64,000 nucleotides of DNA. Source: Ignavibacteriales bacterium. GTDB lineage: Bacteria > Bacteroidota > Ignavibacteria > UBA10030. Within the stretch, counting starts at the first letter, position 1. Each line of letters starts with the position of its first letter. Positions 1 through 64,000 of the stretch are shown here, in pieces. A program made the position numbers and the translations under genes. Under the pieces are notes generated by a model that was not told the DNA's origin, did not search any database, and saw nothing but the letters and a program-made list of their open reading frames with translations. The stretch covers positions 26,574 to 90,573 of the forward strand of contig JAPLFQ010000033.1 of NCBI GenBank assembly GCA_026390595.1, in the 5' to 3' direction.

Positions 1-1473
1 AACAAGGATGGTCAACTGATCCTTTCGCGCAAGCGGGCAGACTTCATGCGCGTATGGGAGCGTGTCGTGAAATCGTTCGACACCGGAGAGGTGCTCAGAG
101 GACGATGCATGCGCCGAACGAAGGGGGGCATCGTGGTCGATCTCCTCGGGATTGACGCATTCCTGCCAGGTTCACAGATCGATGTACGCCCCGTGAGGGA
201 TTTCGATGCTTTTATCGGTAAGGAAATGGACTTCCGTGTTGTGAAAGTCAATCATCCTTCCGAAAACGTCGTCGTGAGCCATAAGGTCCTCGTTGAAGAG
301 GAACTCGCAGGTCAGCGCAAAACGATCCTGGAGAGTCTCGAGAAGGGACAGATTTTGGAAGGTCACGCCAAGGCCATTACCGACTTCGGAGTGTTTGTTG
401 ACCTGGGCGGTGTGGATGGACTCGTGCATATCACGGATCTCTCCTGGGGCCGCATCAGTCATCCCTCAGAGGTCGTGAAGCTGGACCAGACTGTCAACGT
501 GGTGGTGCTCGACTTCGACCAGGAAAAGAAGAGAATTTCCCTTGGCATGAAGCAGCTGATGCCGCATCCGTGGGAAAATATTGAACTGAAATATCCGGTC
601 GGAACGAAAGTCGCGGGAAAAGTCGTGTCGTTGACAGACTACGGAGCGTTCGTCGAGATCGAAAAAGGAATCGAAGGGCTTATTCACATTTCGGAAATGA
701 GCTGGACGCAGCATATCAAGCACCCGTCGCAAGTGGTTTCGATGGGGCAGATTGTCAATGCGGTCATTCTGTCGCTCGATAAGGACGGCAAGAAGATCTC
801 CCTGGGTATGAAGCAGCTTGAGCCGGATCCATGGCTGACGCTTCTTCAGAAGTACCCTGTTGCCTCGAAGCACACGGGCGTCGTTCGCAATCTCACCAAT
901 TTCGGTGTCTTCGTTGAACTGGAAGAGGGAGTCGATGGCTTGGTGCACATATCCGATCTGTCCTGGACTAAGAAGATCCGGCATCCGGGCGAAGTCGTGA
1001 AAAAAGGTGACAAGATCGATGTCGTCATTCTGGGGATTGATGTCGACCAACGCAGGATTTCTCTTGGCCACAAGCAGATTGCGGACAATCCTTGGGAAAC
1101 ATTTGAGACGACGTATAGGGTCGGAACGCCGGTCGAAGGAAAAGTCGTTCGAATCATCGAGAAGGGAGTTATTGTTGAGCTCCCGCTTGGTGTGGACGGT
1201 TTTGTTCCTCTTTCGCAGTTGTCTCAGACACCTGTAAAGAATATCACCGAATCATTCCATGTTGATAATACGCTTCCGTTGCAGGTTATCGAGTTCGACA
1301 AGGACAACAAGAAGATCGTCCTGTCGGTCATTGAATTCCTGCGAGGGAAAGAGCAGGCGATTGTGGATGATTATGTCTCCGCTCACAAACTGTCGCCGAT
1401 GACTCTGAAGGATATGATGACCTCTTCAGGGCTGACGGCTGAACACGGCGTGAACGAATCATCAAACGTGTAA
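1..1473 (+). CDS. rpsA: 30S ribosomal protein S1, 5'-truncated by the window edge. Repeated S1 domains are visible.
   Basis: Translation shows tandem S1-domain repeats (GxV.G.V..I..fGaFV.L..g.eGL.HiSE..W). The ORF runs to the window start with no in-window start codon for the full protein. Confidence 0.85.
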
Positions 1474-1494
1474 TATCGATCAGATACCATGAAA

Positions 1495-1528
1495 AGAGTT
1501 GCCCGCTATTGTCGGGCAACTCTTTTTC
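1495..1528 (+). terminator. Rho-independent terminator after rpsA
   Basis: Perfect hairpin AGAGTTGCCCG-ctattgt-CGGGCAACTCT followed by TTTTT, 20 nt after the rpsA stop. Confidence 0.6.
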
Positions 1529-1534
1529 ATATCT

Positions 1535-2890
1535 ATGAGAAAAGTCGCTGTCCATACTCTCGGTTGCAAGCTGAATTTCGCCGAATCGTCGACCATTGCC
1601 CGGCAATTTCGGAGCCATGGCTACGAAGTGGTGGCTATTGATGAGCCCGCTGATGTATGCGTGATCAATACTTGCAGTGTGACCGAAAGGGCCGACCGTG
1701 AATGCAGGCAGGTCGTTCGGCGTGCCCTGAGGCATTCACCGAACGCGTACGTGATCGTTGCCGGCTGTTACGCCCAGCTGCGCCCGGAGCAGCTCGCCGC
1801 AATTCCAGGCGTTGACCTGGTTTTGGGAACATCGGAGAAGTTTGAGATATTTCGCTACAGCAAGGATTTCATCAAGTCCGAATGCTCTCGGACGTTCGTG
1901 GCACCTGTCAAGAACGCAGATACCTTCCTGGAAGCCTCTTCAGTTGGGTCAAATGACCGCACGAGGGCATTCCTGAAGATTCAGGATGGTTGTGACTACT
2001 CGTGTGCTTTCTGCACAATCCCTCTAGCTAGGGGAGCAAGCAGAAGCACTCCAATCCCCGCCATTCTGTCTCAGGCGAAAAGCGTTGTAGCTGAGGGGTA
2101 TCAGGAAGTGGTCCTGACTGGCGTCAACGTCGGCGATTACGGGACGAAGATCGGAACGAGCTTGGCCGAATTGTTGGGTCAGTTGGCCCTGATCGATGGG
2201 CTTTCGAGAATACGTATCAGCTCCGTGGAGCCAAATCTACTTACTGATGATTTGATTTCGCTGTGGGCTGCTAACCCAAAGATCTGCAATCACTTCCACA
2301 TTCCGCTTCAAGGCGGCAATGATGATATCTTAAGGGGGATGAGAAGGCGCTACTTGACTGATCTCTACAGAAGCAGAGTTGAGAGAATCCAATCGTTGAT
2401 CCCTGAAGCAGGAATCGGTGCAGACGTAATCGCAGGATTTCCTGGTGAGACTGATGAGATTTTTGAGCAAACCTATAAGTTCCTGGTTGAGTTGCCGATT
2501 TCATATCTGCACGTTTTCACGTATTCTGAGCGTCCCAATACTGCCGCATTGACGCTCCCAAGTCGAATTGAGCCAAGAGTTCGCTTTCAGCGGAGTGAAA
2601 TGCTTCGGAATCTGAGCCTGAAGAAACGCCAGGCTTTTCTGGGGGGGCTCACGGGCTCAACCAGGGATGTATTGTTTGAGGAAAAGCTGCCCTCTGGCGA
2701 ATGGACCGGCCTCACCGGAGAGTACGCTCGTGTGCGCGTGAAAACGGACGCGGATCTGTCGAATCAAATCAAACGAATTGAGATTACACACCCAGAGGGG
2801 GAGGATTGCATAGGAAAACTGGTTGATACCTCGTACGCCGCAGCCCAACCAAATCCTTCAACTTTTCCAGAGGTGTCACTATGCGCCTAA
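1535..2890 (+). CDS. mtaB: Radical-SAM tRNA methylthiotransferase of the MiaB/RimO family, MtaB-like
   Basis: N-terminus MRKVAVHTLGCKLNFAES (MTTase N-domain). Radical-SAM CxxxCxxC motif (CDYSCAFC). C-terminal TRAM-like region. The ATG at 1535 lies downstream of a TTG alt-start in the track that falls inside the terminator hairpin. Confidence 0.75.
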   Translation: MRKVAVHTLGCKLNFAESSTIARQFRSHGYEVVAIDEPADVCVINTCSVTERADRECRQVVRRALRHSPNAYVIVAGCYAQLRPEQLAAIPGVDLVLGTSEKFEIFRYSKDFIKSECSRTFVAPVKNADTFLEASSVGSNDRTRAFLKIQDGCDYSCAFCTIPLARGASRSTPIPAILSQAKSVVAEGYQEVVLTGVNVGDYGTKIGTSLAELLGQLALIDGLSRIRISSVEPNLLTDDLISLWAANPKICNHFHIPLQGGNDDILRGMRRRYLTDLYRSRVERIQSLIPEAGIGADVIAGFPGETDEIFEQTYKFLVELPISYLHVFTYSERPNTAALTLPSRIEPRVRFQRSEMLRNLSLKKRQAFLGGLTGSTRDVLFEEKLPSGEWTGLTGEYARVRVKTDADLSNQIKRIEITHPEGEDCIGKLVDTSYAAAQPNPSTFPEVSLCA

Positions 2891-3624
2891 ACCGTCTCTT
2901 CGCTAGCCTCGTCATCTTCTTGGTTTCAAGCCTATCGTTTGCACAACCCTCCCTTAGGACAGCTATTCAGACCAGTACGCATGGTGAGCTGCCGGTATCT
3001 GGTGTTTATTCCCTTGTTGAAACCCAAGTTAGGACAGAGAAGAAATCGGTTTTACTCGCGATTGGTTATTCGTTGCTCTTACCGGGCTTAGGTGACCTTT
3101 ATGCAGATAATTTCCGAAGGGGGCTTTACTACTTTGGGGCTGATGCTGCTCTCTGGATGACGTATGGCGGATTTCGAACTTACGGATCGTGGTTGAAACA
3201 AGATGCCCTGACTTTGGCATCCCAGCGTTCCGGGGCGAATTTCGATGGAAAGGGAGATCAATTCGCCGTCGACGTTGGAAATTTTGACAATGTTGATGAC
3301 TACAACGAGGCCAAGCTGCGGAACAGGCAATTCGATCTCATATATGACCCAAATTCCAACTTTGCCTGGCAATGGTCTTCGGCTGATGAGAGACTGAACT
3401 ATAGGCACTTGCGCATACGCGGGGACGCAGTCATTCGTAACTCACAATTTGTTGTCGGAGCCCTGGTCATCAATCGTATCATAGCGGCGATTTCTGCAGC
3501 CCAATCAACGGCGGCGTATAATCGGAGTCTTCAGGCGACCAGCACTTGGCGACTGAAGGCAGATGTCAAAGGCGGGGTGCTCACAACACAAACTTTCGAG
3601 CTAACACTGACTAGAGAGTTCTGA
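2881..3624 (+). CDS. Hypothetical secreted protein (247 aa, N-terminal signal peptide)
   Basis: Signal peptide MRLNRLFASLVIFLVSSLSFAQ. Contains PGLGDLY, a motif seen in small Bacteroidota membrane/secreted proteins. Overlaps the mtaB stop by 10 nt. No recognisable enzymatic motif. Confidence 0.5.
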   Translation: MRLNRLFASLVIFLVSSLSFAQPSLRTAIQTSTHGELPVSGVYSLVETQVRTEKKSVLLAIGYSLLLPGLGDLYADNFRRGLYYFGADAALWMTYGGFRTYGSWLKQDALTLASQRSGANFDGKGDQFAVDVGNFDNVDDYNEAKLRNRQFDLIYDPNSNFAWQWSSADERLNYRHLRIRGDAVIRNSQFVVGALVINRIIAAISAAQSTAAYNRSLQATSTWRLKADVKGGVLTTQTFELTLTREF

Positions 3625-3682
3625 TCTCTCGTCAGTCGTTAGCCGAATCCCGCCACCAAAGCGGGATTTTGCTTTTGGTGCC

Positions 3683-4414
3683 ATGGAAACCTTCAAGTTG
3701 TGCATCGAGTACGATGGTACGAATTATGTAGGCTGGCAGATTCAGTCGAACGGGACTTCTGTGCAATCAGTCCTGGAGGGAGCCCTCCAGCAGATTCTGC
3801 AACTCCCGATCTCGACTGTCGCTGCCGGCAGGACGGACGCAGGAGTGCATGCCCGGGGGCAGGTGGTTTCATTCAAGTGCGAGAAGCAGATAGAGCCGGA
3901 AATGCTCACAAAATCGCTCAATGGCGTGCTGCCGAACGACATAGTGGCTTTGACTTGTGAAAGGGCTTCCGAAGACTTCCACGCGCGCCACAGTGCCCGT
4001 TCACGAATGTACCGGTACTACTTATCATGTCTGCCAACCTCCATTCAGCGAAATTTCAGCTGGTATGTCGGCGGGTACAAGCTTGACAGGAAGCTCTTGA
4101 ATGACTGCGCGGAGATCGTCCTGGGTGAGCATGATTTTACCTCGTTCTGCAAGACGGTGTCGACGGCCGATCATTTTCTGTGTACCGTTCATCAATCGAG
4201 CTGGAGCGAAACCAGATCGAATCTGGTCTATGAGATCCGGGCTAACCGCTTTCTTCATGGCATGGTAAGGACTATTGTTGGAACTATGGTTGAGGTAGCG
4301 CGAGGCCACAGAGAGTTCAATTCCTTCCGCGAAATTCTCGCCTCGAAGGACCGGGCAAACGCGGGAATGGCGGCACCGGCAAAGGGTCTTTTTCTTGAAG
4401 AAATTACTTATTAG
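3683..4414 (+). CDS. truA: tRNA pseudouridine(38-40) synthase TruA
   Basis: IEYDGTNYVGWQIQ ... AGRTDAGVHARGQVVSF (catalytic Asp motif) typical of TruA. Confidence 0.9.
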   Translation: METFKLCIEYDGTNYVGWQIQSNGTSVQSVLEGALQQILQLPISTVAAGRTDAGVHARGQVVSFKCEKQIEPEMLTKSLNGVLPNDIVALTCERASEDFHARHSARSRMYRYYLSCLPTSIQRNFSWYVGGYKLDRKLLNDCAEIVLGEHDFTSFCKTVSTADHFLCTVHQSSWSETRSNLVYEIRANRFLHGMVRTIVGTMVEVARGHREFNSFREILASKDRANAGMAAPAKGLFLEEITY

Positions 4415-4572
4415 TCATCAGTTGCCAAAGGACAGGATTGAAAACGTGAAGAAGATGATCGCGCAAATTGGGGACTTTAGGCCGACGGAGGCGCAGCTCT
4501 TCACGCAGCGTTACCAGGTCATGAAGAGGAAGCTGTAATAGACATCCACGAGCATATTTCCGACGCGAAGAA

Positions 4573-5583
4573 ATGATCAGGGAAGCAATTCAGAAGCTTG
4601 CTCTCAAAGAAGATCTCTCTCGCCAGGAAGCATTCGAGACCATGAACGAAATCATGTCAGGGAATGCCTCTGAAGCCCAGATTGCGTCCTTCCTGATGGG
4701 TCTTCGGCTAAAAGGAGAGACAATTCCTGAAATTGCCGGATGCGCCCAGGCGATGCGTGCGAGGGCGATTCCGATCAGGAGCAAGCATCCGAATCTCATC
4801 GATACATGTGGGACCGGAGGCGACAGCTCCGGCACCTTCAACATTTCCACGTGTGCAGCAATCATCGCGAGCGCCGCGGGTGCGGTTGTGGCAAAACATG
4901 GAAACCGAGCCGTTTCGAGCCGGTCCGGAAGTGCAGATGTGCTGCGGGCCTTGGGGATCAATCTGGAAATTTCACACGAAAGAGTTGCCTCAATCCTCGA
5001 CGAAATCAGGATAACGTTTCTCTTTGCTCCCCAGCTCCACGGCGCGATGAAGTTTGCAGCCCCTGTTCGCAGGGATATGGGAATAAGGACGGTTTTCAAC
5101 ATCCTTGGACCACTGACCAACCCGGCCGGTGCCCGAAGGCAGCTGATCGGAGTCTTCAATTCAACGTTGACTGAGGTGCTCGCTGGAGTCCTCAATGAAC
5201 TGGGGTCGGAGTATGCTCTTGTCGTACACGGACAAGGGGGGCTTGACGAACTCTCGAACCTTGGCTGGACGAAAGTCAGTCAATTAAGGAACGGAGAAGT
5301 CTCAACGTACGAGGTCAGAGCGGATTCGTTTGGTTTCCAGTTGTCGAATGCGGAAGAACTTCAGGGGGGTGACCCCGAACAGAACGCCCAGATGATCACA
5401 CAGATCCTGAAAGGGGTGAAAGGCGGGGCGGCGGACGTTTCCGTGCTCAATGCCGGGGCAGCCCTCATGGTTGCTGGAATCGCCGGGGATTTGAAGCAGG
5501 GGATTGAACAAGCGAGGGATGCGATCTCGAGCGGCGCTGCTGTGAAGAAACTGAATCACTGGAAAGAAGCATCTCATAGTTGA
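4573..5583 (+). CDS. trpD: Anthranilate phosphoribosyltransferase
   Basis: GTGGDSSGTFNISTCAAIIASAAGAVVAKHGNRAVSSRSGSADVLRALG signature of TrpD. Confidence 0.9.
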   Translation: MIREAIQKLALKEDLSRQEAFETMNEIMSGNASEAQIASFLMGLRLKGETIPEIAGCAQAMRARAIPIRSKHPNLIDTCGTGGDSSGTFNISTCAAIIASAAGAVVAKHGNRAVSSRSGSADVLRALGINLEISHERVASILDEIRITFLFAPQLHGAMKFAAPVRRDMGIRTVFNILGPLTNPAGARRQLIGVFNSTLTEVLAGVLNELGSEYALVVHGQGGLDELSNLGWTKVSQLRNGEVSTYEVRADSFGFQLSNAEELQGGDPEQNAQMITQILKGVKGGAADVSVLNAGAALMVAGIAGDLKQGIEQARDAISSGAAVKKLNHWKEASHS

Positions 5584-5590
5584 GCATGGT

Positions 5591-6439
5591 ATGAACTCAA
5601 GCAGAAACATACTGAAAGATCTCCTGGTCCGTTGGGGCCTTCTCAAGACGAAGCTCTCCGAGGAAGATTTCAAGCAGGTCCTCGAGGCGAGTACGATCAG
5701 CGGAGCGATCGACAAGGCCGAGCACGAACTTATCAAGAGCATTCTCGAGTTCACTGATACGACCGTCAAAGAGATCATGGTGCCCCGGCCTGATATCGTT
5801 GCCCTTGATATCTCGATGCCCCGCGAGGTGCTCGTCAGAAAGGTCATTGATGAGGGATACTCACGTCTTCCCGTGTACCGGGATAACATCGACCACATCA
5901 TTGGAATAATCTACAGCAAAGACCTCCTCAGTTTGCTGGAACACCGAGATCTCATCCTCTTGCAGGATATTATACGGCCCGTGTTCTTCGTCCCCGAGTC
6001 GAAGAAGATCAGCCAGTTGTTGCGTGAATTCCAGCAGCGGAAGGCTCACCTCGCAATTGTGACAGACGAGAATGGCGGGACGGAAGGCCTCGTCACCATG
6101 GAAGATATTGTGGAGGAGATCGTAGGAGAAATACACGACGAGTACGACGAAGTCGGAAAGGTAACGGAGCCGGCGAAGGATGGTTCGGTCATCGTGGACG
6201 CACGCCTGAGCGTAAGCGACATCAACAGGCAATTCGCTTTTGAGCTTCCGGAGTCTCCTGAATACGAGACCCTGGCGGGACTGATCCAGAAAGTACTTGG
6301 ACGGCTCCCTGAAATGGGGGAGAGCACCACCATCAAGGATCTACATTTCACGATTCTTTCGAAAACTGCCCGGCGTATCAGGCAGGTGCGGATCGAGCGT
6401 TTGACGAGTGGTTCCTCATCCGGGGTGCCGAAGGCGTGA
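5591..6439 (+). CDS. CBS-pair + CorC/HlyC transporter-associated domain protein (soluble CorC-like)
   Basis: Two CBS motifs followed by a CorC_HlyC C-terminal domain. No DUF21 membrane segment. Sits between trpD and trpC and overlaps the trpC start by 4 nt. Confidence 0.8.
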   Translation: MNSSRNILKDLLVRWGLLKTKLSEEDFKQVLEASTISGAIDKAEHELIKSILEFTDTTVKEIMVPRPDIVALDISMPREVLVRKVIDEGYSRLPVYRDNIDHIIGIIYSKDLLSLLEHRDLILLQDIIRPVFFVPESKKISQLLREFQQRKAHLAIVTDENGGTEGLVTMEDIVEEIVGEIHDEYDEVGKVTEPAKDGSVIVDARLSVSDINRQFAFELPESPEYETLAGLIQKVLGRLPEMGESTTIKDLHFTILSKTARRIRQVRIERLTSGSSSGVPKA

Positions 6440-7212
6440 CCATCCTCGAGACGATTCTTGAAGAGAAGCGAAAGGAAGTCTCCGAATCGGAAAGGGGGAT
6501 TGACCGCGCGAGGATAGCCGCAATGGCTCGCGAATCCGAACGCCCAAGACAATTCAAGAAATCGTTGCAGCAAGTTCCTTTTGCCCTGATCGCTGAGATA
6601 AAAAAGGCTTCCCCGTCAAAAGGAACACTGCTCGAAGATTTCGACCATCGGATATTGGCAACCGAGTTTCAGTCGGGAGGTGCTGCTGCTCTCTCAGTTC
6701 TCACGGACGAGAAGTATTTTCAAGGTCATCCGTCGTACATCGCTGATGTGAAGAAAGTTGTCCAGATCCCCGTCCTCCGGAAAGATTTCATCGTGGACGA
6801 GTATCAGGTTTTTGAATCAAGGGCCATCGGGGCCGATGCAATCCTGCTTATTGTCAGGGCGCTTCCATACGCAACCCTGCGGGCGCTGTATGAACTGGCG
6901 ATGTCGCTGGATATGGATGTGCTGATGGAAACGCACACGGAGGAGGACATCGAGACCGCCAACTCCATCGGTGCGGAGATAATCGGGATCAACAATCGTG
7001 ATCTCGGATCCTTCGAGGTGAACATTTCCACATCCCTCGCTTTGTATCATCACGTCCACAGCAAGGCGATCGCCGTGAGTGAAAGCGGAATCTCCTCGCG
7101 TGCAGATATTCAGGCGCTGGAAGCGGCCGGGTTTCGGGCTGCGTTGGTTGGAGAGGGGATCGTGACGCGACCTGATCGTGTGGCTGCTGTTCAGCAACTC
7201 CTGATGAGGTGA
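6436..7212 (+). CDS. trpC: Indole-3-glycerol phosphate synthase
   Basis: TrpC-like sequence throughout (ILEEKRKEV ... IAEIKKASPSKG ... GINNRDL). GTG start overlapping the upstream stop. Confidence 0.9.
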   Translation: MTILETILEEKRKEVSESERGIDRARIAAMARESERPRQFKKSLQQVPFALIAEIKKASPSKGTLLEDFDHRILATEFQSGGAAALSVLTDEKYFQGHPSYIADVKKVVQIPVLRKDFIVDEYQVFESRAIGADAILLIVRALPYATLRALYELAMSLDMDVLMETHTEEDIETANSIGAEIIGINNRDLGSFEVNISTSLALYHHVHSKAIAVSESGISSRADIQALEAAGFRAALVGEGIVTRPDRVAAVQQLLMR

Positions 7213-7213
7213 A

Positions 7214-7864
7214 ATGCAGCAGGACCTATTTGTCAAGATCTGCGGTATCACGAATGGCGAAGACGCGCACCATGCAGTGCGATGCGGTGCAGACGCGCTC
7301 GGTTTTGTCTTCTTCGAGGAAAGCCCGCGTTTCATCTCGCACCGACGCGCGGCCGCGATCGTCCATAGTGTACCCGATCACATTTCGAAGATCGGGGTGT
7401 TCGTCAACGCGGATCTCGGATTCGTTCGCGAGATTGTCAAGCGCGTGAACCTAAGCGCGGTGCAACTGCTCGGCAATGAAGGCCCGGACGACCTTGTGAA
7501 TTTCGAGACCAGCGTCATCAAAGTATTTCGCGTGAAACCCGACTTCGATGTTGAAGTCATGAAGAACTATATCATTGACGCCTTCCTGCTTGATGCGCAT
7601 ACGGAAGGAATGCTCGGCGGAACGGGGAAAACGTTCGATTGGAATATTGCCGTGAAGGCGAAGGAGTATGGACGCGTTATTCTTTCGGGTGGTCTGACAC
7701 CTGACAACGTGGAAGACGCAGTGCGGTTTGTCCGCCCTTACGGGGTGGATGTGAGCAGTGGCGTGGAAGCACAGCCCGGGAAGAAAGACCCGGAGAGGAT
7801 TCGGGATTTCATTATGCGCGCCAAGAGTATCCCAGTATCGTATCGCGATGATGAACAACTCTAA
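7214..7864 (+). CDS. trpF: Phosphoribosylanthranilate isomerase
   Basis: [12 protein letters not shown]...[18 protein letters not shown] typical PRAI N-terminus. Confidence 0.85.
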
Positions 7865-9062
7865 ACAGTATATCGGTTCGGTGCCGGATCAGCAGGGGCA
7901 TTTCGGAATGTATGGTGGCCGGTACATACCGGAGACATTGATCCCCGCAGCGGAAGAACTCACCCGGAAGTATCTTGAGCTCAGGGGCGATCCTGCGTTT
8001 CAGGAAGAGGTGGAGTACTATCTGAAGTACTTTGTCGGAAGACCAACGCCCCTCATGTTCGCAGAGCGTCTCACGGATTTGTGCGGTGGACCAAAGATCT
8101 ATTTGAAACGCGAAGACCTTTGCCACACCGGGGCCCACAAGATCAACAACACGGTGGGTCAGATCCTGATCGCGAAGCGCATCGGGAAAAAACGGGTCAT
8201 CGCGGAAACCGGAGCTGGGCAGCATGGCGTCGCCGTCGCCACTGTCTGCGCGAGATTCGGACTTGAGTGTGTTGTCTATATGGGTGAAGAAGATGTCGGG
8301 CGTCAATCACCGAACGTAGCGAGAATGAAACTGCTCGGTGCAGAGGTGCGTACAGTCACGAGCGGAAGCCGGACGTTAAAGGACGCGACGAGTGAAGCAA
8401 TCCGGGATTGGGTGACAAATGTCGAGACTACTTTCTATATCATTGGGTCCGTTGTCGGCATGCATCCATACCCGATGATGGTGCGCGATTTCCAAAGCGT
8501 CATAGGAAAGGAAACCCGGGAACAAATACTCGCTGCGGAAGGCCGGCTGCCATCCTCAATTGTGGCATGCGTGGGCGGCGGCAGCAACGCGCTGGGGATA
8601 TTTTATCCCTTCCTCGACGAAGCAGACAAGGTGCGGATGATCGGTGTTGAAGCGGCCGGACTTGGTCTGCAGAGCGGTCAGCATGCGGCGCCGCTGTCTG
8701 CAGGATCTCCTGGCGTGCTCCACGGAGCGATGCAATATTTGCTTCAGGATGATCAGGGACAGGTGAAGATTGCCCATTCCATTTCCGCAGGGCTGGACTA
8801 TCCCGGAGTCGGACCTGAGCACTCGTATTTGAAGGATCTCGGATTGGTGCAGTATGAGTCGGCGACAGATGACGAGGCTCTGGAGGGTTTCAAAGTGCTC
8901 TCCAGAAGTGAAGGCATCCTTCCGGCCCTGGAGTCAGCGCACGCAATCGCCTACGTTCTGAAGACGGCCCCGAAGGGGTCAATGAATGATATTGTTGTGG
9001 TCAACTTGTCGGGCAGAGGGGATAAGGACCTCGCGACGGTCATGAAGGCGTTCGGTCTGTAG
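7848..9062 (+). CDS. trpB: Tryptophan synthase beta chain
   Basis: [14 protein letters not shown] and HTGAHKINN motifs (PLP lysine). The start was trimmed to MMNNSK, ignoring an ORF-track N-extension that overlaps trpF. Confidence 0.9.
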
Positions 9063-10215
9063 CATCTGCTTCGTCAACCACTTCCTCAAAAATCCTGAGT
9101 ACTTCCCGCGCTTTGTCAGCTGCATTGAATTGTCCAGCGCGCCGCAAGCCGGCTGTGATCAGCTTCGTTCTTAGCACGGTGTCCGTCAGTAACCTCCCAA
9201 GTTCTGACGCGATCTGGTCGATATTGTAGGGGTCAACAAGAACCCCGGCATCTCCGACAGCTTCAGGCAACGACGAAGCGTGAGAAGACAGAATAGGCGT
9301 GCCGCACGCCATTGCTTCAATGGGCGGAGCTCCGAATCCCTCGTAGACCGAGAGGTACGCGAAAACCGACGCAAGGCTGTACAATGCCGGGAGTACGCCT
9401 TGATCCACATAGCCAATCCGTCGTATCCGGTCCGGCATCTTGAGAGAGTCAATCTGGCTGATGAGATCGTCTGCGAACCAGCCAGGAGCGCCGGCCAGGA
9501 CGAGCGCATACTCGTCACGTAATTCCTGCGGAAGTCTGGCATACGCCAGTGCGAGTCGGGCCACGTTCTTGCGTGGTTCGAGAGTGCCCACGTAGAGGAT
9601 GAACTTTTCCGGCAGATCAAGTTTCGCCCGAAGGCTTTGCAGCATCCGGGCATCAATAATCCTATGAAAATGCTCGCCAACGGGGAGATGCACCACCTTG
9701 ATGAGATCTGCCTCGATCTTGTAGAACCGTCTGATATCCTGCTTTGTCGCTTCGGAATCAGCAAGAATCCGGTCAGCCACGCGCACTGCGTTGCTCACAA
9801 AGATCCGCTGCCAAAGTCTCATCTTGAGGGTGAATGTCTCGGGGTGGACGAAGCTGACGAGATCATGGAGAGTCACTACGAACTTCGTACGTGACTTCGC
9901 GTATGAGTGTCCCCGTGCCCGATGAAGAACCGGCAATACGTATGCGGGGGAGAAGTAGATATCGACCCGATTCCTGGCAAGGAATCGGGGGAGAACGAGG
10001 TTCTCCCAGAAGCGGTTGGGTCCGATCCCAGCATAACGATTGACAATGACTTTCTTGAGATTTGGACCGGTCAACAACGGATCATCTTCAAGCAGGAAGA
10101 CAGTGTATGTGTTCCGGGAGTCTATCTGCAGGAGCGACCGGACGAGCCGCTCTGCGTAGACACCTACACCTGTCCGGTTTCGGACAATCGTTCGACCATC
10201 GATGGCAATATGCAT
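9040..10215 (-). CDS. Glycosyltransferase family 1 (GT4-like)
   Basis: C-terminal GT1 signature [20 protein letters not shown]. Convergent with trpB, overlapping it by 23 nt. Confidence 0.8.
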
Positions 10216-10229
10216 AGGGTGTGTGCCCT

Positions 10230-11699
10230 TCAGAACTTGCTCTGCGATCTCAGCGAGAGGAAAAGGGTCTTGAGGTCACTGATAGTCACCGCACGAAACA
10301 GGAGCAACGCGAAGGAGTACGTCACAACGCTTGCCCCGAGCAACACCAGGACGTGAAGATTTGGCTTGATGATGAGAAGCGGAAGCACGAAGCTGGACGC
10401 AGCAAGGATTCGGAGAATTGTGGAAAGCGGCAAACGGGAAACGATCTTCTTCCGCATCTTCACAACAAGGAAGCCGAATCCGATGAGAGCCGTCAGCACC
10501 GTGTTGATGGAAGCGCCGACCTGTCCGTACATCGGGATCACAACAAGATTCGCGATGATATTGAACAAAGCGCTGAGGATAGTCACTTTGAGAACGAACG
10601 TCTGCTCATCGATCGCACCAAGTGTATTGCTGTAGAAGTTTGTCAGGAAGACCACGGGAAGAAACCACACGAGGATTGAAAGGCATTCGGCTGTTGCTGC
10701 AAATTCAGGTGCAAACAAAAAACGGACTATCTCACGGGAAAGCAGCGTTGTGATGATGGCGATCGGCAGTGCGATGAGCAGAAGTTGGACGATACTGCGC
10801 TGCACAACAGATTCAACCTCGCCAGGTCGATCCCTGTAGTTTTGGCTCGCGAACGGGAACACCGCACCGGTTATGGCCAACCCGAACATGGTCAAAGGGA
10901 AAATCAGATTGTAGGCAGCACGGTACACGCCGGCAGCTTCATCACCGATGAATTTAGAGAGAAGAACTGTATCGAAGTTGAAGTATATGGCGGAAAATAT
11001 TGTCGCGAGGGCGAACGGCAGTCCACCCCGGAGCATGGAGATCATATGGGCAAAATCGCCGACCATAATCGGGCGTGTGAACCGGCGTCGGACGAGGACG
11101 TGCGTTAGAGATACGAACACGATATTGACGAGGGTCAACACCGCCAGCAGAGTGAGAAGGCCGTTGTCCGTCGAAATGGAAACGACAATGACGACAAATT
11201 CCGCAACGCGGGCCAGGGATAATAACCCTGTTTCGTACCCAACCCTGTTGATGGCCCGGAAGAACGACGCGAAGGTTGTCCAGTACGTTCGAAGAAGTGT
11301 AATCAGGCCGGCGAGGACAACCATGAAGAAGCGTTCGGAACCGAAGGTATCGAGCAGCCCTGTCGTGAGAGACATTACCAGGCAGACGAGGAACGTTAGC
11401 AACCCTTTCCATGAAAGGACTGCGCCAAGTTGTTTCGGAATGTCCGCCTCCGTGAGACGCGGGATTTCTCGCATGAGGTAGGTATCCATTCCAAGGTCGC
11501 ACAACGGTATGAACAACGCCGTGAGCGCGAACGCATAGTTGTAGACTCCGAAGAGCTGCGTCCCGAGGTACTTTGCGAGAAGGATAAAGGAAATGAAGGC
11601 GAGGGATTTCGTAAAGACATGGAAGCCGAAAAGAAGAACGGAGTTTCTCAGGACCGAAGCGCTCTCAAATCTCGATGGTTCTGCCGGGGATGAGACCAT
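10230..11699 (-). CDS. Polysaccharide biosynthesis protein / Wzx-type flippase (MOP superfamily)
   Basis: About 12 predicted TM helices across 489 aa. Resembles O-antigen/EPS flippases. Lies between two GT1 genes. Confidence 0.7.
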   Translation of the reverse strand: MVSSPAEPSRFESASVLRNSVLLFGFHVFTKSLAFISFILLAKYLGTQLFGVYNYAFALTALFIPLCDLGMDTYLMREIPRLTEADIPKQLGAVLSWKGLLTFLVCLVMSLTTGLLDTFGSERFFMVVLAGLITLLRTYWTTFASFFRAINRVGYETGLLSLARVAEFVVIVVSISTDNGLLTLLAVLTLVNIVFVSLTHVLVRRRFTRPIMVGDFAHMISMLRGGLPFALATIFSAIYFNFDTVLLSKFIGDEAAGVYRAAYNLIFPLTMFGLAITGAVFPFASQNYRDRPGEVESVVQRSIVQLLLIALPIAIITTLLSREIVRFLFAPEFAATAECLSILVWFLPVVFLTNFYSNTLGAIDEQTFVLKVTILSALFNIIANLVVIPMYGQVGASINTVLTALIGFGFLVVKMRKKIVSRLPLSTILRILAASSFVLPLLIIKPNLHVLVLLGASVVTYSFALLLFRAVTISDLKTLFLSLRSQSKF

Positions 11700-11878
11700 G
11701 AAGAGAGGGTGATCTTTCGAATTCGTACTTATTGGGGAATAATGAGTCCACCGCGTGATATGACCTGCTGAAATTAGCTAAATCCGCATGCTTTAGCAAG
11801 GACCTCGCTTGAGTTTCGAGGATCGTGTGGTTATATTCATCAAGAGCACCAAGCACACCTCTCACACCCGCCAGGAAT

Positions 11879-12997
11879 ATGGCCAATATTACCATCGATG
11901 CACGCAAATACTTCGATTTTGGCATAGGAAGCTATATCCAGAACTTAGCGTCAGCCCTGTCGGGCATGCGCACGAAGCACGCCTTCACGTTGCTCGCTTC
12001 CGCCTTGGACATTGGTAGAATCGAGGCGCCCGATGGATGGAGAAAAGAACAAACGGACTTCGGGAAATACTCGATTGGTGAGATCGCTCTTCTTGGGAGA
12101 AAAGCCCTTGCCTCAGACACTGAGCTGTTTCACGAACCTCACTTCACCTTACCGTCAGGGTTGAAAGGGAGATCGGTTGTTACTATTCACGATCTCATCC
12201 ATCTGAAGATGCCGCAGTATTTTTCCGCCGTTCAGCGAGGCTATGCCGCGATGATGATTGGATATGCGGTACGAAACGCCGGCGCTATCATCGTCGACTC
12301 GCAAAAAACCAAAGACGATATTCTCGGAGCATTTCGCATCAGCGAAGATTCTGTGGAGGTAGTGTACCTTGGAGTTCATGCAGCCTTCCGGCAGCTGGAA
12401 GACAGGAGTACCGTTGAACGATTCCGAGTGACCCATGGTGTGCACAAGCCCTTTGTGCTCTTCGTCGGGAACGTGAAACCTCACAAAAACATCCCTGCAC
12501 TTCTCAGCGCATTTGCTCAGGTTCAGGCAAAAGTTCGAGACATTGATCTTGTCTTTGTAGGTGGTTCATTCCTCGCAGACGCGAAGCTGGTAGAGCAGGC
12601 GCGGGCGCTTGGGATCATCGGGGCGATTCATGATCTCAATCGAATCTCCGAGTCCGAGTTGGTTGCTGCGTACAATGCAGCTGAACTCGTAGTTCTGCCA
12701 TCGTTCTATGAGGGATTCGGCTTCCCTCCGCTCGAATCGATGGCTTGTGGTACTCCGGTGGTGGTTTCCACGGGGGGATCATTGCCTGAAGTCGTGGGGG
12801 AAGCCGCAACGATCATCGATCCATCGAGGCCGGAAGAGCTTGCTGAGGCAATACGGAGAACGCTTGAAGATTCCCAAAAACGGACTGTGTTGATCGAGAA
12901 GGGGAAGAAGCGTGCCGCAGGCTTCACATGGCAGAAGACGGGGGAAAAGACCTTGGCTATCTACGAAAAAGTGCTCGATCGATGCCGGCGCAACTAA
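11879..12997 (+). CDS. Glycosyltransferase family 1
   Basis: EGFGFPPLESMACGTPVVVS motif. ATG at 11879 with an AGGA ribosome-binding site upstream. The track ORF starts at an upstream GTG. Confidence 0.8.
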   Translation: MANITIDARKYFDFGIGSYIQNLASALSGMRTKHAFTLLASALDIGRIEAPDGWRKEQTDFGKYSIGEIALLGRKALASDTELFHEPHFTLPSGLKGRSVVTIHDLIHLKMPQYFSAVQRGYAAMMIGYAVRNAGAIIVDSQKTKDDILGAFRISEDSVEVVYLGVHAAFRQLEDRSTVERFRVTHGVHKPFVLFVGNVKPHKNIPALLSAFAQVQAKVRDIDLVFVGGSFLADAKLVEQARALGIIGAIHDLNRISESELVAAYNAAELVVLPSFYEGFGFPPLESMACGTPVVVSTGGSLPEVVGEAATIIDPSRPEELAEAIRRTLEDSQKRTVLIEKGKKRAAGFTWQKTGEKTLAIYEKVLDRCRRN

Positions 12998-13596
12998 ACA
13001 ATATAGGAATTTTCGGCGGTTCGTTTGATCCTCCGCACCTCGGGCACCTGGTCATTGCCGAGTTCGCCCGTAGGGCGCTGAAGCTCGATGTCGTCTTCCT
13101 TGTGCCGGCATATCAGCCTCCCCACAAGACAGGTAAACATACTTCGACAGCGCAGGATCGACTGGCCATGACAAAGTTGTCTGTGCGTGGCAACCCGCAT
13201 CTGCGCGTGTCGGATATCGAGATCCGAAGGAAAGGAATCTCGTACACGGTGGACACCGTGAGGGCTTTCCAGAAGAAATTCCCGTCGTCATCACTGTTCC
13301 TCATCATCGGGAGTGACAGTCTTGAGCAGTTTAATTCATGGAAGGATCCGGACGCAATCCTTGCCTTGGCAAGCCTGGCTGTCTATCGCAGGCCGGGGTG
13401 GAGAACTGCGAAATCGAAAGAAGGACGGGTCACCTTGCGTGAGATCAAGGGACCGAGGATGAAGCTTGCTTCATCCGAAATCAGGAAGCGTTTGCATGAC
13501 GGCAAAGCGATCGATGAGATGGTCAGAGAAAACGTTTTCGCATATATCATGCGCAATCGGCTGTATGAACGTGTGACGGAAAAGAGAGAACCATGA
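12982..13596 (+). CDS. nadD: Nicotinate-nucleotide adenylyltransferase
   Basis: IGIFGGSFDPPHLGHL (HxGH nucleotidyltransferase motif). Overlaps the GT stop by 16 nt. Confidence 0.85.
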   Translation: MPAQLNNIGIFGGSFDPPHLGHLVIAEFARRALKLDVVFLVPAYQPPHKTGKHTSTAQDRLAMTKLSVRGNPHLRVSDIEIRRKGISYTVDTVRAFQKKFPSSSLFLIIGSDSLEQFNSWKDPDAILALASLAVYRRPGWRTAKSKEGRVTLREIKGPRMKLASSEIRKRLHDGKAIDEMVRENVFAYIMRNRLYERVTEKREP

Positions 13597-15809
13597 AATC
13601 GACAGTGTCTCCGAATGACGTAGCCAAAATCATCAATACTGATCATCATGATCCGTTTGAGGTTCTGGGAGCTCACCTTCTTGAAGTGAAAGGAAAGAAG
13701 GGGGTCGCGATCAGGGCGTTTCTTCCCGATACGCAGAAGGCAGAAGTCGTCGAGCTCAGCGATGGAGTGGAGTCGGCTGTTCTGCCGATGAATCAGGTTG
13801 GAGACGGAGGATTTTTCGAGGTCTTCATCCCTGGGCGGATGGAAGTGTTCCCGTACAAGCTTCGGAGGCATTCGACCGGCGGCGGGCAAGCCACGTTTTA
13901 CGATTCCTACTCATTTCTTCCGACGCTCACCGAATTCGACTTGTACTTGTTCAATGCCGGAGATCATCATCGGATCTATGAAAAGCTCGGCGCGCATTAC
14001 GCAGAAGTACATGGGGTCGGGGGGATTCAGTTCGCAGTCTGGGCTCCTGGCGCAAGAAGCGTGAGCGTCATTGGGAGTTTCAATGAATGGGATCGCCGCA
14101 AGCATGCGATGAGAGTGCTGGGAACGTCCGGAGTCTGGGAGATCTTCATTCCAGGGCTCCCCGACGGAGAACTGTACAAATACCAGATCAAAACGCAGAC
14201 CGGCGCCGTGATTGACAAGACCGACCCATACGGTTTTGAGATGGAACTGCGCCCAAGGACCGCCTCCCGTGTCAACTTGCTGAAGGGTTTTGAATGGCAC
14301 GATGAACCATGGTTGAAGAACCGATCCATGGCGAGTCCCTTCGCCAGTCCGCTCTCGATCTACGAAGTGCAACTTGCGTCATGGGCTCGTGTGCCGGAAG
14401 AGGATGGACGCTGGTTGACATATCGTGAACTTGCCCATCGGTTAGTAGACTACGTGAAAGAACGGGGGTTCACGCACATTGAACTTATGCCCGTGATGGA
14501 GTATCCGTTCGATGGCTCGTGGGGATATCAGGTTACAGGATACTTCGCGCCCACCAGCAGATTCGGCAAGCCGCAGGATTTCATGTACTTTGTGGATTAC
14601 TGTCATGAACATGGAATCGGTGTACTGCTCGACTGGGTGCCTGCGCATTTCCCGAAAGACCCCCACGCTCTTGGCTTCTTCGACGGTTCGCATCTCTATG
14701 AGCACGCAGACCCGCGCAAAGGAGAACATCAGGATTGGGGAACGTTCATCTTCAACTATGGACGGCACGAGGTGCGCAACTTTCTCATCAGCAATGCGCT
14801 GTATTGGCTCGACAGGTTCCACATTGACGGGCTGCGAATCGACGCGGTTGCCTCGATGCTCTACCTCGACTATTCCAGACGGCAGGGTGAATGGATCCCT
14901 AACCAGTATGGAGGGAGGGAAAATATCGATGCAATCCAGTTCCTCAAACAACTGAACGGCATCGTGCATCATTACTATCCCGGCACCCTGATGATCGCAG
15001 AGGAGTCAACGGCATGGCCCGGTGTCACGAACAGTCTGGAACATGGCGGCCTGGGATTCGACTTGAAATGGAACATGGGGTGGATGCACGACATGCTGGA
15101 GTATTTTTCACTGGATCCGATTCACCGTGCCTATCACCATCGCAATTTGACATTCGCATTGCTCTACGCGTTCAGTGAGCGGTTCTTGCTTCCTTTGTCG
15201 CACGACGAAGTTGTCCATGGCAAGAGAGCTCTTCTCGACAAGATGCCGGGAGATCTCTGGCAAAAGTTCGCAAACCTGCGCTCATTGTTTGGCTTGATGT
15301 TCGCCTTCCCGGGCAAAAAGCTGCTCTTCATGGGGGGGGAAATCGGGCAGTGGGTTGAGTGGAATCATGATGCGTCCCTTGACTGGCATTTGCTTTCGTA
15401 TGATGCTCACCATGGCGTTCAGAAGCTCATCGACAGCCTGCATGCTCTTTACAAGAGCGAACCAGCTCTGTACGAGGTTGATTTCGAGTACCGGGGTTTT
15501 GAATGGATCGATTTTCAGGACAGTGCGAGCAGCGTGATTGCGTTTGAACGAAAATCGCTCGATTCCCGCCAACGTGTGGTCGTGGTCTGTAATTTCACGC
15601 CTGTTCCGAGATACGGCTATCGTGTCGGCGTTTCAGAGCGGGGCACATACGAGGAACTGCTGAATACTGACTCAGTGTACTTCGGGGGAAGCAATCTGGG
15701 CAACAGCGGCCAGCTTGTAACGGAGGATATTCCTTTCCACCATCATCCGGTCTCGGTCACGCTCACACTTCCTCCGTTGAGCGTCTTGTACCTGAAGCAG
15801 AAAAAGTAG
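13593..15809 (+). CDS. glgB: 1,4-alpha-glucan branching enzyme (GH13)
   Basis: 738-aa GlgB-like sequence with N-terminal CBM48-like region and GH13 catalytic motifs (DGLRIDAV, EWNHDAS). ATGA overlap with the nadD stop. Confidence 0.9.
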   Translation: MKSTVSPNDVAKIINTDHHDPFEVLGAHLLEVKGKKGVAIRAFLPDTQKAEVVELSDGVESAVLPMNQVGDGGFFEVFIPGRMEVFPYKLRRHSTGGGQATFYDSYSFLPTLTEFDLYLFNAGDHHRIYEKLGAHYAEVHGVGGIQFAVWAPGARSVSVIGSFNEWDRRKHAMRVLGTSGVWEIFIPGLPDGELYKYQIKTQTGAVIDKTDPYGFEMELRPRTASRVNLLKGFEWHDEPWLKNRSMASPFASPLSIYEVQLASWARVPEEDGRWLTYRELAHRLVDYVKERGFTHIELMPVMEYPFDGSWGYQVTGYFAPTSRFGKPQDFMYFVDYCHEHGIGVLLDWVPAHFPKDPHALGFFDGSHLYEHADPRKGEHQDWGTFIFNYGRHEVRNFLISNALYWLDRFHIDGLRIDAVASMLYLDYSRRQGEWIPNQYGGRENIDAIQFLKQLNGIVHHYYPGTLMIAEESTAWPGVTNSLEHGGLGFDLKWNMGWMHDMLEYFSLDPIHRAYHHRNLTFALLYAFSERFLLPLSHDEVVHGKRALLDKMPGDLWQKFANLRSLFGLMFAFPGKKLLFMGGEIGQWVEWNHDASLDWHLLSYDAHHGVQKLIDSLHALYKSEPALYEVDFEYRGFEWIDFQDSASSVIAFERKSLDSRQRVVVVCNFTPVPRYGYRVGVSERGTYEELLNTDSVYFGGSNLGNSGQLVTEDIPFHHHPVSVTLTLPPLSVLYLKQKK

Positions 15810-15999
15810 AGTTCTCTCAGCGGTACTTTCGCGTGACCGGCAGAGCAGTCCGCACCTTGTGGTCCGCACAGCTACTCATCGACACGGTCCGGCTGGTCAC
15901 GATCGGCTTGATCCTCGCGGAAGACGCCGTTACCCTGATCACAATACCAGCAGCATGAGACTGAAATCCCTGCAACTACTTCAACGGAAGGAATGAACA

Positions 16000-18486
16000 A
16001 TGAAGAAGACTCTTTTCATTGTGCTGTCAGTATTTTTTATCAGCGGGTGTGCGATGTTCAAATCGTCATCCGAAGGATCTCCAGCGAAGCCGGATTCGGC
16101 GTCGCAGAAGCCCCCCGTGCCGCCGGCGGGAATGAAACCGTATGCGCAGGTCATCACCAAGGAAGCCAAATCCGACACGGGGCTCTTTATTGTTCATCGG
16201 ATCAAAGAGAAGTTCTTCTTCGAGATTCCCAAGAAAGAGGTCAAAAAGGACTTCCTGCTTGTGTCCACGCAGGCAAAGACGCAAACCGGAATGGGATACG
16301 GGGGAGATGCGATCAATGAACAGGTGGTTCGGTGGGAACGTGTAGGAGACCGCATGCTGTTACGGAGCAGAATATTCGCTTCCGTCGCGGCAGACACGCT
16401 TCCGGTGGCTGCGAGCGTGAAAAAGGCAACGCTGCCGCCTATCATCATGGCGTTCGATATTCAAGCAGTCAACAAGGATAGTTCAAATGTCGTGATCGAT
16501 GTGACCGACCTCTTCACAACAGATGTCGCCGAGATGGGTATGAACCGGTTCCAGCGAGAGCAGTTGCGCGTTCGCCGGCTCGATTCAAAGCGTTCATACA
16601 TCGAATACAGCCGCGCGTTCCCGGATAACATCGAGACGGAAGCAACGGTCACGTTCGATGCCGCTCAGGTCCCGATGGATGCGTCGCTTGCATCCCTGAC
16701 CATCACCATGCACCATTCAATGGTTCGGTTACCGGAAAAACCTATGATGCCGCGGTTGTCTGATTCACGGGTTGGATTCTTCGGCGTGGCTCTGTATGAC
16801 TACGGATATGATTCACAACGTGCCGAACAGCGCCGGTATATCGCGCGGTGGCGGCTGGAACCAAAAGATCCCGGAGCGCTTGCCCGCGGCGAGCTCTCTG
16901 AGCCGGTGAAGCCGATTACGTTTTTCATAGACCGCGGCACGCCGGACAAATGGAAACCCTGGCTGAAGAAGGGTGTGGAAGACTGGCAGGGGGCATTTGA
17001 GAAAGCCGGATTCAAAAACGCTATCATTGCGAAGTACGCACCAAGCGAAAAGGAAGACCCGAATTGGAGCGGTGAGGATGCCCGATACTCGACGATTCGC
17101 TGGCTCCCATCCGAGATCGAGAACGCCTATGGCCCGCACGTCAGTGACCCGCGCACCGGCGAGATCCTCGATGCTGATATCGGTTTCTTCCATAATGTGA
17201 TGAATCTCGCGCGCGATTGGTATTTCGTTCAGGTTGGCAATCTCGATCCCTCAGCGAAAACGCTTCCGTTGCCGGACAGCCTGATGGGCGAGCTTCTTCG
17301 TTACATCGCGGCGCACGAAGTCGGACATTCCCTCGGCTTTCCCCATAACTGGAAGGCGACCTCGCAGTACCCGGTCGACAGCCTGCGAAGCGCTTCCTTC
17401 ACGGCGAGATACGGCAATGAGGCTTCTATCATGGACTACGGGCGCTTCAACTACGTCGCCCAGCCTGGTGACAATGCGCGCCTGATTCCGATGATCGGGC
17501 CGTATGACAAGTTTGCAGTTGAATGGGGTTACAAGCCGATCCCCGGCGCAAAGACCCCCGATGAGGAAAAAGTTGAGCTCAACAAGATCGCTTCGAGGCA
17601 GGAAAAAGAACCGTATCTGCGGTTTGGGGTTTCAGATGCCAGCGACCCGACGGTTCAGACGGAGGACATGGGTGCAGACCCGGTGGCAGCGACGAAGTAT
17701 GGCCTGAAGAATATCAACGCCATTGCTGACATGCTGATCAGCGCGACAACAAAAGACGGAGAAGACTACAGCACGCTGAAGGAGGTCTATGGACAACTCC
17801 TCGCACAGCGCAGCAGGGAATTTGGTCATGTCGCGAACTATGTCGGTGGTATTGTTCGAACCGAGAAAGTAGCTGGACAGACAGGCGTCATCCATGTCCC
17901 TATTGCCCGCGAGAAACAGAAGGAGTGTATGGACTTTCTTCAGAAAGAGGCATTCCGCACCCCAACTGAACTGCTGCGGCCGAGCATCCTGGCTCTGATT
18001 GAGCCATCAGGAGCCGTCGACCGGGTTCTGGCAGGCCAGCGTCAACTCGTCAACATTCTTCTGAATAACGATCGGATGTCGCGATTGATCAATTCGGCTG
18101 CTCTTGCAAAAAAGGGGGACAATCCCTACAAGTTGAGCGAAATGCTCGAGGATCTCCGGACAGGTATTTGGAGTGAATTGAAATCGGCCATGGTGAAGAC
18201 CGACGTCTATCGTAGGAACCTTCAACGCACCTACATCGATGCGATGGGGGCAAAGCTTAATCCGCCGCCGGTGATAATGCCTGTTGGATTGCCGGCAGGA
18301 TTCTCGCCCGCTCCTCCCGCCTCAGTACCGGGCGAGGCGCGTGCGCTGATTCGGACGGAGCTACTCGATCTCGATGCAACCATTGCTGCCTCAATGGCAA
18401 AAGCGGGAGACCGGGAAACGAAAGCTCATCTGAAGGACAGCAGGGATCAGATAGCCAAAATCCTGTATCCTGACAAGTCGAAATAA
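16000..18486 (+). CDS. Zinc-dependent metalloprotease lipoprotein (HExxH), Bacteroidota DUF-type
   Basis: Lipoprotein signal MKKTLFIVLSVFFISGC. HEVGHSLGFPHNW zincin motif. About 830 aa, typical of the widespread uncharacterised 'zinc-dependent metalloprotease' family. Confidence 0.75.
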   Translation: MKKTLFIVLSVFFISGCAMFKSSSEGSPAKPDSASQKPPVPPAGMKPYAQVITKEAKSDTGLFIVHRIKEKFFFEIPKKEVKKDFLLVSTQAKTQTGMGYGGDAINEQVVRWERVGDRMLLRSRIFASVAADTLPVAASVKKATLPPIIMAFDIQAVNKDSSNVVIDVTDLFTTDVAEMGMNRFQREQLRVRRLDSKRSYIEYSRAFPDNIETEATVTFDAAQVPMDASLASLTITMHHSMVRLPEKPMMPRLSDSRVGFFGVALYDYGYDSQRAEQRRYIARWRLEPKDPGALARGELSEPVKPITFFIDRGTPDKWKPWLKKGVEDWQGAFEKAGFKNAIIAKYAPSEKEDPNWSGEDARYSTIRWLPSEIENAYGPHVSDPRTGEILDADIGFFHNVMNLARDWYFVQVGNLDPSAKTLPLPDSLMGELLRYIAAHEVGHSLGFPHNWKATSQYPVDSLRSASFTARYGNEASIMDYGRFNYVAQPGDNARLIPMIGPYDKFAVEWGYKPIPGAKTPDEEKVELNKIASRQEKEPYLRFGVSDASDPTVQTEDMGADPVAATKYGLKNINAIADMLISATTKDGEDYSTLKEVYGQLLAQRSREFGHVANYVGGIVRTEKVAGQTGVIHVPIAREKQKECMDFLQKEAFRTPTELLRPSILALIEPSGAVDRVLAGQRQLVNILLNNDRMSRLINSAALAKKGDNPYKLSEMLEDLRTGIWSELKSAMVKTDVYRRNLQRTYIDAMGAKLNPPPVIMPVGLPAGFSPAPPASVPGEARALIRTELLDLDATIAASMAKAGDRETKAHLKDSRDQIAKILYPDKSK

Positions 18487-18505
18487 GGCAGTTCTATCAA
18501 ACTCA

Positions 18506-18540
18506 AAAAGCCCGGGGGGTTGATCCCGCCGGGCTTTTTT
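18506..18540. terminator. Bidirectional rho-independent terminator between convergent genes
   Basis: AAAAAGCCCGGGGGG-ttgat-CCCGCCGGGCTTTTTT. The GC-rich hairpin is flanked by an A-tract and a T-tract. Confidence 0.65.
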
Positions 18541-18560
18541 GTGTCCACGATGGAATGATC

Positions 18561-21500
18561 TTACGTGTTCACGACAACGTCTTTGCGCACGTAAGACCCC
18601 GCTGATTGGTCCCCCTCAAATGGGACGGCGAGAATGAGATGGTCTCCGTCATGCGCGAGCACCCGCGCGCCTTCGACGCTTCGGGCAGTACGAGATCGAT
18701 CAAGGACCTCGATGATCGAATCTTCGCCGGGCTTGCCTTCAAGAGTCAGAACGTATGACTTGTTGCGCCAGGATTCATTCACAACTCGAACCCCTTTCGA
18801 CTTTTGTCCGTGCTGGAAATGCGGAACTGCCGGGATGAGAGCCAGGCCCTGCTTGTGCTCAACTCGAACAACTGTTTTCCTGCCGAGCTGGAGTTGCACG
18901 GTGGGTAATGCGCGGTAGTCGTCAACCAGGACCGCGAAATTGTGCATGGTCGAGCCAATCGTGAAACGCTCGATAAATGTGCCGAGTGAGAAGAACGGGC
19001 GGAAGGAGAGTGAGTAGTTTGCAGAGGGTCTGGACTTGTTTGAATAACGTCGGAGAGAAATAACGAAGACGGTTTCTTTCTCCTTGCGGTAGAGATCCAA
19101 GTCCATTCGGTGATCGCCGAGTCGGATGTTCTTTACGCTCGCTTCTCTCCAATCCGGTGGAAAATAGGGGCTCATGTGCACAGTCTTGTGGATGACATCC
19201 GTCTCCAGTCCGAGCAACCCCTCTATCAGCGGTTGAATGACCATCGATTGTGACCATGCCTGGTGAGGGCAAACTCCCACTGGTCGAAATACCTCTCCGT
19301 GAAGGACCTCCTCCATGTTGCCGGCACTGAACTGATCGTACAGCAGCGCATTGCTCAGGAGATGCATATAGCCCTGCAGAGGTCGCAGATTGGTGAATTC
19401 CGCGAGAGAGGTCCAGCCGGTGAACAGCGGCCAGATACTTCCGTAGTGATACCCCGTGGGATTGAAGAACCGGTTGTCTTTGCCAACGATTCGTACGCCC
19501 CAATCCGAGGAAAAGTTGTCACCCGAGTATTCAGCCAGACTGTGTTGCGCTTTGTCGTGTTCCGTGCACTTGAAGTACATCCCGACGGATGGAAGGACGG
19601 TTTTCTCTTCAACAAAACTTCCGTCCCGGCACTTGGAGAAGTTGTAGAAGCCTGTGCGCGGATTCCAGAACTCCCTTTTCAACACGGTGCGCACCAGCTC
19701 AGCCTTCTCGTTCCACTTTCGTCCGAGTCGTCGTTCGGAAAGAAGCTCGGCCATGAAGGAGCTCTGCAAGAGCGCTTCTGCCCAGCAGGCATTCAGGTAG
19801 TGCTCCGCATGAGATGGGAAGAGCTGTCCCCCTTCAACCCAGCCATGTCCAACATTCGCATTCTCAATCAGATGGTCGTTGTCGGTGTCAGTTGAATAGC
19901 AATATTCTATCGCCTTGATTAACCTCGAGAACTCACTGGCTGCAAATTCGCGATCGCCCGTAGCCCTCACATACCGGCCCATCAGAACGAGATAGAGCGG
20001 AGTCGAATCAGCTGCGTCGTAGTGAGCGTATCCGCTTGTCGTCAATTCATGGAGCACTTTGCCGTCAATATCCTGATAATTGCCAAGGAATTCGAGAACA
20101 TCACGGACTATTTCATGTTCACCGCAGGCCAATGCCGCAAGGCCTGTCCAAACGCTGTCCCGGCCGAAGTACCAGGCGTACCCTGGCCTGCCGCTGATGG
20201 TATGACCTCCATTCCATCCCTCACTGCTCAGTCCATAGCCGGCGACAAAGGATCGTCCCAGCAAAGGTGCCTCGACTACGAACTTGTCCAAACCGGCGAT
20301 TGCCCACCGGTAGGCGTTGTTGACTTGTTCGGAGGGAGTTGCGAATCGAACGGAAGACCTTAGGACGGATCGTAATCGTGAGCGCTGTCTCCCCAGCGAT
20401 GGACCTGGTCGCTGGACGACTGATCGGTACGACTGAATTGACTCCTGCATGCTTTGCCCGGAACCCGCGAAAGCGATCGTGCACTGCCTGGCTCCAGAAT
20501 TGAGCGATACGCGGAATCCTAATGCCACGGCGGAGCTTTCAGTCGGGAGCCCTTTGAGTCGATCGCCTTCCAGGACTATCTCCGAGTATTGGCCAATCAA
20601 ATGGTCCGTTGGCTTTCGTGATGAACCCAGGATTGAGGATGATTGGCCGGAGGCATCCGTGATGATCCCCGCATGAATTGCTTCATCCCAAGCGAAACGA
20701 CGAGACCCGATCGCCCGATCACTCAACGGCCACATAGTCCTTAGATCTATGCGGGCAGACAGAACAATCTGCACTGTCTTTCTGGACCTGACACTGTAGT
20801 GAATCGCTCCACACGGTTTTAAGAGATCAGCGAAAAGAGTTTCTTCGATTGTTGCATCATTCAAGTTGTATCTGCGGGTGAGCGATTCAGGGCATATCGT
20901 CACGACGGGGGAGAGCTCGTGGCTCCATTGTGGGAGGGCTTTGCCGACTCGAAACTGAATCTTGAGATTGTCCAGTATTCGAACCGGGTGACACCAGATT
21001 TCGGAAATGCCGCCGCGTTCTCCACCCATGATCAGGACCCGCCTGCCACTGAGATCGAAAAACTGTTCAGTCAGATCCGGCGCCGCAAAATCCCTATGGA
21101 TAACAAGTTCGTCCGATCTTGTCGGGAGCTTGTGCGAGGTCACCGAGAGCGGTTTGCTCCGGTGGCTGAACTCGGCAACGGTCGGAAGGGAAAAGTCCCA
21201 GTAGATGCGCTCATTCACCTTTTCTGACTTCCGCGCGGTTGGGGTTGACAGATAGGAGAAGCAATTCGAGGCGAAATGTTCCAGTTGTCTTCTGAACCGC
21301 TGTTCCGAGTCCGAAAAATAGAAGTGCGACCCGATGGACACGATCCGGCCTGCATCCAGGCTGTGCTCGATGACGTTCCGGCGCTGCTCATCGAGCTTGA
21401 TGTACAATTTTTCGACTGCGACAACTCTGCCCGCAGCAGGGAGCTGATCTTCATAGTACGCAGCAGTATAGCGTCGTCCGATGTCCGGAGCCGATGTGAA

Positions 21501-21938
21501 GGTTCCCCCGGAAAAGCCTTTGAATATCGGATGTTGACCGAAAGCTCCGAAACCGCGGGTATCCGGATGTCCTTCGGCCCACGACTTTTCTTCCCACAGG
21601 CCGGAGACACAGATGTTCGGCCTGATTGATTCGAGGCCAAGATCCACAACGTATTGTGCAGAGGCCAGGGAAAGGAGCAGTCCCCGTCCTTTCGAGAGAA
21701 ATGCCCGGATGGATCTGATCGTGCTGTCGTTTGTTGCAATCTCCGGCAGTTCAAGCGACTCGTCGAAGTGCCACCATGCAAGATCGAAGTTCAGGAGTGA
21801 GCGAGGATTCTTATCCAGGGCTGAGAAGAGAACTTTCTCTGCTCGAAATGTCTTGAGCCTCGACACGAATGACCAGGCGGAATGTTCCTCCTGGTTGAGT
21901 GTATGAGGGTCAACGATGAGAAACGCGATCTTCTTCAA
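18561..21938 (-). CDS. Large (1125 aa) cytoplasmic six-hairpin glycosidase-like protein (GDE_C / amylo-alpha-1,6-glucosidase-like core) with extra N- and C-terminal domains
   Basis: Central region carries motifs typical of (alpha/alpha)6 GDE_C/GH63-type enzymes (GRDSVWTGLA; GYHYGSIWPLFTGW). No signal peptide. The N-terminal ~300 aa (MKKIAFLIVD...) resembles a ThuA/GATase1-like fold. Family assignment is by motif only. Confidence 0.5.
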   Translation of the reverse strand: MKKIAFLIVDPHTLNQEEHSAWSFVSRLKTFRAEKVLFSALDKNPRSLLNFDLAWWHFDESLELPEIATNDSTIRSIRAFLSKGRGLLLSLASAQYVVDLGLESIRPNICVSGLWEEKSWAEGHPDTRGFGAFGQHPIFKGFSGGTFTSAPDIGRRYTAAYYEDQLPAAGRVVAVEKLYIKLDEQRRNVIEHSLDAGRIVSIGSHFYFSDSEQRFRRQLEHFASNCFSYLSTPTARKSEKVNERIYWDFSLPTVAEFSHRSKPLSVTSHKLPTRSDELVIHRDFAAPDLTEQFFDLSGRRVLIMGGERGGISEIWCHPVRILDNLKIQFRVGKALPQWSHELSPVVTICPESLTRRYNLNDATIEETLFADLLKPCGAIHYSVRSRKTVQIVLSARIDLRTMWPLSDRAIGSRRFAWDEAIHAGIITDASGQSSSILGSSRKPTDHLIGQYSEIVLEGDRLKGLPTESSAVALGFRVSLNSGARQCTIAFAGSGQSMQESIQSYRSVVQRPGPSLGRQRSRLRSVLRSSVRFATPSEQVNNAYRWAIAGLDKFVVEAPLLGRSFVAGYGLSSEGWNGGHTISGRPGYAWYFGRDSVWTGLAALACGEHEIVRDVLEFLGNYQDIDGKVLHELTTSGYAHYDAADSTPLYLVLMGRYVRATGDREFAASEFSRLIKAIEYCYSTDTDNDHLIENANVGHGWVEGGQLFPSHAEHYLNACWAEALLQSSFMAELLSERRLGRKWNEKAELVRTVLKREFWNPRTGFYNFSKCRDGSFVEEKTVLPSVGMYFKCTEHDKAQHSLAEYSGDNFSSDWGVRIVGKDNRFFNPTGYHYGSIWPLFTGWTSLAEFTNLRPLQGYMHLLSNALLYDQFSAGNMEEVLHGEVFRPVGVCPHQAWSQSMVIQPLIEGLLGLETDVIHKTVHMSPYFPPDWREASVKNIRLGDHRMDLDLYRKEKETVFVISLRRYSNKSRPSANYSLSFRPFFSLGTFIERFTIGSTMHNFAVLVDDYRALPTVQLQLGRKTVVRVEHKQGLALIPAVPHFQHGQKSKGVRVVNESWRNKSYVLTLEGKPGEDSIIEVLDRSRTARSVEGARVLAHDGDHLILAVPFEGDQSAGSYVRKDVVVNT

Positions 21939-24796
21939 TGCAATTCTACCTGCATCATGTAGTTTCGTTCGAACAGTTCATTCCAAACCCAGAGATCCGT
22001 CTGGGTCTGCACTCCGAAACGGAGACTGAGCCTCTTCCCCCTTGCCAACTGTAACCCGTATCGATCGTTTCTGGGGATTCTCAGGGTGAGACGATTACGG
22101 TAAATCGTGTTGCCGGATCGGTCGAGTTTGACCGAGACCACGCTGAGTCCCGTCGATCGCAGGATGTCCCGTCGATCTTTCGGGGTATTTACCCAGTCAG
22201 AACAATCGCGAAGATAGTAATCGGCCACCTTCGCAGAATCTCCGTTATTGAGCACGCGAATTTGGAAATTGTCAAAGCCGTGGAACCAACCATCGTTGTT
22301 GGCATCGATCTGAACGAGCAGGTTTGCCGGTTGTGCAGTGAGAGCAGAGAGATAGAGGGCGGAATCGGTCCAGGCGAGATAAAATTGGGCATCCATCAAG
22401 CTGGTATGAATCGCCCCGAAGGGACAAGACTCGAGCTCGGTCACACTCTTGATTCGCTGAATTGCGGGATTCATGGGGTAGAGGGGCTCAGGGTCAACTT
22501 TGTCAAGTATTCCGTCGCTATCCGTGTCCTTCTTTGTAAGGGAGGATGATCGCGAAGATCCCATCATCACTTCTTCAAGATCTGACAAACCATCATCATC
22601 GGAGTCGCTCGAAGCAGGGTCGCTCCCCAGACGTTTCTCGTCGAATGGGAGCGTCCGGTCGTCATCTGGCACCCCATCTCTGTCGGCATCAAGCGTTGCA
22701 TACAGCTTTCCAAATTTCAGAGTAAGCCAACAGGTCCTGTCTGCGTTTCTGATGATCTTTGCATTGAAATCGAAGTCTTCACCGAACCGTCCCGGCATTT
22801 TCCATGGCTGATCAGCGTGGTAGTACTCTGGAAACCCTGACATCTCCATCAGGGCGTCAATCTGATGGTGAAACTCATGCGTGATCAACCAGTCCTGACG
22901 GCTGAAGCGATCCTGGAACGGGTTGCTTGTATATCCGGCCGTCTTGCCATACTTCCATGGTGCCGGTACGCCGTACGTGCCGCCGCCGACAGCCTGCCTG
23001 ATTACAACGGTGTCCTTTCTTGTTGAATCGCGTAGTGCGCTTGCTCGACGAGATGGATAGTTGAACCAGGCATAGGGACAGACCAGTCCACAATAGTCGT
23101 CGGGGTTCTTTCCATAGAAGCGAGCCGCCTTCTCGAAGTCGTGCGTTACGCGCTCGTTTGGCGATAACCAATATGGATCAGTGTCTCCGACTTCGTGCAA
23201 CCACAAAGTGTCTTCAACGACGTACATGTCGAAATCCAGAACTACCTTACAGCCTGAGTTTCGAAAGTAGAACTCGCTGTTGAATGCGGTTGCCTGTCTG
23301 AGATACTCCATATCAGCAGAATCCAGAGTCCTTCCAGCGGGGACTCCGGGAAAGTGAATCTGAGGGTACTTATCCCTGTAGCTGATCGTGCGGTACACTA
23401 TACACATCACTGGCAGACGTGTCAGTGATGTCATTCTTGGATCGGCGGGGGGAGTTGAGAAGCGGAACTGCTTCGAAGAGGAATACTTCCCGGGTACTGT
23501 CTTCAGGGCAGGACCAAATCTGTAGCTGTACCGCGAAAGTGGACTGAGTTTGGACAGAGAAACAGATCGCTGATTGTGATCATTGACCGCAGCATCGGTG
23601 CGCCAAGATTCTCCATCTCGTGCCACGTCCAGCCAGGCGGGACCAGAGAGGTTTGTCGTCCATGAAATCTGACAACTTCCCAGATTCCTGTCGGTGATTG
23701 CCGATGGCTGTGCCGGAGGATCATCATTCAAAAAGACCAGTTTGTCGTAGTCAGCTACGACGAGGGTGTTCCTGCCGAAGACAGCAATACCGCGAGGGGC
23801 CTTGAATCCCCCGATGACCGCAGCATCAATAGTGTTTTCAAGATGCCCGCTTGAGTTGAACACGAAAATGACTCTCGCGCCCGGATCGGCCGCAAAGAGT
23901 TTTCCGGAGTGTGAGGCAAGTGAGGTTGGAGAAACGAGCCGCTCTGAGATGGAATCGACGAGTGCTCCGGATGAGTCTGAAACCAGTATCCGCCTGCCGA
24001 GTATGGCAAATGTCTTTCCGTCGAGTCCAATCTGCTTTGGCATCTCTGGAGGTGTCTTCATCGGCTCGGCTGACAGCAGTGAGCCTTCTGCATCGATCCG
24101 AAGCAATTGTTTCAACTCGGGGTGGTAGACTTCGAGAGTCGATCCACGCTCACGGACGTAGGCAAGATGTGCGAAGGAAACCTTATCACGTTTTCCCGGT
24201 ATTCGGACGATCGATGGCGGTCCGCTTGCGGAAACGCGAACTGATTTGAACTCAGACAATCCGTCGGAGGATTCAAGTCCTATGTACCCGGATACGAAAA
24301 CGAGATTGGTATCGACGCCGACGATTTCTCCGTCGATGAAAACCTTGTAACGGCTATGTACGGGGTCGACGTCGATTCGAAGAGTTGTCCAGTCGGATGG
24401 TATCTTCGGAGAGTCAAAAGTGCTGGTGGCTGTGAATTCCCCTGCAGCATTGAAGTACCCGGCAAGAAAACTCTTCTCGTCGAATCGAACCATGTGCGAA
24501 AGCGCTTTTGAGGACCGATCGTCAAGGCTGAAATAGAGACCAGCACGAATGCCCCTGAGGGTTGCTTCGATCGAGAATGGCTGGTCCGCAAACGCATAGA
24601 ACGAAGACGAAAGCAAATCGTCGTAATCCCTCGAATTGATCTGAAGACAATTCCCTTTGGTGTGCCAGTCACCTGTCGCAGCCTTCCATTGACGCCCGAG
24701 ATCAACGCGTTGGAAATCGTCCTGGAACCAGACCGTCTGCGCAGACAGAAGGGAACTGGAAAATGCCAGAAACAAGATTATGGCGATCTGTCTCAT
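21935..24796 (-). CDS. Secreted multidomain protein (~953 aa): LamG/DUF1080-like, NHL-like beta-propeller, FN3-like, HExxH region, thrombospondin type-3 Ca-binding repeats, CBM9/DOMON-like C-terminus
   Basis: Signal peptide MRQIAIILFLAFSSSLLSAQT (start taken at 24796, the track ORF extends to 24844). HEFHH motif. Three DxDxDGxxD repeats (DADRDGVPDDD, DSDDDGLSDLEE, DTDSDGILD). ATGA overlap with the downstream 1125-aa gene. Confidence 0.5.
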   Translation of the reverse strand: MRQIAIILFLAFSSSLLSAQTVWFQDDFQRVDLGRQWKAATGDWHTKGNCLQINSRDYDDLLSSSFYAFADQPFSIEATLRGIRAGLYFSLDDRSSKALSHMVRFDEKSFLAGYFNAAGEFTATSTFDSPKIPSDWTTLRIDVDPVHSRYKVFIDGEIVGVDTNLVFVSGYIGLESSDGLSEFKSVRVSASGPPSIVRIPGKRDKVSFAHLAYVRERGSTLEVYHPELKQLLRIDAEGSLLSAEPMKTPPEMPKQIGLDGKTFAILGRRILVSDSSGALVDSISERLVSPTSLASHSGKLFAADPGARVIFVFNSSGHLENTIDAAVIGGFKAPRGIAVFGRNTLVVADYDKLVFLNDDPPAQPSAITDRNLGSCQISWTTNLSGPAWLDVARDGESWRTDAAVNDHNQRSVSLSKLSPLSRYSYRFGPALKTVPGKYSSSKQFRFSTPPADPRMTSLTRLPVMCIVYRTISYRDKYPQIHFPGVPAGRTLDSADMEYLRQATAFNSEFYFRNSGCKVVLDFDMYVVEDTLWLHEVGDTDPYWLSPNERVTHDFEKAARFYGKNPDDYCGLVCPYAWFNYPSRRASALRDSTRKDTVVIRQAVGGGTYGVPAPWKYGKTAGYTSNPFQDRFSRQDWLITHEFHHQIDALMEMSGFPEYYHADQPWKMPGRFGEDFDFNAKIIRNADRTCWLTLKFGKLYATLDADRDGVPDDDRTLPFDEKRLGSDPASSDSDDDGLSDLEEVMMGSSRSSSLTKKDTDSDGILDKVDPEPLYPMNPAIQRIKSVTELESCPFGAIHTSLMDAQFYLAWTDSALYLSALTAQPANLLVQIDANNDGWFHGFDNFQIRVLNNGDSAKVADYYLRDCSDWVNTPKDRRDILRSTGLSVVSVKLDRSGNTIYRNRLTLRIPRNDRYGLQLARGKRLSLRFGVQTQTDLWVWNELFERNYMMQVELH

Positions 24797-24890
24797 TTGA
24801 TGTTTCTTTGCTGAGAGTTCGTCGTCAACACCCGGGATATGCATAACGTCTTGAGATCATCTGATTGGGTTCTGCAACAACTGCACAATC

Positions 24891-26207
24891 CTATCGAGGT
24901 CTGTTCTTCCTTTTCCAGAACAAGAAGACCGGAACACCCGCGGCGAGGAAAGCAAGACCTGCTAACGACTCTGCTGGCTTTTCGAAAAGTGTATAGATCA
25001 CAAAGAGTGTTGAAATCGTCACGAACAATATGGGCGTTAGTGGGTATCCAAGCGTCCTATACGGGCGCTCCGCCTGCGGTAGACGCCGTCGGAAAATAAA
25101 AATGCTGAATGCTGCGAGCGCAAAGAATATCCAATCTGTAAACACAACATAGGAAATCAGGCTTTCGAATGTTCCCCAAAACAGGATGAGCACGATCGCC
25201 CAGGCAGATTGAAGGGCAATGGCGAGCATCGGTGTCCGAAATCTTGGATGGACCTCGGCGACTTTCTTGAAGAAGAGGCCATCATTCGCCATCGCATAGT
25301 AGATCCGCGGAGCCGTCAGTGTGTAGATACCGGTTGTCCCGAATGTGGATATGAAGATCGTGATTGCAATCAGACTGCCCCCTACAGGTCCGAGAACAAG
25401 GCTGATGGCATCCGCTGCAACGCGAGGAGAAGCTGCCATCTGAGCTGGAGTCATGAGAAACATGTATGCAACATTCGTCGAGATATAGATGATCGTAACC
25501 GCGAGTGCCCCGATGATGAGCGAACGAGGGACACTCCTTTTTGGGTCTTTTGCTTCCGCTGCCGTGAAGGTCGCGTGCTGCCAGCCGCCAAAAGACCAGA
25601 GAACGCTCACGAAGGCGAGCGTCAGAGCGCTCGACAGACCGTTCGGAAGGTGTCCGAGCGGTATTGAGAAATCCGTGGTCGTGCTCGATCCCCAGCCAAT
25701 ACCAACTGCGATGAGAGCAACTATCCCAAGGATCTTCAGGACCGTAAACAAATCGGAGAAGATGCCTCCGGCTTTAACGCCCAGAATGTTTATGATGGTA
25801 ACCAGGATGATTCCCAGTATTCCCACCAGGGTTGTGTGCTCGCCGGCAAACGGCACGAAGAAGCCGAGGTAGGTGGAAAACGCCAGAGCCAAAGCAGCAA
25901 GTGCACCGGTGTTGACGACAAGGAAATATGCCCATCCGTACAGAAAACCGACCAGCCCCCCGTACGCTTTAGTAAGAAACACATACACACCGCCCGCCCG
26001 GGGCATCATGGCACCGAGTTCTGCATATGTCAGGGCACCGCACATGGTTGTGAGACCGCCGAGAACCCAGATTCCGAGAATCCAGACAGGAGAGGGGAGC
26101 GCTTTTGCAATGAGTGCTGGTGTAAGGAATATTCCGGAACCGATGGATGACCCTATAGCGATCATGGTCATGTCAAAGAGGGAAAGCTCACGCCGGAGAT
26201 CTGCCAT
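24891..26207 (-). CDS. Amino acid permease (APC superfamily)
   Basis: 12-TM protein with the APC family N-terminal signature (FDMTMIAIGSSIGSGIFLTPA). Confidence 0.85.
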   Translation of the reverse strand: MADLRRELSLFDMTMIAIGSSIGSGIFLTPALIAKALPSPVWILGIWVLGGLTTMCGALTYAELGAMMPRAGGVYVFLTKAYGGLVGFLYGWAYFLVVNTGALAALALAFSTYLGFFVPFAGEHTTLVGILGIILVTIINILGVKAGGIFSDLFTVLKILGIVALIAVGIGWGSSTTTDFSIPLGHLPNGLSSALTLAFVSVLWSFGGWQHATFTAAEAKDPKRSVPRSLIIGALAVTIIYISTNVAYMFLMTPAQMAASPRVAADAISLVLGPVGGSLIAITIFISTFGTTGIYTLTAPRIYYAMANDGLFFKKVAEVHPRFRTPMLAIALQSAWAIVLILFWGTFESLISYVVFTDWIFFALAAFSIFIFRRRLPQAERPYRTLGYPLTPILFVTISTLFVIYTLFEKPAESLAGLAFLAAGVPVFLFWKRKNRPR

Positions 26208-26217
26208 AAGGGAAGTC

Positions 26218-26254
26218 GATTGTCGCTGGTGATATTATTGTTGGGGGATTGTCG
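26218..26254. repeat. Two copies of the GATTGTCG octamer in the 5' region of the APC permease gene
   Basis: GATTGTCG at 26218-26225 and 26247-26254. The same octamer occurs three times upstream of proS (38292-38327). Confidence 0.4.
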
Positions 26255-26258
26255 TGAA

Positions 26259-28511
26259 CTATATCTGTATTTGGATAGCCTTGCCAATGACACTTTCGGC
26301 ATGATGTTCGCCATCGAGCCAAACCGTGAATCGTGATCTCCGGACGTCCACCCGGAGATATCTGCCTCGCACCAGGACATTGTCAACAGTAACGGAGTCG
26401 AGGTTGAATGGGAATGGATCGATGAGAACAGAAAACTCTTCCGGTCGTATTCCACACACATACTTCAGGATGAGGTCGTTTACCCAGGAATGCTGGTAGT
26501 CATCAATGCCGCGGTAGATACTGGGCGTTCCTGATTCGGGATTGTAGTGCTCGAAGCAGTTCGGGCGCCGGGGATCTCCGTCGAAGAACATCAATCTAAC
26601 GTACTTCGTCATGAACTCAGCCGCCTTCTTGCGCAGTCCTTTGTCTGAGAATGCGATCGCCGCGGCGGCGAGGACTTCTGCTATGTGGCTGTTCGTCATC
26701 GGCCAGACCCGCCCGTTCCACGGACAGTTCATGCGCTTGCCTTTCCAGGTGGGAGAGGCTGAAAAGAACTCATCATCCGCACTGGAGGAGGGAACGGGGT
26801 AGGGCGTCCAGAATTCTTTCTTGTTTAGAAGATGACGCTTGAGTCCGGGGAGATGACTCCTGTCTACGATGTCGGTGAAGTATGGATAGAAACACGTGGC
26901 GGCCTTTACCAGGGTCCGATTTCCAGAGGCAGGATCGACATCAAAAAACATCTCCTGCTCGGAGTCCCACATTCTCTCGAGTACAGCCGTCTTGATCTTC
27001 CCGGCTTCGATTCTCCATAGCTCGCTTTCGTCGGTTCTGCCAAGTGTCTCGGCAACGGCCGACAACGCCCGTTTGAGCTCGTACAGATAGACGGTAACAT
27101 CGACTCCCTTGAGTCTGAATGCTTCGCCCCAATGTTCCTCGTCGGCCCGTGGATTGACCGCCGTATACCTGTGCATGTATTCCTGGCCCGTCTCATAATG
27201 ATTCTCGATGTCGTACAGTCCGCTGATCTCTTCGTCGCGTTCTTTGTCGAAATAGCCGGCGTACTTCTTCAGCCCTTCGTACACCTGCCCCAGGTAATCC
27301 GCGGAAGGATGCATGGCGTGAAGCTGAAGCAAGGCATTTCCCCAGTTCGCGTGGTAGAACATTTCCTGCCGGTAGTGGTTCATATCGATGTAGCCACGGA
27401 ACCCGCCATCATCGCGTTGGTTGTCGATAAATGTCAGAAGGCTTCCGCGGGCGAGCTCAGGATCGTGCATCCAGCGGTTTTCCAGGATATGGCATTGAGC
27501 ACTGTACGAAATGGGAGCGCGAAAATAGCCGATCCCCTCACAGACAAAAGGACGTTTGTAGTTTCCATCATTGCCGTACTGGGTGTTAAGTTTGAGTCCG
27601 TACCATCGATACCAGTAGTAGCGAGTCAAGAACTCGTCCGAGGAATTAAAATGGGGGACAGAGGCGAAGTGATCGTTCCAGCTGATTCTGCTCAGTTCGG
27701 CCGGATTGTTCTGGCGGAGAGCCGCACGTACGTTGCCATAGGTCTCATCGGACGAGGGGGAAGCCGCGAAGGCTATTGGTATTTCAGCTTCCATTCCTGG
27801 TTTGAGCGTGATCTCTGTGTGAAGTCCTGCATAGATGAGCCCCTCCTGTTCCGATCCCGTAATCTCGCTGGTGTTCTGCAATCTCCCTTCGTGAAACGTC
27901 TCGAACCAGGGAGTCAGAGCCCAATGAGGCTGGACAGCAGTCCGCTCGCTGAGACTGACGGAATAGGATTGGTTCGATGCACGCATTGCAAGCGCGCAGG
28001 CAATTTCAACGTGCGGTGCCACCGAGGGACGTACGAATTTGGTGAACGCAATTCCGTCACGACCCCGCTCCACGTCGGTTATCCAAGCCGATGATTTGGA
28101 TGGGACGATTTCCTGAATGGTCCATGCCACGAGGTGAAGGCGGAGTGTATTGCGTGAGCGGTTTTTCAATGTGACGACACTGAGCGCTACATCGTTGGGA
28201 AGAAGGGATTTTGTTTCCAGCACCTGAACATGCCGCGCATCTCCTTTGAGCGTACAATCGTATTCCTGGGTCATGAAAGCCGGATTCCAGGTTCGTCTGC
28301 AAAATGTAAGTGGGGACTCCCGTCCCGCGTCATCGAGAATCGCCCAAGTGAACAGAGGTTTGATCTCATAGTTATAGTAGTGCGCTTCATCCCAGAATCC
28401 GGGGAAATCAAGAAAGAGAGGGAACGTGGGAGCCCATAGCAGGCGATTTCCGCCGCCGAGGTACCATTTGTCGTTTCGCTCAAGATAACGGAGCAGGTCG
28501 ATTTTCTTCAT
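26259..28511 (-). CDS. Six-hairpin (alpha/alpha)6 glycoside hydrolase/phosphorylase-like protein, 750 aa (GH63/GH37/GDE-like clan)
   Basis: N-terminal beta-sandwich plus C-terminal helical barrel. Motifs FYHANWGNALL and NCPWNGRVWP (NGxxWP type). No signal peptide. Family not resolvable by eye. Confidence 0.55.
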   Translation of the reverse strand: MKKIDLLRYLERNDKWYLGGGNRLLWAPTFPLFLDFPGFWDEAHYYNYEIKPLFTWAILDDAGRESPLTFCRRTWNPAFMTQEYDCTLKGDARHVQVLETKSLLPNDVALSVVTLKNRSRNTLRLHLVAWTIQEIVPSKSSAWITDVERGRDGIAFTKFVRPSVAPHVEIACALAMRASNQSYSVSLSERTAVQPHWALTPWFETFHEGRLQNTSEITGSEQEGLIYAGLHTEITLKPGMEAEIPIAFAASPSSDETYGNVRAALRQNNPAELSRISWNDHFASVPHFNSSDEFLTRYYWYRWYGLKLNTQYGNDGNYKRPFVCEGIGYFRAPISYSAQCHILENRWMHDPELARGSLLTFIDNQRDDGGFRGYIDMNHYRQEMFYHANWGNALLQLHAMHPSADYLGQVYEGLKKYAGYFDKERDEEISGLYDIENHYETGQEYMHRYTAVNPRADEEHWGEAFRLKGVDVTVYLYELKRALSAVAETLGRTDESELWRIEAGKIKTAVLERMWDSEQEMFFDVDPASGNRTLVKAATCFYPYFTDIVDRSHLPGLKRHLLNKKEFWTPYPVPSSSADDEFFSASPTWKGKRMNCPWNGRVWPMTNSHIAEVLAAAAIAFSDKGLRKKAAEFMTKYVRLMFFDGDPRRPNCFEHYNPESGTPSIYRGIDDYQHSWVNDLILKYVCGIRPEEFSVLIDPFPFNLDSVTVDNVLVRGRYLRVDVRRSRFTVWLDGEHHAESVIGKAIQIQI

Positions 28512-28542
28512 GTCATTGTTCCGTCCTTAGAAAAGGAAGACT

Positions 28543-29367
28543 TCATCCCTTCAAACCGGTCATGGTGATCCCTTTGACGAAGTACTTCTGTGCCGCAATG
28601 AACACCACAACGACGGGGAGCATAACAACTACGGCTGCGGCCATCTGATGTGGCCAGTCGGTTGTGTACAGGTTACTGAAATTAGCGATTCCGACTTCGA
28701 CGGTCCTCATGTCGGTCCGGTTCGTGACGATCAGCGGCCACAGAAAGTCTTTCCAGCTCCCCATGAAGGCGAAAATTGCAAGCGTCGCAAGAGCGGGCTT
28801 AGACAGAGGAAGGATCACCCGGAGGAAGATCGTGAGTTCCGAGGCGCCATCGACGCGCGCTGCATCTTCGATATCCCTTGGAATTGTCAGAAAGAACTGG
28901 CGCAGAAGAAATATCCCCCACACGCTTGAGACTGTGGGAGTGAACAGCGCCCAGTAGGTGTTCATCCAACCGAACGTGTTGATGAGGAGAAATGCCGGAA
29001 TGATTGTGACCATCGCCGGTATCATCATGGTGCTCAGGTAGAGGGCGAAGATTCTGTCTCGCCATCGGAAACGGAGCCGCGCAAAAGCGTATGCCGCCAT
29101 CGAGCAAAACGTGAGCTGCCCGATCACGGAAGCAGCAGCAACGATGAAAGAGTTCAGGAAGAATCGCCCGAACGGTTGGAGCGTCATTGCCTCTCCGTAA
29201 TTCGACCACTTCAACACGGAGGGGACAAACCGGGGCGGGAATTGATACACTTCCAATTCGCTCATGAGCGAAGTACTGAGCATCCACAGAAAAGGGAGGA
29301 GCATGGAGAGCGCGAGCAGAACCAGGCCGCCATAAATCAAAAGTCGGTTCAAACGCTTCATCGGCAC
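28543..29367 (-). CDS. Carbohydrate ABC transporter permease (MalG/UgpE-like)
   Basis: 6 TM helices and the EAA-like loop (IEDAARVDGASELTIFLRVILPLSKPAL). Confidence 0.85.
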   Translation of the reverse strand: MPMKRLNRLLIYGGLVLLALSMLLPFLWMLSTSLMSELEVYQFPPRFVPSVLKWSNYGEAMTLQPFGRFFLNSFIVAAASVIGQLTFCSMAAYAFARLRFRWRDRIFALYLSTMMIPAMVTIIPAFLLINTFGWMNTYWALFTPTVSSVWGIFLLRQFFLTIPRDIEDAARVDGASELTIFLRVILPLSKPALATLAIFAFMGSWKDFLWPLIVTNRTDMRTVEVGIANFSNLYTTDWPHQMAAAVVVMLPVVVVFIAAQKYFVKGITMTGLKG

Positions 29368-29377
29368 AGTAACCTGA

Positions 29378-30280
29378 CTATTTCACTGGATTGATTTGTT
29401 CCCACACGTGTGGATCTTCATGGCCCAAACGCCAAACGGAGATGCCTCTGAAATGGTATTTCTTCACCAGGGCGAGTTTGGCGGCCATCGACCGTGCGTC
29501 TTCCAGGTAAATGTATTCGTTGAGGAACTCATTCGGGTAGACCGCATACGATACCTTCTCGCGATCATCCCACTTCCACGTTGCATTGTTACGCTCAGCG
29601 AGTGCCATTGCTTCGGCATAGTCGAGGCTTTTTCCCCAGGCGTGGGCTGCATTGTTCTGATATTCGGGCTGCCAGACTCTGGAGTAGAAGGGGATTCCGA
29701 GAGAGATCTTCCCGGGCGGTACCCCTTTCATCACGAATTGAATGATTGCTTCCATCCATGGTACACCCGCCACCGGCCCCGGGGTCGTCCGATGCGTGTG
29801 CTGTTCATAGGTCATAAGCGAAATGAAGTCGCCAATCTCCGCCAGGGCCTTGTAGTCGAATACGCCTCGCCAGTACTCATAGATCCACTTGTGGAATTCA
29901 GTCGGACCGATGTCCTCAGATGACCTCGGAACGACGGCGACACTGATTGCGTAGCCGTTCGAGTGGAGGGCTGCTGCCGCCTGACGGTAGAAGTCTGTAA
30001 ACGCGTCCTTGTCCGAAATATGGATGTTCTCAAAATCGAACTGAAGGCCGTAGTATTTGTTCTCTCGGCATACGCGAACCATGTTGGAGACACCCCGAGC
30101 CCGGGCAGCGGAATCATGGAGAAGCGCATGAAACGAAGGCTGATCGAAGCCAGGGTTCACCACCAGGGGCATCACCTTGACATTGTTTTTTGAGGAGAGC
30201 TCGAGGATCCTCCGATCAACGGAGCCCCACATGTTTCCGTGCTCATCCAACACCGCAATGATACGACTCCTATATCGCAT
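29378..30280 (-). CDS. GH18-like glycosyl hydrolase family protein (YaaH/YdhD-type catalytic domain), cytoplasmic
   Basis: YGLQFDFENI (variant GH18 D-x-E catalytic motif) and ISLGIPFYSRVW (GH18 LGxPxYGR-like). No signal peptide. Confidence 0.45.
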   Translation of the reverse strand: MRYRSRIIAVLDEHGNMWGSVDRRILELSSKNNVKVMPLVVNPGFDQPSFHALLHDSAARARGVSNMVRVCRENKYYGLQFDFENIHISDKDAFTDFYRQAAAALHSNGYAISVAVVPRSSEDIGPTEFHKWIYEYWRGVFDYKALAEIGDFISLMTYEQHTHRTTPGPVAGVPWMEAIIQFVMKGVPPGKISLGIPFYSRVWQPEYQNNAAHAWGKSLDYAEAMALAERNNATWKWDDREKVSYAVYPNEFLNEYIYLEDARSMAAKLALVKKYHFRGISVWRLGHEDPHVWEQINPVK

Positions 30281-30309
30281 GACGGTTTCCTCCGGTTGTG
30301 CGGATCTTT

Positions 30310-31419
30310 TTAGTCGCCGAAGCAGATGCCGAGGTCTCTTGCTGTAAGCATCGTGTCGCAGTCAAGCGGGACTTTCTTCATGCGCCTCGTCGCCTGCTCG
30401 AGCGGAACATAGCGAACTGTCGGCGGATCGAGCGCAACCATGACCCCGGACCTTCCCTCCTCGAGAGCGCGCACGGCAGCAGCCCCAAATCTGAGCGAAA
30501 TAAGGCGGTCAAATGTAGTAGGGGACCCCCCTCGCAGGAGGTGTCCGAGCACCACGCACCGCGATTCGCGTCCCGTGAGTTCCTGAAGTTCAGCGGAAAC
30601 CCGCTCACCGGCTCCTCCAAGGCGTTCCGCCCGGCCAAGCTCTTTGGAAACAACTGAAACGGTTCCACCCTTTGGCTTTGCGCCCTCGGCAACAACAACA
30701 ATAGCGAAGTTGCGTCCGCGTGAATATCGGTCTTGAATCTTGTCAGCGACCTTCTTGAGGTCGTAAGGGATTTCCGGTATCAAGATTGCATCCGCAGTGC
30801 CCGAAACGCCGCTGTTCAGAGCGATCCATCCGGCGTAGCGTCCCATTACTTCGACAACCATGACTCGTTGATGTGCCTCAGCCGTCGAGTGCAGACGGTC
30901 AAGGCACATCGTTGCAAATCCAACTGCGGTGTCGAACCCGAATGTGATGACAGTCTTTTCGAGATCATTGTCGATTGTTTTCGGTACTCCGACAACTCGC
31001 AGCCCTTTCTGTGCGAGCGCGTTGGAAATCGTGAGAGATCCGTCTCCGCCGATAGAGATGAGGGCGTCAATTTTTTCTTTCTTGAATATTTTCACCAGCT
31101 CGCCCGTCCGATCTTTCTCATACATTTTCCCATCCCTGCCTTTGACGGGATACTTCATCGGATTTCCTTTGTTTGTCGTTCCAAGGATTGTGCCGCCAAG
31201 GTGCGTGATGCCCCGGACCCGGTCTCTTGTCAGTGGGATGAGCCCTCCATCGGGATATTGTTCAGGGAGTAGAAGTCCGTTGTAGCCGTCTCTGATGCCG
31301 ATGCATTCCCAGCCACGGTCGATAGCAGTGATCACCGCTGCACGAATGACTGCATTGAGCCCGGGAGCGTCTCCGCCTCCGGTATTGATTGCAATGCGTT
31401 TGATAGGCTTGAGTGCCAT
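30310..31419 (-). CDS. pfkA: 6-phosphofructokinase (ATP-type motif GGDGS)
   Basis: RIAINTGGGDAPGLNAVIRA ... ISIGGDGSL ... PKTIDNDL. PFK family signatures. Confidence 0.9.
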   Translation of the reverse strand: MALKPIKRIAINTGGGDAPGLNAVIRAAVITAIDRGWECIGIRDGYNGLLLPEQYPDGGLIPLTRDRVRGITHLGGTILGTTNKGNPMKYPVKGRDGKMYEKDRTGELVKIFKKEKIDALISIGGDGSLTISNALAQKGLRVVGVPKTIDNDLEKTVITFGFDTAVGFATMCLDRLHSTAEAHQRVMVVEVMGRYAGWIALNSGVSGTADAILIPEIPYDLKKVADKIQDRYSRGRNFAIVVVAEGAKPKGGTVSVVSKELGRAERLGGAGERVSAELQELTGRESRCVVLGHLLRGGSPTTFDRLISLRFGAAAVRALEEGRSGVMVALDPPTVRYVPLEQATRRMKKVPLDCDTMLTARDLGICFGD

Positions 31420-31440
31420 ACGTATCTCCTTTGAAAGTAA

Positions 31441-33837
31441 TCAACTGTATTCAGCTTCACGTCCCAAAATCTTGAATTGAATCCATGTCGCTATCATGAT
31501 GATGAGAAAGAGCACCCAGGACATTGCAGAGGCATAACCCATCCTCAGCTCTTCCCAAGCCGATTGATAGATGTGGTACACGATGACGTCTGTGCTTCCC
31601 ACCGGGCCGCCGCCAGTCATGACATAAATCGAAGTAAAGACCTGAAACGATGCGATGATTGAGGTGACAAGGATAAAGAACGTCGTGGGCTTGAGCAGTG
31701 GAAGCGTTATCCGCCAGAAACGCTGCCAGCTGTTTGCGCCGTCGATCCGGGCTGCGTCATGGAATTCTTCCGGTATGCCCTGAAGTCCGGCAAGGAAAAC
31801 GACCATCTGGTATCCAAGGCTGAGCCACACGGAAAATATGATCACCGAAACCATGGCCGTGCTGGACGAATTCAGCCACTGCACAGGACCGAGTCCCAAA
31901 AATCCGAGTACGAAGTTGGCCACGCCGAACGTGGGATGATAGATCCACATCCAGACGAGGGCAATTGCGACGAATGAAGTGACGCTTGGAAGGAAATAGA
32001 GCGCCCGGAGAAACGCGACTCCTTTGAGCCGCTTGTTCATCATCAGCGCCACGACGAGAGAAATGGCCATTGCGATGGGTACATTCAATGTATATAGTGC
32101 CGTGTTCTTCAGCGCATTCCAGAATGTCGTGTCCGACGCGAGTTCCCTGAAGTTCTCCAGGCCGACGAATGGTTTGTCCGGCACTACGACATCCCACCGG
32201 TGCAGGCTAAGGTATGCGGCAAATGCAATCGGCGTGAAGATAAAAACGGTCAGGTGGAGCAGGGAAGGGGCAAGGAAGCCAAGCGCTGTGCGTGTCGAGG
32301 CGCGCGTGTGACCGCGGGATTTCAGATACATCGCTCCGCATGCACTGAAAACTATGAATGTCACAACGATAAGGAACCGAAGTATGTCGGAGTGCTCTCG
32401 AATAGGCTTGAATTCAAACGCCTGGTGCTTTCGTATGTTCGCGAGTTGGGCATCGATTGTTGCTGCGTAGCGGGTCATTGTTTCATGAATCGGCTTGCCG
32501 TTCACCATAACTTCATCGACAGCATCCTGCAATGTCCATTCAACCTCGCTGAAGCGTTCGATAATAGAGCCCCACGGCTGACGGCACAATGGTATCTCGT
32601 TCGCAAAGGGGCGTTCGAGTCCAAGCAAGTCAGCCGCGACAACCTCCTCTGCCACATTGCGTACGGAAGGGATCTCAAGTTGTTTTGAGGCCCGAATGCG
32701 GTTTGCTTTCTCGCCGGCCATGAACGCTGCGAGAATAGCCGCTTCGCGGGGGTGTTTCGAACTGACAGGAACGCACCAGCCCGATTCGTACATGACGTTC
32801 ACTGAGTGTCCTCCGGGATAGTTCGGCATCGGAACCACTCCCACGCGGAGAGTCCCGTGCTCAATCTGCCGGAGTATCCGTGGCAGCCGCCAGTGTCCGT
32901 CAACCATCATTGCGATCTTCCCGTTCATGAAGAGCTGAACGTTCATTCCAGTTTTTTCTGATTGTATCCAGCTCCCGGTGTTCGGAGCTACCTTGTGAAC
33001 AGTACGCAGATCAATCAGATAGGAAAGGGCCGATTCGGTCGCAGGGGAGTTCAGATAGCCCGAGGCGGTCGTTCCAGACGGGTCGATGACGTCGCCCCCG
33101 GTCCTCCAAACCCACGGAATCCAGAAATAGAAATAGTTTGTGAAGGAAGTTCCATACTGATCTGGTGTCCCATCACCATCGAAATCAACGGTCGTCTTCC
33201 TGGCGAGGGCGAGATACTCATTCCACGTCCACGAACTCGCAGGATAGGGGAGATTGGCACCGTCAAAGATGTCTTTGTTGAAATAGACCATCAGTGGAGT
33301 GAAGCCCTTCGGAAATGCGAAGAGGGCTTCTCCTTTTCGCGCGATGGCGAGAACATTGGGATACCATCGGGCTGTGTCGATTCGAAGCTGTTGCACAAAC
33401 GGGTTCAGATCGAGAAGGATCTTTTTGTTCGTGAAGGTTGGAATAAGCTTGGAATCCAGCAGAAACACGTCAGAGGGATCATCTGCAGCGAGCGCAGTCA
33501 AAATCTTTTCTTCGTACTGTCGCCCCGGGTTGGGTTCGTAGAGAACGTCGATGGCGGGATAGAGCCGCTTGAATTCTGCGAGAGCCAGCTGATCAAGCGG
33601 AACCTCGTCCAGATCAGCCCAATCTGTGAGTCTCAGCGTAATCCGAGTCTGGGCATTGAGAGGGTGGAAGCACGCGACGGCGAGAATGAAGAAGCAGAAG
33701 AAGGTGAGTAATGTTTCAGCCAGTCGCTGTTTTGTCCCGCGGGAGAACACAGATATTTTCTTTGGCTGATGGTGAGTGTGAAGCAGACAATTGCTGTTAC
33801 AACGCAGTCCGCGACCCGGGCACTGCAGCCCGCGCAC
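31441..33837 (-). CDS. Fused ABC importer component: N-terminal extracytoplasmic sugar-binding protein (MalE/UgpB-like) joined to a C-terminal MalF/UgpA-like permease (798 aa)
   Basis: N-terminal ~450 aa is a family-1 SBP. A linking TM helix follows, then a 6-TM permease with the EAA loop (EFHDAARIDGANSWQRFWRITLPLLKPT). One continuous ORF. N-terminal signal-anchor. Start uncertain. Confidence 0.7.
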   Translation of the reverse strand: MRGLQCPGRGLRCNSNCLLHTHHQPKKISVFSRGTKQRLAETLLTFFCFFILAVACFHPLNAQTRITLRLTDWADLDEVPLDQLALAEFKRLYPAIDVLYEPNPGRQYEEKILTALAADDPSDVFLLDSKLIPTFTNKKILLDLNPFVQQLRIDTARWYPNVLAIARKGEALFAFPKGFTPLMVYFNKDIFDGANLPYPASSWTWNEYLALARKTTVDFDGDGTPDQYGTSFTNYFYFWIPWVWRTGGDVIDPSGTTASGYLNSPATESALSYLIDLRTVHKVAPNTGSWIQSEKTGMNVQLFMNGKIAMMVDGHWRLPRILRQIEHGTLRVGVVPMPNYPGGHSVNVMYESGWCVPVSSKHPREAAILAAFMAGEKANRIRASKQLEIPSVRNVAEEVVAADLLGLERPFANEIPLCRQPWGSIIERFSEVEWTLQDAVDEVMVNGKPIHETMTRYAATIDAQLANIRKHQAFEFKPIREHSDILRFLIVVTFIVFSACGAMYLKSRGHTRASTRTALGFLAPSLLHLTVFIFTPIAFAAYLSLHRWDVVVPDKPFVGLENFRELASDTTFWNALKNTALYTLNVPIAMAISLVVALMMNKRLKGVAFLRALYFLPSVTSFVAIALVWMWIYHPTFGVANFVLGFLGLGPVQWLNSSSTAMVSVIIFSVWLSLGYQMVVFLAGLQGIPEEFHDAARIDGANSWQRFWRITLPLLKPTTFFILVTSIIASFQVFTSIYVMTGGGPVGSTDVIVYHIYQSAWEELRMGYASAMSWVLFLIIMIATWIQFKILGREAEYS

Positions 33838-33879
33838 TAAGTCTTTCGCTCAAAAGATGACCGTGTTCCCTCAATCACC

Positions 33880-35073
33880 TCATCGGGCAGAGAGAGCCTT
33901 GAATACTTCCCTCGTCGCATCTGCCGCCGTACGGATTTCGTCCAGTGAATTATAGAAGTGGGGAGCGAATCGGAGCTTCCCTCCGCGCAGGGAAATGTAG
34001 ATTTTTCTTCGTGTCAGTTCTTCGAAGGCTGCGGTGGGGTCGACTCCCGACGGCGGCGCGATCGTCATGATGCCTGAACGCTCATGAAGCGCTACAGGGG
34101 AATAGAGAGACACTCCATCCATACGGTGGAATTCTTCGAGAAGAGCTCCGGTCAAAGCCAGCACATGGGACTCGATGACCTGAGGTCCGACTTCGAGAAG
34201 CGTGCTCAGAGCCGCGTGCATTCCCCACATGCCGGGGATGTTGACGGTGCCTCCCTCGTAGCGGTTCGCCGTCGGTGTGAGGGCCTGCTCGAAATTAAAA
34301 AAGTCCCATGGGTTTTCGACTGAAAGCCAACCAAGATATTTTTGGTGTATCCTTGCCTGGAGTTCTTCGGTGACATAGAGAAAGCCGATTCCCTGCGGTC
34401 CCATTTGCCACTTTGCGGCCCCGGCTGCCATACCGTCGATTTTCATCGCCTGGACATCCACGGTAACCCCTCCAACGGCCTGCATGGCATCTACGACGAG
34501 CAGAATACCCCGGGCATGGCACACCTCGCCGAGTACGGCCAGATCCGCACGGTATCCGGATAGAAATTGAACGGCGCTGATGGCCAAAATACGCGTGCGA
34601 GGTCGCAGTGCTGCGTACACCGCCTCCGGCCTGATGGTTCCGTCAGGGCAATGGATGATATCAATTTCGACTCCCTGGCTCTTCAGGTGATAGTACGGAT
34701 AGACATTGGACGGAAATTCGAGGTCATTGAGAAGGATCCGGTCTCCCGGTTTCCAATCGAGGCCCGACGCGATAACATTGAGCGCATCAGACGTGTTGCC
34801 GGCGAAGGCGATACGGTCGATCGATTCTGCGTTGATCATTCGTTGAACACACTTCTTCGTTTCCTCGATCTGCTTGACGTCCTCCCAGTAGGTCTCGATC
34901 TTGCCGGAAGAACGATCCTGCAAATGTCCAACTTGAGCACGCAATACCCGTGTCGAGAGCGGACTGACGGCAGCGTGATTCAGATAGATCACTCCCTGCT
35001 CAGTGTGCGGAAATAACTGTCGGAATTGCTGAAGCGGTTCGAATGGAATGAGACGAGCTTGGGGAGAAGTCAC
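33880..35073 (-). CDS. Class V aminotransferase-fold PLP-dependent enzyme (cysteine desulfurase / SufS-CsdA-like family)
   Basis: 397 aa. Typical fold-type I class V layout with a candidate PLP lysine (AAKWQMGPQG). First gene of the minus-strand carbohydrate operon. Confidence 0.75.
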   Translation of the reverse strand: MTSPQARLIPFEPLQQFRQLFPHTEQGVIYLNHAAVSPLSTRVLRAQVGHLQDRSSGKIETYWEDVKQIEETKKCVQRMINAESIDRIAFAGNTSDALNVIASGLDWKPGDRILLNDLEFPSNVYPYYHLKSQGVEIDIIHCPDGTIRPEAVYAALRPRTRILAISAVQFLSGYRADLAVLGEVCHARGILLVVDAMQAVGGVTVDVQAMKIDGMAAGAAKWQMGPQGIGFLYVTEELQARIHQKYLGWLSVENPWDFFNFEQALTPTANRYEGGTVNIPGMWGMHAALSTLLEVGPQVIESHVLALTGALLEEFHRMDGVSLYSPVALHERSGIMTIAPPSGVDPTAAFEELTRRKIYISLRGGKLRFAPHFYNSLDEIRTAADATREVFKALSAR

Positions 35074-35464
35074 GAGTGGCCGGTGATGTTAGGAGACGAT
35101 TCGTTCTGGGCAAGTGTACTCAAAGAGACACGGAAAATCAAGGATTTCGGGGTTAAATGCCGGGTTGTTTTTGGGAGTCAGGATGGCTACCATAGGTTCG
35201 ACGCGCTTTCCCTTCCGGCTGTTCACCCACCCGTGGGTGGTGGATAGAAAGATGGCGTCGTGCGAAAATTCACTACGTCAACAGACTGGTATTCGTCCAA
35301 TCTCAGGCCGGCAATCGATCCAATTTGCACGCTGCTGCAATGCAGTTGGATAGGCAACATCTTCACTCACTCCTGCGGGCAGGGAATAGGTGATTGCTTC
35401 GACTTGAATCTGGAGACAATTTGCATAGATTTGCTTTCTGTAACCCACCGTGGCCGTTGCCCAC

Positions 35465-36382
35465 ATGACTACAAAGGTCAAACGCATGAAAGTGAAACCA
35501 ATTCTGCTGCTCGTTGTTCTCCTGAGCTGCTATTGTTACTCTGCGACTGTTTCCATTTCCGATTCCTCCTCACCCGTTGTCTTGATTCGCTGTGACGATC
35601 TCGGCATGTGTCACACGGTCAATCTGGCAGCAAAGCAGGTGCTGGAGACCGGCATGCCAGTCTCCTTTTCAGTTATGTTCGCCTGTCCGTGGTATCAGGA
35701 GGCGATTGACTTGCTTAGACGGTATCCGCATGCATCTGTCGGCATTCACCTCACACTCAATGCGGAGTGGAAGAACTACCGTTGGGGACCTGTATCAGGG
35801 AAGAGCGCTGTACCAAGCCTTGTTGACAGCCTTGGTTTCTTTTTCCCCTCGCGTGCAGCATTTTTTGCTCACCATCCACAATTGGGGGAAATTGAAACCG
35901 AATTGAGGGCACAGATCGAACGTGCGATGCATTGCGGGATACAAATAGACTACGTCGACTACCACATGGGAACGGCGGTTGATCGACCCGAATTACGGGC
36001 CCTGGTGGAATCTCTCGCGAAGCACTACGGTCTTGGCGTTTCCAGGTACTTCGGTGAAACGGATGTAGACGGAGTGTACAGCGCTCCGATTGCGAGCAAG
36101 GTCGATACACTCCTTGCCCGGACACGTTCACTGCCTCACACATCCATCAATCTGATGGTTTTTCATATCGGTCTCCAGACCCCGGAGATGGATGCCCTCG
36201 AGGATTTGAATTCATTCGGGCTTCGGGAAATGAGCAAACATCGGGAGGCAGAACTCAAATCCGTAACCTCAGCATCGTTCCGACAATTGGTCGAGTCACA
36301 GCACGTTCAGCTGACAACCTACCGGGACGTCATCAAAGCAACAGGATTGACCGGTATGAAACGCCCGGTACAGAAGGACTGA
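35465..36382 (+). CDS. YdjC/ChbG-family carbohydrate deacetylase-like protein with N-terminal signal peptide
   Basis: VLIRCDDLGMCHTVN (YdjC-family DDxG metal-binding N-motif). Hydrophobic N-terminus MTTKVKRMKVKPILLLVVLLSCYCYSA. Start chosen among three in-frame candidates (35450 GTG, 35465, 35486). Confidence 0.5.
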   Translation: MTTKVKRMKVKPILLLVVLLSCYCYSATVSISDSSSPVVLIRCDDLGMCHTVNLAAKQVLETGMPVSFSVMFACPWYQEAIDLLRRYPHASVGIHLTLNAEWKNYRWGPVSGKSAVPSLVDSLGFFFPSRAAFFAHHPQLGEIETELRAQIERAMHCGIQIDYVDYHMGTAVDRPELRALVESLAKHYGLGVSRYFGETDVDGVYSAPIASKVDTLLARTRSLPHTSINLMVFHIGLQTPEMDALEDLNSFGLREMSKHREAELKSVTSASFRQLVESQHVQLTTYRDVIKATGLTGMKRPVQKD

Positions 36383-36387
36383 TCTCG

Positions 36388-37668
36388 TTGAAGACTTTCG
36401 CAGTCATCCTGGTCGCCCTTACGCTGAATTCCTGCGCGATCTCGCGCTACCTCGGCTATTTCGAGCTCGCTGAACGATTGTATGTGGCCGGTGATTACTC
36501 TCGCGCCATTGATATGTACATCGAGGCGATCAGGCAAAAGGACAAAAGGGCAGAATCCTTTTTCGGATTGGCGCTGTCATACTATCAACGAGGAGACCTC
36601 GAAGAGGCGATGCTAGCGTTCGAGAAAGTGATAGAACTTGAACCAAAACGCGAGAGCGCATATGAAAGGCTCGCAGCCGTTCATCTGGATCTGGGAAACC
36701 CTGACATCGCGATCGCGTTGTGTCGGAAGGCTATCGGAATGGATCCGGAATTCGTGGAGGCGTACAATACGCTTGCACATGGATTGTTCGAAACCGGAAG
36801 GACGGATAGCGCGGAGACCACATTCAAGTATTGTATCACACTTGCGTGGGGGATGTCAGCGCGCAACCGCGGGTCCGGGTATCGGACGCTGTATCTGGAT
36901 GAGCAAGCGGAATCCTATAACGGGCTCGGTGAGATTGAACTCGCCAGAGGACTCTATGTCCGGGCCTTGGAACAGTTTGGTTCAGCCATCAACCTCGTTT
37001 CCGATTGGGATACCCCATGGATCAACAAGGGGAGGACGTACGAAGCGATGGGGAACGCCGCTGCCGCACAGATATCCTATCTCCGCGCGATCGACTTGTC
37101 GGCGTCAAACGCAAGCACATACAAGCGGCTGGCCGAATTGTATCGGCGAATCGGTAAAGAGGCGGATGCGATCGACATCTACCGCTCGGCGCTTCGCGTT
37201 GATCGGACGGATACAGAATTGTACTACGCCCTGGCGGACATCTATGAGAAGCGTCACGACTATTCGCAAGCCACAGCTGCATTGGAGAACGTCGTACGGT
37301 ATGCTCCCGATGATCCTGCGGGGTATTTCCGCAGCGGACGCCTCTGCAACGCTCAATCCGAGTACGATCGGGCAATCGTCTACTTCAGGCAGGCACTTGA
37401 CCTCGATTCGCAGCATGCCGAGTCCTTGAACGGAATGGGTGAAGCCTATCAGGAAAAAGGTGAGGTCAGCGAAGCACAACGATTGTATGAAAGAGCAATT
37501 GCTTGTGATTCCTCGTTCACGCTTCCCTTGCGAAACCTTGGTTCGCTCTTCCTTTCTCTTGGGAAAGAGGCGGAAGGTATCCGATGCTACACACGCGCCT
37601 CAGCGTTGGGTGACATTGATGCAATGATGTTCCTCCGTGCCTGGGACAATGCCAGGAAGAAAGAGTGA
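36388..37668 (+). CDS. Tetratricopeptide-repeat lipoprotein
   Basis: Lipoprotein signal MKTFAVILVALTLNSC followed by multiple TPR units across 426 aa. Confidence 0.7.
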   Translation: MKTFAVILVALTLNSCAISRYLGYFELAERLYVAGDYSRAIDMYIEAIRQKDKRAESFFGLALSYYQRGDLEEAMLAFEKVIELEPKRESAYERLAAVHLDLGNPDIAIALCRKAIGMDPEFVEAYNTLAHGLFETGRTDSAETTFKYCITLAWGMSARNRGSGYRTLYLDEQAESYNGLGEIELARGLYVRALEQFGSAINLVSDWDTPWINKGRTYEAMGNAAAAQISYLRAIDLSASNASTYKRLAELYRRIGKEADAIDIYRSALRVDRTDTELYYALADIYEKRHDYSQATAALENVVRYAPDDPAGYFRSGRLCNAQSEYDRAIVYFRQALDLDSQHAESLNGMGEAYQEKGEVSEAQRLYERAIACDSSFTLPLRNLGSLFLSLGKEAEGIRCYTRASALGDIDAMMFLRAWDNARKKE

Positions 37669-37994
37669 AGTACGACCCTCTTCGAATCGTTCTCGTTGCA
37701 TTTCTTCCGCTTTTCATTCGGAGTGGTCTCTATTTCCTGGCCTGCAAGGTTCGTTCTATTCAGATATCGTTGATGAGTTGCATCGTGATTGCAGGTTCTG
37801 GTGTACTCCTCACCATCGTCCCTATCCCACTGCCATACGCGTTTTCGCGTCTGCTGGCGATTGGTCTGGCAATGTTTCTTATGACGCGATACACCGAAGC
37901 GGAACTTTTTCCAGACGTGGTGCTCATCCCGCTAGCCGTTGAGGTACTTTCGGGCGTACTCACGGAATTGTCGCTCTTGCCTTTCGCTTCCTAG
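37665..37994 (+). CDS. Small hypothetical membrane protein (109 aa)
   Basis: Three predicted TM helices. ATGA overlap with the TPR gene stop suggests translational coupling. Confidence 0.4.
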   Translation: MKYDPLRIVLVAFLPLFIRSGLYFLACKVRSIQISLMSCIVIAGSGVLLTIVPIPLPYAFSRLLAIGLAMFLMTRYTEAELFPDVVLIPLAVEVLSGVLTELSLLPFAS

Positions 37995-38170
37995 AACAAT
38001 CCGTTTGAGGGCGTGGGTTTCTTGCCTCGAATGAATGTCGATCCGAGCGCACAACGTCTCAGGCAACTTCTGCTTTTCAATCCGATGCAGAAATTGAAAG
38101 GCCGCCGGAAATCTCCTGGTCAGTGTTTCGCTGGCTGGCCAACTTGTTCCCGGTGGAATGCACAACAGTC

Positions 38171-38201
38171 TTGCACGCCCCCTGAAATTTCCGTAACTTT
38201 G
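38171..38201 (+). promoter_or_regulatory. Bacteroidota-type sigma-A promoter for tRNA-Arg (-33 TTG / -7 TAACTTTG)
   Basis: TTG at 38171-38173, 20-nt spacer, TAACTTTG at 38194-38201. The predicted TSS falls 6-8 nt later, just before the tRNA 5' end at 38213. Confidence 0.4.
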
Positions 38202-38212
38202 CCATTGAATAT

Positions 38213-38286
38213 GCCCCCGTAGCTCAGCTGGATAGAGCATCGGTTTCCTAAACCGGTTGTCGGACGTTCGAGTCGTCTCGGGGGCA
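38213..38286 (+). tRNA. tRNA-Arg (anticodon CCT)
   Basis: Folded by hand. Acceptor GCCCCCG/CGGGGGC, D-arm GCTC-AGCTGGATA-GAGC, anticodon arm TCGGT-TTCCTAA-ACCGG, T-arm GGACG-TTCGAGT-CGTCT, discriminator A. No encoded CCA. Confidence 0.85.
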
Positions 38287-38291
38287 CGAAA

Positions 38292-38327
38292 CATTGTCGA
38301 TTGTCGAATTTCGATTTCCGATTGTCG
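38292..38327. repeat. Three direct copies of (C/G)ATTGTCG within 36 bp, between tRNA-Arg and proS
   Basis: CATTGTCG (38292-38299), GATTGTCG (38299-38306) and GATTGTCG (38320-38327), in the sequence acATTGTCGATTGTCGaatttcgatttccGATTGTCGttt. Confidence 0.4.
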
Positions 38328-38404
38328 TTTGATCAGTCCGAAGTTTGCATCCCTGCTCATCGATCTTGAGCTAACCATTCACCAAATAACCACTTAGCTT
38401 TGCC

Positions 38405-40099
38405 ATGCGATTCTCCAAGGCCTTCATCCCCACTCAGAAGGAAACTCCTGCTGACGCGACCATTCCAAGTCACCAACTCATGCTCCGGGCGGGGCTCATG
38501 CGCCAGCTCACCGCAGGAATTTATTCATTTCTGCCGCTCGGGTACCGATCGATGCTCAAGGCGATGCAAATCGTACGCGAAGAAATGAATGCAATCGGGG
38601 GTCAGGAGTTCTATCTGCCTGCCCTTAATCCCGAATCGCTTTGGATTCAGACGGGTCGCCGGAACATTCCGAACTTCATTCTGAGCATCAAGGAGCGGGA
38701 TCTCGTTCTTGCCCCAACGCACGAAGAAGTTATTGCCTGGATCGCCTCCATGCACATCCAGTCATACAAGGACTTGCCACAGATATGGTACCAGATACAA
38801 ACGAAGTTCAGGAACGAACCGCGGCCGCGATCAGGAGTCTTGAGAGGCAGGCAGTTCATCATGAAGGATTCCTATACGCTTGACACGACCTGGGAGGGGC
38901 TCGACAAGGGATATGAGGCTCATGCACAGGCGTATCGAAGTATTTTTGCCCGCTGTGGATTGAAATTCTTCGTGGTCGGTGCCTCCAGCGGCGCGATGGG
39001 GGGGACGGGATCGCAAGAATTCATGGTCGAGTCTGATTCTGGTGAGGATACAGTTGTCCTTTGCGAGAAGTGCGGCTATGCCGCCAACCTGGAAGTTGCA
39101 GGCTCGAGAATCCCGGCAGCCGGACGAGACGGTGACAGCAAGCCGAGTGCAGACATTCATACGCCAAATGTCCATACCATTGATGAGCTGGCCGCATTCT
39201 TGAAGGTTGACAGAGCGCGACTCGCGAAATCCCTGGTCTATCGTCACAATGGAAATCCCCTCCTCATCCTCATGGTTGGTAATGACCAGCTGAACGAATC
39301 GAAACTCACCTCTGCGCTGGGAGGCGGCGAGTTCCGCGCAATGGAGGCAGAAGAGCTCAAGGCTCTCACAGGAGCAGACGCGGGTTCGATTGGCCCTATC
39401 GGTTTGAAAGGATTTCGCATCATTGCGGACAAGAGACTTGAGGGCGCCAACAACCTGATCAGTGGCGCGAACCGAAACGACTACCATTTAGGCAACATCG
39501 ACATCGCTCGTGATGTCGCAGTCGAGGGCTACTTCGATCTGAGAACTGTTGAACCAGGCGAAACGTGCTCGGCGTGCGGATCGCCGCTGAAAATCTCCAA
39601 CGCGATCGAGCTGGGACATATCTTCAAGCTAGGCACGAAGTACGCCGATGCGCTCAACGTCACGTTTCTGGACGAGGGGGGACAGGCCAAGCCTGTGATC
39701 ATGGGCAGCTATGGCATCGGAATCGAACGAATCATCGCGTGCGCCATCGAACAGAACCATGATGCCGACGGCATTATCTGGGATCCATCGCTTGCTCCGT
39801 ATCTGGTACACGTCATTGCCATCAACATGAATAACGAAGATGTCGTCCTGCATTCCAATCAGGCATACAAATCGTTGAATGAGGCGGGGCTTGACGCTCT
39901 CTTCGACGATCGTACGAACGTCTCGCCCGGATTCAAATTCAAGGACGCCGATCTGCTTGGCATGCCAATCCAGGTCATTGTCGGCGACAAAGGGCTCAAG
40001 AACGGTCAGTATGAAGTGAAGGTGCGCCGCACAAAAGAACGATCAATGGTTCCGATCGCCGACCTTATCCCGACTGTCAAAAAGTTGTTGTCCATGTAG
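38405..40099 (+). CDS. proS: Prolyl-tRNA synthetase (bacterial type)
   Basis: 564 aa. Class II aaRS motifs and an INS editing domain. The N-terminus (MRFSKAFIPTQKETPADATIPSHQLMLRAGLMRQ) matches ProRS. Confidence 0.9.
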   Translation: MRFSKAFIPTQKETPADATIPSHQLMLRAGLMRQLTAGIYSFLPLGYRSMLKAMQIVREEMNAIGGQEFYLPALNPESLWIQTGRRNIPNFILSIKERDLVLAPTHEEVIAWIASMHIQSYKDLPQIWYQIQTKFRNEPRPRSGVLRGRQFIMKDSYTLDTTWEGLDKGYEAHAQAYRSIFARCGLKFFVVGASSGAMGGTGSQEFMVESDSGEDTVVLCEKCGYAANLEVAGSRIPAAGRDGDSKPSADIHTPNVHTIDELAAFLKVDRARLAKSLVYRHNGNPLLILMVGNDQLNESKLTSALGGGEFRAMEAEELKALTGADAGSIGPIGLKGFRIIADKRLEGANNLISGANRNDYHLGNIDIARDVAVEGYFDLRTVEPGETCSACGSPLKISNAIELGHIFKLGTKYADALNVTFLDEGGQAKPVIMGSYGIGIERIIACAIEQNHDADGIIWDPSLAPYLVHVIAINMNNEDVVLHSNQAYKSLNEAGLDALFDDRTNVSPGFKFKDADLLGMPIQVIVGDKGLKNGQYEVKVRRTKERSMVPIADLIPTVKKLLSM

Positions 40100-40105
40100 A
40101 GTGCT

Positions 40106-41539
40106 ATGCCTACGCCAGCCTCACCGTGCTACATTGGAGGCGAGTGGAAGGGAACATCGACCGAAGACAGATTCGTCGAGATTCTCAATCCGTTCGACAA
40201 TTCTCTCGTGGGGAAGGTATCCCTCGCAAACGAGGTTGACATTGACACAGCGGTAGAGCGCGCACAGGAGGGGTTCGAAAAAACCAGGGTTCTCCACAGC
40301 CACGAGCGGTATGATATCCTGTCCGCGATTGCTGCAGGGATCAGGGAGCAGAAGGAAGAATTTGCACTCGGCCTCGTAGCAGAAGTTGGAAAGCCGATAT
40401 CAGCGGCCAGGGTCGAAATCGAAAGATCCATCACCACCTTTCAATATGCCGCGGAGGAGTCGAGAAGACTTGGCGGAGATGTGATTCCCCTCGATATTGC
40501 TTCGGCTGGGCAGGGCCGATTTGGCGTCATTCGGCGCTTTCCGCTTGGGGTTGTTCTTGGAATCTCGCCTTTCAATTTTCCCCTCAATCTCGTTGCACAT
40601 AAGGTCGCACCGGCTATTGCGAGCGGCAACGCGTTCCTGCTGAAACCGGCAACGCAGGCCTCCTTGACGAGTCTTCGCTTGGCAAAGATCATTGAATCTT
40701 CAGGGTATCCTCGCGAGGCATTCAGTGTCATCCCGTGCACCAATTCGCTCGCCGAGCGGCTCGTCCAGGATGAGCGAATCAAATTGTTCAGCTTCACAGG
40801 GAGCCCTGCGGTTGGATGGACCTTAAAGTCCAAAGCAGGGAAGAAGAAGGTTGTTCTGGAATTGGGAGGGAACGCCGGCGTTATCGTGGACCGCTCTGCG
40901 GACATTGAAGTGGCTGTGAAGAAAAACCTGCTCGGCTCTTTCATCTACTCGGGTCAAGTCTGTATCAAGGTTCAGCGAATCTATGTGCATCACGACATTT
41001 TCGATGAATACCTCAGACGTTTTCTCGATGCTGCACGACAACTCCGTGTCGGCAATCCGCTTGATCCGGAAACGGTCGCAGGTCCGGTCATCAACTCCGA
41101 GTCCGTCGACAGAATCATCTCCTGGGTCGAGGAAGCGAAAGAATTGGGCGCGAAGGTCCTCCTCGGCGGAGGACACGTGGGCAGGGTCATTGAACCGACG
41201 GTGCTCATAGATGTTTCGCCGGAAGCTAAAGTCTTCTGTACCGAGGTGTTTGGACCCGTGGTGACACTGCACAAATTCCATACAATCGAGCAAGCCGTTG
41301 CCGGGGTGAACGATTCGCGATATGGTCTGCAGGCAGGGTTGTTTTCAAACGACTATCGGAATATTCTCTATGCGTACAATCACCTCGACGTGGGAGCTGT
41401 CATCATCAACGAGAACCCGACATTCAGAGTTGACAACATGCCGTACGGAGGGGTCAAAGACTCTGGATTCGGGCGTGAGGGAGTTCGCTACGCCATTGAA
41501 GAGATGACAGAGCCCAAGATGCTCGCTCTTGGAGTCTGA
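40106..41539 (+). CDS. NAD(P)+-dependent aldehyde dehydrogenase family protein
   Basis: ELGGNAGVIV (catalytic Glu motif), IYSGQVCIKV (catalytic Cys region) and the C-terminal ENPTFRVDNMPYGGVKDSGFGREG motif. Confidence 0.85.
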   Translation: MPTPASPCYIGGEWKGTSTEDRFVEILNPFDNSLVGKVSLANEVDIDTAVERAQEGFEKTRVLHSHERYDILSAIAAGIREQKEEFALGLVAEVGKPISAARVEIERSITTFQYAAEESRRLGGDVIPLDIASAGQGRFGVIRRFPLGVVLGISPFNFPLNLVAHKVAPAIASGNAFLLKPATQASLTSLRLAKIIESSGYPREAFSVIPCTNSLAERLVQDERIKLFSFTGSPAVGWTLKSKAGKKKVVLELGGNAGVIVDRSADIEVAVKKNLLGSFIYSGQVCIKVQRIYVHHDIFDEYLRRFLDAARQLRVGNPLDPETVAGPVINSESVDRIISWVEEAKELGAKVLLGGGHVGRVIEPTVLIDVSPEAKVFCTEVFGPVVTLHKFHTIEQAVAGVNDSRYGLQAGLFSNDYRNILYAYNHLDVGAVIINENPTFRVDNMPYGGVKDSGFGREGVRYAIEEMTEPKMLALGV

Positions 41540-41627
41540 TCACAACCGCTGTTGACTCCCGGCTTAGTACTTCGTACTCTCTGCTTGGTCCACCAGCTTC
41601 CACTCATGTAGTATCATCCTGTTGAGT

Positions 41628-44600
41628 ATGCCTGAATTCGTTCACATTCACAATCATTCCCACTACAGCCTCCTGGACGGCGCATCAACCGTTGAGACTC
41701 TGATCGGAGCAGCTGTGCAGAACAAGATGTCTGCAGTTGCCTTGACGGATCATGGAGTCATGTTCGGGGCGTTGGAGTTTTACAAGAAGGCGAAAAAGGC
41801 AGGCATCAAGCCTATCGTTGGCTGCGAGGCGTACATCGTGACGCGTGGGAGCCGGTTTGACAAATCGCTTCAATCTGAGAAGTCAAGCCAGGGGCAGGGA
41901 CGCGGAATCTATCACCACATCCTCCTTCTCGCAAAAGACGAACGCGGGTACAGAAACCTCCTCAAGCTCGTGACCCTGGGTCATACGGAGGGATACTACT
42001 ACAAACCCAGGATCGATGTAGAACTCCTCAGTCAGTACAAGGAGGGGATCATCGCCACTTCCGCATGTCCGGGCGGTGTGGTTGGCTCGCAATTGGTAAA
42101 TGGGAATTATGACGAGGCAAGAACAGTCGCTGGTGTATACAAAGACATTTTTGGCGATGATTTCTATGTCGAAATCCAGAACCACGGGCTCGAGGTGGAA
42201 AAACCGATTCTGGAAAACGCGCCCCGCATAGCGCGGGAGCTGGGCCTCAAGCTTGTCGGGACAAATGACTGTCACTACATCCAGGCAGGGCACGCGATGG
42301 CGCACAACATCATGCTCTGCATACCGGATGCGACAAGCACATATTCCCCGGAATACAAGACACTGCGCTATGGTACTGATCAGCTCTACTTCAAGTCCAC
42401 GGCAGAGATGACCCGTGCATTCAAAGACTTTCCCCAGGCGATCACTTCGACACTCGAGATAGCAGAGAAATGCAATCTGACGCTCGATTTGAAGAAGAAC
42501 CACATGCCGCAGTTTCCCATTCCGAAAGAAGAAGGGATCACTTCTCTCGAGGATTATCTCGACAAGTTGTCACGGGAGGGGATATCCAGGCGCTACCCTA
42601 CCAGGACGCCCCAAATAGACTCCCGGCTGGAACACGAACTCGCTGTCATCAAGCGCATGGGATATGCCGGCTACTTCCTGATCGTGCAGGACTTCATCAA
42701 CGCGGCTCGCAGCATGGGAATTCGTGTCGGCCCGGGGCGAGGCAGCGCCGCTGGCAGCATTGTTTCCTATGCACTCGGAATCACAGACGTCGATCCGCTG
42801 CATTTTGACCTCCTCTTTGAGCGCTTCCTCAACCCCGATCGCGTGAGCATGCCTGACATCGATGTCGATTTTGCTGACGACAAGCGAGATCAGGTAATCA
42901 ACTACGTCAAAAATAAGTACGGGGAACATTCGGTCGCCCAGATTGTCACCTTTGGTACTCTCTCCACGCGTGCCGTCCTTAAAGATGTCGGCCGAGTACT
43001 GGGCGTCCCGCTCAGTACCATCGATCCGTTGACGAAACACATCCCGGTGGTCCTTGGAAAGGTGACGCCGCTCGCAGAAGCCCTCGAGTCCGTCCCCGAA
43101 CTCAAGACGATCAAGGAGACCGGGGACGACAAGATCCGTCTTATGATCGACGCAGGCCTCGTGCTTGAGGGCATGAACAGGAATGTCTCGACGCACGCCG
43201 CTGGTATAGTCATTGCGCCAGGAGATATCAGCGATTACGTTCCGATGTACAAGACGCCGCAAACTGACCTGATGACCCAGTACAACATGAAGGATCTGGA
43301 GGAGGCCGGCCTCCTTAAGATGGACTTCCTGGGTCTGCGGACGCTTACAGTGATCGACAATGCTCTTCGACTGATCAAAACAAACCACGGCGTCGACATC
43401 GACCTCGACCGTCTCCCGGTTGATGATCCGGCGACGCTTGCGTTGTTCTGTAACGGACAGACGGTTGCTGTTTTTCAGTTTGAAAGTTCCGGAATGACGG
43501 ACTACCTGCGCAAGCTCAAGCCCACATCGATTCATGATCTCGTGGCAATGAACGCGCTATATCGGCCGGGTCCGATGGAGAACATACCGGACTTCATCGA
43601 CCGCAAGCATGGCAGGAAGAAGATCGAGTACATCCATCCGAGTTTAGAGCCCATCCTGAAGGAAACGTACGGGATCATTGTCTATCAGGAGCAGGTCATC
43701 AAGATCGCGAGCGAGATAGGCGGACTGAGTCTTGCCCAGGCGGATTTGCTGCGCCGTGCCATGGGGAAGAAAGACAAAGAGCTCATGGCCAGGCAGAAAA
43801 AGGAGTTCGTTGAGGGGGCAGTGCTGAAGTCTATCGACCGGAGAACTGCCGGGGACATCTTCGATTTGATCGAGAAGTTCGCTTCGTACGGTTTCAACAA
43901 GTCGCATAGCGTCGCGTATTCAGTCCTTGCCTATCAGACTGCCTACCTGAAAGCGCATTATGCGCCTGAATACATGGCTGCGACGATGACAAGCGAAGTG
44001 TCGGACACGGACAAGATCGTTGTCCTGACTGACGATTGCAGGAAGCTTGGCATTCCCGTGCTGCCGCCCGACGTGAATGAAGGAGATGTTACGTTCGTTG
44101 TGAAGCAGCAGGCAATCAGGTTCGGCTTGAGTGCCATCAAGAATGTTGGAGTGAGTGCGGTGGAGGCGATTGTGCGAACCCGGACTGACAAAGGCCAGTT
44201 CGTGGATATTTTCGATTTCTGCGCAAGGGTCGATTTGCGTCTCGTGAACAAGAAGACGATGGAAAGCCTGATTCAGGCCGGTGCGTTTGATTCACTGCAC
44301 GTGAATCGTGCGCAGTTGTTTGAAAGTGTGGAGAAAGCAGTCGGGCACGGCCAGAACGCCCAGGAGCATTCAGGAAAGGGACAGTCGAACCTCTTCGAGA
44401 CGAGCATTGCGAAAGTCGATATGCGACCATCGCTGCCGAATACTGAGGCATGGAAGGAGCCTGAGATTCTTGCCCGCGAAAAGGCTGTTCTCGGGTTCTA
44501 TTTGTCCGGTCATCCGCTGGACAAGTATCGCGATGAGATTGAGGCCTTCGCGAATACCCGCCTGGGAAACAGTGCAGGTTTCAAACCGAATTCGACCGTA

Positions 44601-45092
44601 CGGGCGTGTGGAATTGTGGCTGGGGTGAAAAGAAAGATCGACAAGAAGGGGAACACGATGGCCTTCGTGACGCTCGAGGATTTTACCGGCAAGGCGGACT
44701 GCATTGTGTTCTCAGACCCATTTCAGAAGTACGCCAAAATCCTCAACCCGGATTCCATGGTCATGGTCATCGGGAAAGGAGAAACAACGGGGGATCTCCT
44801 GAAAATCCTCGTGAATGAGGTGATACCGATGGAAAACGTTCGTGACCGATTTACCAAGAGTATCGCACTCTCAGTGAACCTCGATGTCGTCAGCGAGCAA
44901 ATGGTTCTGGAACTCCGGACCATTATGGAACGCCATCGCGGTAAGTGCGCATGCTACGTTAGCGTGCTTGGTGGCGGTTTATCTAAGAATTCAGTATATT
45001 TATTGAAGAATTTGAGCGTTGAACCGAGCGCACAGTTCCTCCGCCTGGTAAAACAGCTGTTGGGCCCGGCGTCTGTTCGGTTGCAAGGTTGA
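41628..45092 (+). CDS. dnaE: DNA polymerase III alpha subunit
   Basis: PHP domain start [18 protein letters not shown]. Polymerase core motifs. 1154 aa. The ATG at 41628 was taken instead of the TTG at 41622. Confidence 0.9.
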
Positions 45093-45114
45093 ATCTCGAA
45101 AGGAAGGTCTATCG

Positions 45115-45438
45115 ATGAAGCCGATTGAAATAACAGATGCAAATTTCAAACAAGAGGTTCTGGATTCTCAGACCCCTGTCCTGGTTGATTTCTGGGCAGA
45201 GTGGTGCGGGCCTTGCAAGATGATTGCTCCTGTTGTAGAGCAGATTGCGAATGACTTTGCAGGAAAACTGAAGGTGGGGAAGGTCGATGTGGATTCGAAT
45301 CAGCAGACGTCGATGCAGTTTGGCATCCGCAGCATTCCCACGCTCCTTATCTTCAAAAACGGGAAGGTTGTGGAGCAGATAGTCGGCGCAGTTCCGAAAC
45401 AGGCACTTACTGACAAGGTGACGAAACACCTGAATTGA
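45115..45438 (+). CDS. trxA: Thioredoxin
   Basis: [13 protein letters not shown] active site. 107 aa. Confidence 0.9.
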
Positions 45439-45454
45439 CGACCATTCACTATAT

Positions 45455-45495
45455 GCGAGAGGTCTGCGGAGACGCGGCTTCTCGCATTTTTGTTT
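45455..45495 (+). terminator. Rho-independent terminator after trxA
   Basis: GCGAGAGG...CTTCTCGC hairpin followed by ATTTTTGTTT. Confidence 0.55.
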
Positions 45496-45527
45496 CTATT
45501 GCAAGAACAGGCTAAAGGGCTATCCCG

Positions 45528-47294
45528 GTGAGTACATACAAGAAACGGACCTTCACGTGCGGCGCGTTGAGAACATCTGACATTGGTACAACGGTCACGC
45601 TCAATGGATGGGTCGCTGTCCGGCGCGACCTCGGAGGCGTCATTTTTATCGACCTGCGCGATCGCTATGGAATTACACAGGTCGTGTTTGCACCACAGCA
45701 CAACAGCCAGGCGCATGAACTCGCACAAAGCCTGCGTTCGGAGTTTGTCATTTCTGTGACAGGCAAAGTCGAGCTGCGTCCCCAAGGGACAACAAATCCG
45801 GAAATCGCAACGGGCGAAATCGATGTCGCGGGCCTCGAACTGACAATCCTGAACAAGTCGGAAACTCCTCCTTTCCCGATTGAAAACGATCTCGAGGTGA
45901 ACGAAGACCTTCGCCTTCGATACAGGTACCTGGATCTGCGCCGGCCTTCCATGCAGCAGAATCTCATCACCCGCCATCGTGTCTACCAGGTCACCCGCTC
46001 GTACTATGATCGGAACGGATTCATCGAAATCGAAACTCCCATTCTCATGAAGAGCACTCCCGAAGGGGCCAGAGATTATCTCGTCCCCAGCCGGGTGCAC
46101 CGCGGTAAGTTCTATGCTCTGCCGCAATCACCGCAGACGTATAAACAGATCCTGATGGTCGCGGGGTTTGACCGGTATTTTCAGATTGTGAAATGCTTCC
46201 GCGACGAAGACCTTCGCGCTGATCGTCAGATGGAGTTCACTCAGATCGACGTCGAGATGTCGTTCGTCGACGAAGACGACGTGCTGACAATGACTGAAGG
46301 ACTCATCGTCGATATGTGGAAGGACCTTCAGGGTGTGGCCCTGCATGCCCCGTTCCGGCGACTGACGTACAAGGAGGCGATGGAGCGATATGGGAGCGAC
46401 AAGCCTGATACGCGGTTCGGACTCGAAATTGCGGACTGTTCAGGTGCCGTGGCCGAGAGCGGTTTCAGGGTCTTTAGTGATACGGTGAAAAAGGGGGGAG
46501 TCGTTGCCGGCTTCGCGATACAGGGACTCTCCGATTATACGCGCAATCAACTCGACGGCCTCACGGATCTGGCGAAGTCTCTCGGAGCCGGAGGACTCGT
46601 TTATGTGAAATGCCACGCAGAGAAGATAGAGTCGTCTGTGGACAAGTTCGTGAAGCCGGATGAAGTAAAGGCAATCGCCAATGCTGTTGGAGCGAAGACA
46701 GGAGATCTCATACTGCTGGTTTCCGGACCGTGGCAGAAGACACTTACCATTCTGGGATCCCTCCGGCTCGAGATGGCAAACCGGCTCAAGCTCGTTCCGC
46801 CAGACAAATGGGATTTCCTCTGGGTTACGGATTTCCCGTTGCTCGAATACAGCGAGGAAGAGAAACGCTTCGTGGCTGTCCACCATCCATTTACTTCACC
46901 AAAGCCGGAAGATGTTTCGCTGCTCGATACAGATCCTGGTAAGGCCCGCGCGCGCGCGTACGATCTGGTATTGAACGGAAACGAAATCGCCGGGGGCAGC
47001 ATCAGAATCGCGGACTCTGATTTGCAGAGCAAGATGTTTGCACTCTTGGGCATCAACGCCGAGGAGGCTCAATTGAGGTTTGGCTTCATGCTCGACGCCT
47101 TCAAATTCGGGGCCCCGCCGCATGGTGGAATAGCGTACGGGCTGGATCGCATCGTGATGTTGCTGACGGGTCAGAAATCGATTCGGGACGTCATCGCATT
47201 TCCCAAGACGGCGAGCGCTACTTCCCTCATGGATGATTGCCCCTCGACAGTCGACAAGAAGCAGCTCGATGAGTTGCACATACGAGTTGTCTAA
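45528..47294 (+). CDS. aspS: Aspartyl-tRNA synthetase
   Basis: 588 aa. N-terminal OB anticodon-binding region (RTFTCGALRTSDIGTTVTLNGWV). Class II motifs, FRDEDLRADRQ, GAPPHGGIAYGLDR. GTG start. Confidence 0.9.
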   Translation: MSTYKKRTFTCGALRTSDIGTTVTLNGWVAVRRDLGGVIFIDLRDRYGITQVVFAPQHNSQAHELAQSLRSEFVISVTGKVELRPQGTTNPEIATGEIDVAGLELTILNKSETPPFPIENDLEVNEDLRLRYRYLDLRRPSMQQNLITRHRVYQVTRSYYDRNGFIEIETPILMKSTPEGARDYLVPSRVHRGKFYALPQSPQTYKQILMVAGFDRYFQIVKCFRDEDLRADRQMEFTQIDVEMSFVDEDDVLTMTEGLIVDMWKDLQGVALHAPFRRLTYKEAMERYGSDKPDTRFGLEIADCSGAVAESGFRVFSDTVKKGGVVAGFAIQGLSDYTRNQLDGLTDLAKSLGAGGLVYVKCHAEKIESSVDKFVKPDEVKAIANAVGAKTGDLILLVSGPWQKTLTILGSLRLEMANRLKLVPPDKWDFLWVTDFPLLEYSEEEKRFVAVHHPFTSPKPEDVSLLDTDPGKARARAYDLVLNGNEIAGGSIRIADSDLQSKMFALLGINAEEAQLRFGFMLDAFKFGAPPHGGIAYGLDRIVMLLTGQKSIRDVIAFPKTASATSLMDDCPSTVDKKQLDELHIRVV

Positions 47295-47307
47295 TTGAAA
47301 TCTGATT

Positions 47308-48409
47308 ATGTTCGAAGATCTTAAAGACAAGTTGGCCGAGCAGCAGAAGCGACTCGCGTCGCTGAGGGGGTATCTTTGACCTCGACAGCAAGCTCGTCGA
47401 CATCGGGAAACTCCAGGCCAGAACGCACGAGCAGGATTTCTGGAATGATAACGTTTCCGCTCAAAAAATACTGCAAGAGATAAACTCGAAGAAGGAATGG
47501 GTGACCGGCTGGGAGAAGCTGAACGCACTTGCGCAGGATACGGGAACTCTCATCGAGCTCGCCGAGGAATCGAATGAGAAAGGGATGGGGGAAGAGATCA
47601 ATGCCGAACTCAAGAAGCTGGACACGGAAATTGAACGCCTCGAACTCAAGAACATGCTCGGTGGCGTCGACGATGCAAAAAACGCTATCCTTGTCATTCA
47701 CTCTGGAGCTGGCGGGACGGAATCTCAGGATTGGGCGGAAATGCTTCTGCGGATGTACACCCGATGGTGCGAACGAAGCGGATTCAAGGTAAGCCTCGCC
47801 GACATTCTTGAAGGAGAAGGTGCCGGGATCAAAAGCGCGACTGTGGAAGTCCTCGGCCAGTTCGCGTACGGATACCTCAAAGCGGAAAACGGAGTGCATC
47901 GGCTCGTGCGCATTTCTCCGTTCGACGCAAACGCGAGGAGACACACGTCATTTGCTTCGGTGTTTGTGTATCCCGAAATTGAGGACGACGTAGAAATTGA
48001 AATTAATGTCGTCGATCTTAGGATCGACACGTTTCGATCGGGTGGCAAAGGGGGACAGAACGTCAACAAAGTCGAGACTGCGGTTCGTATCACGCACCTT
48101 CCGTCGGGAATTGTCGTCGCGTGCCAGCAGGAACGGTCGCAGTTCCAGAACAAGGAACGCGCGATGAAAATGCTGAAGTCGAGGTTGTATCAGCTCAGGC
48201 GGGAAGAGGAGGAGGCGCGACTCAGCGCCATCGAAAGCACCAAGAAGAAGATAGAATGGGGAAGTCAGATCCGCTCGTATACGTTTCAACCTTATACGCT
48301 TGTGAAAGACCACAGGACCGGGGTTGAATCCAGCGATGTGCACGGAGTGATGGATGGGGAGATCGACGCATTCATTCGCAGCTATCTTCTCGAAGGGGCG
48401 AAAAAGTAG
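47308..48409 (+). CDS. prfB: Peptide chain release factor 2, expressed via programmed +1 ribosomal frameshift at CTT TGA C (47374-47380)
   Basis: Frame 0 reads [23 protein letters not shown], with an in-frame TGA at 47377. Shifting +1 after CTT gives [13 protein letters not shown]... and continues into the ORF ending at 48409 (SPF-type RF2 body, GGQ motif [25 protein letters not shown]). An SD-like AGGGGG lies 3 nt upstream of CTT. Confidence 0.85.
47365..47380 (+). other. RF2 autoregulatory recoding site: internal SD-like AGGGGG + slippery CUU + UGA C
   Basis: AGG GGG TAT CTT TGA C matches the canonical prfB frameshift cassette. Confidence 0.8.
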
Positions 48410-48445
48410 TCGTTCCTTCGGGAACCTGTTGAGAACTCACACACG

Positions 48446-49669
48446 ATGCCCATATCCATTTTCATAGCGCTCCGATATCTCAGATCCCGACGACACAGGG
48501 GTTTCATCTCGTTCATTACCGTTATCGCCGTGGTCGGCGTCACTCTCGGAGTGGCGGCTCTCATCATTACGCTCTCTGTGCTCGGAGGCTTCGAACGCAC
48601 GATCAAGGAAAATGTGATCAGTTTTACGGCCCATCTTCAGCTGATAAGCTTTCAGAACCAACTCCTCCCAAATCCCAACAAGACGACCGAAATCGTTCTT
48701 TCAGAGTATCCAGAAGTGAAAAACATCGCTCCATTCCTCTCCCGGGAGGGGATGATCCGTTCTGCAAACGGTACAGATGGGATACTCATCAAAGGTGTCG
48801 ACCCGAAGAACGACATTTCGGCGGCAAAAACAAGGATGGTTGACGGCTTCTACAACCTGGAACAGAAGGAAAGGGGTGTGGAGGGTATCATCCTCGGCCG
48901 TCGTTTGGCACAAAAACTCGAGGTCAAGGTCGGAGACAGGGTGCTGCTTATGTCGTTGGGGGGCTCGTCAGTCTCGCTATCCCAAACGAGGGTAATGCAG
49001 TTTGAAGTCCGCGGTTTGTACGAAACCGGAATGGCAGAGTACGATGAAACTTATACCTATGTCAACCTCAAGAACGCCCAACGCCTGTTTGCCGTGGGGC
49101 CGATGGTGTCAGGATTCGATATATTGGTCTACGATCTGGACAGTCTCCAGAATTTATCGCAGCGGGTCCCTGAGAGACTGGGATATCCCTACTATGCCCG
49201 GACGACATATGAAATGAACCGCAATCTGTTCACGTGGATCGAACTGCAGAAGAAGCCGATTCCCATTATCATTGGGCTGATAATCATCGTTGCCACTGTA
49301 AACATCATCGGGACACTCCTCATGATGGTCATGGAAAAAGGGAAGGAAATCGGGATCCTGCGGGCATTGGGGGCCAATAGAAGAAAACTCACCGGAATAT
49401 TTCTTGCTCAGGGGATGATTATCGCCGTTCTGGGTGTCGTCCTTGGAAACATCATCGCCTTTCTCGTTTGCTGGCTGGAGCTCCATTATCGAATCATCTC
49501 GCTCCCTTCCGGGATATATTTCATGACCCATGTTCCAATTGATCTAAACCCGCTTAACTTCCTTCTTGTCAGCGTCTTGGCTCTCCTTATGTGCTTTCTT
49601 TCATCAATTATTCCGTCGCGGATTGCAGCCCGCCGCGATCCGATACGAATGATCAAATTTGGTTCATGA
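48446..49669 (+). CDS. Lipoprotein-releasing system permease (LolC/LolE, FtsX-like)
   Basis: MacB/FtsX-type topology of 4 TM helices with a large periplasmic loop. N-terminus IALRYLRSRRHRGFISFITVIAVVGVTLGVAALII is typical of LolC/E. Confidence 0.8.
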   Translation: MPISIFIALRYLRSRRHRGFISFITVIAVVGVTLGVAALIITLSVLGGFERTIKENVISFTAHLQLISFQNQLLPNPNKTTEIVLSEYPEVKNIAPFLSREGMIRSANGTDGILIKGVDPKNDISAAKTRMVDGFYNLEQKERGVEGIILGRRLAQKLEVKVGDRVLLMSLGGSSVSLSQTRVMQFEVRGLYETGMAEYDETYTYVNLKNAQRLFAVGPMVSGFDILVYDLDSLQNLSQRVPERLGYPYYARTTYEMNRNLFTWIELQKKPIPIIIGLIIIVATVNIIGTLLMMVMEKGKEIGILRALGANRRKLTGIFLAQGMIIAVLGVVLGNIIAFLVCWLELHYRIISLPSGIYFMTHVPIDLNPLNFLLVSVLALLMCFLSSIIPSRIAARRDPIRMIKFGS

Positions 49670-50892
49670 GTATTGAACGATCCATAGCGCTCAGGTATCT
49701 GATGTCCAAGCGAAAGCTCGGACTCGTTACGCTTATCTCATTCATCTCCGTTGTTGGAGTGACTATTGGAGTGGCAGCGTTGGTCATCGTTCTTTCCGTG
49801 TTCAACGGATTCAGCGGATTAGTCACCTCAATCCTTGTCAACTTCGACCCGCACATACGCGTCGAATACCAGAAGCAGGTAGACGCGGCCGCCTACGAAC
49901 CAGTGGTTAAGTTCGCTCAGACGCAAGGTGAACTCCAAGGCATATCCAGCTTTGCCATTGGTAAAGCAGTCGTTGTGTCGAGGAACCTCAACAGAGTTAT
50001 CAACGTCAAAGGAATAGATGTAAGTACAATCGGAGGTGTGTCCGGCCTCAAGGACAAGCTCGTTCTTGGCTCTCTCGACCTTGCCGGCCCGCGCAGCAAC
50101 GGCATTGTGCTGGGGATGACGCTTGCCGACCGGCTGGGCTCAGTGATCGGCGATACGGTTTCCGTGGTCAGTCTCGCTGGTTCTGAGGTCGCTTTGCTTC
50201 AGTTGGGGCAGCCGCTGATCCGGCGGTTTCACGTTGTCGGTATTTACGAATCCAACAACAAGGACTATGATTCCTTCTACGCCTACGTGAGCCTCGGTGC
50301 GGCACAGTCGCTGTTCGGGATGTCCAACAAGGTCAGCGGCGTGGAACTGCGGCTGAAATCGATAGGGCAATCGGAGTCCTTCAAGCACCAGCTGACGGCC
50401 CGGTTTGGGGACCAGTTCCGAATTTTGACTTGGTATGATCTCCACCGGGATTTGTATTCTGTGATGAAGATTGAGAGATGGATGGCTTATATCATTCTCT
50501 GTCTTATCATTGGGGTCGCATCGTTCAACCTTCTCGGATCTCTTACAATGTCGGTTGTCGAGAAGACAAGGGATATCGGCATTCTCAAATCGATGGGGGC
50601 TACCAACAGGAGCATCGTGAAGATATTCATGTTCGAAGGCATCCTGGTCGGAGTGCTCGGGAGCATGTTGGGTCTCCTACTTGGACTATTGGTTGTCTGG
50701 CTCCAGGATCATTTCCATTTGTTTCCCCTCGATCCCACAGTCTACATTATCCCAGCTATCCCTGTTGAAGTTCACATTCTGGACCTGGTGATCGTAGCGG
50801 TGACCGCGCTCGCTCTGTGCTCCCTGGCAGCGCTTTATCCGGCCAGGCGAGCAGCAAGCTTTGTCCCAGTGGAGGCAATCAGATGGGAATAG
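49666..50892 (+). CDS. Second lipoprotein-releasing system permease (LolC/LolE paralogue)
   Basis: IALRYLMSKRKLGLVTLISFISVVGVTIGVAALV. Same architecture as the upstream gene. ATGA overlap with its stop. Confidence 0.8.
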   Translation: MSIERSIALRYLMSKRKLGLVTLISFISVVGVTIGVAALVIVLSVFNGFSGLVTSILVNFDPHIRVEYQKQVDAAAYEPVVKFAQTQGELQGISSFAIGKAVVVSRNLNRVINVKGIDVSTIGGVSGLKDKLVLGSLDLAGPRSNGIVLGMTLADRLGSVIGDTVSVVSLAGSEVALLQLGQPLIRRFHVVGIYESNNKDYDSFYAYVSLGAAQSLFGMSNKVSGVELRLKSIGQSESFKHQLTARFGDQFRILTWYDLHRDLYSVMKIERWMAYIILCLIIGVASFNLLGSLTMSVVEKTRDIGILKSMGATNRSIVKIFMFEGILVGVLGSMLGLLLGLLVVWLQDHFHLFPLDPTVYIIPAIPVEVHILDLVIVAVTALALCSLAALYPARRAASFVPVEAIRWE

Positions 50893-51593
50893 TCGAAAGA
50901 AAAGTCTTGCTGCGCGCCGAAGGGTTACATAAAGAATATCCCATGGGAAAGGATCAACGCCTCCACGTGATCAAGGGACTCGACATGGAAATTCGTGAAG
51001 GGGAGATGGCGGTTATTGTGGGTCCGTCAGGTTCCGGAAAGAGCACTTTGCTTCACTTGCTCGGTGGACTTGATCGTCCGTCTTCGGGAAAGGTTGTCGT
51101 GGAAAGCCTTGACCTCAGTGTACTTTCTGAGGAAGAACTGGCTGGATTCCGGAATCAGACACTCGGATTCATTTTCCAGTTTCACCATCTGTTACCGGAG
51201 TTTACGGCTCTCGAAAATGTTGCCATGCCTGCATTGATCAGAGGCGAGAAGATGGATGAGGCGCAAGGGAGAGCTGTCATGCTTCTCCAAGAAGTTGGAC
51301 TCGGAGAACGAGTGGAACACAAGCCAAGCGAGCTTTCGGGAGGGGAACAACAACGGGTGGCAGTTGCCAGAGCGCTGATGAATGATCCACGGCTCGTGCT
51401 CGCAGATGAGCCATCAGGAAACCTTGACGAAGAGAATAGTCAGAGGCTGCATCAATTGCTTGCGGATTTGGCCCAAAAAAGAGGGCTCACGTTTGTCATC
51501 GCAACGCACAATCTAGACTTGACGAAGCGGGCACACCGGGTGCTGCAACTGGTCGACGGCCGGCTGGTGACAGGGCTTCGTGCACACTCATAG
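50883..51593 (+). CDS. lolD: Lipoprotein-releasing ABC ATPase LolD
   Basis: Walker A GPSGSGKST, ABC signature LSGGEQQRVAVARAL, Walker B LVLADEPSGNLD. Overlaps the upstream permease gene by 10 nt. Confidence 0.85.
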   Translation: MGIVERKVLLRAEGLHKEYPMGKDQRLHVIKGLDMEIREGEMAVIVGPSGSGKSTLLHLLGGLDRPSSGKVVVESLDLSVLSEEELAGFRNQTLGFIFQFHHLLPEFTALENVAMPALIRGEKMDEAQGRAVMLLQEVGLGERVEHKPSELSGGEQQRVAVARALMNDPRLVLADEPSGNLDEENSQRLHQLLADLAQKRGLTFVIATHNLDLTKRAHRVLQLVDGRLVTGLRAHS

Positions 51594-51613
51594 CTGCAAA
51601 GAGGAGCAAGGTC

Positions 51614-51643
51614 TTGACATTCACAAGAAATGATGTAACTTTA
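51614..51643 (+). promoter_or_regulatory. Candidate Bacteroidota-type promoter (TTG ... TAACTTTA) downstream of lolD
   Basis: TTG 51614-51616, 19-nt spacer, TAACTTTA 51636-51643. Confidence 0.3.
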
Positions 51644-51694
51644 TTTTTGACCCAGGCGACGGTTACTCCCCTGACTGTCGTCACGAAACGGTCA

Positions 51695-51726
51695 AGCCCG
51701 GCGTACCCCCCACGCTGGGCTTTTTA
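51695..51726 (+). terminator. Intrinsic terminator-like hairpin within the leader of the downstream small gene
   Basis: AGCCCGGCG-tacccccca-CGCTGGGCT followed by TTTTTA. Located 27 nt upstream of the AAGGAG ribosome-binding site of the 51753 gene. Confidence 0.5.
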
Positions 51727-51752
51727 TTGCGTTTGAAGCAAAGGAGAAGGTT

Positions 51753-52040
51753 ATGGCAAGAACAGCCACGAAAGTTGCAGCAAAAAAGAAGGCGCCGGCC
51801 ATGGCGCTTCCGTTTTCAACAAGGAACTATCAAATTCTCGGTTTGGGATTGGTCGTTATCATCCTCGGCTACTTCGCGCTTAGCCAGCCTCCCTGGGATG
51901 GAACTATGCCGCTTGTGGTAGCTCCGATCCTCCTGGTTCTCGGCTACTGTGTCATTATCCCGTTCGGAATTCTCTACCGGGGAAAAGCGGAACAGCAGGC
52001 TGCACCGGGTGCTCAATCTGAACAAGCGCAGCCAGGTTGA
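51753..52040 (+). CDS. Small membrane protein (95 aa, two TM helices, Lys-rich N-terminus)
   Basis: Strong ribosome-binding site AAGGAG 8 nt upstream of the ATG. The hydrophobic pattern fits a 2-TM protein. Confidence 0.5.
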   Translation: MARTATKVAAKKKAPAMALPFSTRNYQILGLGLVVIILGYFALSQPPWDGTMPLVVAPILLVLGYCVIIPFGILYRGKAEQQAAPGAQSEQAQPG

Positions 52041-52197
52041 TCGCCGCTGCTCCGGCGAGCGGGATGGTGGCGAGCAAGAACATCCACGCGTCGATTTCGA
52101 AATACGGAGTCTTGTTTTTTTCACGGTTTTTTTCTAAATTGAATCGATAAGCAACCTGCAGCCATGGTATGTCACTATCTGGCTCTGGCGTTTTGTC

Positions 52198-52269
52198 GGG
52201 CGTGTAGCTCAGGGGTAGAGCATCTGCCTTTTAAGCAGAGGGTCGATGGTTCGAGACCATCCACGCTCA
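52198..52269 (+). tRNA. tRNA-Lys (anticodon TTT)
   Basis: Acceptor GGGCGTG/CACGCTC, D-arm GCTC-AGGGGTA-GAGC, anticodon arm TCTGC-CTTTTAA-GCAGA, T-arm GATGG-TTCGAGA-CCATC. Confidence 0.85.
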
Positions 52270-52356
52270 CACTGGCAGATCAGAGACCGGAGATTGGCGT
52301 GGCGTCAGCCGGGAGCAGCACGTGATGTGGAGAGGATAGATTTTGCATTTGCCATT

Positions 52357-52440
52357 GCCCGGATGGTGGAATTGGCAGACACACCGTCTTGAGGGGGCGG
52401 CGCTCGAAAGAGCATACGAGTTCAAGTCTCGTTCCGGGCA
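52357..52440 (+). tRNA. tRNA-Leu (anticodon GAG), class II with long variable arm
   Basis: Acceptor GCCCGGA/TCCGGGC, 3-bp D-stem, anticodon arm CCGTC-TTGAGGG-GGCGG, long variable arm, T-arm ACGAG-TTCAAGT-CTCGT. 84 nt. Confidence 0.85.
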
Positions 52441-52491
52441 CTCCAACGCGTGCAGCATGCTGATTTGCTGCAACACCCCATTGAATAACAA

Positions 52492-52523
52492 CGTTAAGGG
52501 ACGGAGAGCTACTTCGTCCCTTT
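52492..52523 (+). terminator. Rho-independent terminator after the tRNA-Lys/tRNA-Leu pair
   Basis: GGGACG-gagagctactt-CGTCCC followed by TTTTCTGTT. Confidence 0.6.
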
Positions 52524-52786
52524 TCTGTTCTCAGACTCATTAAGGGTTTGCCCTCGTTGTGGTGTCCTCTGTCTCATGGTGCATGATCTGCGAACTCCTC
52601 ATTCGTCCATCCCTTGTTACGCCGGGGCCCTCGGTCGTGCCCGATATGTTTGGCGCTTTCTGCATGGGAAGAATTGCACGAGAGTGTCTGCTTGAGTGGA
52701 ATGGTGCCGCTAGCCCTATGTTTAATCGTATTCAGCAGGGTTACTTTTGATTTTGAGGCTCAGAACAAGTACTTTTCACCAGAAGA

Positions 52787-53059
52787 ATGCAGACCGGTAT
52801 GCATATTGTCGTTCAAGGGGTTGTGCAGGGGGTTGGTTTCCGGTATTTCGTCCTCCTTCACGCAACCCGGCTGGGACTTAACGGTTGGGTTCGCAATCTC
52901 TACAGCAGCGAAGTCGAAATTGAGGTCGAAGGCGATCGATCGATGGTGGAGGAACTGATCAAAGAAATCAAGATTGGCCCTCGATCTGCTCACGTAAAGG
53001 ACCTGAACATTGAGTGGCAAGAATTCAAAAACCGATTCAAGGGTTTCGAGATCCGCTAA
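52787..53059 (+). CDS. acyP: Acylphosphatase
   Basis: VQGVVQGVGFRYF ... GWVRN ... VEIEVEG motif set. 90 aa. Confidence 0.85.
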   Translation: MQTGMHIVVQGVVQGVGFRYFVLLHATRLGLNGWVRNLYSSEVEIEVEGDRSMVEELIKEIKIGPRSAHVKDLNIEWQEFKNRFKGFEIR

Positions 53060-53081
53060 ACCATTGGAACTCGTCCCGCGG

Positions 53082-53555
53082 GTGGGCATCGGGTATGATG
53101 TTCACGTGTTCGCTCCGGGCAGGAAACTCATCCTCGGGGGAGTCCACATTCCCTACCGGCTCGGTCTGCTCGGTCACTCTGACGCTGACGTTTTGCTGCA
53201 CGCATTATGCGACGCTATTCTAGGTGCGGCGGCCCTCGGTGACATCGGAAATCACTTCCCCAATACGAACCCCAAGTACAAAAACATATCAAGCCTCTTG
53301 TTGTTACGCAGTGTAGGACGGATGATCGCGAATCATGGATTTCGCATCGTCCATCTTGATGCCACGATCATATTGCAGCAGCCAAAGGTTCTCCGGCATT
53401 CGGCGAAGATGATCAAGAACATCGCCGAAGCACTGACTGTCGAACCTGGGCGCGTTTCCATCAAGGCGACAACGAATGAAGGTCTCGGGTTTGTTGGCAG
53501 GGGAGAAGGGTGTGCCGCTCTTGCAACCGCAACTCTTGCCTCCTCCAGAACCTGA
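53082..53555 (+). CDS. ispF: 2-C-methyl-D-erythritol 2,4-cyclodiphosphate synthase
   Basis: GIGYDVHVF ... GHSDADVLLHALCDAILGAAALGDIG. A GTG start at 53082 gives a canonical ~158-aa IspF. The track ORF extends from 53010, overlapping acyP. Confidence 0.8.
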   Translation: MGIGYDVHVFAPGRKLILGGVHIPYRLGLLGHSDADVLLHALCDAILGAAALGDIGNHFPNTNPKYKNISSLLLLRSVGRMIANHGFRIVHLDATIILQQPKVLRHSAKMIKNIAEALTVEPGRVSIKATTNEGLGFVGRGEGCAALATATLASSRT

Positions 53556-53564
53556 AAGCACTCA

Positions 53565-54191
53565 GTGGAAGAACTCATTCGCCACCTCGCAGCCATCAAC
53601 CCCGTTTGGGTGTATCTATCCGTTTCGGGATTCGCCTTTCTCGAAAACATGTTTCCCCCGCTTCCAAGCGATGTGCTTATCCTCTTCGTCGGTTCGCTCG
53701 TCGGCGTCGGGTCCGTTGATTTCACCGTCGCCTTGATTGCCACAACCCTCGGCAGCACAGCCGGGTTTGTTGCTATGTACAAGCTAGGTGACTGGTTTGG
53801 ACTGAGAATCCTGGAGACCGGAAAGATTCCCTTTATTCCAGTTGAAAACGTTCATAAAGTTGAACGATGGTTCAGAAAGTACGGGTACTTTCTCATCGTA
53901 GTGAATCGGTTCCTGACCGGTACGCGTGCGGTGATATCGTTCTTCGCAGGCATGTCGGAACTTCCGCTTACGGCGACAGCCAGCCTGTCGTTCGTCAGCG
54001 CTCTTGTGTGGAATTTCCTTCTCCTGTTTGCCGGAAAAGAACTTGGTGAGAATTGGCCGCTGATCGGATCTTACCTGGCGGCGTACAGCAAGGTTCTTAC
54101 ATTCGTTCTCCTCCTGGTCGTATTCCTCCTCATTGTTTGGTTTTTGTACAAGAATATGAACCGGACGAATGGCGCAAAGAAGTCGACTTGA
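53565..54191 (+). CDS. DedA/SNARE-associated family membrane protein
   Basis: 208 aa with DedA-family re-entrant helix motifs (FLENMFPPLPSDVLILFVG ... FLTGTRAVISFFAGM). Confidence 0.8.
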   Translation: MEELIRHLAAINPVWVYLSVSGFAFLENMFPPLPSDVLILFVGSLVGVGSVDFTVALIATTLGSTAGFVAMYKLGDWFGLRILETGKIPFIPVENVHKVERWFRKYGYFLIVVNRFLTGTRAVISFFAGMSELPLTATASLSFVSALVWNFLLLFAGKELGENWPLIGSYLAAYSKVLTFVLLLVVFLLIVWFLYKNMNRTNGAKKST

Positions 54192-54208
54192 AGTGATGAC
54201 TGACGGAG

Positions 54209-54802
54209 TTGCACTTGGATGAATTTCTCCTGGAGTTGGACCGAAGCCTGTTCTATTTCTGCAACCAGAGCTTGTGTAACTGGCTCTTCGACACCATCCT
54301 TCCGTTTGTTACCGATCTGAACAAGAAGCCGGTCGCACTCGTCATCGTTGGAATCTTGTGGTTGCTTCTCTTGACGAAAGGGGGGCGCCACGGCCGCATC
54401 GCGGCTCTGCTCCTCATTCCAACCATTGCGATCAGCGATCAGTTCAGCAGCTCCGTGCTCAAGTATTTGATCGAACGGGTCCGTCCATGCAACGAACTTC
54501 CGGATGTCCGCCTGCTCGTCGGATGCGGAAGCGGCTATTCCTTCCCGTCATCGCATGCCGTCAATAACTTTGCGGCCGCGATCGTGCTGGCGTACTTCCT
54601 CCCACGATGGACGTGGGCATTCTTCTCGTTTGCCGGTGTGGTGGCCTTTTCCAGGGTATACGTCGGGGTTCACTACCCGTCCGATGTTATCGGCGGGGCT
54701 GTGATCGGCCTGTTTATCGGCGGCTGCATCATCGCCATGTACCGCGTGGCGGAGGAATGGTGGGTGCAACGATACAGCCGAATGTCAGAGGTCAGGAAAT
54801 GA
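54209..54802 (+). CDS. PAP2-family phosphatase (undecaprenyl-diphosphatase-like)
   Basis: PAP2 signature motifs KYLIERVRP, PSSHA and YVGVHYPSDVIGG. Confidence 0.8.
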   Translation: MHLDEFLLELDRSLFYFCNQSLCNWLFDTILPFVTDLNKKPVALVIVGILWLLLLTKGGRHGRIAALLLIPTIAISDQFSSSVLKYLIERVRPCNELPDVRLLVGCGSGYSFPSSHAVNNFAAAIVLAYFLPRWTWAFFSFAGVVAFSRVYVGVHYPSDVIGGAVIGLFIGGCIIAMYRVAEEWWVQRYSRMSEVRK

Positions 54803-56487
54803 CAACGCCATCATCCGATCAGCTTGCCATCCACAGTTCCTGGCACCGCTTAGCCCTTGCCGTCGCGTCAGGCGTGATGTTGGGCATATCCTTTCCGCCA
54901 TCGCCTGTTCATTCATTTGCGTATGTAGGTCTCATCCCTCTCTTGTTGCTCCTCGAAACGCTTGACACAACGTGGCACAAACTCAAATACTCCTACGTTG
55001 CGTTCTTCATTCTTCACGCGCTGACGTTGTATTGGATCGGCGGGTTCGTCGTGGGAAAAGATCCGTGGATGATGATTGCAGGGGGAGCGGTTCTTCTCAT
55101 CCATCCGCTCTTCTACGTGTTTGTGATCTATCTCTTTGTCCATGTCCGGAAGCGTCTCGGACTTATTGCAGCTCTCGTGTTTTTCCCCCTTGCGTGGATA
55201 GCGTACGAGTATTCTCATTCTCTCAGTGAAGTTTCCTTCCCATGGATTACTCTGGGCAACAGTCAGGCGTATGATCTCCGGAGGATCCAGATTGCGGAAT
55301 TTACTTCGACGTACGGAATTTCATATCTCGTCCTTTGCTTCAATGGGTTAGGATTTGTTCTCATCTCGAACCTCGCAACCGGCAGATGGGGCTTCCGTTC
55401 CAGACCTTCTGTGATCGCGCTCGGAGTGCTTCTCGCGATATACTTTCTGCCGTGGCTCTATGGCAGCATCGTGATGAAGACGTACGTCGCAGAAAGCGAA
55501 CCAGGCACACTCAGCGTCGGAATTGTTCAACCGAACATCGATCCATGGGAGAAATGGAGTTCGTCGGGAGCCAGCCCCTGGGCCTATTATGAGAGACAGC
55601 TCGAGAACTTCGTAGGCGAAACAAAGACGCTCGCGCGGAATCGGCTGGATCTCATCGTATGGCCTGAGACGGCGATACCATTTCGGATTCTCCTTCCGGG
55701 CAACCAGATGTACTTGCATTGGCTTCGGCAGAACCTGGACTCAACCGGCAGTGCTGTTCTGACGGGGCTGCCCTACACCGTCTTTTACGACAGCGCACAT
55801 GCTCCCGTGACTGCATCCCATGATCCGGTTCGCAAGAAGTATTTTGATGACTTCAACTCGACCGCTCTCTTTGTTCCGGGTCGCGAGGTTGTTCCCGTGT
55901 ACAAGAAGATAGTGCTGGTTCCATTCGCAGAGCGCATTCCGTATGCGGATGTGTTCAGATTTCTCATCGAGCCGTTAAAGTGGAATGTCGGTATCGGCAT
56001 GTGGGGAAAGGGTACCGACACGACGCTGTTCGGGTTGCCGACAGCGGGGAAATCGGAGACGAAGTTCGCCTCAATGATATGCTATGAGTCCGTATATCCG
56101 AATTTTGTTCGCACATTTGTTCAGCGGGGGGCTCAATTCCTCGTCATTGTCACCAATGACAGCTGGTGGGGTAACACGCCTGGCGCATATCAGCACGCAA
56201 GTCTTGCCTCGATACGTGCGATTGAAAACCGGAGGTGGATCGTGCGCGCAGCGAATGGCGGAATTTCAGGCTTCATCGATCCCGCTGGCGGATTTCACAA
56301 CGAGACGCGGCTCTATACGACCGCAGCGTTTCATGGAACCATTGAGCCGCGGGCGGAGTTGACTTTTTATGCCCGTCACGGGGACATTTTCGCGCAGGTA
56401 TGTGCTTTGTGTGCGGCGGTTATCTTAGTCCTGACATTTCTCCCACAACGAAAGCCGAAGAACAGCGATGAGCGCATCGATCATTGA
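54799..56487 (+). CDS. lnt: Apolipoprotein N-acyltransferase
   Basis: N-terminal polytopic membrane domain plus a C-terminal CN-hydrolase domain (catalytic Cys in ASMICYESVYP, LIVWPETA). ATGA overlap with the PAP2 stop. Confidence 0.8.
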   Translation: MTTPSSDQLAIHSSWHRLALAVASGVMLGISFPPSPVHSFAYVGLIPLLLLLETLDTTWHKLKYSYVAFFILHALTLYWIGGFVVGKDPWMMIAGGAVLLIHPLFYVFVIYLFVHVRKRLGLIAALVFFPLAWIAYEYSHSLSEVSFPWITLGNSQAYDLRRIQIAEFTSTYGISYLVLCFNGLGFVLISNLATGRWGFRSRPSVIALGVLLAIYFLPWLYGSIVMKTYVAESEPGTLSVGIVQPNIDPWEKWSSSGASPWAYYERQLENFVGETKTLARNRLDLIVWPETAIPFRILLPGNQMYLHWLRQNLDSTGSAVLTGLPYTVFYDSAHAPVTASHDPVRKKYFDDFNSTALFVPGREVVPVYKKIVLVPFAERIPYADVFRFLIEPLKWNVGIGMWGKGTDTTLFGLPTAGKSETKFASMICYESVYPNFVRTFVQRGAQFLVIVTNDSWWGNTPGAYQHASLASIRAIENRRWIVRAANGGISGFIDPAGGFHNETRLYTTAAFHGTIEPRAELTFYARHGDIFAQVCALCAAVILVLTFLPQRKPKNSDERIDH

Positions 56488-57508
56488 TCTACGGAGCGAC
56501 ACCATCACAAAACCGACAGAAGCGATGCGCCATGCGATGGCTCTTGCTCCTGTGGGTGACGACGTCTTTGCTGAGGATCCGACCGTCAATCTTTTGCAGC
56601 AAAAGGTGGCTGCGCTTCTCGGAAAGCCTGCCGCCTTGTACGTCCCCTCAGGCGTCATGTCGAATCAATTGGCGCTCAACGCGCACACGCAACCTGGCGA
56701 TGAGGTGATCGTCGAGAAGGAATCCCACATCTTCAACTACGAGACGGCTGCTCCATCGATTCTATCGAACGTTCAGCTCTATCTTATCACGGGCGAGCGT
56801 GGCATACTCAAGGTTGATCAATTGCCCCCGGCCGTGCGCTCCGACGCGTACTACATGCCCCGAACGAGACTTATCTGCCTGGAGAATACTCACAATCGCG
56901 CCGGAGGGACGATTTATCCCATCGAGGAGATCAGAAAGATCCGGGATTTCGCGAAATCCCGGGGTATTCGCATGCATCTCGACGGGGCAAGACTCTGGAA
57001 TGCTTCGATGGCAACCGGAATCTCTCCTCTGGAATACGCACAGTACTTTGACACGGTGTCAGTCTGTTTTTCAAAAGGCCTCGGGGCACCCGTCGGATCT
57101 GCGCTCGTCGGATCGGATGAGGTCATTCAGCGCGCCCGACGGTTTCGCAAGATACTCGGTGGCGGTATGCGACAAGCTGGTATCATTGCGGCGGGGGCAC
57201 TGTATGCGCTCGAGCATCACATCGATCGCCTGAAGGAAGATCACGAGAAGGCCCGGCTCTTCGCTGAACGCATCGCCGTGAACCCGTTACTGGGAATCGA
57301 CCTCAAGTACGTTCAAACAAACATTGTCGTCTTTGATGTTTCCGCGACTGGAAAGACAACAGGTGAGATCCTCGATGCGTTGAGGGCTAAGAATGTGCTT
57401 CTCACCGATGCGAACTACACGTCTCTTCGAGCCGTGACCCATCTCGATGTCACGGCTGATCAGGTTATGCATGCGGCCGATATCGTCGCTGGTATCGCGC
57501 GATCTTGA
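56468..57508 (+). CDS. ltaE: Low-specificity L-threonine aldolase
   Basis: IIDLRSDTITKPTEAMRHAM N-terminus. PLP Lys in FSKGLGAPVGSAL. 346 aa. Confidence 0.85.
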   Translation: MSASIIDLRSDTITKPTEAMRHAMALAPVGDDVFAEDPTVNLLQQKVAALLGKPAALYVPSGVMSNQLALNAHTQPGDEVIVEKESHIFNYETAAPSILSNVQLYLITGERGILKVDQLPPAVRSDAYYMPRTRLICLENTHNRAGGTIYPIEEIRKIRDFAKSRGIRMHLDGARLWNASMATGISPLEYAQYFDTVSVCFSKGLGAPVGSALVGSDEVIQRARRFRKILGGGMRQAGIIAAGALYALEHHIDRLKEDHEKARLFAERIAVNPLLGIDLKYVQTNIVVFDVSATGKTTGEILDALRAKNVLLTDANYTSLRAVTHLDVTADQVMHAADIVAGIARS

Positions 57509-57978
57509 GTCCGCTCATGGAGAAGGAACAATTTAAATATCGTTCACAGATCCAGGTCAGGAGTTATGAAGTGGACTGGCAGGGGATTGTCCACAATACA
57601 AACTATCTCCGGTTCTTTGAGGTCGGCCGTATAGAGGACCTGAAGCACATTGGCGCGACCGTCGATATGAAATCGATACAAGGCAACGGCAAGATCGTGC
57701 TTGTGCGAAATGAAATTGATTACCTCTCTCCGGCGTCTTTTGATGAATTGCTGAATGTGTCTACGCGTGTTTCCCTTGTGAAGAACACGAGTTTCATCAT
57801 GGAAGGCCTGATGGAACGAGCGCACGGGGGACAGGTGGTGTCCAGCAATGTCGCATTTCATGTATGGCTCGACCCGGACACTGACCGTCCGATAACCATC
57901 CCTGATGAATTTCGCAAACTCGTACAGAACTTCGAGGGAGAGCAGTGCCAGATCATCTGGCCATCGCTCGATGTGTAG
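57505..57978 (+). CDS. Acyl-CoA thioesterase, hot-dog fold (YbgC/4HBT-like)
   Basis: 157 aa. The QIQVRSYEVDWQGIVHNTNYLRFFEVGRIE pattern is typical of 4HBT thioesterases. Confidence 0.7.
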   Translation: MSPLMEKEQFKYRSQIQVRSYEVDWQGIVHNTNYLRFFEVGRIEDLKHIGATVDMKSIQGNGKIVLVRNEIDYLSPASFDELLNVSTRVSLVKNTSFIMEGLMERAHGGQVVSSNVAFHVWLDPDTDRPITIPDEFRKLVQNFEGEQCQIIWPSLDV

Positions 57979-57998
57979 TTGACCCGGTCACTATCTCA

Positions 57999-59513
57999 AT
58001 GACGACGTTCGAAGAATTCAAGCAGTTAAGCAGCGGGGGCAATGTCATCCCCGTCTACGAAACACTTCTTGCCGACACAGAGACGCCAGTCTCCGTCTAT
58101 CTCAAGATACAGCAGGAAAGTCCCTACTCGTTTCTTCTGGAAAGCGTGGAAGGCGGCGACCAGGTTGGACGCTACTCGTTCATCGGCTTCAATCCCTTCA
58201 TGAGATTCTCCATTCAGGGGAAGAAGTTCAGCCTGGATACGTTCCACGATGACGTGAAGGTCTTGCCGGGCCTCGTGTCGCAGGATGACCATCCCCTCGT
58301 CGCTCTCAAGAAAATCTTCTCACATATCAAAACTGTCCGAAGTCCCGGACTTCCGCGCCTTTCGGGCGGGGCGGTGGGGTATTTCGGGTATGAGAGCGTG
58401 CAGCTCGTTGAGGATGTTCCTGTCATCCATCAGGACGAATTTGCTCTGCCTGATGCATTACTCCTTTTCTACGATGTAGTGCTTGTCTTCGATAATTTGC
58501 AGCGTCGGATTTTCCTTGTGTCCAATGCCTACCTCCCGGCGGAAGGGCGATCGGAACAGGTGCTGTTCTCCGAATACCAAAAGGCAACATCGGAAATCGC
58601 TCTTTTGAAACAGCTCTTGCGCCGTCCCGCAGCACCTGAGATTGGCACGGCTGAACTTCATGGACAAATGAAACGGGTGACGGAGAAGGAGCACTATTGT
58701 GCCGCGGTCGAGCGTTCACGGGAGTATATTGTTGAAGGTGACATTTTTCAGGTCGTGCTTTCTCAGCGGCTCGAGCAGGATGCTACCGTCGCACCATTCG
58801 ATCTGTACCGGGCGCTGCGTATGATCAACCCGTCCCCGTACATGTATTATCTGCAGTGCAAGGACTTCAGTATCATTGGGGCCTCACCTGAAATGCTCGT
58901 CCGCGTCGAAGATGGAGATGTCGAGACAAGACCGATCGCCGGTACCCGACGAAGGGGGGTGACGCGCGAAGAGGATGACCGCCTTGAAAAGGAGCTGATC
59001 GACGACCCGAAGGAACGTGCCGAACACTTGATGCTGGTCGATCTCGGGCGCAATGACCTCGGGCGAATCTGTTTGTACGGAAGCGTGCGTGTCGAGCAGT
59101 ACATGTCGGTCGAAAAGTATTCGCATGTCATGCATCTTGTTACGAGTGTACACGGCACGCTCCGCCCTGACTTGACTCAGATCTACGCCCTCTTTTCGTG
59201 TTTCCCTGCCGGAACCCTTACTGGGGCTCCGAAAATCAGGGCAATGGAGATCATCGCTGAACTCGAGAAGCTTCACCGTGGAGTCTATGGCGGAGCTGTG
59301 GCATACATCGATTTCTCCGGCAATCTCGATTCCTGCATCGCCATACGAACAATGGTGATGAAAGGGAAGGTACTTCGCTTCCAGGCGGGAGCGGGCATCG
59401 TGTATGACTCGAAACCGGAACGCGAGTATGAGGAAACGATGGAAAAGCTCCGCGCCAACCTGAAATCACTCGAAATGTTGACCAGTTCCGAACATATGAA
59501 CCGGAAGCCTTGA
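57999..59513 (+). CDS. trpE: Anthranilate synthase component I
   Basis: Chorismate-binding motifs LVDLGRNDLGRIC, IAGTRRRG and GGAVAYIDFSGNLDSCIAIRT. The ATG at 57999 was taken (track ORF from 57945). Confidence 0.9.
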   Translation: MTTFEEFKQLSSGGNVIPVYETLLADTETPVSVYLKIQQESPYSFLLESVEGGDQVGRYSFIGFNPFMRFSIQGKKFSLDTFHDDVKVLPGLVSQDDHPLVALKKIFSHIKTVRSPGLPRLSGGAVGYFGYESVQLVEDVPVIHQDEFALPDALLLFYDVVLVFDNLQRRIFLVSNAYLPAEGRSEQVLFSEYQKATSEIALLKQLLRRPAAPEIGTAELHGQMKRVTEKEHYCAAVERSREYIVEGDIFQVVLSQRLEQDATVAPFDLYRALRMINPSPYMYYLQCKDFSIIGASPEMLVRVEDGDVETRPIAGTRRRGVTREEDDRLEKELIDDPKERAEHLMLVDLGRNDLGRICLYGSVRVEQYMSVEKYSHVMHLVTSVHGTLRPDLTQIYALFSCFPAGTLTGAPKIRAMEIIAELEKLHRGVYGGAVAYIDFSGNLDSCIAIRTMVMKGKVLRFQAGAGIVYDSKPEREYEETMEKLRANLKSLEMLTSSEHMNRKP

Positions 59514-60080
59514 ATGGTTCTTGTCATCGACAATTATGACTCGTTCACGTACAATCTCGTCCAATATGTGGGGGAGATGGGTGAAGCGCTGACCGTCGTC
59601 AGGAACGATCGGATAACAGTACCGGAAATCCGGAAACTGAACCCGCGAGCGATCATCCTTTCACCCGGACCTTGCAGGCCTTCCGACGCCGGCGCGACCG
59701 TAGAGGTTGTGCGCCAGCTTCACAAGGAATATCCAATTCTCGGAGTCTGTCTGGGACATCAGGCAATCGGTGAAGCGTTGGGGGGCAGGGTTGTCAAGGC
59801 AGAGCAAATCTTCCATGGAAAGACCTCGCTCGTCCATCACACGGGACATGAAATCTTTGCGGACATCCCATCTCCGTTTACCGCCGCACGTTATCACTCA
59901 CTGATCGTAGAGAAAGTCACTCTCCCCCTGTGCCTTGAAGTGACTGCCTGGACGCCTGAGGGAGTGATCATGGGACTCCGCCACAGAGAACATCCAACGT
60001 TCGGAGTTCAGTTTCACCCCGAGTCGATTGCGACCGAGCACGGCAAGCAGATCCTCAGGAATTTCCTCTCAACGAATTAG
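59514..60080 (+). CDS. trpG: Anthranilate synthase component II (glutamine amidotransferase)
   Basis: ILGVCLGHQAIG (catalytic Cys) and HPES region. 188 aa. Abuts the trpE stop. Confidence 0.85.
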   Translation: MVLVIDNYDSFTYNLVQYVGEMGEALTVVRNDRITVPEIRKLNPRAIILSPGPCRPSDAGATVEVVRQLHKEYPILGVCLGHQAIGEALGGRVVKAEQIFHGKTSLVHHTGHEIFADIPSPFTAARYHSLIVEKVTLPLCLEVTAWTPEGVIMGLRHREHPTFGVQFHPESIATEHGKQILRNFLSTN

Positions 60081-60112
60081 CTGTGCACATTGTATGCTCA
60101 GAAAGGTCAGTT

Positions 60113-60829
60113 ATGGATTCTTCCCACGGCGTATCTGATCATGACGCGAAGCAGGACATCCAGCTTCGATCTCTCATCAACGCGCAGGATGACGTTTGGC
60201 GGATATTTCGAGTGATGGCGGAATTCGTCGACGGCTTCACGCTCCTGTCGAAGCAAGATAATCTTGTTTCGATCTTCGGGTCTGCACGCACGAAGTCGGG
60301 TACCCCGTACTATGAGCTGGCTGAAAGCGTGTCGCGGGAGCTCGTGAAGAGGGGCTTCAACATTCTGACAGGAGGGGGGCCAGGAATCATGGAAGCGGGG
60401 AACAAGGGGGCACGGGATCAGGGGGGTGGATCGGTCGGGGCCAACATTGAGCTCCCGCATGAGCAAAGCTCCAATCCTTATATTGACAAAAACCGACTAG
60501 TAACGTTCCGGCACTTTTTTGTCCGAAAAGTGATGTTCGTGAAGTACGCTCACGGATTCATCGTGCTCCCCGGCGGGTTGGGTACACTCGATGAGTTCTT
60601 CGAGGCAGTCACACTTATTCAGACGAAGAAGACGCGCCCCTTCCCGGTGATTCTGATGGGGTCAGGCTATTGGAATGGGCTCATCGACTGGATTCGCAAC
60701 GTGGTTCTTCCCGCTGGAAACATCTCTCCTGATGACCTGTCCTTGTTTCGGATTGAGGACGACCCGGCAAAAGCAGCTGAAATTGTTGAGGTTTTTTACA
60801 GAGAGAACAAGATGATCACGAATTTCTAA
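60113..60829 (+). CDS. LOG-family protein (TIGR00730; cytokinin riboside 5'-monophosphate phosphoribohydrolase-like)
   Basis: GGGPGIMEA ... PGGLGTLDEF motifs. ATG at 60113 (track ORF from GTG 60083). Confidence 0.8.
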   Translation: MDSSHGVSDHDAKQDIQLRSLINAQDDVWRIFRVMAEFVDGFTLLSKQDNLVSIFGSARTKSGTPYYELAESVSRELVKRGFNILTGGGPGIMEAGNKGARDQGGGSVGANIELPHEQSSNPYIDKNRLVTFRHFFVRKVMFVKYAHGFIVLPGGLGTLDEFFEAVTLIQTKKTRPFPVILMGSGYWNGLIDWIRNVVLPAGNISPDDLSLFRIEDDPAKAAEIVEVFYRENKMITNF

Positions 60830-60891
60830 AGCGAAATCGCTTGCATATTACCGGGGGTTTGTCTATCTTAATATCACCTCGCAGTAGAAAT

Positions 60892-60918
60892 AGCCCGCCT
60901 CATCGGGCTATTTTTTTT
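60892..60918 (+). terminator. Rho-independent terminator upstream of rimP
   Basis: AGCCCG-cctcat-CGGGCT followed by TTTTTTTT. The T-tract runs into the rimP ribosome-binding site region. Confidence 0.65.
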
Positions 60919-60931
60919 GGAATCCGGAGAA

Positions 60932-61387
60932 ATGACTGAAATCCTAGAAAAAATGAGGGTCTTGCTTTCGCCCATCCTCGAAGAACACGAGGCTTTTCTG
61001 GCTGATCTGTTGATTCGGAGCGAGCGGGGAGGAAAGCTCATTCAGGTTTTCGTGGACACCGACAAGGGAATCACGATCGAGGAATGCGCATCGGTCAGCC
61101 GTCTGTTTGCCCACGAGCTTGATCGGAGCGATTTGATTCAGGGTCCGTACCGGCTTGAAGTTTCATCCCCCGGGATTGACAAACCGCTTCGGATGTTGAG
61201 GCAGTACAACAAGAATATTGGAAGGCGTTTCAAGGTTCTTTATCAATCAGTCGGATCGCCGGTGACAGTTGTTGGAACACTTCTCTCAGTGGGAGAAGGC
61301 GCACTGACGTTTGAGACCGAGGCAGGTTCGACGACGACGCTTGAATTCACCAAGATTATCGAATCCAAAGAAGAACTGCCCTGGTAG
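60932..61387 (+). CDS. rimP: Ribosome maturation factor RimP
   Basis: The 152-aa sequence matches RimP along its length, including the canonical RimP N-domain (LVDLLIRSERGGKLIQVFVDTDKGITIEECASVSR). Followed by nusA. ATG with a GGAG ribosome-binding site (track ORF starts at a TTG inside the terminator). Confidence 0.85.
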   Translation: MTEILEKMRVLLSPILEEHEAFLADLLIRSERGGKLIQVFVDTDKGITIEECASVSRLFAHELDRSDLIQGPYRLEVSSPGIDKPLRMLRQYNKNIGRRFKVLYQSVGSPVTVVGTLLSVGEGALTFETEAGSTTTLEFTKIIESKEELPW

Positions 61388-61422
61388 CAGTTCAGTAAAG
61401 AGTATATTGTCCGGAGGTTTTC

Positions 61423-62904
61423 ATGAATCACGAAATAGTCGAATCATTTGCCCAAATGGTTCGCGAAAAAGGCATCGATAAGGATATCCTCGTCGGCATT
61501 GTCGAAGATATCTTTGGGATGATGGTCCGCAAGAAATACGGCCCGACTGCCAAATTCGATGTCGTTGTGAATATGGACAAGGGGGATATCGAAATCTACC
61601 TTGAGCGGGAAGTCGTCGAAGAGGTCGTGGACCCGGTCATGCAGATCGATATGAAGGAAGCCCGGAAGAAATCGGGCGAAGATATGGATGTGGGGGAGGA
61701 GTTTGTTGAGATCATCCCGCTTGAGAGTTTTGGGCGAAGACTTGTCGTCAGTGCGAAGCAGAATCTCAACCAGCGCATCAAGGAGATTGAGCGCGAAGCG
61801 ATCTACAACGAATACTCGACTTCGCTTGGCGAAATCGTCGTTGGAGAAATCTATCAGATTCGCAAAGGAAAGGGTGAGATTCTTGTCATTCACAACAAGA
61901 ACGAGTTGATCATACCCCGGAGCGATCAGATTTACAAGGAACGCTACAAGAAGGGCGACACAATTCGCGCTGTGGTCAAAGAAGTGCGAAAGGGGGCTGG
62001 GAACCCGGTGGTGATCATCTCGCGCACCGATCCGCAGTTCCTGATGCGCCTCTTCGAGATCGAAATTCCTGAAATTTATGACGGCATTATCGAAATCAAG
62101 GCTATCGCACGTGAACCAGGCGATCGCGCAAAAGTCGCAGTGTTGTCGCATGATGACCGCGTCGATGCTGTCGGCGCCTGCGTCGGCATGAAGGGCGTGA
62201 GAATTCACGCAATCGTGCGGGAACTCAACAACGAGAACATCGATGTGATTAATTGGAGCGATGACGCGCTTGTGTTCATCACGCGTTCGCTGTCTCCTGC
62301 AAAGCTGAAAGAAATCCAGATCGACAAGGAGGCGAAGAAGGCAAACGTGACTGTGGCGGCCGATCAGGTTTCTCTGGCCATCGGTAAGAATGGTCAGAAC
62401 GTCCGCCTTGCTTCCAAGCTCACTGGTTATGACATCCAGCTGATCAAGGAAGGTGGAGAAGACGAAGAGTACGACATGGATCTTTCCGAATTCCGCGAGG
62501 AATTGGGTGATGTCATGTTCCACAAGTTCTTCGATGAAGGCTATGAATCAGTGCACGATGTCATCGACACGACAGTCGATGAGCTCGTAAACACTCTTGG
62601 GATCGAGAAGGAGAGAATCGAAGAAATCGTTGCCCTCCTGAAGAAAGGTCTCGAAGACGCAGAAATTGAGGACGCTGAGGAATCCGGCGAAGCCATCGCT
62701 CCTGCAGCGCAGCCTGAAGCTCCGAGTGCAGAACTTACATCGGAGACCACAGAGCCGGCAGCTGATACGGGCGCAGCGGAAACAACCGAGGCGGCGAACG
62801 ATGCGGATGCGTCGGAGAAAACGGAGTCAGCAAGCGATCCGGATGAATCGAAAAAGGCGGAAGCAACCGAGCCGCCTGAGAACGAAGAAAAGCAACCGCA
62901 GTAG
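61423..62904 (+). CDS. nusA: Transcription termination/antitermination factor NusA with acidic C-terminal tail
   Basis: N-terminal domain, S1, KH1 and KH2, then one HhH-like acidic-repeat region and ~85 aa of Glu/Ala/Thr-rich low-complexity tail. Confidence 0.9.
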   Translation: MNHEIVESFAQMVREKGIDKDILVGIVEDIFGMMVRKKYGPTAKFDVVVNMDKGDIEIYLEREVVEEVVDPVMQIDMKEARKKSGEDMDVGEEFVEIIPLESFGRRLVVSAKQNLNQRIKEIEREAIYNEYSTSLGEIVVGEIYQIRKGKGEILVIHNKNELIIPRSDQIYKERYKKGDTIRAVVKEVRKGAGNPVVIISRTDPQFLMRLFEIEIPEIYDGIIEIKAIAREPGDRAKVAVLSHDDRVDAVGACVGMKGVRIHAIVRELNNENIDVINWSDDALVFITRSLSPAKLKEIQIDKEAKKANVTVAADQVSLAIGKNGQNVRLASKLTGYDIQLIKEGGEDEEYDMDLSEFREELGDVMFHKFFDEGYESVHDVIDTTVDELVNTLGIEKERIEEIVALLKKGLEDAEIEDAEESGEAIAPAAQPEAPSAELTSETTEPAADTGAAETTEAANDADASEKTESASDPDESKKAEATEPPENEEKQPQ

Positions 62905-62948
62905 CAGCATCACGTGTACTTCAGTACTCAGAACGGACAAAAATCTGC

Positions 62949-64000
62949 ATGGCTGAAACTGCAGCTAAGAAAATCAAAATATACAAGCTCGCGACCGAGC
63001 TGAATCTTTCTAGCGAGACGTTGATTGAGTTCTTGCACAAGAAGGGTTTTGAGGTGAAGAGTCACATGTCCTCGGTGGACGACGATATGCTGTCCGCCGT
63101 GATGGGACATTTCAAGAAAGAAAAAGACGTCGCGGAACGGCATCAGCGCAAACTCCAGGAATTCCGGACGTCCCGCAAGAAGGAGCCGACCGAGAAGACT
63201 GAAAAGAAGCCCGCGGTCGAGGAAGTACATGCTCCTCCGGCTCCTGTCGAGGAAGTCCCGCTGGTTGAGCCGATGGAAGAAGTGCCGCCGAGCACCGAGG
63301 AAGCAGCGGTAGAAACCGTTGTGACGCCAGAGACTGCTGAGTCTGCGTCGCCCGTGGTTGCTGAAGATGTCCCGCTAGTCCCGGAAGGGACGGCCGCAAC
63401 CGAAACTGTTGAGACGCCCCCCGTGGCACCGCGCGTGAGGAAACCTCTGACGCCGCTCGAGCAGGCGATGGCCCGTCCTAGGATGGGTCTGACGATCAAG
63501 GGGAAAATGGAAATTGCCCGTCCGGCGCCAGTGACTGCCGCGGCGGAAGAGTCAGAGGAAGACAAGAAGAAGAAGAAAAAGAAGAAGAAGAAAGTTCGTG
63601 AGGAGGCAAAGAAGGTCCCCGGACGTGCGGCGCCGGCTGACGAAGAAGCCGAAGTGAAGGGGAAGAAGCGCAAGAAATCGCGGCATGCAGAAGTCGATGA
63701 GATGCAGGTGGAAAAGGCTATCCGTGAAACGCTGGCAGAAATGACAGACGATTCACTGGGTTCACGCGCCGCGATACGGAAGAAACGAAAGAAAGAGCGG
63801 GAGGAGGAAGAACAACGCCTCCTGGAAGAAAAAGAACGCGACAAGATGCACATTCGCGTTACCGAATTTGTTACGGTCGGAGAGTTGGCAGATTTGATGC
63901 GCGCATCCGTCGCAGAGGTTATTCAGAAATGTATGACCTTGGGCATCATGGTGTCGATTAACCAGAGACTGGAAAAGGACACGATTCAGCTCGTCGCCGA
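62949..64000 (+). CDS. infB: Translation initiation factor IF-2, N-terminal part (3'-truncated by the window edge)
   Basis: Open frame from the ATG at 62949 to the window end. Lys-rich linker (KKKKKKKKKK at ~63571-63600). IF2_N domain (IRVTEFVTVGELADLMRASVAEVIQKCMTLGIMVSINQRLEKDTIQLV). Not in the ORF track because no stop lies within the window. Confidence 0.85.
   Translation, partial: MAETAAKKIKIYKLATELNLSSETLIEFLHKKGFEVKSHMSSVDDDMLSAVMGHFKKEKDVAERHQRKLQEFRTSRKKEPTEKTEKKPAVEEVHAPPAPVEEVPLVEPMEEVPPSTEEAAVETVVTPETAESASPVVAEDVPLVPEGTAATETVETPPVAPRVRKPLTPLEQAMARPRMGLTIKGKMEIARPAPVTAAAEESEEDKKKKKKKKKKVREEAKKVPGRAAPADEEAEVKGKKRKKSRHAEVDEMQVEKAIRETLAEMTDDSLGSRAAIRKKRKKEREEEEQRLLEEKERDKMHIRVTEFVTVGELADLMRASVAEVIQKCMTLGIMVSINQRLEKDTIQLVA

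What the first reader, a model, noticed from the sequence alone, without database searches (positions are those of the whole stretch)
18561..24844. Translationally coupled pair of giant proteins: secreted multidomain HExxH/TSP3/CBM9-like protein plus cytoplasmic 1125-aa GDE_C-like glycosidase
The 969-aa secreted protein and the 1125-aa signal-peptide-less protein overlap by ATGA at 21935-21938 and sit directly downstream of an APC permease on the same strand. One partner is extracellular and calcium-binding with a putative zincin motif and carbohydrate-binding-like domains. The other is an intracellular six-hairpin glycosidase with an additional N-terminal ThuA/GATase1-like domain. The pairing is unusual and unexplained. 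Together with the convergent lipoprotein zinc metalloprotease across a bidirectional terminator, this looks like an uncharacterised surface-glycan or glycoprotein-processing module.
Basis: partly seen in the sequence, partly recalled or inferred. Interest (0 to 1): 0.6.

Follow-up and report, generated by a model that had tools for sequence, protein, structure and literature searches.

The report
Exported HExxH glycan-binder coupled to glycosidase
Two very large adjacent genes in an uncultured Ignavibacteriales genome are the tail of an ordinary-looking sugar-uptake operon. One encodes an exported multi-module glycan-binding protein built around an uncatalogued zinc-protease-like (HExxH) domain, and the other a signal-peptide-less relative of poorly characterised six-hairpin glycosidases, so the pairing is real and recurrent but optional.

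Summary
Both ORFs exist on the minus strand as described. There are two corrections. The 4-nt overlap at 21935-21938 is TTGA (TTG start), not ATGA. Homologues also put the start of the upstream gene at 24796 (953 aa), not 24844.

geneA consists of a signal peptide, a CBM66-like lectin domain, four NHL-like blades, an Fn3 domain, a 250-aa orphan domain, three TSP3 calcium repeats and a CBM9-like domain. The orphan domain carries a near-universal HExxHxxD motif and matches nothing in Pfam, NCBIfam or PDB sequences.

geneB consists of a DUF4960 (levan-SGBP type) domain, a beta-sandwich, an (alpha/alpha)6 barrel closest to GH176, and two more beta-sandwiches. It has no signal peptide.

The pair ends a conserved operon: SufS-like PLP enzyme, SBP-permease fusion, PFK, GH18, ABC permease, GH63-like GH, APC permease.

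geneB follows geneA in 16 of 21 informative loci found through geneA, mostly with an NTGA overlap. Sampling through geneB changes the picture: only about half of close orthologues have geneA. Distant geneB-type enzymes are widespread, usually carry signal peptides and lack geneA.

Most likely geneA handles a glycoconjugate in the envelope, and geneB and the GH63-like enzyme finish the imported product. The substrate is unknown. Moderately interesting.

The parts
21935..24796 (-). geneA: exported 953-aa multi-module protein. The ORF extends to 24844, but homologues support the ATG at 24796.
   Evidence: AlphaFold model pLDDT 80
24737..24796 (-). Signal peptide (MRQIAIILFLAFSSSLLSA/Q). It has no lipobox, and no T9SS C-terminal domain was detected.
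   Evidence: sequence; no Por_Secre_tail hit
24197..24736 (-). CBM66-like concanavalin/LamG (DUF1080 superfamily) domain, residues 21-200
23687..24184 (-). NHL-like beta-propeller region, four 4-stranded blades, residues about 205-370
23453..23680 (-). Fn3 / purple-acid-phosphatase-N-like domain, residues 373-448
   Evidence: PF16656 in 34 of 37 family members, fn3 in 19 of 37
22682..23443 (-). Orphan central domain, residues 452-705. Secondary-structure order is zincin-like. It has no match in Pfam, NCBIfam or PDB sequences.
   Evidence: no match; 197 clusters in 1.84 billion representatives; conservation
22865..22879 (-). HEFHH motif (H640, E641, H644), followed by D647. E673 lies 29 residues after H644.
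   Evidence: H, E and H in 144-145, and D in 137, of about 148 domain instances; E673 in 106 of 146
22487..22690 (-). Three TSP3-type calcium-binding repeats (DxDxDGxxDxxD), residues 703-770
   Evidence: invariant Asp/Gly columns; motifs; PF18884 in 15 of 37 members
21938..22474 (-). CBM9-like C-terminal beta-sandwich, residues 775-953
21935..21938 (-). TTGA junction: the TTG start of geneB overlaps the TGA stop of geneA
   Evidence: NTGA conserved in 13 of 16 orthologous junctions, also in L030, L031, L085 and L098
18561..21938 (-). geneB: 1125-aa glycosidase without a signal peptide
   Evidence: AlphaFold pLDDT 90.6, pTM 0.91
21243..21938 (-). DUF4960 / SGBP_levan-binding-type flavodoxin-like domain, residues 1-232
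   Evidence: PF16324 at 27.4 bits, just under its cut-off. BLASTP E 1e-22 (26-27% id) to both DUF4960 copies of a T9SS GH32 enzyme, P0074. Fold and levan binding of DUF4960 are described in PMC10076258.
20454..21101 (-). N-terminal beta-sandwich of the glycosidase core, residues 280-495
   Evidence: aligned with the beta-sandwich plus barrel of 7vma, GH63, GH94 and GH116 structures
19209..20450 (-). (alpha/alpha)6 catalytic barrel, residues 497-910. R593-D594, W700-x-E702 and E877 are invariant.
   Evidence: PF22422, GDE_C and DUF608 above their cut-offs. Foldseek top hit 7vma (GH176), E 6e-25, TM 0.72. phmmer 7vma E 7e-9. Invariants.
18564..19205 (-). Two C-terminal beta-sandwich domains, residues 912-1125
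18505..18540 (.). Bidirectional intrinsic terminator: a G+C-rich hairpin between an A5 run and a T6 run
   Evidence: dG -28.2 kcal/mol, z -4.3
24891..35073 (-). Upstream genes of the same operon:
- APC permease, 24891-26207
- GH63-like/MGH1-like GH, 26259-28511
- ABC permease, 28543-29367
- GH18 (YaaH/YdhD-like), 29378-30280
- PFK, 30310-31419
- SBP-permease fusion, 31441-33837
- SufS-like class-V PLP enzyme, 33880-35073
   Evidence: the same order in L003, L005, L029, L032 and L042

Best explanation
**Context.** The two genes are the last two cistrons of a conserved Ignavibacteriales uptake-and-catabolism operon for an unidentified oligosaccharide or glycoconjugate.

**geneA (inferred).**
- It is exported through Sec. 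With no lipobox and no T9SS tail it most likely stays in the periplasm or cell envelope.
- It holds its substrate with two lectin-type modules (CBM66-like and CBM9-like) and an NHL propeller.
- It is stiffened by three calcium-binding TSP3 repeats.
- It acts on the substrate with a metal-dependent (probably zinc) hydrolase domain defined by HExxHxxD plus a downstream Glu.

**Import (inferred).** The products enter through the operon's sugar ABC transporter and APC permease.

**geneB (inferred).** In this clade geneB has lost the signal peptide that most of its distant relatives carry. Together with the GH63-like enzyme it removes terminal sugars from the imported product in the cytoplasm. PFK and the SufS-like PLP enzyme feed the pieces into central metabolism.

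**The overlap.** The TTGA overlap simply keeps the two cistrons co-expressed. geneA is an accessory front end that some lineages have and others lack.

**What is shown:** gene structure, domain architecture, conserved motifs, operon order, recurrence of the pair and of the overlap, and the optional nature of the pairing.

**What is inferred:** localisation, catalytic activity of both proteins, the order of action and the substrate.
For: **Operon**
- Order and conservation are documented.
- geneB follows geneA in 16 of 21 informative geneA loci, and the identities of the two genes fall together across loci.
- An NTGA overlap is present in 13 of 16 junctions.

**geneA**
- It has a signal peptide.
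- The N-terminal domain is CBM66-like.
- The C-terminal domain is CBM9-like.
- The TSP3 repeats are present.
- HExxHxxD is conserved in about 145 of 148 domain instances from 197 clusters, and E673 in 106 of 146.
- The predicted secondary-structure order, strand-helix-strand-helix-strand-strand-HExxH helix, is that of zincins.
- Relatives of the central domain sit in secreted proteins that also carry PPC, F5/8-C, Laminin_G_3, FG-GAP, CBM9 or T9SS tails.

**Independent recurrence of the link**
- In a 73% G+C metagenomic contig (L088), a signal-peptide protein with the HExxH domain and a CBM9-like end lies immediately upstream of GH63-like and geneB-type genes.
- Another family member is followed directly by a GH106 gene (L025).

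**geneB**
- The model is high-confidence.
- The nearest structures are GH176 7vma, then GH94, GH63 and GH116.
- Candidate catalytic residues are invariant.
- GH63-like is its commonest neighbour across 80 metagenomic loci (25 loci).
- No close orthologue has an N-terminal extension. Thirty-one of 52 homologues compared (most of the distant full-length ones) have a signal-peptide-like extension.
Against: - No activity of either protein is known, and the substrate is unidentified.
- The HExxH region is the least confident part of the model (pLDDT below 50 for residues 582-673). It matches no peptidase family by sequence. The fold searches returned only the lectin and propeller domains.
- The pairing is dispensable in both directions, so the two proteins need not act on the same molecule.
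- Context clues point in three directions:
  1. Alpha-glucoside: GH176, GH63-like, glgB nearby.
  2. Fructan or furanoside: CBM66, DUF4960, and GH172 and GH127 neighbours.
  3. Peptide or amino acid: HExxH, the APC permease, and M20/M28 neighbours in L024 and L016.
- Absence of a signal peptide was judged by eye and with a hydropathy rule, not with a trained predictor.
Confidence: 0.5

Rival explanations
1. **Storage-glucan housekeeping.** geneB is a debranching or trimming enzyme for the cell's own alpha-glucan and works with the adjacent glgB-GT4 genes. geneA is an unrelated exported adhesin or enzyme that was inserted upstream. The overlap reflects genome compaction only.
For: - GDE_C hit, and the JGI name 'glycogen debranching enzyme'.
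- The nearest structure was first described as an amylo-alpha-1,6-glucosidase.
- glgB is convergent right after geneB in L003, L029, L032, L039, L042 and L085, and one gene away in the window.
- geneB occurs without geneA in about half of close orthologues.
- A DUF4960-less paralogue sits next to a GH13 amylase in L028.
Against: - geneB is co-directional with, and at the end of, an import operon (SBP-permease, ABC permease, APC). glgB is on the opposite strand beyond a terminator.
- Most distant full-length relatives carry signal peptides and sit with secreted GH63-like, GH127 and GH172 genes and TonB receptors. They therefore act on external glycans.
- The GH176 debranching claim is itself disputed. 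The characterised member is an alpha-1,2-glucosidase (bioRxiv 10.64898/2026.07.01.735942).
- geneB has Glu where GH176 has the catalytic Asp.
Confidence: 0.2
2. **Fructan or furanoside pathway.** Both proteins target beta-fructofuranosyl (levan, inulin, FOS) or related furanoside-containing glycans. geneA captures chain ends with its CBM66-like module. geneB uses DUF4960 to hold the fructan chain while its barrel removes a terminal residue.
For: - The geneB N-terminus is homologous to the tandem DUF4960 of a GH32 enzyme.
- DUF4960 binds levan (PMC10076258).
- DUF2961/GH172 follows geneA in L018 and recurs near geneB-type genes in 7 loci. GH127 recurs in 12 loci.
- The GH116 exo-beta-D-arabinanase 8ic6 is among the geneB fold hits.
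- PFK is in the operon.
Against: - No GH32, GH68 or GH91 gene is in the window operon.
- CBM66 is not fructan-specific. A CBM66 that binds lyase-treated xanthan and not levan is known (PMC11002231).
- Ligand-binding residues were not compared.
- The geneB barrel is closest to alpha-glucosidase-type families.
- The GH172 and GH127 links are to distant homologues, not to the window.
Confidence: 0.15
3. **geneA is not an enzyme.** It is a calcium-dependent envelope lectin or adhesin, and the HExxH motif has a structural or metal-sensing role. geneB is the only catalyst of the pair.
For: - Most of geneA is binding modules: CBM66-like, NHL, Fn3, TSP3 and CBM9-like.
- No peptidase or hydrolase family matches the central domain.
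- The central domain is modelled with low confidence.
Against: - H, E, H and D of HExxHxxD are kept in 137-145 of about 148 instances, at pairwise identities down to about 25-30%. A further block of invariant residues lies around them. This is the pattern of an active site.
- The catalytic Glu is specifically retained.
Confidence: 0.15
4. **Fusion or hitch-hiking export.** geneB lacks a signal peptide but belongs to a mostly exported family. It would reach the envelope either as a -1 frameshift fusion to geneA or bound to geneA.
For: - geneB lies in the -1 frame relative to geneA, and the two overlap.
- Distant relatives carry signal peptides.
Against: - There is no slippery heptamer before the stop.
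- Signal-peptide-less geneB occurs without any geneA in L029, L032, L042, L043 and L076.
- Sec does not carry folded partners.
Confidence: 0.02

Closest known systems
GH176 (Pfam GDE_C): Thermococcus gammatolerans TgAMY (PDB 7vma) and the Arthrobacter A8F5 alpha-1,2-glucosidase
   Same: - A beta-sandwich plus (alpha/alpha)6 two-domain core.
- It is the best Foldseek hit (E 6e-25, TM 0.72) and the best PDB sequence hit (E 7e-9).
- An FGRD 'fixer'-type motif, a W-x-acid motif and a C-terminal Glu are conserved.
   Different: - 15% identity.
- About 500 extra residues: a DUF4960 domain in front and two beta-sandwiches behind.
- Glu702 stands where GH176 and clan GH-G have the catalytic Asp.
- The Pfam scores are split between MGH1-like_GH, GDE_C and GH116 models.
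GH116 (the NCBI name for this protein) and GH63 (YgjK, mannosylglycerate hydrolase-like)
   Same: - The same fold class.
- Partial HMM hits above the gathering scores (DUF608 30.7 bits, PF22422 44.9 bits).
- Foldseek E 1e-20 to 1e-22.
   Different: - The matches cover only about a third of each model.
- The GH116 acid/base Asp (TYD) aligns with Glu702.
- No conserved counterpart of the GH116 nucleophile was found.
DUF4960 / SGBP_levan-binding (PF16324), as in surface glycan-binding proteins and some GH32 fructanases
   Same: - Clear homology: BLASTP E 1e-22 to two DUF4960 copies.
- A flavodoxin-like alpha/beta fold.
   Different: - Here it is fused to a six-hairpin glycosidase, and in this clade it is apparently cytoplasmic.
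- Its ligand is untested.
CBM66 of Bacillus subtilis levanase SacC
   Different: - Sequence-level support is marginal (E 0.008).
- Binding residues were not compared.
- CBM66 specificities differ between members.
Glycan-targeted secreted zinc metallopeptidases that combine a HExxH gluzincin domain with carbohydrate-binding modules (M60-like/enhancin type). This comparison rests on my own knowledge, not on a test.
   Same: - HExxH with a Glu about 29 residues after the second His.
- Embedded among carbohydrate-binding modules.
- Encoded in glycan-utilisation loci.
   Different: - No detectable sequence similarity to any Pfam or NCBIfam peptidase model or to any PDB chain.
- The fold is not confidently predicted.
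- The extra conserved Asp (HExxHxxD) and a GGGxYG strand motif are particular to this family.

Membership tests
GH176 / GDE_C | Family-level sequence similarity to characterised members | tested here: inconclusive
   Pfam GDE_C scores 31.7 bits (cut-off 21). MGH1-like_GH scores higher at 44.9 bits. phmmer to 7vma gives E 7e-9 over 213 residues. Identity in the structural alignment is 15%. No dbCAN model was available.
GH176 / GDE_C | N-terminal beta-sandwich plus (alpha/alpha)6 barrel | tested here: met
   Model at pLDDT 90.6; Foldseek TM 0.72 normalised on 7vma
GH176 / clan GH-G | Catalytic acid Asp in a W-x-D motif, base Glu, 'fixer' Asp (bioRxiv 10.64898/2026.07.01.735942) | tested here: not met
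   The W-x-D of 7vma aligns with W700-V-E702, so geneB has Glu, not Asp. R593-D594 (fixer-like) and E877 are invariant, but the equivalence of E877 to the base was not shown.
GH116 | Glu nucleophile and Asp acid/base (TYD motif) in a retaining mechanism | tested here: not met
   The FPDQTYD motif of a GH116 chain aligns with GHGWVEG, putting the acid/base position at Glu702. No invariant acidic residue lies in the region where the nucleophile would be. The HMM hit covers positions 101-222 of 361.
DUF4960 / SGBP_levan-binding (PF16324) | Homology to the Pfam family | tested here: met
   27.4 bits against a cut-off of 29.2 for the window protein. BLASTP gives E 1e-22 twice to P0074, whose DUF4960 scores 174.5 bits. 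The precomputed PF16324 hit is present in most homologues.
DUF4960 / SGBP_levan-binding (PF16324) | Binding of levan | not testable with these tools
   Needs a binding assay. Only literature on other members is available.
CBM66 | Beta-sandwich fold superimposable on BsCBM66 | tested here: met
CBM66 | Sequence membership and conserved ligand-binding residues | tested here: inconclusive
   The profile against PDB finds only CBM66 chains below E 0.1, at E 0.008-0.02. Binding residues were not compared.
Zincin (gluzincin-type) metallopeptidases | HExxH on a helix | tested here: met
   H640, E641 and H644 are invariant in the family and present in 144-145 of about 148 instances in the wider family. 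They lie on predicted helix 634-652 (low confidence).
Zincin (gluzincin-type) metallopeptidases | Third metal ligand (Glu 18-72 residues downstream) | tested here: inconclusive
   E673 is 29 residues after H644 and is conserved in 106 of 146 instances (Asp in 14). D647, H660 and D662 are alternatives.
Zincin (gluzincin-type) metallopeptidases | Similarity of sequence or fold to a known peptidase family | tested here: not met
   There are no significant hits in Pfam, NCBIfam or PDB sequences. The best is a metzincin chain, 9tpb, at E 0.49. Fold searches returned only other domains.
Bacterial TSP3 calcium-binding repeats | DxDxDGxxDxxD repeats | tested here: met
   Three repeats with invariant Asp/Gly columns at 703-713, 731-742 and 757-768; PF18884 in 15 of 37 members
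CBM9 | CBM9 fold and HMM match | tested here: inconclusive
Translationally coupled gene pair | Start codon overlapping the upstream stop, conserved among orthologues | tested here: met
   TTGA in the window; NTGA in 13 of 16 junctions. Coupling itself cannot be tested here.
Bacteroidota-type polysaccharide utilisation locus (SusC/SusD) | Adjacent SusC-like TonB receptor and SusD-like gene | tested here: not met
   None is found among the operon genes. Transport is by ABC and APC systems.

The most novel reading that the evidence does not exclude
The 250-aa HExxHxxD domain of geneA founds a new family of metal-dependent hydrolases. The family has about 200 clusters at 50% identity, in bacteria and at least one archaeal-looking contig. 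These enzymes would cleave a linkage in a glycoconjugate. The geneB-type enzymes would be a new glycoside hydrolase family or subfamily with a Glu acid. Together with the GH63-like partner, the three would define an undescribed catabolic route, possibly for furanoside- or fructan-bearing material, which Ignavibacteriales have moved partly into the cytoplasm.
Probability: 0.2. Interest if true: 0.6.

Novelty: new variant of a known kind. Interest (0 to 1): 0.4.

Why it matters
If the central domain of geneA is catalytic, it is an uncatalogued metallohydrolase family. It is consistently embedded among carbohydrate-binding modules, and it was found twice, independently, next to the same two glycosidase types. 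That would give enzymologists a concrete, testable entry into a substrate class that current CAZy and MEROPS annotation misses.

geneB and its hundreds of metagenomic relatives are currently named inconsistently: 'GH116', 'glycogen debranching enzyme', 'amylo-alpha-1,6-glucosidase' and 'DUF4960 protein'. The nearest characterised family, GH176, is itself in dispute. One activity measurement would correct many annotations.

The loss of the signal peptide in one clade, together with the switch to an ABC importer, is a tidy example of an exported pathway moving into the cytoplasm.

None of this overturns a principle. It is a good candidate for characterisation rather than a surprise.

Tried and rejected
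**Searches for the central domain that found nothing**
- Pfam on the whole protein.
- Pfam on all 37 family members.
- Pfam and NCBIfam on 27 diverse domain sequences at E up to 10.
- Narrow and broad domain profiles against PDB sequences.

**Structure searches**
- The AlphaFold-database library was not available.

**Regulatory signals**
- Rfam found only three tRNAs and no riboswitch.
- The promoter and terminator scan gave no more sites than shuffled sequence, and it missed the real terminator. The terminator was confirmed by folding.

**Ideas considered and dropped**
- A -1 frameshift fusion of geneA to geneB. There is no slippery site, and signal-peptide-less geneB exists without geneA.
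- A GH63-like/geneB fusion in high-G+C loci. It is an artefact of long spurious ORFs: the tblastn frames differ.
- An N-glycan degradation locus. The GH18 is YaaH/YdhD-like rather than ENGase-like, and a GH38 is present in only one other locus.
- The class-V 'aminotransferase' as a transaminase. It is SufS/CsdA-like.

**Sampling bias**
The word-indexed protein search badly understated the size of the geneB family, returning 34 hits. The metagenome scan found more than 579.

Full report
**1. What is in the sequence**

The window carries two long minus-strand ORFs, 21935..24844 (969 aa) and 18561..21938 (1125 aa). Read on the coding strand, the junction is ...GAA TTG CAT TGA AGA AGA... The upstream stop is TGA (21937-21935), and the downstream gene starts at TTG (21938-21936).

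The TTG start is sound for three reasons:
- It is the first start codon after the preceding in-frame stop.
- Homologues begin at the same residue, with the consensus MKxVAFL.
- NCBI annotates an identical 1125-aa product (P0042).

For the upstream gene, homologues are 945-975 aa and the identical NCBI protein is 953 aa. The real start is therefore almost certainly the ATG at 24796. That start gives a classical signal peptide (MRQIAIILFLAFSSSLLSA/Q) with no lipobox.

The identical database proteins come from a 202-kb contig of an Ignavibacteriales metagenome-assembled genome. I call the two genes geneA (953 aa) and geneB (1125 aa).

**2. Anatomy of geneA**

An AlphaFold model built on 37 homologues (mean pLDDT 80) and the searches give this order of parts:
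- **Signal peptide.**
- **Four NHL-like propeller blades**.
- **An Fn3 / purple-acid-phosphatase-N-like domain.** PF16656 is found in 34 of 37 members.
- **A central domain of about 250 residues, 452-705.**
- **Three TSP3-type calcium-binding repeats** with invariant DxDxDG columns.

The central domain is the interesting part. It has no match in:
- Pfam;
- NCBIfam;
- PDB sequences, using either a narrow or a broad profile. The best hit is a metzincin chain at E 0.49, which is not significant.

A profile search of 1.84 billion representative proteins found 197 clusters at E up to 1e-3. Across about 148 aligned instances, H640, E641 and H644 are present in 144-145, D647 in 137, and E673 in 106 (Asp in 14 more). 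The signature is therefore HExxHxxD followed, 29 residues after the second His, by Glu.

The predicted secondary-structure order is strand, helix, strand, helix, strand, strand, then the HExxH helix. That is what a zincin catalytic domain looks like. However, residues 582-673 are modelled with pLDDT below 50. The fold searches returned only the lectin and propeller domains. The zincin assignment is therefore an inference, not a result.

Relatives of the central domain occur in secreted multi-module proteins. These carry NHL, Fn3, TSP3, CBM9-like, Laminin_G_3, F5/8 type C, PPC and FG-GAP modules or T9SS tails. One relative (P0039, L016) is fused to a degenerate Peptidase_M2-like domain that lacks HExxH.

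**3. Anatomy of geneB**

The model is very confident (pLDDT 90.6, pTM 0.91). It has four parts.

- **Residues 1-232: a flavodoxin-like alpha/beta domain.**
  - It scores just below the Pfam cut-off for DUF4960 (27.4 against 29.2 bits).
  - It is clearly homologous to that family. BLASTP gives E 1e-22 (26-27% identity) to each of the two tandem DUF4960 copies of P0074, a T9SS-secreted GH32 enzyme.
  - DUF4960 has been reported as a levan-binding Rossmann-like module (PMC10076258). The newer Pfam release calls it SGBP_levan-binding.
- **Residues 280-495: a beta-sandwich.**
- **Residues 497-910: an (alpha/alpha)6 barrel.**
- **Residues 912-1125: two further beta-sandwiches.**

Three overlapping Pfam models pass their cut-offs on parts of the barrel: MGH1-like_GH at 44.9 bits, GDE_C at 31.7 and the GH116 region at 30.7.

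The closest solved structure, by both sequence (E 7e-9) and fold (Foldseek E 6e-25, TM 0.72 on the target, 15% identity), is 7vma. This is the founding member of GH176. GH94 phosphorylases, GH63 YgjK and GH116 enzymes follow.

A 2026 preprint shows that a GH176 enzyme is an inverting alpha-1,2-glucosidase with an Asp acid, a Glu base and an Asp 'fixer'. It questions the original debranching assignment of 7vma (bioRxiv 10.64898/2026.07.01.735942).

In geneB the invariant residues include R593-D594 (fixer-like FGRD), W700-x-E702 and E877. E702 aligns with the W-x-D acid of 7vma and with the TYD acid/base of a GH116 chain. geneB thus keeps an acidic residue at the catalytic position, but it is Glu rather than Asp. 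geneB looks catalytically competent but is not a clean member of GH176, GH116 or GH63.

**4. The neighbourhood**

Upstream on the same strand, with short gaps, the genes run as follows from the start of the operon:
- a SufS/CsdA-like class-V PLP enzyme;
- a solute-binding-protein/permease fusion;
- a phosphofructokinase;
- a YaaH/YdhD-like GH18;
- an ABC permease;
- a 750-aa GH63-like (MGH1-like) glycosidase without a signal peptide;
- an APC permease.

geneA and geneB then close the operon. A strong hairpin flanked by an A-run and a T-run (18505-18540; dG -28.2 kcal/mol, z -4.3) separates them from the convergent gene.

The convergent gene encodes a DUF4953 Met-zincin lipoprotein. glgB, a cytidylyltransferase and a GT4 lie beyond it. 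No riboswitch or other Rfam element is present.

**5. Is the pairing conserved?**

*Sampling through geneA.* A scan of one genome per species found 23 loci, all Ignavibacteriota or unclassified Bacteroidota MAGs.
- In 16 of them a geneB orthologue starts right at the end of geneA.
- In two the contig ends there.
- In five (L007, L010, L014, L016, L018) geneA has other neighbours. L018 has a DUF2961/GH172 gene, a sugar ABC system, a fucose-isomerase-like gene and galactose genes. L010 has a secreted GH38 and the SufS-like gene. L016 has an M28 peptidase and a galactokinase.
- Of the 16 junctions, 13 have the start overlapping the stop as NTGA: GTGA nine times, ATGA three times and TTGA once, besides the window itself.
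- The identities of geneA and geneB to the window proteins fall together across loci, as expected if the two are inherited together.

*Sampling through geneB.* This gives a less flattering picture.
- Five close orthologues (38-59% identity) have geneA: L030, L031, L041, L085 and L098.
- Six lack it in an otherwise identical operon: L029, L032, L040, L042, L043 and L076.
- One, L039, retains only the last 51 codons of geneA (71% identical), still abutting geneB. This looks like a deletion.
- The convergent Met-zincin is present in L001, L019, L022 and L044. It is replaced by glgB in several others, so it is a variable neighbour.

**6. The wider geneB family**

The metagenome scan found more than 579 stretches encoding relatives. 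Many are full-length at 30-36% identity and include the DUF4960 domain. The family is therefore far larger than the word-indexed search suggested (34 hits).
- None of about 65 such loci has a geneA orthologue within 6 kb.
- Of 52 homologues compared with the geneB N-terminus, 31, all of them distant, carry an N-terminal extension with a signal-peptide or lipoprotein-type hydrophobic core. Every close Ignavibacterial orthologue starts directly at the first strand. Cytoplasmic location is therefore a derived trait of this clade, and it goes with the ABC importer.
- Across the 80 loci examined, the recurrent neighbours of geneB-type genes are:
  - a GH63-like enzyme (secreted in the loci checked; 25 of 80 loci);
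  - a 900-aa protein with an FGE-sulfatase-like end (15);
  - GH127 (12);
  - DUF2961/GH172 (7);
  - aldose 1-epimerase (6);
  - TonB-dependent receptors (6).
- The deep, stable partnership is thus geneB with the GH63-like enzyme, not geneB with geneA.

One observation does link the geneA central domain to these glycosidases independently. In a 73% G+C contig (L088), a signal-peptide protein with the HExxHxxD domain (HEVLHNVDD) and a CBM9-like end lies immediately upstream of GH63-like and geneB-type genes. In another contig (L025), a family member is followed directly by a GH106 gene. Other contexts are uninformative or different: an M20 peptidase in L024, and an archaeal-looking contig near STT3 in L036.

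**7. Best explanation**

The two genes belong to an uptake-and-catabolism operon. I infer the following sequence:
1. geneA is the exported front end. Two lectin-type modules and a propeller hold a glycan or glycoconjugate, the TSP3 repeats bind calcium, and the HExxHxxD domain performs a metal-dependent hydrolysis.
2. The ABC and APC transporters bring the products in.
3. geneB and the GH63-like enzyme remove terminal sugars in the cytoplasm.
4. The overlap keeps the two cistrons co-expressed.

Gene structure, domain architecture, motif conservation, synteny and the optional nature of the pairing are shown. Localisation, both activities, the order of events and the substrate are inferred. I put this at about 0.5.

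The substrate clues conflict, and I could not resolve them:
- Alpha-glucoside: GH176 and GH63 affinity, with glgB nearby.
- Fructan or furanoside: CBM66-like and DUF4960 modules, GH172 and GH127 neighbours, and a GH116 exo-beta-D-arabinanase among the fold hits.
- Peptide or amino acid: HExxH, the APC permease and neighbouring peptidases.

CBM66 is not diagnostic of fructan, because a xanthan-binding member is known (PMC11002231).

**8. Rivals**
- **Storage-glucan role for geneB, with an unrelated inserted geneA (0.2).** The GDE_C hit and the glgB adjacency favour it. Operon membership, and the exported status and neighbours of the wider family, count against it.
- **A fructan or furanoside pathway (0.15).**
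- **geneA as a non-catalytic lectin or adhesin (0.15).** The active-site-like conservation of HExxHxxD counts against it.
- **Export of geneB by frameshift fusion or hitch-hiking (0.02).** Rejected because there is no slippery site, and signal-peptide-less geneB exists without geneA.

**9. Comparison with what is known, and verdict**

The overall logic (exported binder or enzyme, importer, cytoplasmic glycosidases) is standard.

geneB is a new, divergent member of the six-hairpin glycosidases near GH176. It has an unusual DUF4960 fusion and a Glu at the acid position, and its annotations in public databases are inconsistent.

geneA is a new variant of the secreted, CBM-decorated HExxH protein theme. 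It is built around a domain family that no curated library describes.

The link to the convergent metalloprotease is not supported. The glycoprotein-processing idea remains open.

Interest is moderate (0.4). It is a worthwhile target for enzymology, mainly because of the orphan HExxHxxD domain and the mis-annotated geneB family, but it is not a surprising system.

Noticed in passing
L045-L118 (metagenome loci), compared with window 18561-21938: geneB-type enzymes with the full DUF4960 + sandwich + barrel architecture are widespread at 30-36% identity. Most carry a signal-peptide or lipoprotein-like N-terminal extension. The Ignavibacterial clade has lost it.
   Followed up: partly
L039:3304-3456: Only the last 51 codons of geneA (71% identical) survive, still abutting the geneB start. 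The APC permease and the rest of geneA are missing. This looks like a deletion scar.
   Followed up: partly
L088:753-3737: In a 73% G+C contig, a signal-peptide protein with the HExxHxxD domain (HEVLHNVDD) and a CBM9-like end lies directly upstream of GH63-like and geneB-type genes. This is an independent recurrence of the association.
   Followed up: partly
L016:9950-14746 (P0039, 1598 aa): A geneA homologue carries an extra C-terminal region of about 540 aa with a weak Peptidase_M2-like match (E 3e-5) but no HExxH.
   Followed up: partly
L036:8001-9569 (P0105): A 522-aa member of the central-domain family sits on a contig with Arf and Gtr1/RagA GTPases, RFC, Alba, eEF1A and a 1335-aa STT3. 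The contig is apparently archaeal (Asgard-like).
   Followed up: no
L006, L011, L012, L015, L019 (between the ABC permease and the GH63-like gene); also L028: Several related operons hold a second geneB paralogue of about 800-870 aa without the DUF4960 domain (about 25% identity). The window lacks it.
   Followed up: no
L003, L004, L011, L029, L030, L032 (between the APC permease and geneA or geneB): A secreted TPR protein of 420-435 aa occupies the position just upstream of geneA or geneB in many relatives. The window has no gene there. A 426-aa TPR protein is encoded elsewhere (36388-37668, + strand), and its relationship to these was not checked.
   Followed up: no
window 29378-30280 (-): The GH18 gene is 300 aa, against 348-350 aa in L029 and L032. 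Its Pfam match begins at profile position 61, so it may be N-terminally shortened. Its closest structures are the YaaH/YdhD spore-cortex type, and it keeps the FDFE catalytic motif.
   Followed up: partly
window 31441-33837 (-): A single 798-aa ORF fuses a sugar solute-binding protein to an ABC permease domain. The fusion is conserved in related loci.
   Followed up: no
window 23687-24184 (-): The NHL-like region of geneA has only four predicted blades, fewer than the six of canonical NHL propellers. More distant relatives have up to seven NHL repeats.
   Followed up: no
L018:12860-13936 and seven geneB-type loci (e.g. L113:10190-11359): DUF2961 (GH172) genes recur next to both a lone geneA and distant geneB-type genes. 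GH127 recurs next to geneB-type genes in 12 loci.
   Followed up: partly
window 6436-6439 and 13593-13596 (+): Two other same-strand gene pairs in the window also overlap by four bases, so this junction type is common in this genome.
   Followed up: no

What the first reader, a model, noticed from the sequence alone, without database searches (positions are those of the whole stretch)
26259..36382. Atypical carbohydrate/aminosugar locus: aminotransferase-V, SBP-permease fusion, PFK, GH18-like, permease, six-hairpin GH, divergent ChbG-like deacetylase
Six minus-strand genes are tightly spaced (gaps 10-42 nt), consistent with one operon. Its intracellular enzymes are a GH18-like domain, a 750-aa (alpha/alpha)6 hydrolase/phosphorylase-like protein, a 6-phosphofructokinase and a class V PLP enzyme. 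A YdjC/ChbG-family deacetylase-like gene is transcribed divergently from the shared 376-bp promoter region. PFK embedded in a glycan-uptake operon suggests the substrate is funnelled to fructose-6-P (for example via GlcNAc-6P and GlcN-6P), though no NagA/NagB is present here. The combination and the fused transporter are not a textbook PUL or chb operon. No ABC ATPase is encoded in the locus, which implies a shared MsiK-type ATPase elsewhere.
Basis: partly seen in the sequence, partly recalled or inferred. Interest (0 to 1): 0.6.

Follow-up and report, generated by a model that had tools for sequence, protein, structure and literature searches.

The report
Mosaic sugar-uptake operon in Ignavibacteria
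This is a real, conserved nine-gene operon in an uncultured Ignavibacteriales bacterium, but it is a patchwork: a sugar importer and uncharacterised sugar-cleaving enzymes are interleaved with an older block holding the glycolytic enzyme PFK and an amino-acid transporter, so it is not a dedicated chitin or amino-sugar pathway.

Summary
The genes and domain calls are real, from an Ignavibacteriales MAG. The co-directional array is nine genes (18561-35073), not six. It also includes an APC permease, a secreted 969-aa lectin/HExxH protein and a 1125-aa GDE/GH116-like hydrolase.

Gene order is conserved in relatives. PFK lies between the two permease genes in 11 loci.

Comparative genomics splits the locus into modules:
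- A glycan module: SBP-permease fusion, second permease, (alpha/alpha)6 hydrolases. It is contiguous in other phyla, without PFK or the class-V enzyme.
- A class-V PLP enzyme plus amino-acid permease pair that also occurs alone.
- PFK. One relative keeps class-V/PFK/permease at the same housekeeping site with no glycan genes.

PFK is canonical and diverges like ProRS and DnaE, so it is probably the housekeeping enzyme.

GH18 (YaaH/YdhD type) and YdjC are recent additions to this subclade, and both are exported. The window's GH18 looks intracellular only because 144 nt, encoding its signal peptide, are missing.

The 750-aa protein belongs to an uncharacterised family nearest GH142, GH121 and GH63. 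The substrate is unresolved. An amino-sugar-to-F6P pathway is not supported.

The parts
33880..35073 (-). AT5: class-V-fold PLP enzyme of the desulfurase-like branch, without the catalytic cysteine. First gene of the array.
   Evidence: Pfam Aminotran_5 188 bits. All NCBIfam desulfurase models score far below their cut-offs. Its only Cys residues are at 75, 142 and 185. Candidate PLP residues by eye are K221 and D195. It pairs with an AA_permease even where glycan genes are absent.
31441..33837 (-). CUT1-type ABC importer subunit. A solute-binding domain is fused through one extra TM helix to a UgpA/MalF-like six-TM permease. The likely start is 33750 (769 aa).
   Evidence: Pfam SBP_bac_1 plus BPD_transp_1. 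Hydropathy shows a signal anchor at 39-57, an extra TM at 485-503, then the permease TMs. The fusion is present in 31 loci across several phyla. The closest solved SBP is AbnE, the arabino-oligosaccharide binder 6rjy, at 7.6e-27.
30310..31419 (-). ATP-dependent 6-phosphofructokinase (PfkA type), lying between the two permease genes.
   Evidence: Pfam PFK 329 bits. NCBIfam PRK03202 scores 354.6 against a cut-off of 253. The GGDGS, TIDND, MGR and R..GH..RGG motifs align with B. stearothermophilus PFK. The same position recurs in 11 loci. It is also present at this site without glycan genes.
29378..30280 (-). GH18 of the YaaH/YdhD/SleL type. This is an internally deleted copy: 48 aa, including the signal peptide, are missing at the 30249/30250 junction.
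   Evidence: Pfam 120.5 bits. Best PDB matches are 4s3k YaaH (2.5e-30) and 3cz8 YdhD. The deletion is shown against L001 and against 8 relatives. The D-x-E of the catalytic motif (FDFE) is retained.
28543..29367 (-). Second ABC permease (UgpE/MalG-like).
   Evidence: Pfam BPD_transp_1 80 bits. NCBIfam UgpE 163 bits, below its cut-off. It is the most conserved gene of the module, at 64-91% identity in the FCB-group and allied loci and 45-53% in Thermotogae-type loci.
26259..28511 (-). GH63L: a cytoplasmic 750-aa two-domain (beta-sandwich plus (alpha/alpha)6) glycosidase of an uncharacterised family.
   Evidence: Pfam MGH1-like_GH 157 bits. No PDB hit with the single sequence. The family profile hits GH142 BT_1020 at 1.5e-15, GH121 HypBA2 at 2e-10 and GH63 YgjK at 2e-8. 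The AF2 model has pLDDT 73.5, and Foldseek puts GH121, GH63, GH94 and GH116 on top. In hhalign against YgjK, ETGQE (440-444) faces ESGRD, which holds the GH63 general acid. No TM segment or signal peptide.
24891..26207 (-). APC-superfamily amino-acid permease.
   Evidence: Pfam AA_permease_2 175 bits. Best NCBIfam matches are the L-type amino-acid transporter subfamily and FrlA, all below cut-off. It lies within 10 kb of GH63L, on the same strand, in 22 loci. It is also paired with AT5 alone.
21935..24844 (-). Secreted 969-aa multidomain protein. It has a lectin-like N-terminal domain, an NHL propeller, an Fn3-like domain, an HExxH domain, TSP3-like Asp-rich repeats and a C-terminal beta-sandwich.
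   Evidence: No Pfam hit at 1e-3; weak 3keto-disac_hyd, Pur_ac_phosph_N and TSP3 matches. Signal peptide. Only 41 homologues found. In the AF2 model the N-terminal domain resembles CBM66 (TMt about 0.8), but the HExxH region has pLDDT about 30. The motif W-[LI]-x-x-H-E-[FY]-x-H-[QN]-x-D is present in all 14 locus homologues, down to 26-30% identity.
18561..21938 (-). Cytoplasmic 1125-aa (alpha/alpha)6 hydrolase, GDE_C/GH116-like, overlapping the previous gene by 4 nt. Last gene of the array.
   Evidence: Pfam MGH1-like_GH, GDE_C, DUF608 and an N-terminal DUF4960. Best PDB match is 7vma, an archaeal-type Gde, at 7e-9. NCBI names it 'GH116 family glycosyl hydrolase'. No signal peptide.
35074..35449 (.). 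376-bp divergent intergenic region.
   Evidence: No Rfam family, no inverted repeat, and no promoter-like site in it.
35450..36382 (+). YdjC-family putative deacetylase with an N-terminal lipoprotein-type signal.
   Evidence: Pfam YdjC 153 bits. The chitin disaccharide deacetylase equivalog scores 55.6 against a cut-off of 227. The hydrophobic N-terminus has LLSC. It co-varies with GH18 across relatives.
36388..37668 (+). TPR lipoprotein, 5 nt after YdjC.
   Evidence: Pfam TPR families. Lipobox LNSC. A paralogue lies inside the array, between the AA_permease and the 969-aa gene, in several relatives.
37665..37994 (+). 109-aa hydrophobic protein overlapping the TPR gene by 4 nt.
   Evidence: ORF and sequence. 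Conserved after the TPR gene in L010, L038 and L089.

Best explanation
The region is one long co-transcribed array of nine genes plus a divergent three-gene unit. It was assembled from separable modules, not built as a single-substrate pathway.

Module A, the glycan module:
- Exported enzymes work on an extracellular glycan or glycoconjugate.
  - The 969-aa lectin/HExxH protein is one of them.
  - This subclade adds a YaaH-type GH18 and a YdjC lipoprotein. They replace the secreted 850-aa GDE-like hydrolase of sister lineages.
- The released oligosaccharide is captured by a binding domain tethered to the first permease.
- It is imported by the two-permease ABC system, using an ATPase encoded elsewhere.
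- In the cytoplasm it is cleaved to monosaccharides by the 750-aa GH63/GH142-like enzyme and the 1125-aa GDE/GH116-like enzyme.

Module B: an amino-acid permease with a cysteine-less class-V PLP enzyme. This pair exists on its own in other bacteria.

Module C: a canonical ATP-PFK, most likely the cell's glycolytic PFK. It was already at this chromosomal site and is now co-expressed with sugar uptake.

Status of each step:
- Shown: gene content, fusion topology, conservation, modularity and the GH18 deletion.
- Inferred: co-transcription, the direction of flow and hydrolase activity.
- Unknown: the substrate. It is probably an alpha-gluco/manno- or furanoside-type oligosaccharide, not chitobiose.
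For: Array structure:
- Nine co-directional genes with gaps of 129 nt or less and one 4-nt overlap.
- The SBPperm-PFK-perm2 order recurs in 11 loci. GH63L identity across them runs from 54% to 100%.

Modularity:
- SBPperm-perm2-GH(850)-GH63L is contiguous, without PFK or AT5, in KSB1 and Chlorobi-like genomes. Calditrichota, Fidelibacterota and Thermotogae carry partial or reordered versions, likewise without PFK or AT5.
- AT5-PFK-AA_permease stands alone at the syntenic housekeeping site in L088.
- The AT5-AA_permease pair stands alone in L086, L090 and L091.
- PFK divergence matches ProRS and DnaE.
- PFK has all the ATP and F6P motifs and passes the NCBIfam ATP-PFK subfamily cut-off.

Localisation:
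- Signal peptides or lipoboxes on the 969-aa protein, YdjC, TPR and full-length GH18.
- None on GH63L, GH1125, PFK or AT5.

Transporter:
- The fusion topology is coherent, with an extra TM between the SBP and the permease core.
- It is conserved in 31 loci.

Front-end swap:
- GH18 loci lack the secreted 850-aa hydrolase, and the reverse also holds.
- YdjC is present in all five loci where GH18 and the upstream region are both visible.

Hydrolase family:
- GH63L is a six-hairpin enzyme whose ETGQE loop aligns with the acid-bearing loop of GH63 (PMC7263609 for the GH63/GH121/GH142 equivalences).
Against: - No transcript data, and the promoter and terminator scans were uninformative.
- AT5 and AA_permease stay next to GH63L through rearrangements (AT5 upstream in some loci, immediately downstream in L037, L040 and L044, and fused in P0106). 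That hints at a functional tie the modular reading plays down.
- 'Housekeeping PFK' was not proven, because the rest of the genome could not be searched for a second PFK.
- No activity is known for any of the three large proteins.
- The window's GH18 is probably inactive, so the front end may be broken in this strain.
Confidence: 0.55

Rival explanations
1. First reader's model. This is a dedicated chito-oligosaccharide, N-glycan or amino-sugar operon. GlcNAc-containing oligosaccharides are imported, deacetylated by the ChbG-like enzyme, cleaved by GH18 and the six-hairpin enzyme, and funnelled through GlcN-6P to fructose-6-P and PFK.
For: GH18 and YdjC domains are present. They co-vary across relatives. 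PFK is embedded in the array. GH38 alpha-mannosidase occurs in a few related loci, as N-glycan systems would need.
Against: - GH18 and YdjC are exported, so they act before uptake.
- They are confined to the closest subclade, while the rest of the locus is much older.
- The GH18 is YaaH/YdhD-type, not an Endo-type ENGase or a processive chitinase.
- YdjC fails the chitin-disaccharide-deacetylase equivalog: 55.6 against 227.
- No NagA, NagB, NagK or PTS in 64 kb.
- PFK sits at this site without any glycan gene in L088.
Confidence: 0.1
2. Integrated glyco-amino-acid or glycopeptide pathway. The 969-aa lectin/HExxH protein cuts a glycoprotein. Glycosylated amino acids or peptides enter through the APC permease and oligosaccharides through the ABC system. 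GH63L removes the sugar, and the cysteine-less class-V PLP enzyme degrades the amino-acid moiety.
For: - GH63L, AT5 and AA_permease stay adjacent through rearrangements, and are fused once, in P0106 (1110 aa).
- The HExxH motif is invariant in the 969-aa family, which also has a lectin-like N-terminal domain.
- The nearest solved relatives of GH63L (GH142, GH121) act on beta-L-arabinofuranosides, and GH121 acts on Hyp-linked ones (PMC7263609).
- The best SBP match is an arabino-oligosaccharide binder.
- The second-best NCBIfam match of the AA_permease is the fructoselysine transporter FrlA.
Against: - AT5-AA_permease pairs exist with no glycosidase nearby.
- There is only one fusion, with none among the top 120 AT5 homologues.
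- The HExxH domain model is unreliable.
- All family-level matches are remote, so specificity cannot be transferred.
- Outside Ignavibacteria the GH63L module lacks AT5 and AA_permease.
Confidence: 0.15
3. Turnover of an endogenous glycoside or storage compound. GH63L and the GDE-like enzyme act on a cytosolic compatible solute or a glycogen-derived oligosaccharide, and PFK sits beside them to feed glycolysis. The ABC system merely salvages the same compound.
For: - L009 and L019 keep AT5-PFK-GH63L with no ABC genes.
- The Pfam match is to the mannosylglycerate-hydrolase-like domain.
- The GDE_C-like enzyme and GlgB are neighbours.
- The family occurs in Rhodothermales, Salinibacter and Petrotogaceae. 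These groups are known for glycoside solutes (my own knowledge).
Against: - About half of the loci carry the dedicated importer.
- Exported enzymes are part of the conserved array.
- The A3 family profile listed none of the mannosyl- or glucosylglycerate hydrolase entries in the PDB at E <= 1, while it did hit GH142, GH121 and YgjK.
- GlgB is on the opposite strand, behind another gene.
Confidence: 0.1

Closest known systems
Bifidobacterium longum hypBA cluster: extracellular GH121 HypBA2, ABC importer, intracellular GH127 HypBA1 (PMC7263609)
   Same: The logic is the same: an exported enzyme releases a small oligosaccharide from a glycoconjugate, an SBP-dependent ABC importer takes it up, and an intracellular glycosidase finishes the job. 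GH63L is a remote sequence relative of GH121 and GH142.
   Different: Here the six-hairpin enzyme is cytoplasmic, not surface-anchored. There is no GH127 or GH43. The SBP is fused to the permease. PFK and an amino-acid module are interleaved. The substrate is unknown.
E. coli chb operon (ChbBCA PTS, ChbF, ChbG, ChbR)
   Same: A YdjC-family protein lies next to sugar-uptake genes.
   Different: There is no PTS, no GH4 phospho-beta-glucosidase and no ChbR. The YdjC protein is a predicted lipoprotein and fails the ChbG equivalog model.
CUT1 ABC sugar importers with a shared ATPase (MalEFG/MsiK type)
   Same: Two BPD_transp_1 permeases of the UgpA/MalF and UgpE/MalG types, a cluster-B-type SBP fold and no ATPase gene in the operon.
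   Different: The SBP is covalently fused to the first permease through an extra TM helix, and this is conserved in 31 loci. The review I read describes CUT1 systems as having a separate binding protein (PMC11212667). To my knowledge, fused binding domains are known mainly from amino-acid and osmolyte importers such as GlnPQ and OpuA.
GH63 alpha-glycosidases (YgjK, processing glucosidase I, mannosyl- and glucosylglycerate hydrolases)
   Same: An N-terminal beta-sandwich plus an (alpha/alpha)6 barrel. The Pfam MGH1-like_GH domain matches. An E-[ST]-G-x-[DE] loop aligns with the general-acid loop of YgjK.
   Different: Asp is replaced by Glu at the acid position. The general-base region did not align with YgjK. 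The NCBIfam alpha-glucosidase equivalog scores 29.5 against a cut-off of 625. GH142 and GH121 score better than GH63 in the profile search.
Bacteroidota polysaccharide utilisation loci (SusC/SusD)
   Same: Exported glycan-active proteins are clustered with uptake genes and cytoplasmic or periplasmic hydrolases, in an FCB-group bacterium.
   Different: There is no SusC/SusD pair in the array, and uptake across the inner membrane is by an ABC system.

Membership tests
chb-type chitobiose system / ChbG deacetylase | Protein matches the chitin disaccharide deacetylase (ChbG) equivalog model | tested here: not met
   NF002559 scores 55.6 bits against a cut-off of 227. Only the broad Pfam YdjC domain is met, at 153 bits.
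chb-type chitobiose system / ChbG deacetylase | Cytoplasmic enzyme acting on the imported (phospho)disaccharide | tested here: not met
   N-terminal hydrophobic segment with lipobox-like LLSC. Gene callers keep this N-terminus.
chb-type chitobiose system / ChbG deacetylase | PTS ChbBCA transporter and GH4 ChbF in the operon | tested here: not met
   No PTS or GH4 domain in any ORF of 200 aa or more that was scanned in the window.
GH18 (YaaH/YdhD/SleL subgroup) | Glyco_hydro_18 domain above the Pfam gathering score, with the D-x-E catalytic pair | tested here: met
   120.5 bits against 29.6. FDFE is retained and aligns with the FDFE of YaaH.
GH18 (YaaH/YdhD/SleL subgroup) | Complete (beta/alpha)8 barrel and export signal, as in relatives | tested here: not met
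   The window copy lacks 48 aa, namely the signal peptide and the conserved MFYxIDNExCFxSF...IDIVGPQ segment. Both are present in L001 and in 8 relatives.
GH63 | N-terminal beta-sandwich plus (alpha/alpha)6 barrel | tested here: met
   AF2 model (pLDDT 73.5). Foldseek hits YgjK at E about 5e-16, but GH121, GH94 and GH116 score similarly.
GH63 | General acid Asp in the A'-region loop (YgjK D501) and general base Glu (E727) | tested here: inconclusive
   In hhalign ETGQE faces ESGRD, and I take E444 to correspond to D501, although hhalign opens a gap there. The base region was not aligned. E654, in CFEHYNP, aligns with a Glu of BT_1020.
GH63 | Sequence-level membership (curated model or closest solved relatives are GH63) | tested here: not met
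   The NF007525 alpha-glucosidase model scores 29.5 against 625. In the profile-versus-PDB search GH142 reaches 1.5e-15 and GH121 2e-10, both ahead of YgjK at 2e-8. No MgH or GgH entry was listed. CAZy/dbCAN models were not available.
GH142 / GH121 (beta-L-arabinofuranoside hydrolases) | Sequence similarity over the catalytic barrel, with conserved active-site residues | tested here: inconclusive
   Two aligned stretches with BT_1020 (276-356 and 474-725) share the P-F-E-C...YYRWW motif. The catalytic residues of GH142 are not established (PMC7263609). Equivalents of GH121 Glu383, Asp515 and Glu713 were not mapped.
ATP-dependent 6-phosphofructokinase (PfkA family) | Curated family score, ATP-type GGDG motif, catalytic TIDND and F6P-binding Arg/His residues | tested here: met
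   NF002872 scores 354.6 against 253. GGDGS, TIDND, MGR and R-x-x-VLGH-x-x-RGG all align with 1mto. Substrate preference was not assayed.
Cysteine desulfurase (SufS/CsdA/IscS) | Catalytic cysteine on the C-terminal loop, and a curated model score | tested here: not met
   All NCBIfam desulfurase models score below their cut-offs; the best is 137 against 475. Cys occurs only at 75, 142 and 185. PDB alignments end at residue 338, before the Cys loop.
CUT1 ABC sugar importer | SBP, two different permeases and a MalK-type ATPase | tested here: met
   The SBP and both permeases are present. There is no ATPase in the locus, as is common for this family, and the SBP is fused, which is atypical.
Bacteroidota PUL | Adjacent susC/susD-like pair | tested here: not met
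   No TonB-dependent receptor or SusD domain in the array or its flanks in the window.

The most novel reading that the evidence does not exclude
GH63L, the cysteine-less class-V PLP enzyme and the APC permease form a previously undescribed route for catabolism of glycosylated amino acids or glycopeptides. The 969-aa lectin/HExxH protein acts as a glycoprotein-directed metallopeptidase, and the tethered-SBP ABC system imports the glycan part. On this reading GH63L would found a new glycoside hydrolase family with a glyco-amino-acid specificity.
Probability: 0.13. Interest if true: 0.7.

Novelty: new variant of a known kind. Interest (0 to 1): 0.38.

Why it matters
**What is uncharacterised here**
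- A six-hairpin glycosidase family. The pattern scan of one genome per species found relatives at 457 places, in Ignavibacteria, Chlorobi-like bacteria, KSB1, Calditrichota, Fidelibacterota, Rhodothermales, Thermotogae and others. Identity to the query is 42-75% among the 80 loci kept, which is unusually conserved for a protein without a known substrate.
- A GDE/GH116-like partner enzyme.
- A clade-restricted secreted HExxH protein.
- A sugar ABC importer whose binding protein is fused to the permease.

Working out the substrate would fill a gap in how these abundant sediment and soil heterotrophs feed.

**Cautionary value**
- A glycolytic gene inside a glycan operon is not evidence for the pathway's end product if comparative genomics shows the gene was there first.
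- An 'intracellular' call can be the by-product of a strain-specific deletion.

Tried and rejected
- **Promoter and terminator scans**. Counts equalled the shuffled controls, and Bacteroidota-type promoters are not modelled, so the scans were not used.
- **Rfam** on the whole window. It found only three tRNAs and no riboswitch in the 376-bp region. No inverted repeat was found there either.
- **Single-sequence PDB search of GH63L**. Nothing was found; a family profile was needed.
- **AF2 of the 969-aa protein**. The HExxH region has pLDDT about 30, so the fold search informed only on the lectin-like and propeller domains. I did not treat the CBM66 resemblance as evidence for fructan, because the fold is generic.
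- **Fructan or furanoside theme.** It rested on CBM66-like and DUF4960 domains, DUF2961/GH172 in distant loci, and AbnE-like and GH142/121-like matches. I kept it only as a sub-hypothesis because every link is remote.
- **E. coli ygjI.** The APC transporter next to ygjK is not a specific relative of the window's permease (pairwise E 0.002).
- **AT5-GH63L fusion as a Rosetta stone.** There is only one instance and none among the top 120 AT5 hits, so the evidence is weak.
- **Literature on Ignavibacterium and Melioribacter**. It gave no PFK copy number.
- **Motif conservation.** The ETGQE and CPWNGRVW motifs in the 80 loci are partly circular, because those motifs were the search patterns. The EHY motif was not a search pattern, and my pattern for it matched 68 of 83 sequences.

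Full report
**Origin and observation**

The window comes from an Ignavibacteriales MAG. The 750-aa protein is 100% identical to an NCBI protein on a 202-kb contig. Neighbouring products carry consecutive accessions MCX6135650-659.

Pfam and NCBIfam confirm every domain call:
- Aminotran_5
- SBP_bac_1 plus BPD_transp_1 in one ORF
- PFK
- Glyco_hydro_18
- BPD_transp_1
- MGH1-like_GH with a weak Trehalase match
- YdjC

The gaps and the 376-bp divergent region are as described. GC content is flat across the window. The rest of the window is housekeeping: rpsA, trp genes, ProRS, DnaE, AspRS, a release factor, LolCDE-like genes, Lnt and NusA. The only ABC ATPase is LolD-like. There is no NagA, NagB or sugar kinase.

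**Extent of the array**

The array does not end at 26259. Three further minus-strand genes follow, with gaps of 51, 46 and -4 nt:
- An APC-family amino-acid permease (24891-26207).
- A 969-aa protein with no Pfam domain at 1e-3 (21935-24844).
- A 1125-aa protein with MGH1-like, GDE_C and GH116 matches (18561-21938).

On the other side, YdjC is followed 5 nt later by a TPR protein, and then by an overlapping 109-aa hydrophobic ORF.

**Localisation**

Hydropathy and N-terminal sequences give these assignments:
- The 969-aa protein has a signal peptide.
- YdjC (LLSC), the TPR protein (LNSC) and the neighbouring 828-aa DUF5117/DUF4953 protein (ISGC) have lipoprotein-type signals.
- The 750-aa, 1125-aa, PFK and class-V proteins have no signal or TM segment.

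The transporter fusion has a signal anchor, the binding domain, one extra TM helix followed by a basic loop, and then the permease TMs. That is the topology needed to place the binding domain outside the membrane.

**The GH18 deletion**

- A Logan contig (L001) is 100% identical to window 16259-38286, except that it has 144 more nt at window 30249/30250.
- The extra 48 codons encode the signal peptide and a segment that is highly conserved in all eight relatives.
- The MAG in NCBI carries the short 300-aa form.
- The 'intracellular GH18' is therefore a strain- or assembly-specific truncation of a normally exported enzyme, and the copy is probably inactive.
- The enzyme belongs to the YaaH/YdhD/SleL group of GH18. 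It is not an Endo-type or classical chitinase.

**Conservation and modularity**

Eighty genome loci encoding relatives of the 750-aa protein were fetched. They were analysed by tblastn and by ORF clustering.

- *Across phyla.* In KSB1 and Chlorobi-like loci the core is fused SBP-permease, second permease, an 850-930-aa GDE/GH116-like hydrolase and the 750-aa protein. Calditrichota, Fidelibacterota, Rhodothermales and Thermotogae carry partial or rearranged versions. There is no PFK or class-V enzyme in any of them.
- *The 850-aa hydrolase* has a signal peptide. Its best PDB match is an archaeal-type Gde.
- *Within Ignavibacteria* the usual order is class-V, SBP-permease, PFK, permease, (850-aa hydrolase), 750-aa protein, amino-acid permease, (TPR), 969-aa protein, 1125-aa protein.
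- *PFK position.* PFK lies between the two permease genes in 11 loci.
- *GH18 and YdjC* occur only in the window's closest subclade. There the 850-aa secreted hydrolase is missing. YdjC is present in all five loci where GH18 and the upstream region are both visible. This looks like a swap of the extracellular front end.

**The backbone**

- Contig L088 has the same flanks: AspRS, DnaE and ProRS on one side, and a DUF5117/DUF4953 protein, GlgB and a cytidylyltransferase on the other.
- Between the flanks it carries only class-V, PFK and the amino-acid permease.
- Its PFK is 79% identical to the window's. ProRS is 78% and DnaE 80%.
- L089 has the full glycan insertion and is about equally related (PFK 84%, ProRS 82%, DnaE 83%).
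- The pair of class-V enzyme and amino-acid permease occurs alone in three more contigs.
- L009 and L019 have class-V, PFK and the 750-aa protein with no ABC genes.

PFK's presence at this site therefore does not depend on the glycan genes. It evolves like a housekeeping gene. It has every canonical ATP and F6P motif and passes the NCBIfam ATP-PFK subfamily cut-off. The array is a mosaic in which a glycan module is interleaved with an older class-V/PFK/permease block.

**The large proteins**

*The 750-aa protein.*
- The single sequence has no PDB relative.
- A family profile hits the GH142 domain of BT_1020 (1.5e-15), GH121 HypBA2 (2e-10), GH63 YgjK (2e-8) and GH37 trehalases (about 1e-3).
- The AF2 model (pLDDT 73.5) shows a beta-sandwich plus an (alpha/alpha)6 barrel. 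Foldseek ranks GH121, GH63, GH94 and GH116 on top.
- These families are known structural relatives (PMC7263609).
- In hhalign against YgjK, the invariant ETGQE loop faces ESGRD, which holds the GH63 general acid D501. The base region did not align.
- I conclude that it belongs to an uncharacterised family of this superfamily. No substrate can be transferred to it.

*The 1125-aa protein* is GDE_C/GH116-like.

*The 969-aa protein.*
- Its family has 41 detectable homologues.
- It has a CBM66-like lectin fold, an NHL propeller, an Fn3-like domain, Asp-rich TSP3-like repeats and a C-terminal sandwich.
- The motif W-[LI]-x-x-H-E-[FY]-x-H-[QN]-x-D is present in all 14 locus homologues, down to 26-30% identity.
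- This suggests a zinc hydrolase, but the model of that region is unreliable.

*The class-V enzyme* is in the desulfurase-like branch. It lacks the catalytic cysteine loop.

*The SBP domain* is closest to the arabino-oligosaccharide binder AbnE (7.6e-27). Lmo0181 and trehalose/maltose binders follow.

**Mechanism**

The best-supported reading has three stages:
1. Exported enzymes release an oligosaccharide.
2. The tethered-SBP ABC system imports it, using an ATPase encoded elsewhere.
3. Two cytoplasmic six-hairpin hydrolases cleave it.

PFK is the resident glycolytic enzyme, co-expressed with uptake. The amino-acid permease and PLP enzyme form a separate module.

The persistent adjacency of the 750-aa protein, the class-V enzyme and the permease leaves room for an integrated glyco-amino-acid pathway. 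They stay together through rearrangements and are fused once, in P0106. I give that pathway about 0.13-0.15. The amino-sugar-to-F6P model gets about 0.1.

**Novelty**

This is a variant of ABC-based glycan utilisation loci. Its unusual features are:
- a conserved SBP-permease fusion in a CUT1-type sugar importer (31 loci; CUT1 systems are described with a separate binding protein in PMC11212667);
- three uncharacterised large proteins;
- interleaving with PFK.

I rate the interest as moderate.

Noticed in passing
window 30249/30250 (L001 8038-8181): A clean in-frame 144-nt deletion in GH18, relative to an otherwise 100% identical 22-kb Logan contig. There is no flanking direct repeat. The deposited MAG has the short form. 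It could be a population variant or an assembly artefact.
   Followed up: yes
L005 479-3811 (protein P0106): A single 1110-aa ORF fuses a homologue of the 750-aa glycosidase to the class-V PLP enzyme, and the amino-acid permease follows it. This was the only such fusion seen.
   Followed up: partly
L092 (E. coli K-12 NC_000913.3 3226234-3231239): The GH63 gene ygjK sits two genes after ygjI, a putative APC-superfamily transporter. That echoes the glycosidase-APC permease adjacency seen here, but the two permeases are not specifically related (pairwise E 0.002).
   Followed up: partly
L071, L075, L077, L079, L080, L084, L085 (Thermotogae and Clostridia loci): These loci have a separate 380-470-aa SBP. 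They also have a 756-817-aa permease protein whose N-terminal 450 aa or so do not match the SBP domain of the fusion. It may be a divergent second binding domain or a different extracytoplasmic domain.
   Followed up: no
window 16000-18486 (+) and 13593-15809 (+): A DUF5117/DUF4953 Met-zincin lipoprotein lies convergent to the array, with GlgB next to it. Both are conserved neighbours in many relatives, including L088, which lacks the glycan genes.
   Followed up: partly
L004, L025, L030, L033, L035, L065 (Chlorobi-like and Ignavibacteria loci): Downstream of the 750-aa homologue there is a recurring set on the same strand: DUF4382, a protein of about 610 aa, a TonB-dependent-receptor-like protein of about 970 aa, and a protein of about 810 aa. 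PorV follows in L004. A Reg_prop-like gene lies on the opposite strand.
   Followed up: no
L016, L037, L040, L047; L071, L077, L079, L083, L085: Distant loci carry a GH38 alpha-mannosidase (about 1070 aa), galactokinase-like GHMP kinases, LacI regulators and DUF2961 (GH172-type) proteins next to the 750-aa homologue. The module therefore sits in varied sugar contexts.
   Followed up: partly
window 38213-38286: A tRNA gene lies between the YdjC/TPR unit and ProRS. The Logan contig L001 ends exactly there.
   Followed up: no
window 4573-9062 and 57945-59513: Tryptophan biosynthesis genes are split. The trpD-, trpC-, trpF- and trpB-like genes are at the left end, with a CBS/CorC gene inserted among them. 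The trpE-like gene lies about 50 kb away.
   Followed up: no

Follow-up and report, generated by a model that had tools for sequence, protein, structure and literature searches.

The locus considered here, from an uncultured Ignavibacteriales bacterium, raises the question of whether one gene encodes both the receptor and a membrane subunit of an ABC sugar importer and, if so, how such a protein would work and how it arose. In the window (the whole 64,000-nucleotide stretch of DNA that was analysed), the ORF listing contains an uninterrupted minus-strand ORF at 31441-33837, with a length of 798 aa. A sequence-only reading had described it as a periplasmic solute-binding protein (SBP) joined in one frame to a MalF/UgpA-type permease. 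This description is borne out: the frame is uninterrupted, and both SBP_bac_1 and BPD_transp_1 are present in it. The ORF is open over the whole interval assigned to it by that reading, although the gene itself probably starts at a GTG at 33750, and not at 33837, because the N-termini of the homologues line up with this codon and the identical NCBI protein (P0001, labelled 'MAG: extracellular solute-binding protein') has 769 aa. The first 29 codons of the 798-aa ORF are therefore probably untranslated. Residues are numbered on the 769-aa protein, except for Pfam and NCBIfam spans, which refer to the 798-aa ORF. The features of the gene and its neighbours are presented in Table 1.

Table 1. Features of the fusion gene and of its neighbours in the window.
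Feature	Residues	Position	Strand	Basis or remark
Whole fusion gene	769 aa + stop	31441..33750	-	ORF open to 33837; start probably GTG at 33750
Predicted cleavable Sec signal peptide, cut after LNA/Q	1-33	33652..33750	-	n-h-c pattern
Family-1 (oligosaccharide-type) solute-binding domain	34-441	32428..33651	-	
Conserved 14-aa tether HQAFEFKPIREHSD	442-455	32386..32427	-	mean column identity 0.69
Linker helix TM0, predicted out-to-in	456-476	32323..32385	-	hydropathy, AF2, alignment
K/R-rich cytoplasmic loop TM0-TM1	477-491	32278..32322	-	positive-inside rule
Six-TM permease, UgpA/SugA/MalF-core type	492-769	31441..32277	-	Pfam, NCBIfam, PDB, AF2
EAA loop DAARIDGANSWQRFWRITLP of the fusion permease	665-684	31699-31758	-	
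6-phosphofructokinase (PFK) gene between both permease genes, some lineages only		30310..31419	-	
GH18-like gene, 5'-truncated in this genome		29378..30280	-	
Separate partner permease, UgpE/MalG type, own EAA loop		28543..29367	-	Pfam, NCBIfam
Cytoplasmic MGH1-like (GH63-like) glycoside hydrolase		26259..28511	-	

The binding half is matched in Pfam by SBP_bac_1 (aa 81-379, 6.9e-33, 115 bits against a cutoff of 26) and also by SBP_bac_8 (1.9e-25). Its fold is complete and its best PDB match is AbnE (1.8e-26). The fusion thus contains the family-1 (SBP_bac_1), oligosaccharide-type binding protein that is a criterion of CUT1 importers. The 33 residues in front of it comprise a basic n-region, a hydrophobic core (KD 2.28), and a small-x-small site, which is followed at once by a conserved Gln and the first beta-strand; the resulting AxA-Q site is kept in nearly all of 45 relatives. 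From this layout, the segment is more likely a cleaved Sec signal than a signal anchor. A lipoprotein anchor at the N-terminus of the fusion was ruled out, as there is neither a conserved Cys nor a lipobox. At its other end, the binding domain runs into a tether conserved on a par with the domains themselves, in which F447 is near-invariant and P449 invariant among the 45 relatives.

An extra transmembrane (TM) helix had been noted ahead of the permease, ILRFLIVVTFIVFSACGAM, and this is confirmed: it is the second strongest hydrophobic segment of the ORF (KD 2.3), and an AF2 helix at 454-477, with a pLDDT of about 90, covers TM0. The loop that follows has four K/R and no D/E, and after it come six more hydrophobic segments, as claimed for a canonical six-TM permease. 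In 44 other fused representatives, this loop has on average 5.5 K/R against 1.9 D/E. The EAA loop was likewise found, with the pattern EAA-x3-G-x9-I-x-LP and a location between core TM4 and TM5. BPD_transp_1 (PF00528) covers aa 591-787 (5.7e-19, 69 bits against a cutoff of 26.4), while in NCBIfam the UgpA model aligns over its full length to aa 521-797 (1e-42), and GlcT and the MalF core also align to this half, below their equivalog cutoffs. The UgpA equivalog itself, NF007852, scores 147 bits against a cutoff of 335. By these profile comparisons, the permease half is UgpA-like in fold and length and not a UgpA orthologue. Its best PDB match is SugA (7cad_A, 4.8e-34, aa 483-766), and no chain spanning both the SBP and permease halves was found in the PDB sequence search.

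The AF2 model of the fusion, built from an alignment of 94 more diverse sequences, presents a mean pLDDT of 85, a pTM of 0.78, and TM0 plus six further TM helices. It supersedes an earlier model from 45 close sequences, in which the TMD was unreliable and many segments had a pLDDT <50. A six-helix core with a cytoplasmic N-terminus is predicted. Considering hydropathy, the positive-inside rule and the AF2 helices, the predicted topology places the SBP in the periplasm, TM0 out-to-in, and the N-terminus of the permease inside. The sequence-only reading had argued for this self-consistent topology, which stands, but had started it from a signal anchor, in whose place the AxA-Q site makes a cleaved signal more likely.

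Since CUT1 operons usually place the SBP gene ahead of permease 1, and unfused related operons occur, one might suspect that two neighbouring genes were merged by a frameshift or by misassembly. The conservation of the frame leaves this suspicion practically no chance. A word-indexed protein search returned >120 protein clusters with 64-100% identity, all of them 727-832 aa long and all with both Pfam domains. In species-representative genomes, 48 loci were found, all in MAGs labelled Ignavibacteria, Bacteroidota or 'Chlorobiaceae', and the stop-to-stop fusion ORF is intact at every locus with a complete contig; 40+ independent MAG loci keep it. A profile search added further members in Calditrichota (about 50% identity) and Melioribacteraceae (61%), likewise with an intact ORF. 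The frameshift reading is excluded because this one frame is kept across clusters and across independent assemblies from many samples; in addition, the junction holds a correctly oriented TM0 and a conserved tether, which a merger of ordinary genes would not give. The fusion gene is real and conserved. At some loci (L015, L016, L021, L025, L029 and others), apparent insertions of 700-1200 nt were rejected as such: the tblastn matches, which span 2.9-3.4 kb for some 740 residues, run on into the adjoining permease 2, and the fusion ORFs are intact, with 755-757 aa.

In order to place the fusion among its relatives, 1.84 billion 50%-identity representatives were searched exhaustively with HMMER, and the best 150 matches were sorted by local BLAST of both halves. 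These consist of 45 SBP-permease fusions, 42 permeases with a different N-terminal extension of >200 aa, 48 plain permeases, 13 free SBPs, and 2 unclassified proteins. In alignment A2, which includes the query, both Pfam domains are present in 46/46 sequences. The expectation that such fusions are uncommon in CUT1 importers holds in comparison with unfused systems, yet they are not rare in databases: the best 150 matches alone include at least 45 more clusters at the 50%-identity level. Named members of the other fused clusters belong to Planctomycetota, Armatimonadota (Fimbriimonas) and Chlamydiota, with a layout of signal, SBP, one TM, and 6-TM core. In the literature searched, nothing specific on CUT1 fusions from Ignavibacteria or Planctomycetes was found.

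The fusions of these other phyla are not the closest relatives of the gene in the window. Its permease presents 53-63% identity to the N-extended permeases versus 36-44% to the other fusions, and its SBP 40-47% to free SBPs versus 20-33%. In a bootstrap NJ tree of the permease core, 99/100 replicates recover the query clade as monophyletic, and 100/100 place N-extended permeases in its sister group; the query clade and the N-extended permeases form a group without the large fused clade, also in 100/100. In the corresponding SBP tree, the query clade and nearby free SBPs exclude the fusions of other phyla in 98/100. Because the trees of both halves part the window clade from the other-phyla fusions, these NJ trees indicate at least two independent SBP-permease fusion events among the fusions examined.

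The N-extended UgpA-like permeases (e.g. P0344, loci L052 and L053) are the nearest relatives of the fusion in all three components, and in their systems, unlike in the window, the SBP is a separate gene. The gene order at both loci is a free SBP (424 aa), the N-extended permease P0344 (769 aa) and permease 2. Identity to the corresponding parts in the window is 47% over 430 aa for the free SBP of L052, 62% for permease 2, and about 61% for the permease core. The free SBP of these loci ends at the point where the tether of the window protein starts. The extension of these permeases has 270-600 aa, with extra TMs and periplasmic parts, and a TM exactly at the position of TM0, while plain permeases begin just after it; in the alignment with the nearest permease relatives, TM0 falls at the place of their extension's last TM. 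As the window clade nests among N-extended permeases with free-SBP operons, TM0 is probably a remnant of such an extension. An in-frame deletion that starts at the stop codon of the SBP and ends shortly ahead of the extension's last TM would join the free SBP to the permease, and is probably how the fusion came about, being the simplest account, with a direction inferred by parsimony.

Eight minus-strand genes, from the fusion to position 18561, are spaced by -4 to 51 bp, and intergenic gaps of 10-51 bp point to one operon. The order is fusion, PFK, GH18-like gene, UgpE/MalG-like permease and MGH1-like hydrolase, followed by an amino-acid permease, a 969-aa secreted protein without Pfam domains, and a 1125-aa GH116/GDE_C-like protein. 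The UgpE/MalG-like gene is, as had been proposed, a separate partner permease (UgpE 1e-47, MalG 4e-30 in NCBIfam), so that together with the fusion it provides the two different membrane subunits that are a further criterion of CUT1. In most related loci that are complete, a MalG/UgpE-like permease gene follows the fusion a short distance downstream, and the recurring core across related loci is fusion, (PFK), (GH18), permease 2, (GH116-like), MGH1-like GH. The MGH1-like hydrolase is the enzyme partner most conserved with the transporter. More distant members keep the fusion and permease 2, and in one case an MGH1-like GH, GH38 and LacI are nearby. There is no second SBP within the 64-kb window. 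No MalK/MsiK/UgpC-type ATPase was found either among the ORFs scanned in the window or in the related operons examined; the sole ABC_tran gene found in the window is of LolD/MacB type and adjoins FtsX permeases. The ATPase gene of CUT1 importers frequently lies at another locus, and its product is shared.

Transport of a sugar or oligosaccharide would fit the GH63-like, GH116-like, GH18-like and PFK neighbours. The imported sugar is probably an alpha-glucoside or alpha-mannoside-type oligosaccharide. An alpha-linked di- or oligosaccharide is suggested by the relatives of the SBP and permease, and by the GH63-like and GH116-like enzymes. These hints conflict, however: the relatives are of AbnE, cycloalternan and trehalose type, whereas the neighbours are GH63-like, GH116-like, GH18 and GH38. 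Maltodextrin is an unlikely substrate.

Taken together, the best explanation, which we hold with high confidence, is that the gene encodes a single-polypeptide CUT1-type (type I) importer subunit composed of a tethered SBP, TM0 and a 6-TM permease. Sec export and probable cleavage of the signal peptide would leave a complete oligosaccharide-binding domain in the periplasm, held by the 14-residue tether and TM0 to the N-terminus of a UgpA/SugA-like permease. This subunit would pair with the UgpE/MalG-like permease, while the ATPase would be supplied by a gene outside the window. Each transporter would then have exactly one covalently bound receptor, which would capture the sugar and dock in cis on its own translocator, and the co-transcribed GH63-like hydrolase would cleave the imported oligosaccharide in the cytoplasm.

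Three other readings of the protein deserve weighing against this one. In one, the N-terminal hydrophobic segment stays uncleaved and the SBP domain is anchored at both ends. The segment is indeed strongly hydrophobic, and some of the other-phyla fusions have long, anchor-like N-termini; however, its classical n-h-c layout, the position of the small-x-small motif in nearly all 45 relatives, and a very low conservation (0.26), typical of signal peptides, make this unlikely. Less probable still is that free SBPs encoded elsewhere deliver the substrate, and the tethered SBP acts mainly as a scaffold or regulator. Such a role would fit the nearest permease relatives, which have a non-SBP periplasmic extension and a free SBP, and also the MalE-MalF of B. 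bacteriovorus, whose ATPase activity was raised further by soluble MalE according to PMC6906923. The conserved tether could, in principle, also be a recognition site at which the precursor is cut, freeing a periplasmic SBP. This we regard as very improbable: TM0, being oriented out-to-in, offers no substrate to signal peptidase, the operon has no conserved protease gene, and the characterised fused importers OpuA, GlnPQ and Bd MalE-MalF stay uncleaved.

A comparison with known fused importers, as the sequence-only reading had envisaged, reveals a direct precedent within CUT1. The maltose/maltodextrin transporter of Bdellovibrio bacteriovorus carries its MalE joined to MalF, in a fixed 1:1 ratio; it was purified and assayed, with free MalE stimulating it further (Licht et al. 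2019, Res Microbiol 170:1-12, as presented in PMC6906923). Both that protein and the one in the window have an SBP and a MalF-type permease in one chain, connected by a membrane segment, with the MalG-type subunit separate. The Bd MalE domain (PDB 6FFL) is a structural relative of the window SBP, although, with only the 6FFL domain compared, SBP identity is 19% and the phmmer match (5e-7) covers a partial stretch. Unlike Bd MalF, the window permease is nearest to 6-TM UgpA/SugA permeases. As the fusions examined already go back to two origins or more, the window fusion and Bd MalE-MalF are likely of independent origin. Because Bd MalE-MalF has already been described, the system in the window is of a known architecture and not a new kind: it is an uncharacterised example of that architecture from a different, well-populated lineage, which is set apart by its UgpA/SugA-like core and its conserved tether.

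The closest solved permease belongs to the mycobacterial trehalose importer LpqY-SugABC (PDB 7CAD, 8JA7), which shares with the window system a UgpA/UgpE-type heterodimeric TMD and a family-1 SBP. There, however, LpqY is a separate lipoprotein, SugA has neither TM0 nor a fused domain, and the ATPase SugC is part of the system. The classical fused SBD-TMD importers are OpuA (OpuABC) and GlnPQ of Lactococcus lactis. As in the window protein, their receptors are covalently tethered by a short linker (11 aa in OpuA) and an anchoring TM, with a high local concentration. They differ in belonging to other ABC families, with cluster-F SBDs and Gram-positive hosts, in having homodimeric TMDs, and hence two or four SBDs per complex, and in a linker that, for OpuA, is reported not to be conserved, whereas the window tether is. 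Membership in the OpuA/GlnPQ-type families (OTCN/PAO) was rejected, as the SBP is of family 1 (MalE-like) and the TMD partner is a different gene. The 2002 survey of fused SBDs by van der Heide & Poolman reportedly deals with the OTCN and PAO families only.

Fused receptors fix the receptor:transporter ratio at 1:1 and create a very high local receptor concentration, and OpuA, GlnPQ and Bd MalE-MalF are valuable models of substrate handover to type I importers. The clade described here adds a well-populated diderm example with a heterodimeric TMD, one receptor, and an unusually conserved tether. Its identifiable unfused sister system would let free delivery be compared directly with tethered delivery. 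In public annotation, such genes are named 'extracellular solute-binding protein' or 'permease', each of which is right for one half.

A broader reading joins these elements: CUT1 SBP-permease fusion would have occurred repeatedly in diderms, the Ignavibacteria-Calditrichota fusion would have arisen by deletion of most of the large periplasmic extension, with the upstream free SBP joined to its last TM, and the conserved tether would suggest an obligate cis-acting, strictly 1:1 receptor. We put this combination forward tentatively, considering it somewhat more probable to fail in some part than to hold as a whole. If true, the clade would differ mechanistically from Bd MalE-MalF, on which free MalE still has an effect, and would represent a naturally minimal type I importer with a heterodimeric TMD and a single receptor. 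The extension of the sister lineage would then be hinted as a receptor-docking module.

Follow-up would be most worthwhile on how the fusion evolved and on the extension found in the sister permeases. For the N-terminal extension, no Pfam family scored above cutoff, with weak sCache/CHASE4-like matches only, and no sequence relative was found in the PDB. It can also be observed that the last TM of the extension already lies in the out-to-in orientation required for the fusion.

At 53-63% identity, the permease core of the fusion protein has its nearest relatives in 'sugar ABC permeases' whose N-terminal extension is 270-600 aa long. The extension is predicted to run from an N-terminal TM through a periplasmic stretch (about 230 aa) and two TMs to another periplasmic stretch and a last TM. 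No Pfam family matches this extension above cutoff, the only matches being weak ones to sCache_3_3/CHASE4, and no sequence relative of it was found in the PDB. The operons of these N-extended permeases still encode a free solute-binding protein (SBP). A possible role for the extension is receptor docking or sensing. The features discussed here are collected in the table below.

Features of the window and of related loci and proteins (window coordinates unless a locus is named)
Feature	Position	Strand	Remarks
Over-extended 5' part of the fusion ORF	33751-33837	-	29 codons, from the first in-frame GTG (33837) to the probable start (33750)
969-aa protein	21935-24844	-	signal-peptide-like N-terminus; within the tightly packed operon of the fusion gene
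YdjC-like gene (carbohydrate deacetylase family)	35450-36382	+	upstream of the fusion gene, opposite strand; signal-like N-terminus
Class-V aminotransferase	33880-35073	-	directly upstream of the fusion gene, same strand
6-phosphofructokinase (PFK)	30310-31419	-	directly downstream of the fusion gene
Loci with PFK after the fusion gene			L003-L007, L009, L010, L014, L022, L024, L028, L034, L038, L039, L045
N-extended permeases			outside the window: P0126, P0128, P0130, P0131, P0137, P0138, P0344 and others
N-extended permease loci	L052 4629-6938; L053 1774-4083		
Release factor 2 gene (prfB)	47308-48409	+	
GH18-like gene	29378-30280	-	

Most homologues have no match to the 29 codons at the 5' end of the fusion ORF, and the true start of the gene is probably the one at 33750. 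Gene prediction by longest ORF makes the fusion gene too long at its 5' end, as in the database proteins P0002 (797 aa) and P0011 (832 aa).

The position of PFK directly 3' of the fusion gene is shared by the window and some of the clade, and is not seen in other members. Where such a locus reaches far enough, PFK lies between the importer's two permease genes. An importer operon is an unusual location for this central glycolytic gene. On the other side of the fusion gene, the YdjC-like gene and the aminotransferase keep their positions in the closest relatives, and these neighbours may hint at a substrate containing an amino sugar.

The GH18-like gene of the window has no signal peptide and is missing about 60 residues at the N-terminus, both of which are present in the orthologues of loci L004, L005 and L009. 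It is probably a 5'-truncated copy, and its product would possibly be inactive or mislocalised. A Pfam search with the 969-aa protein gave no match. Its gene overlaps the next glycoside hydrolase (GH) gene by 4 nt, and in the related locus L024 a homologue with 55% identity comes after the MGH1-like GH.

Programmed +1 frameshifting in prfB is a known phenomenon, and the prfB of the window carries the classical site, CTT TGA C (47374-47380), preceded by a Shine-Dalgarno-like AGGGGG; the 23 N-terminal codons are out of frame with the main ORF at 47501-48409.
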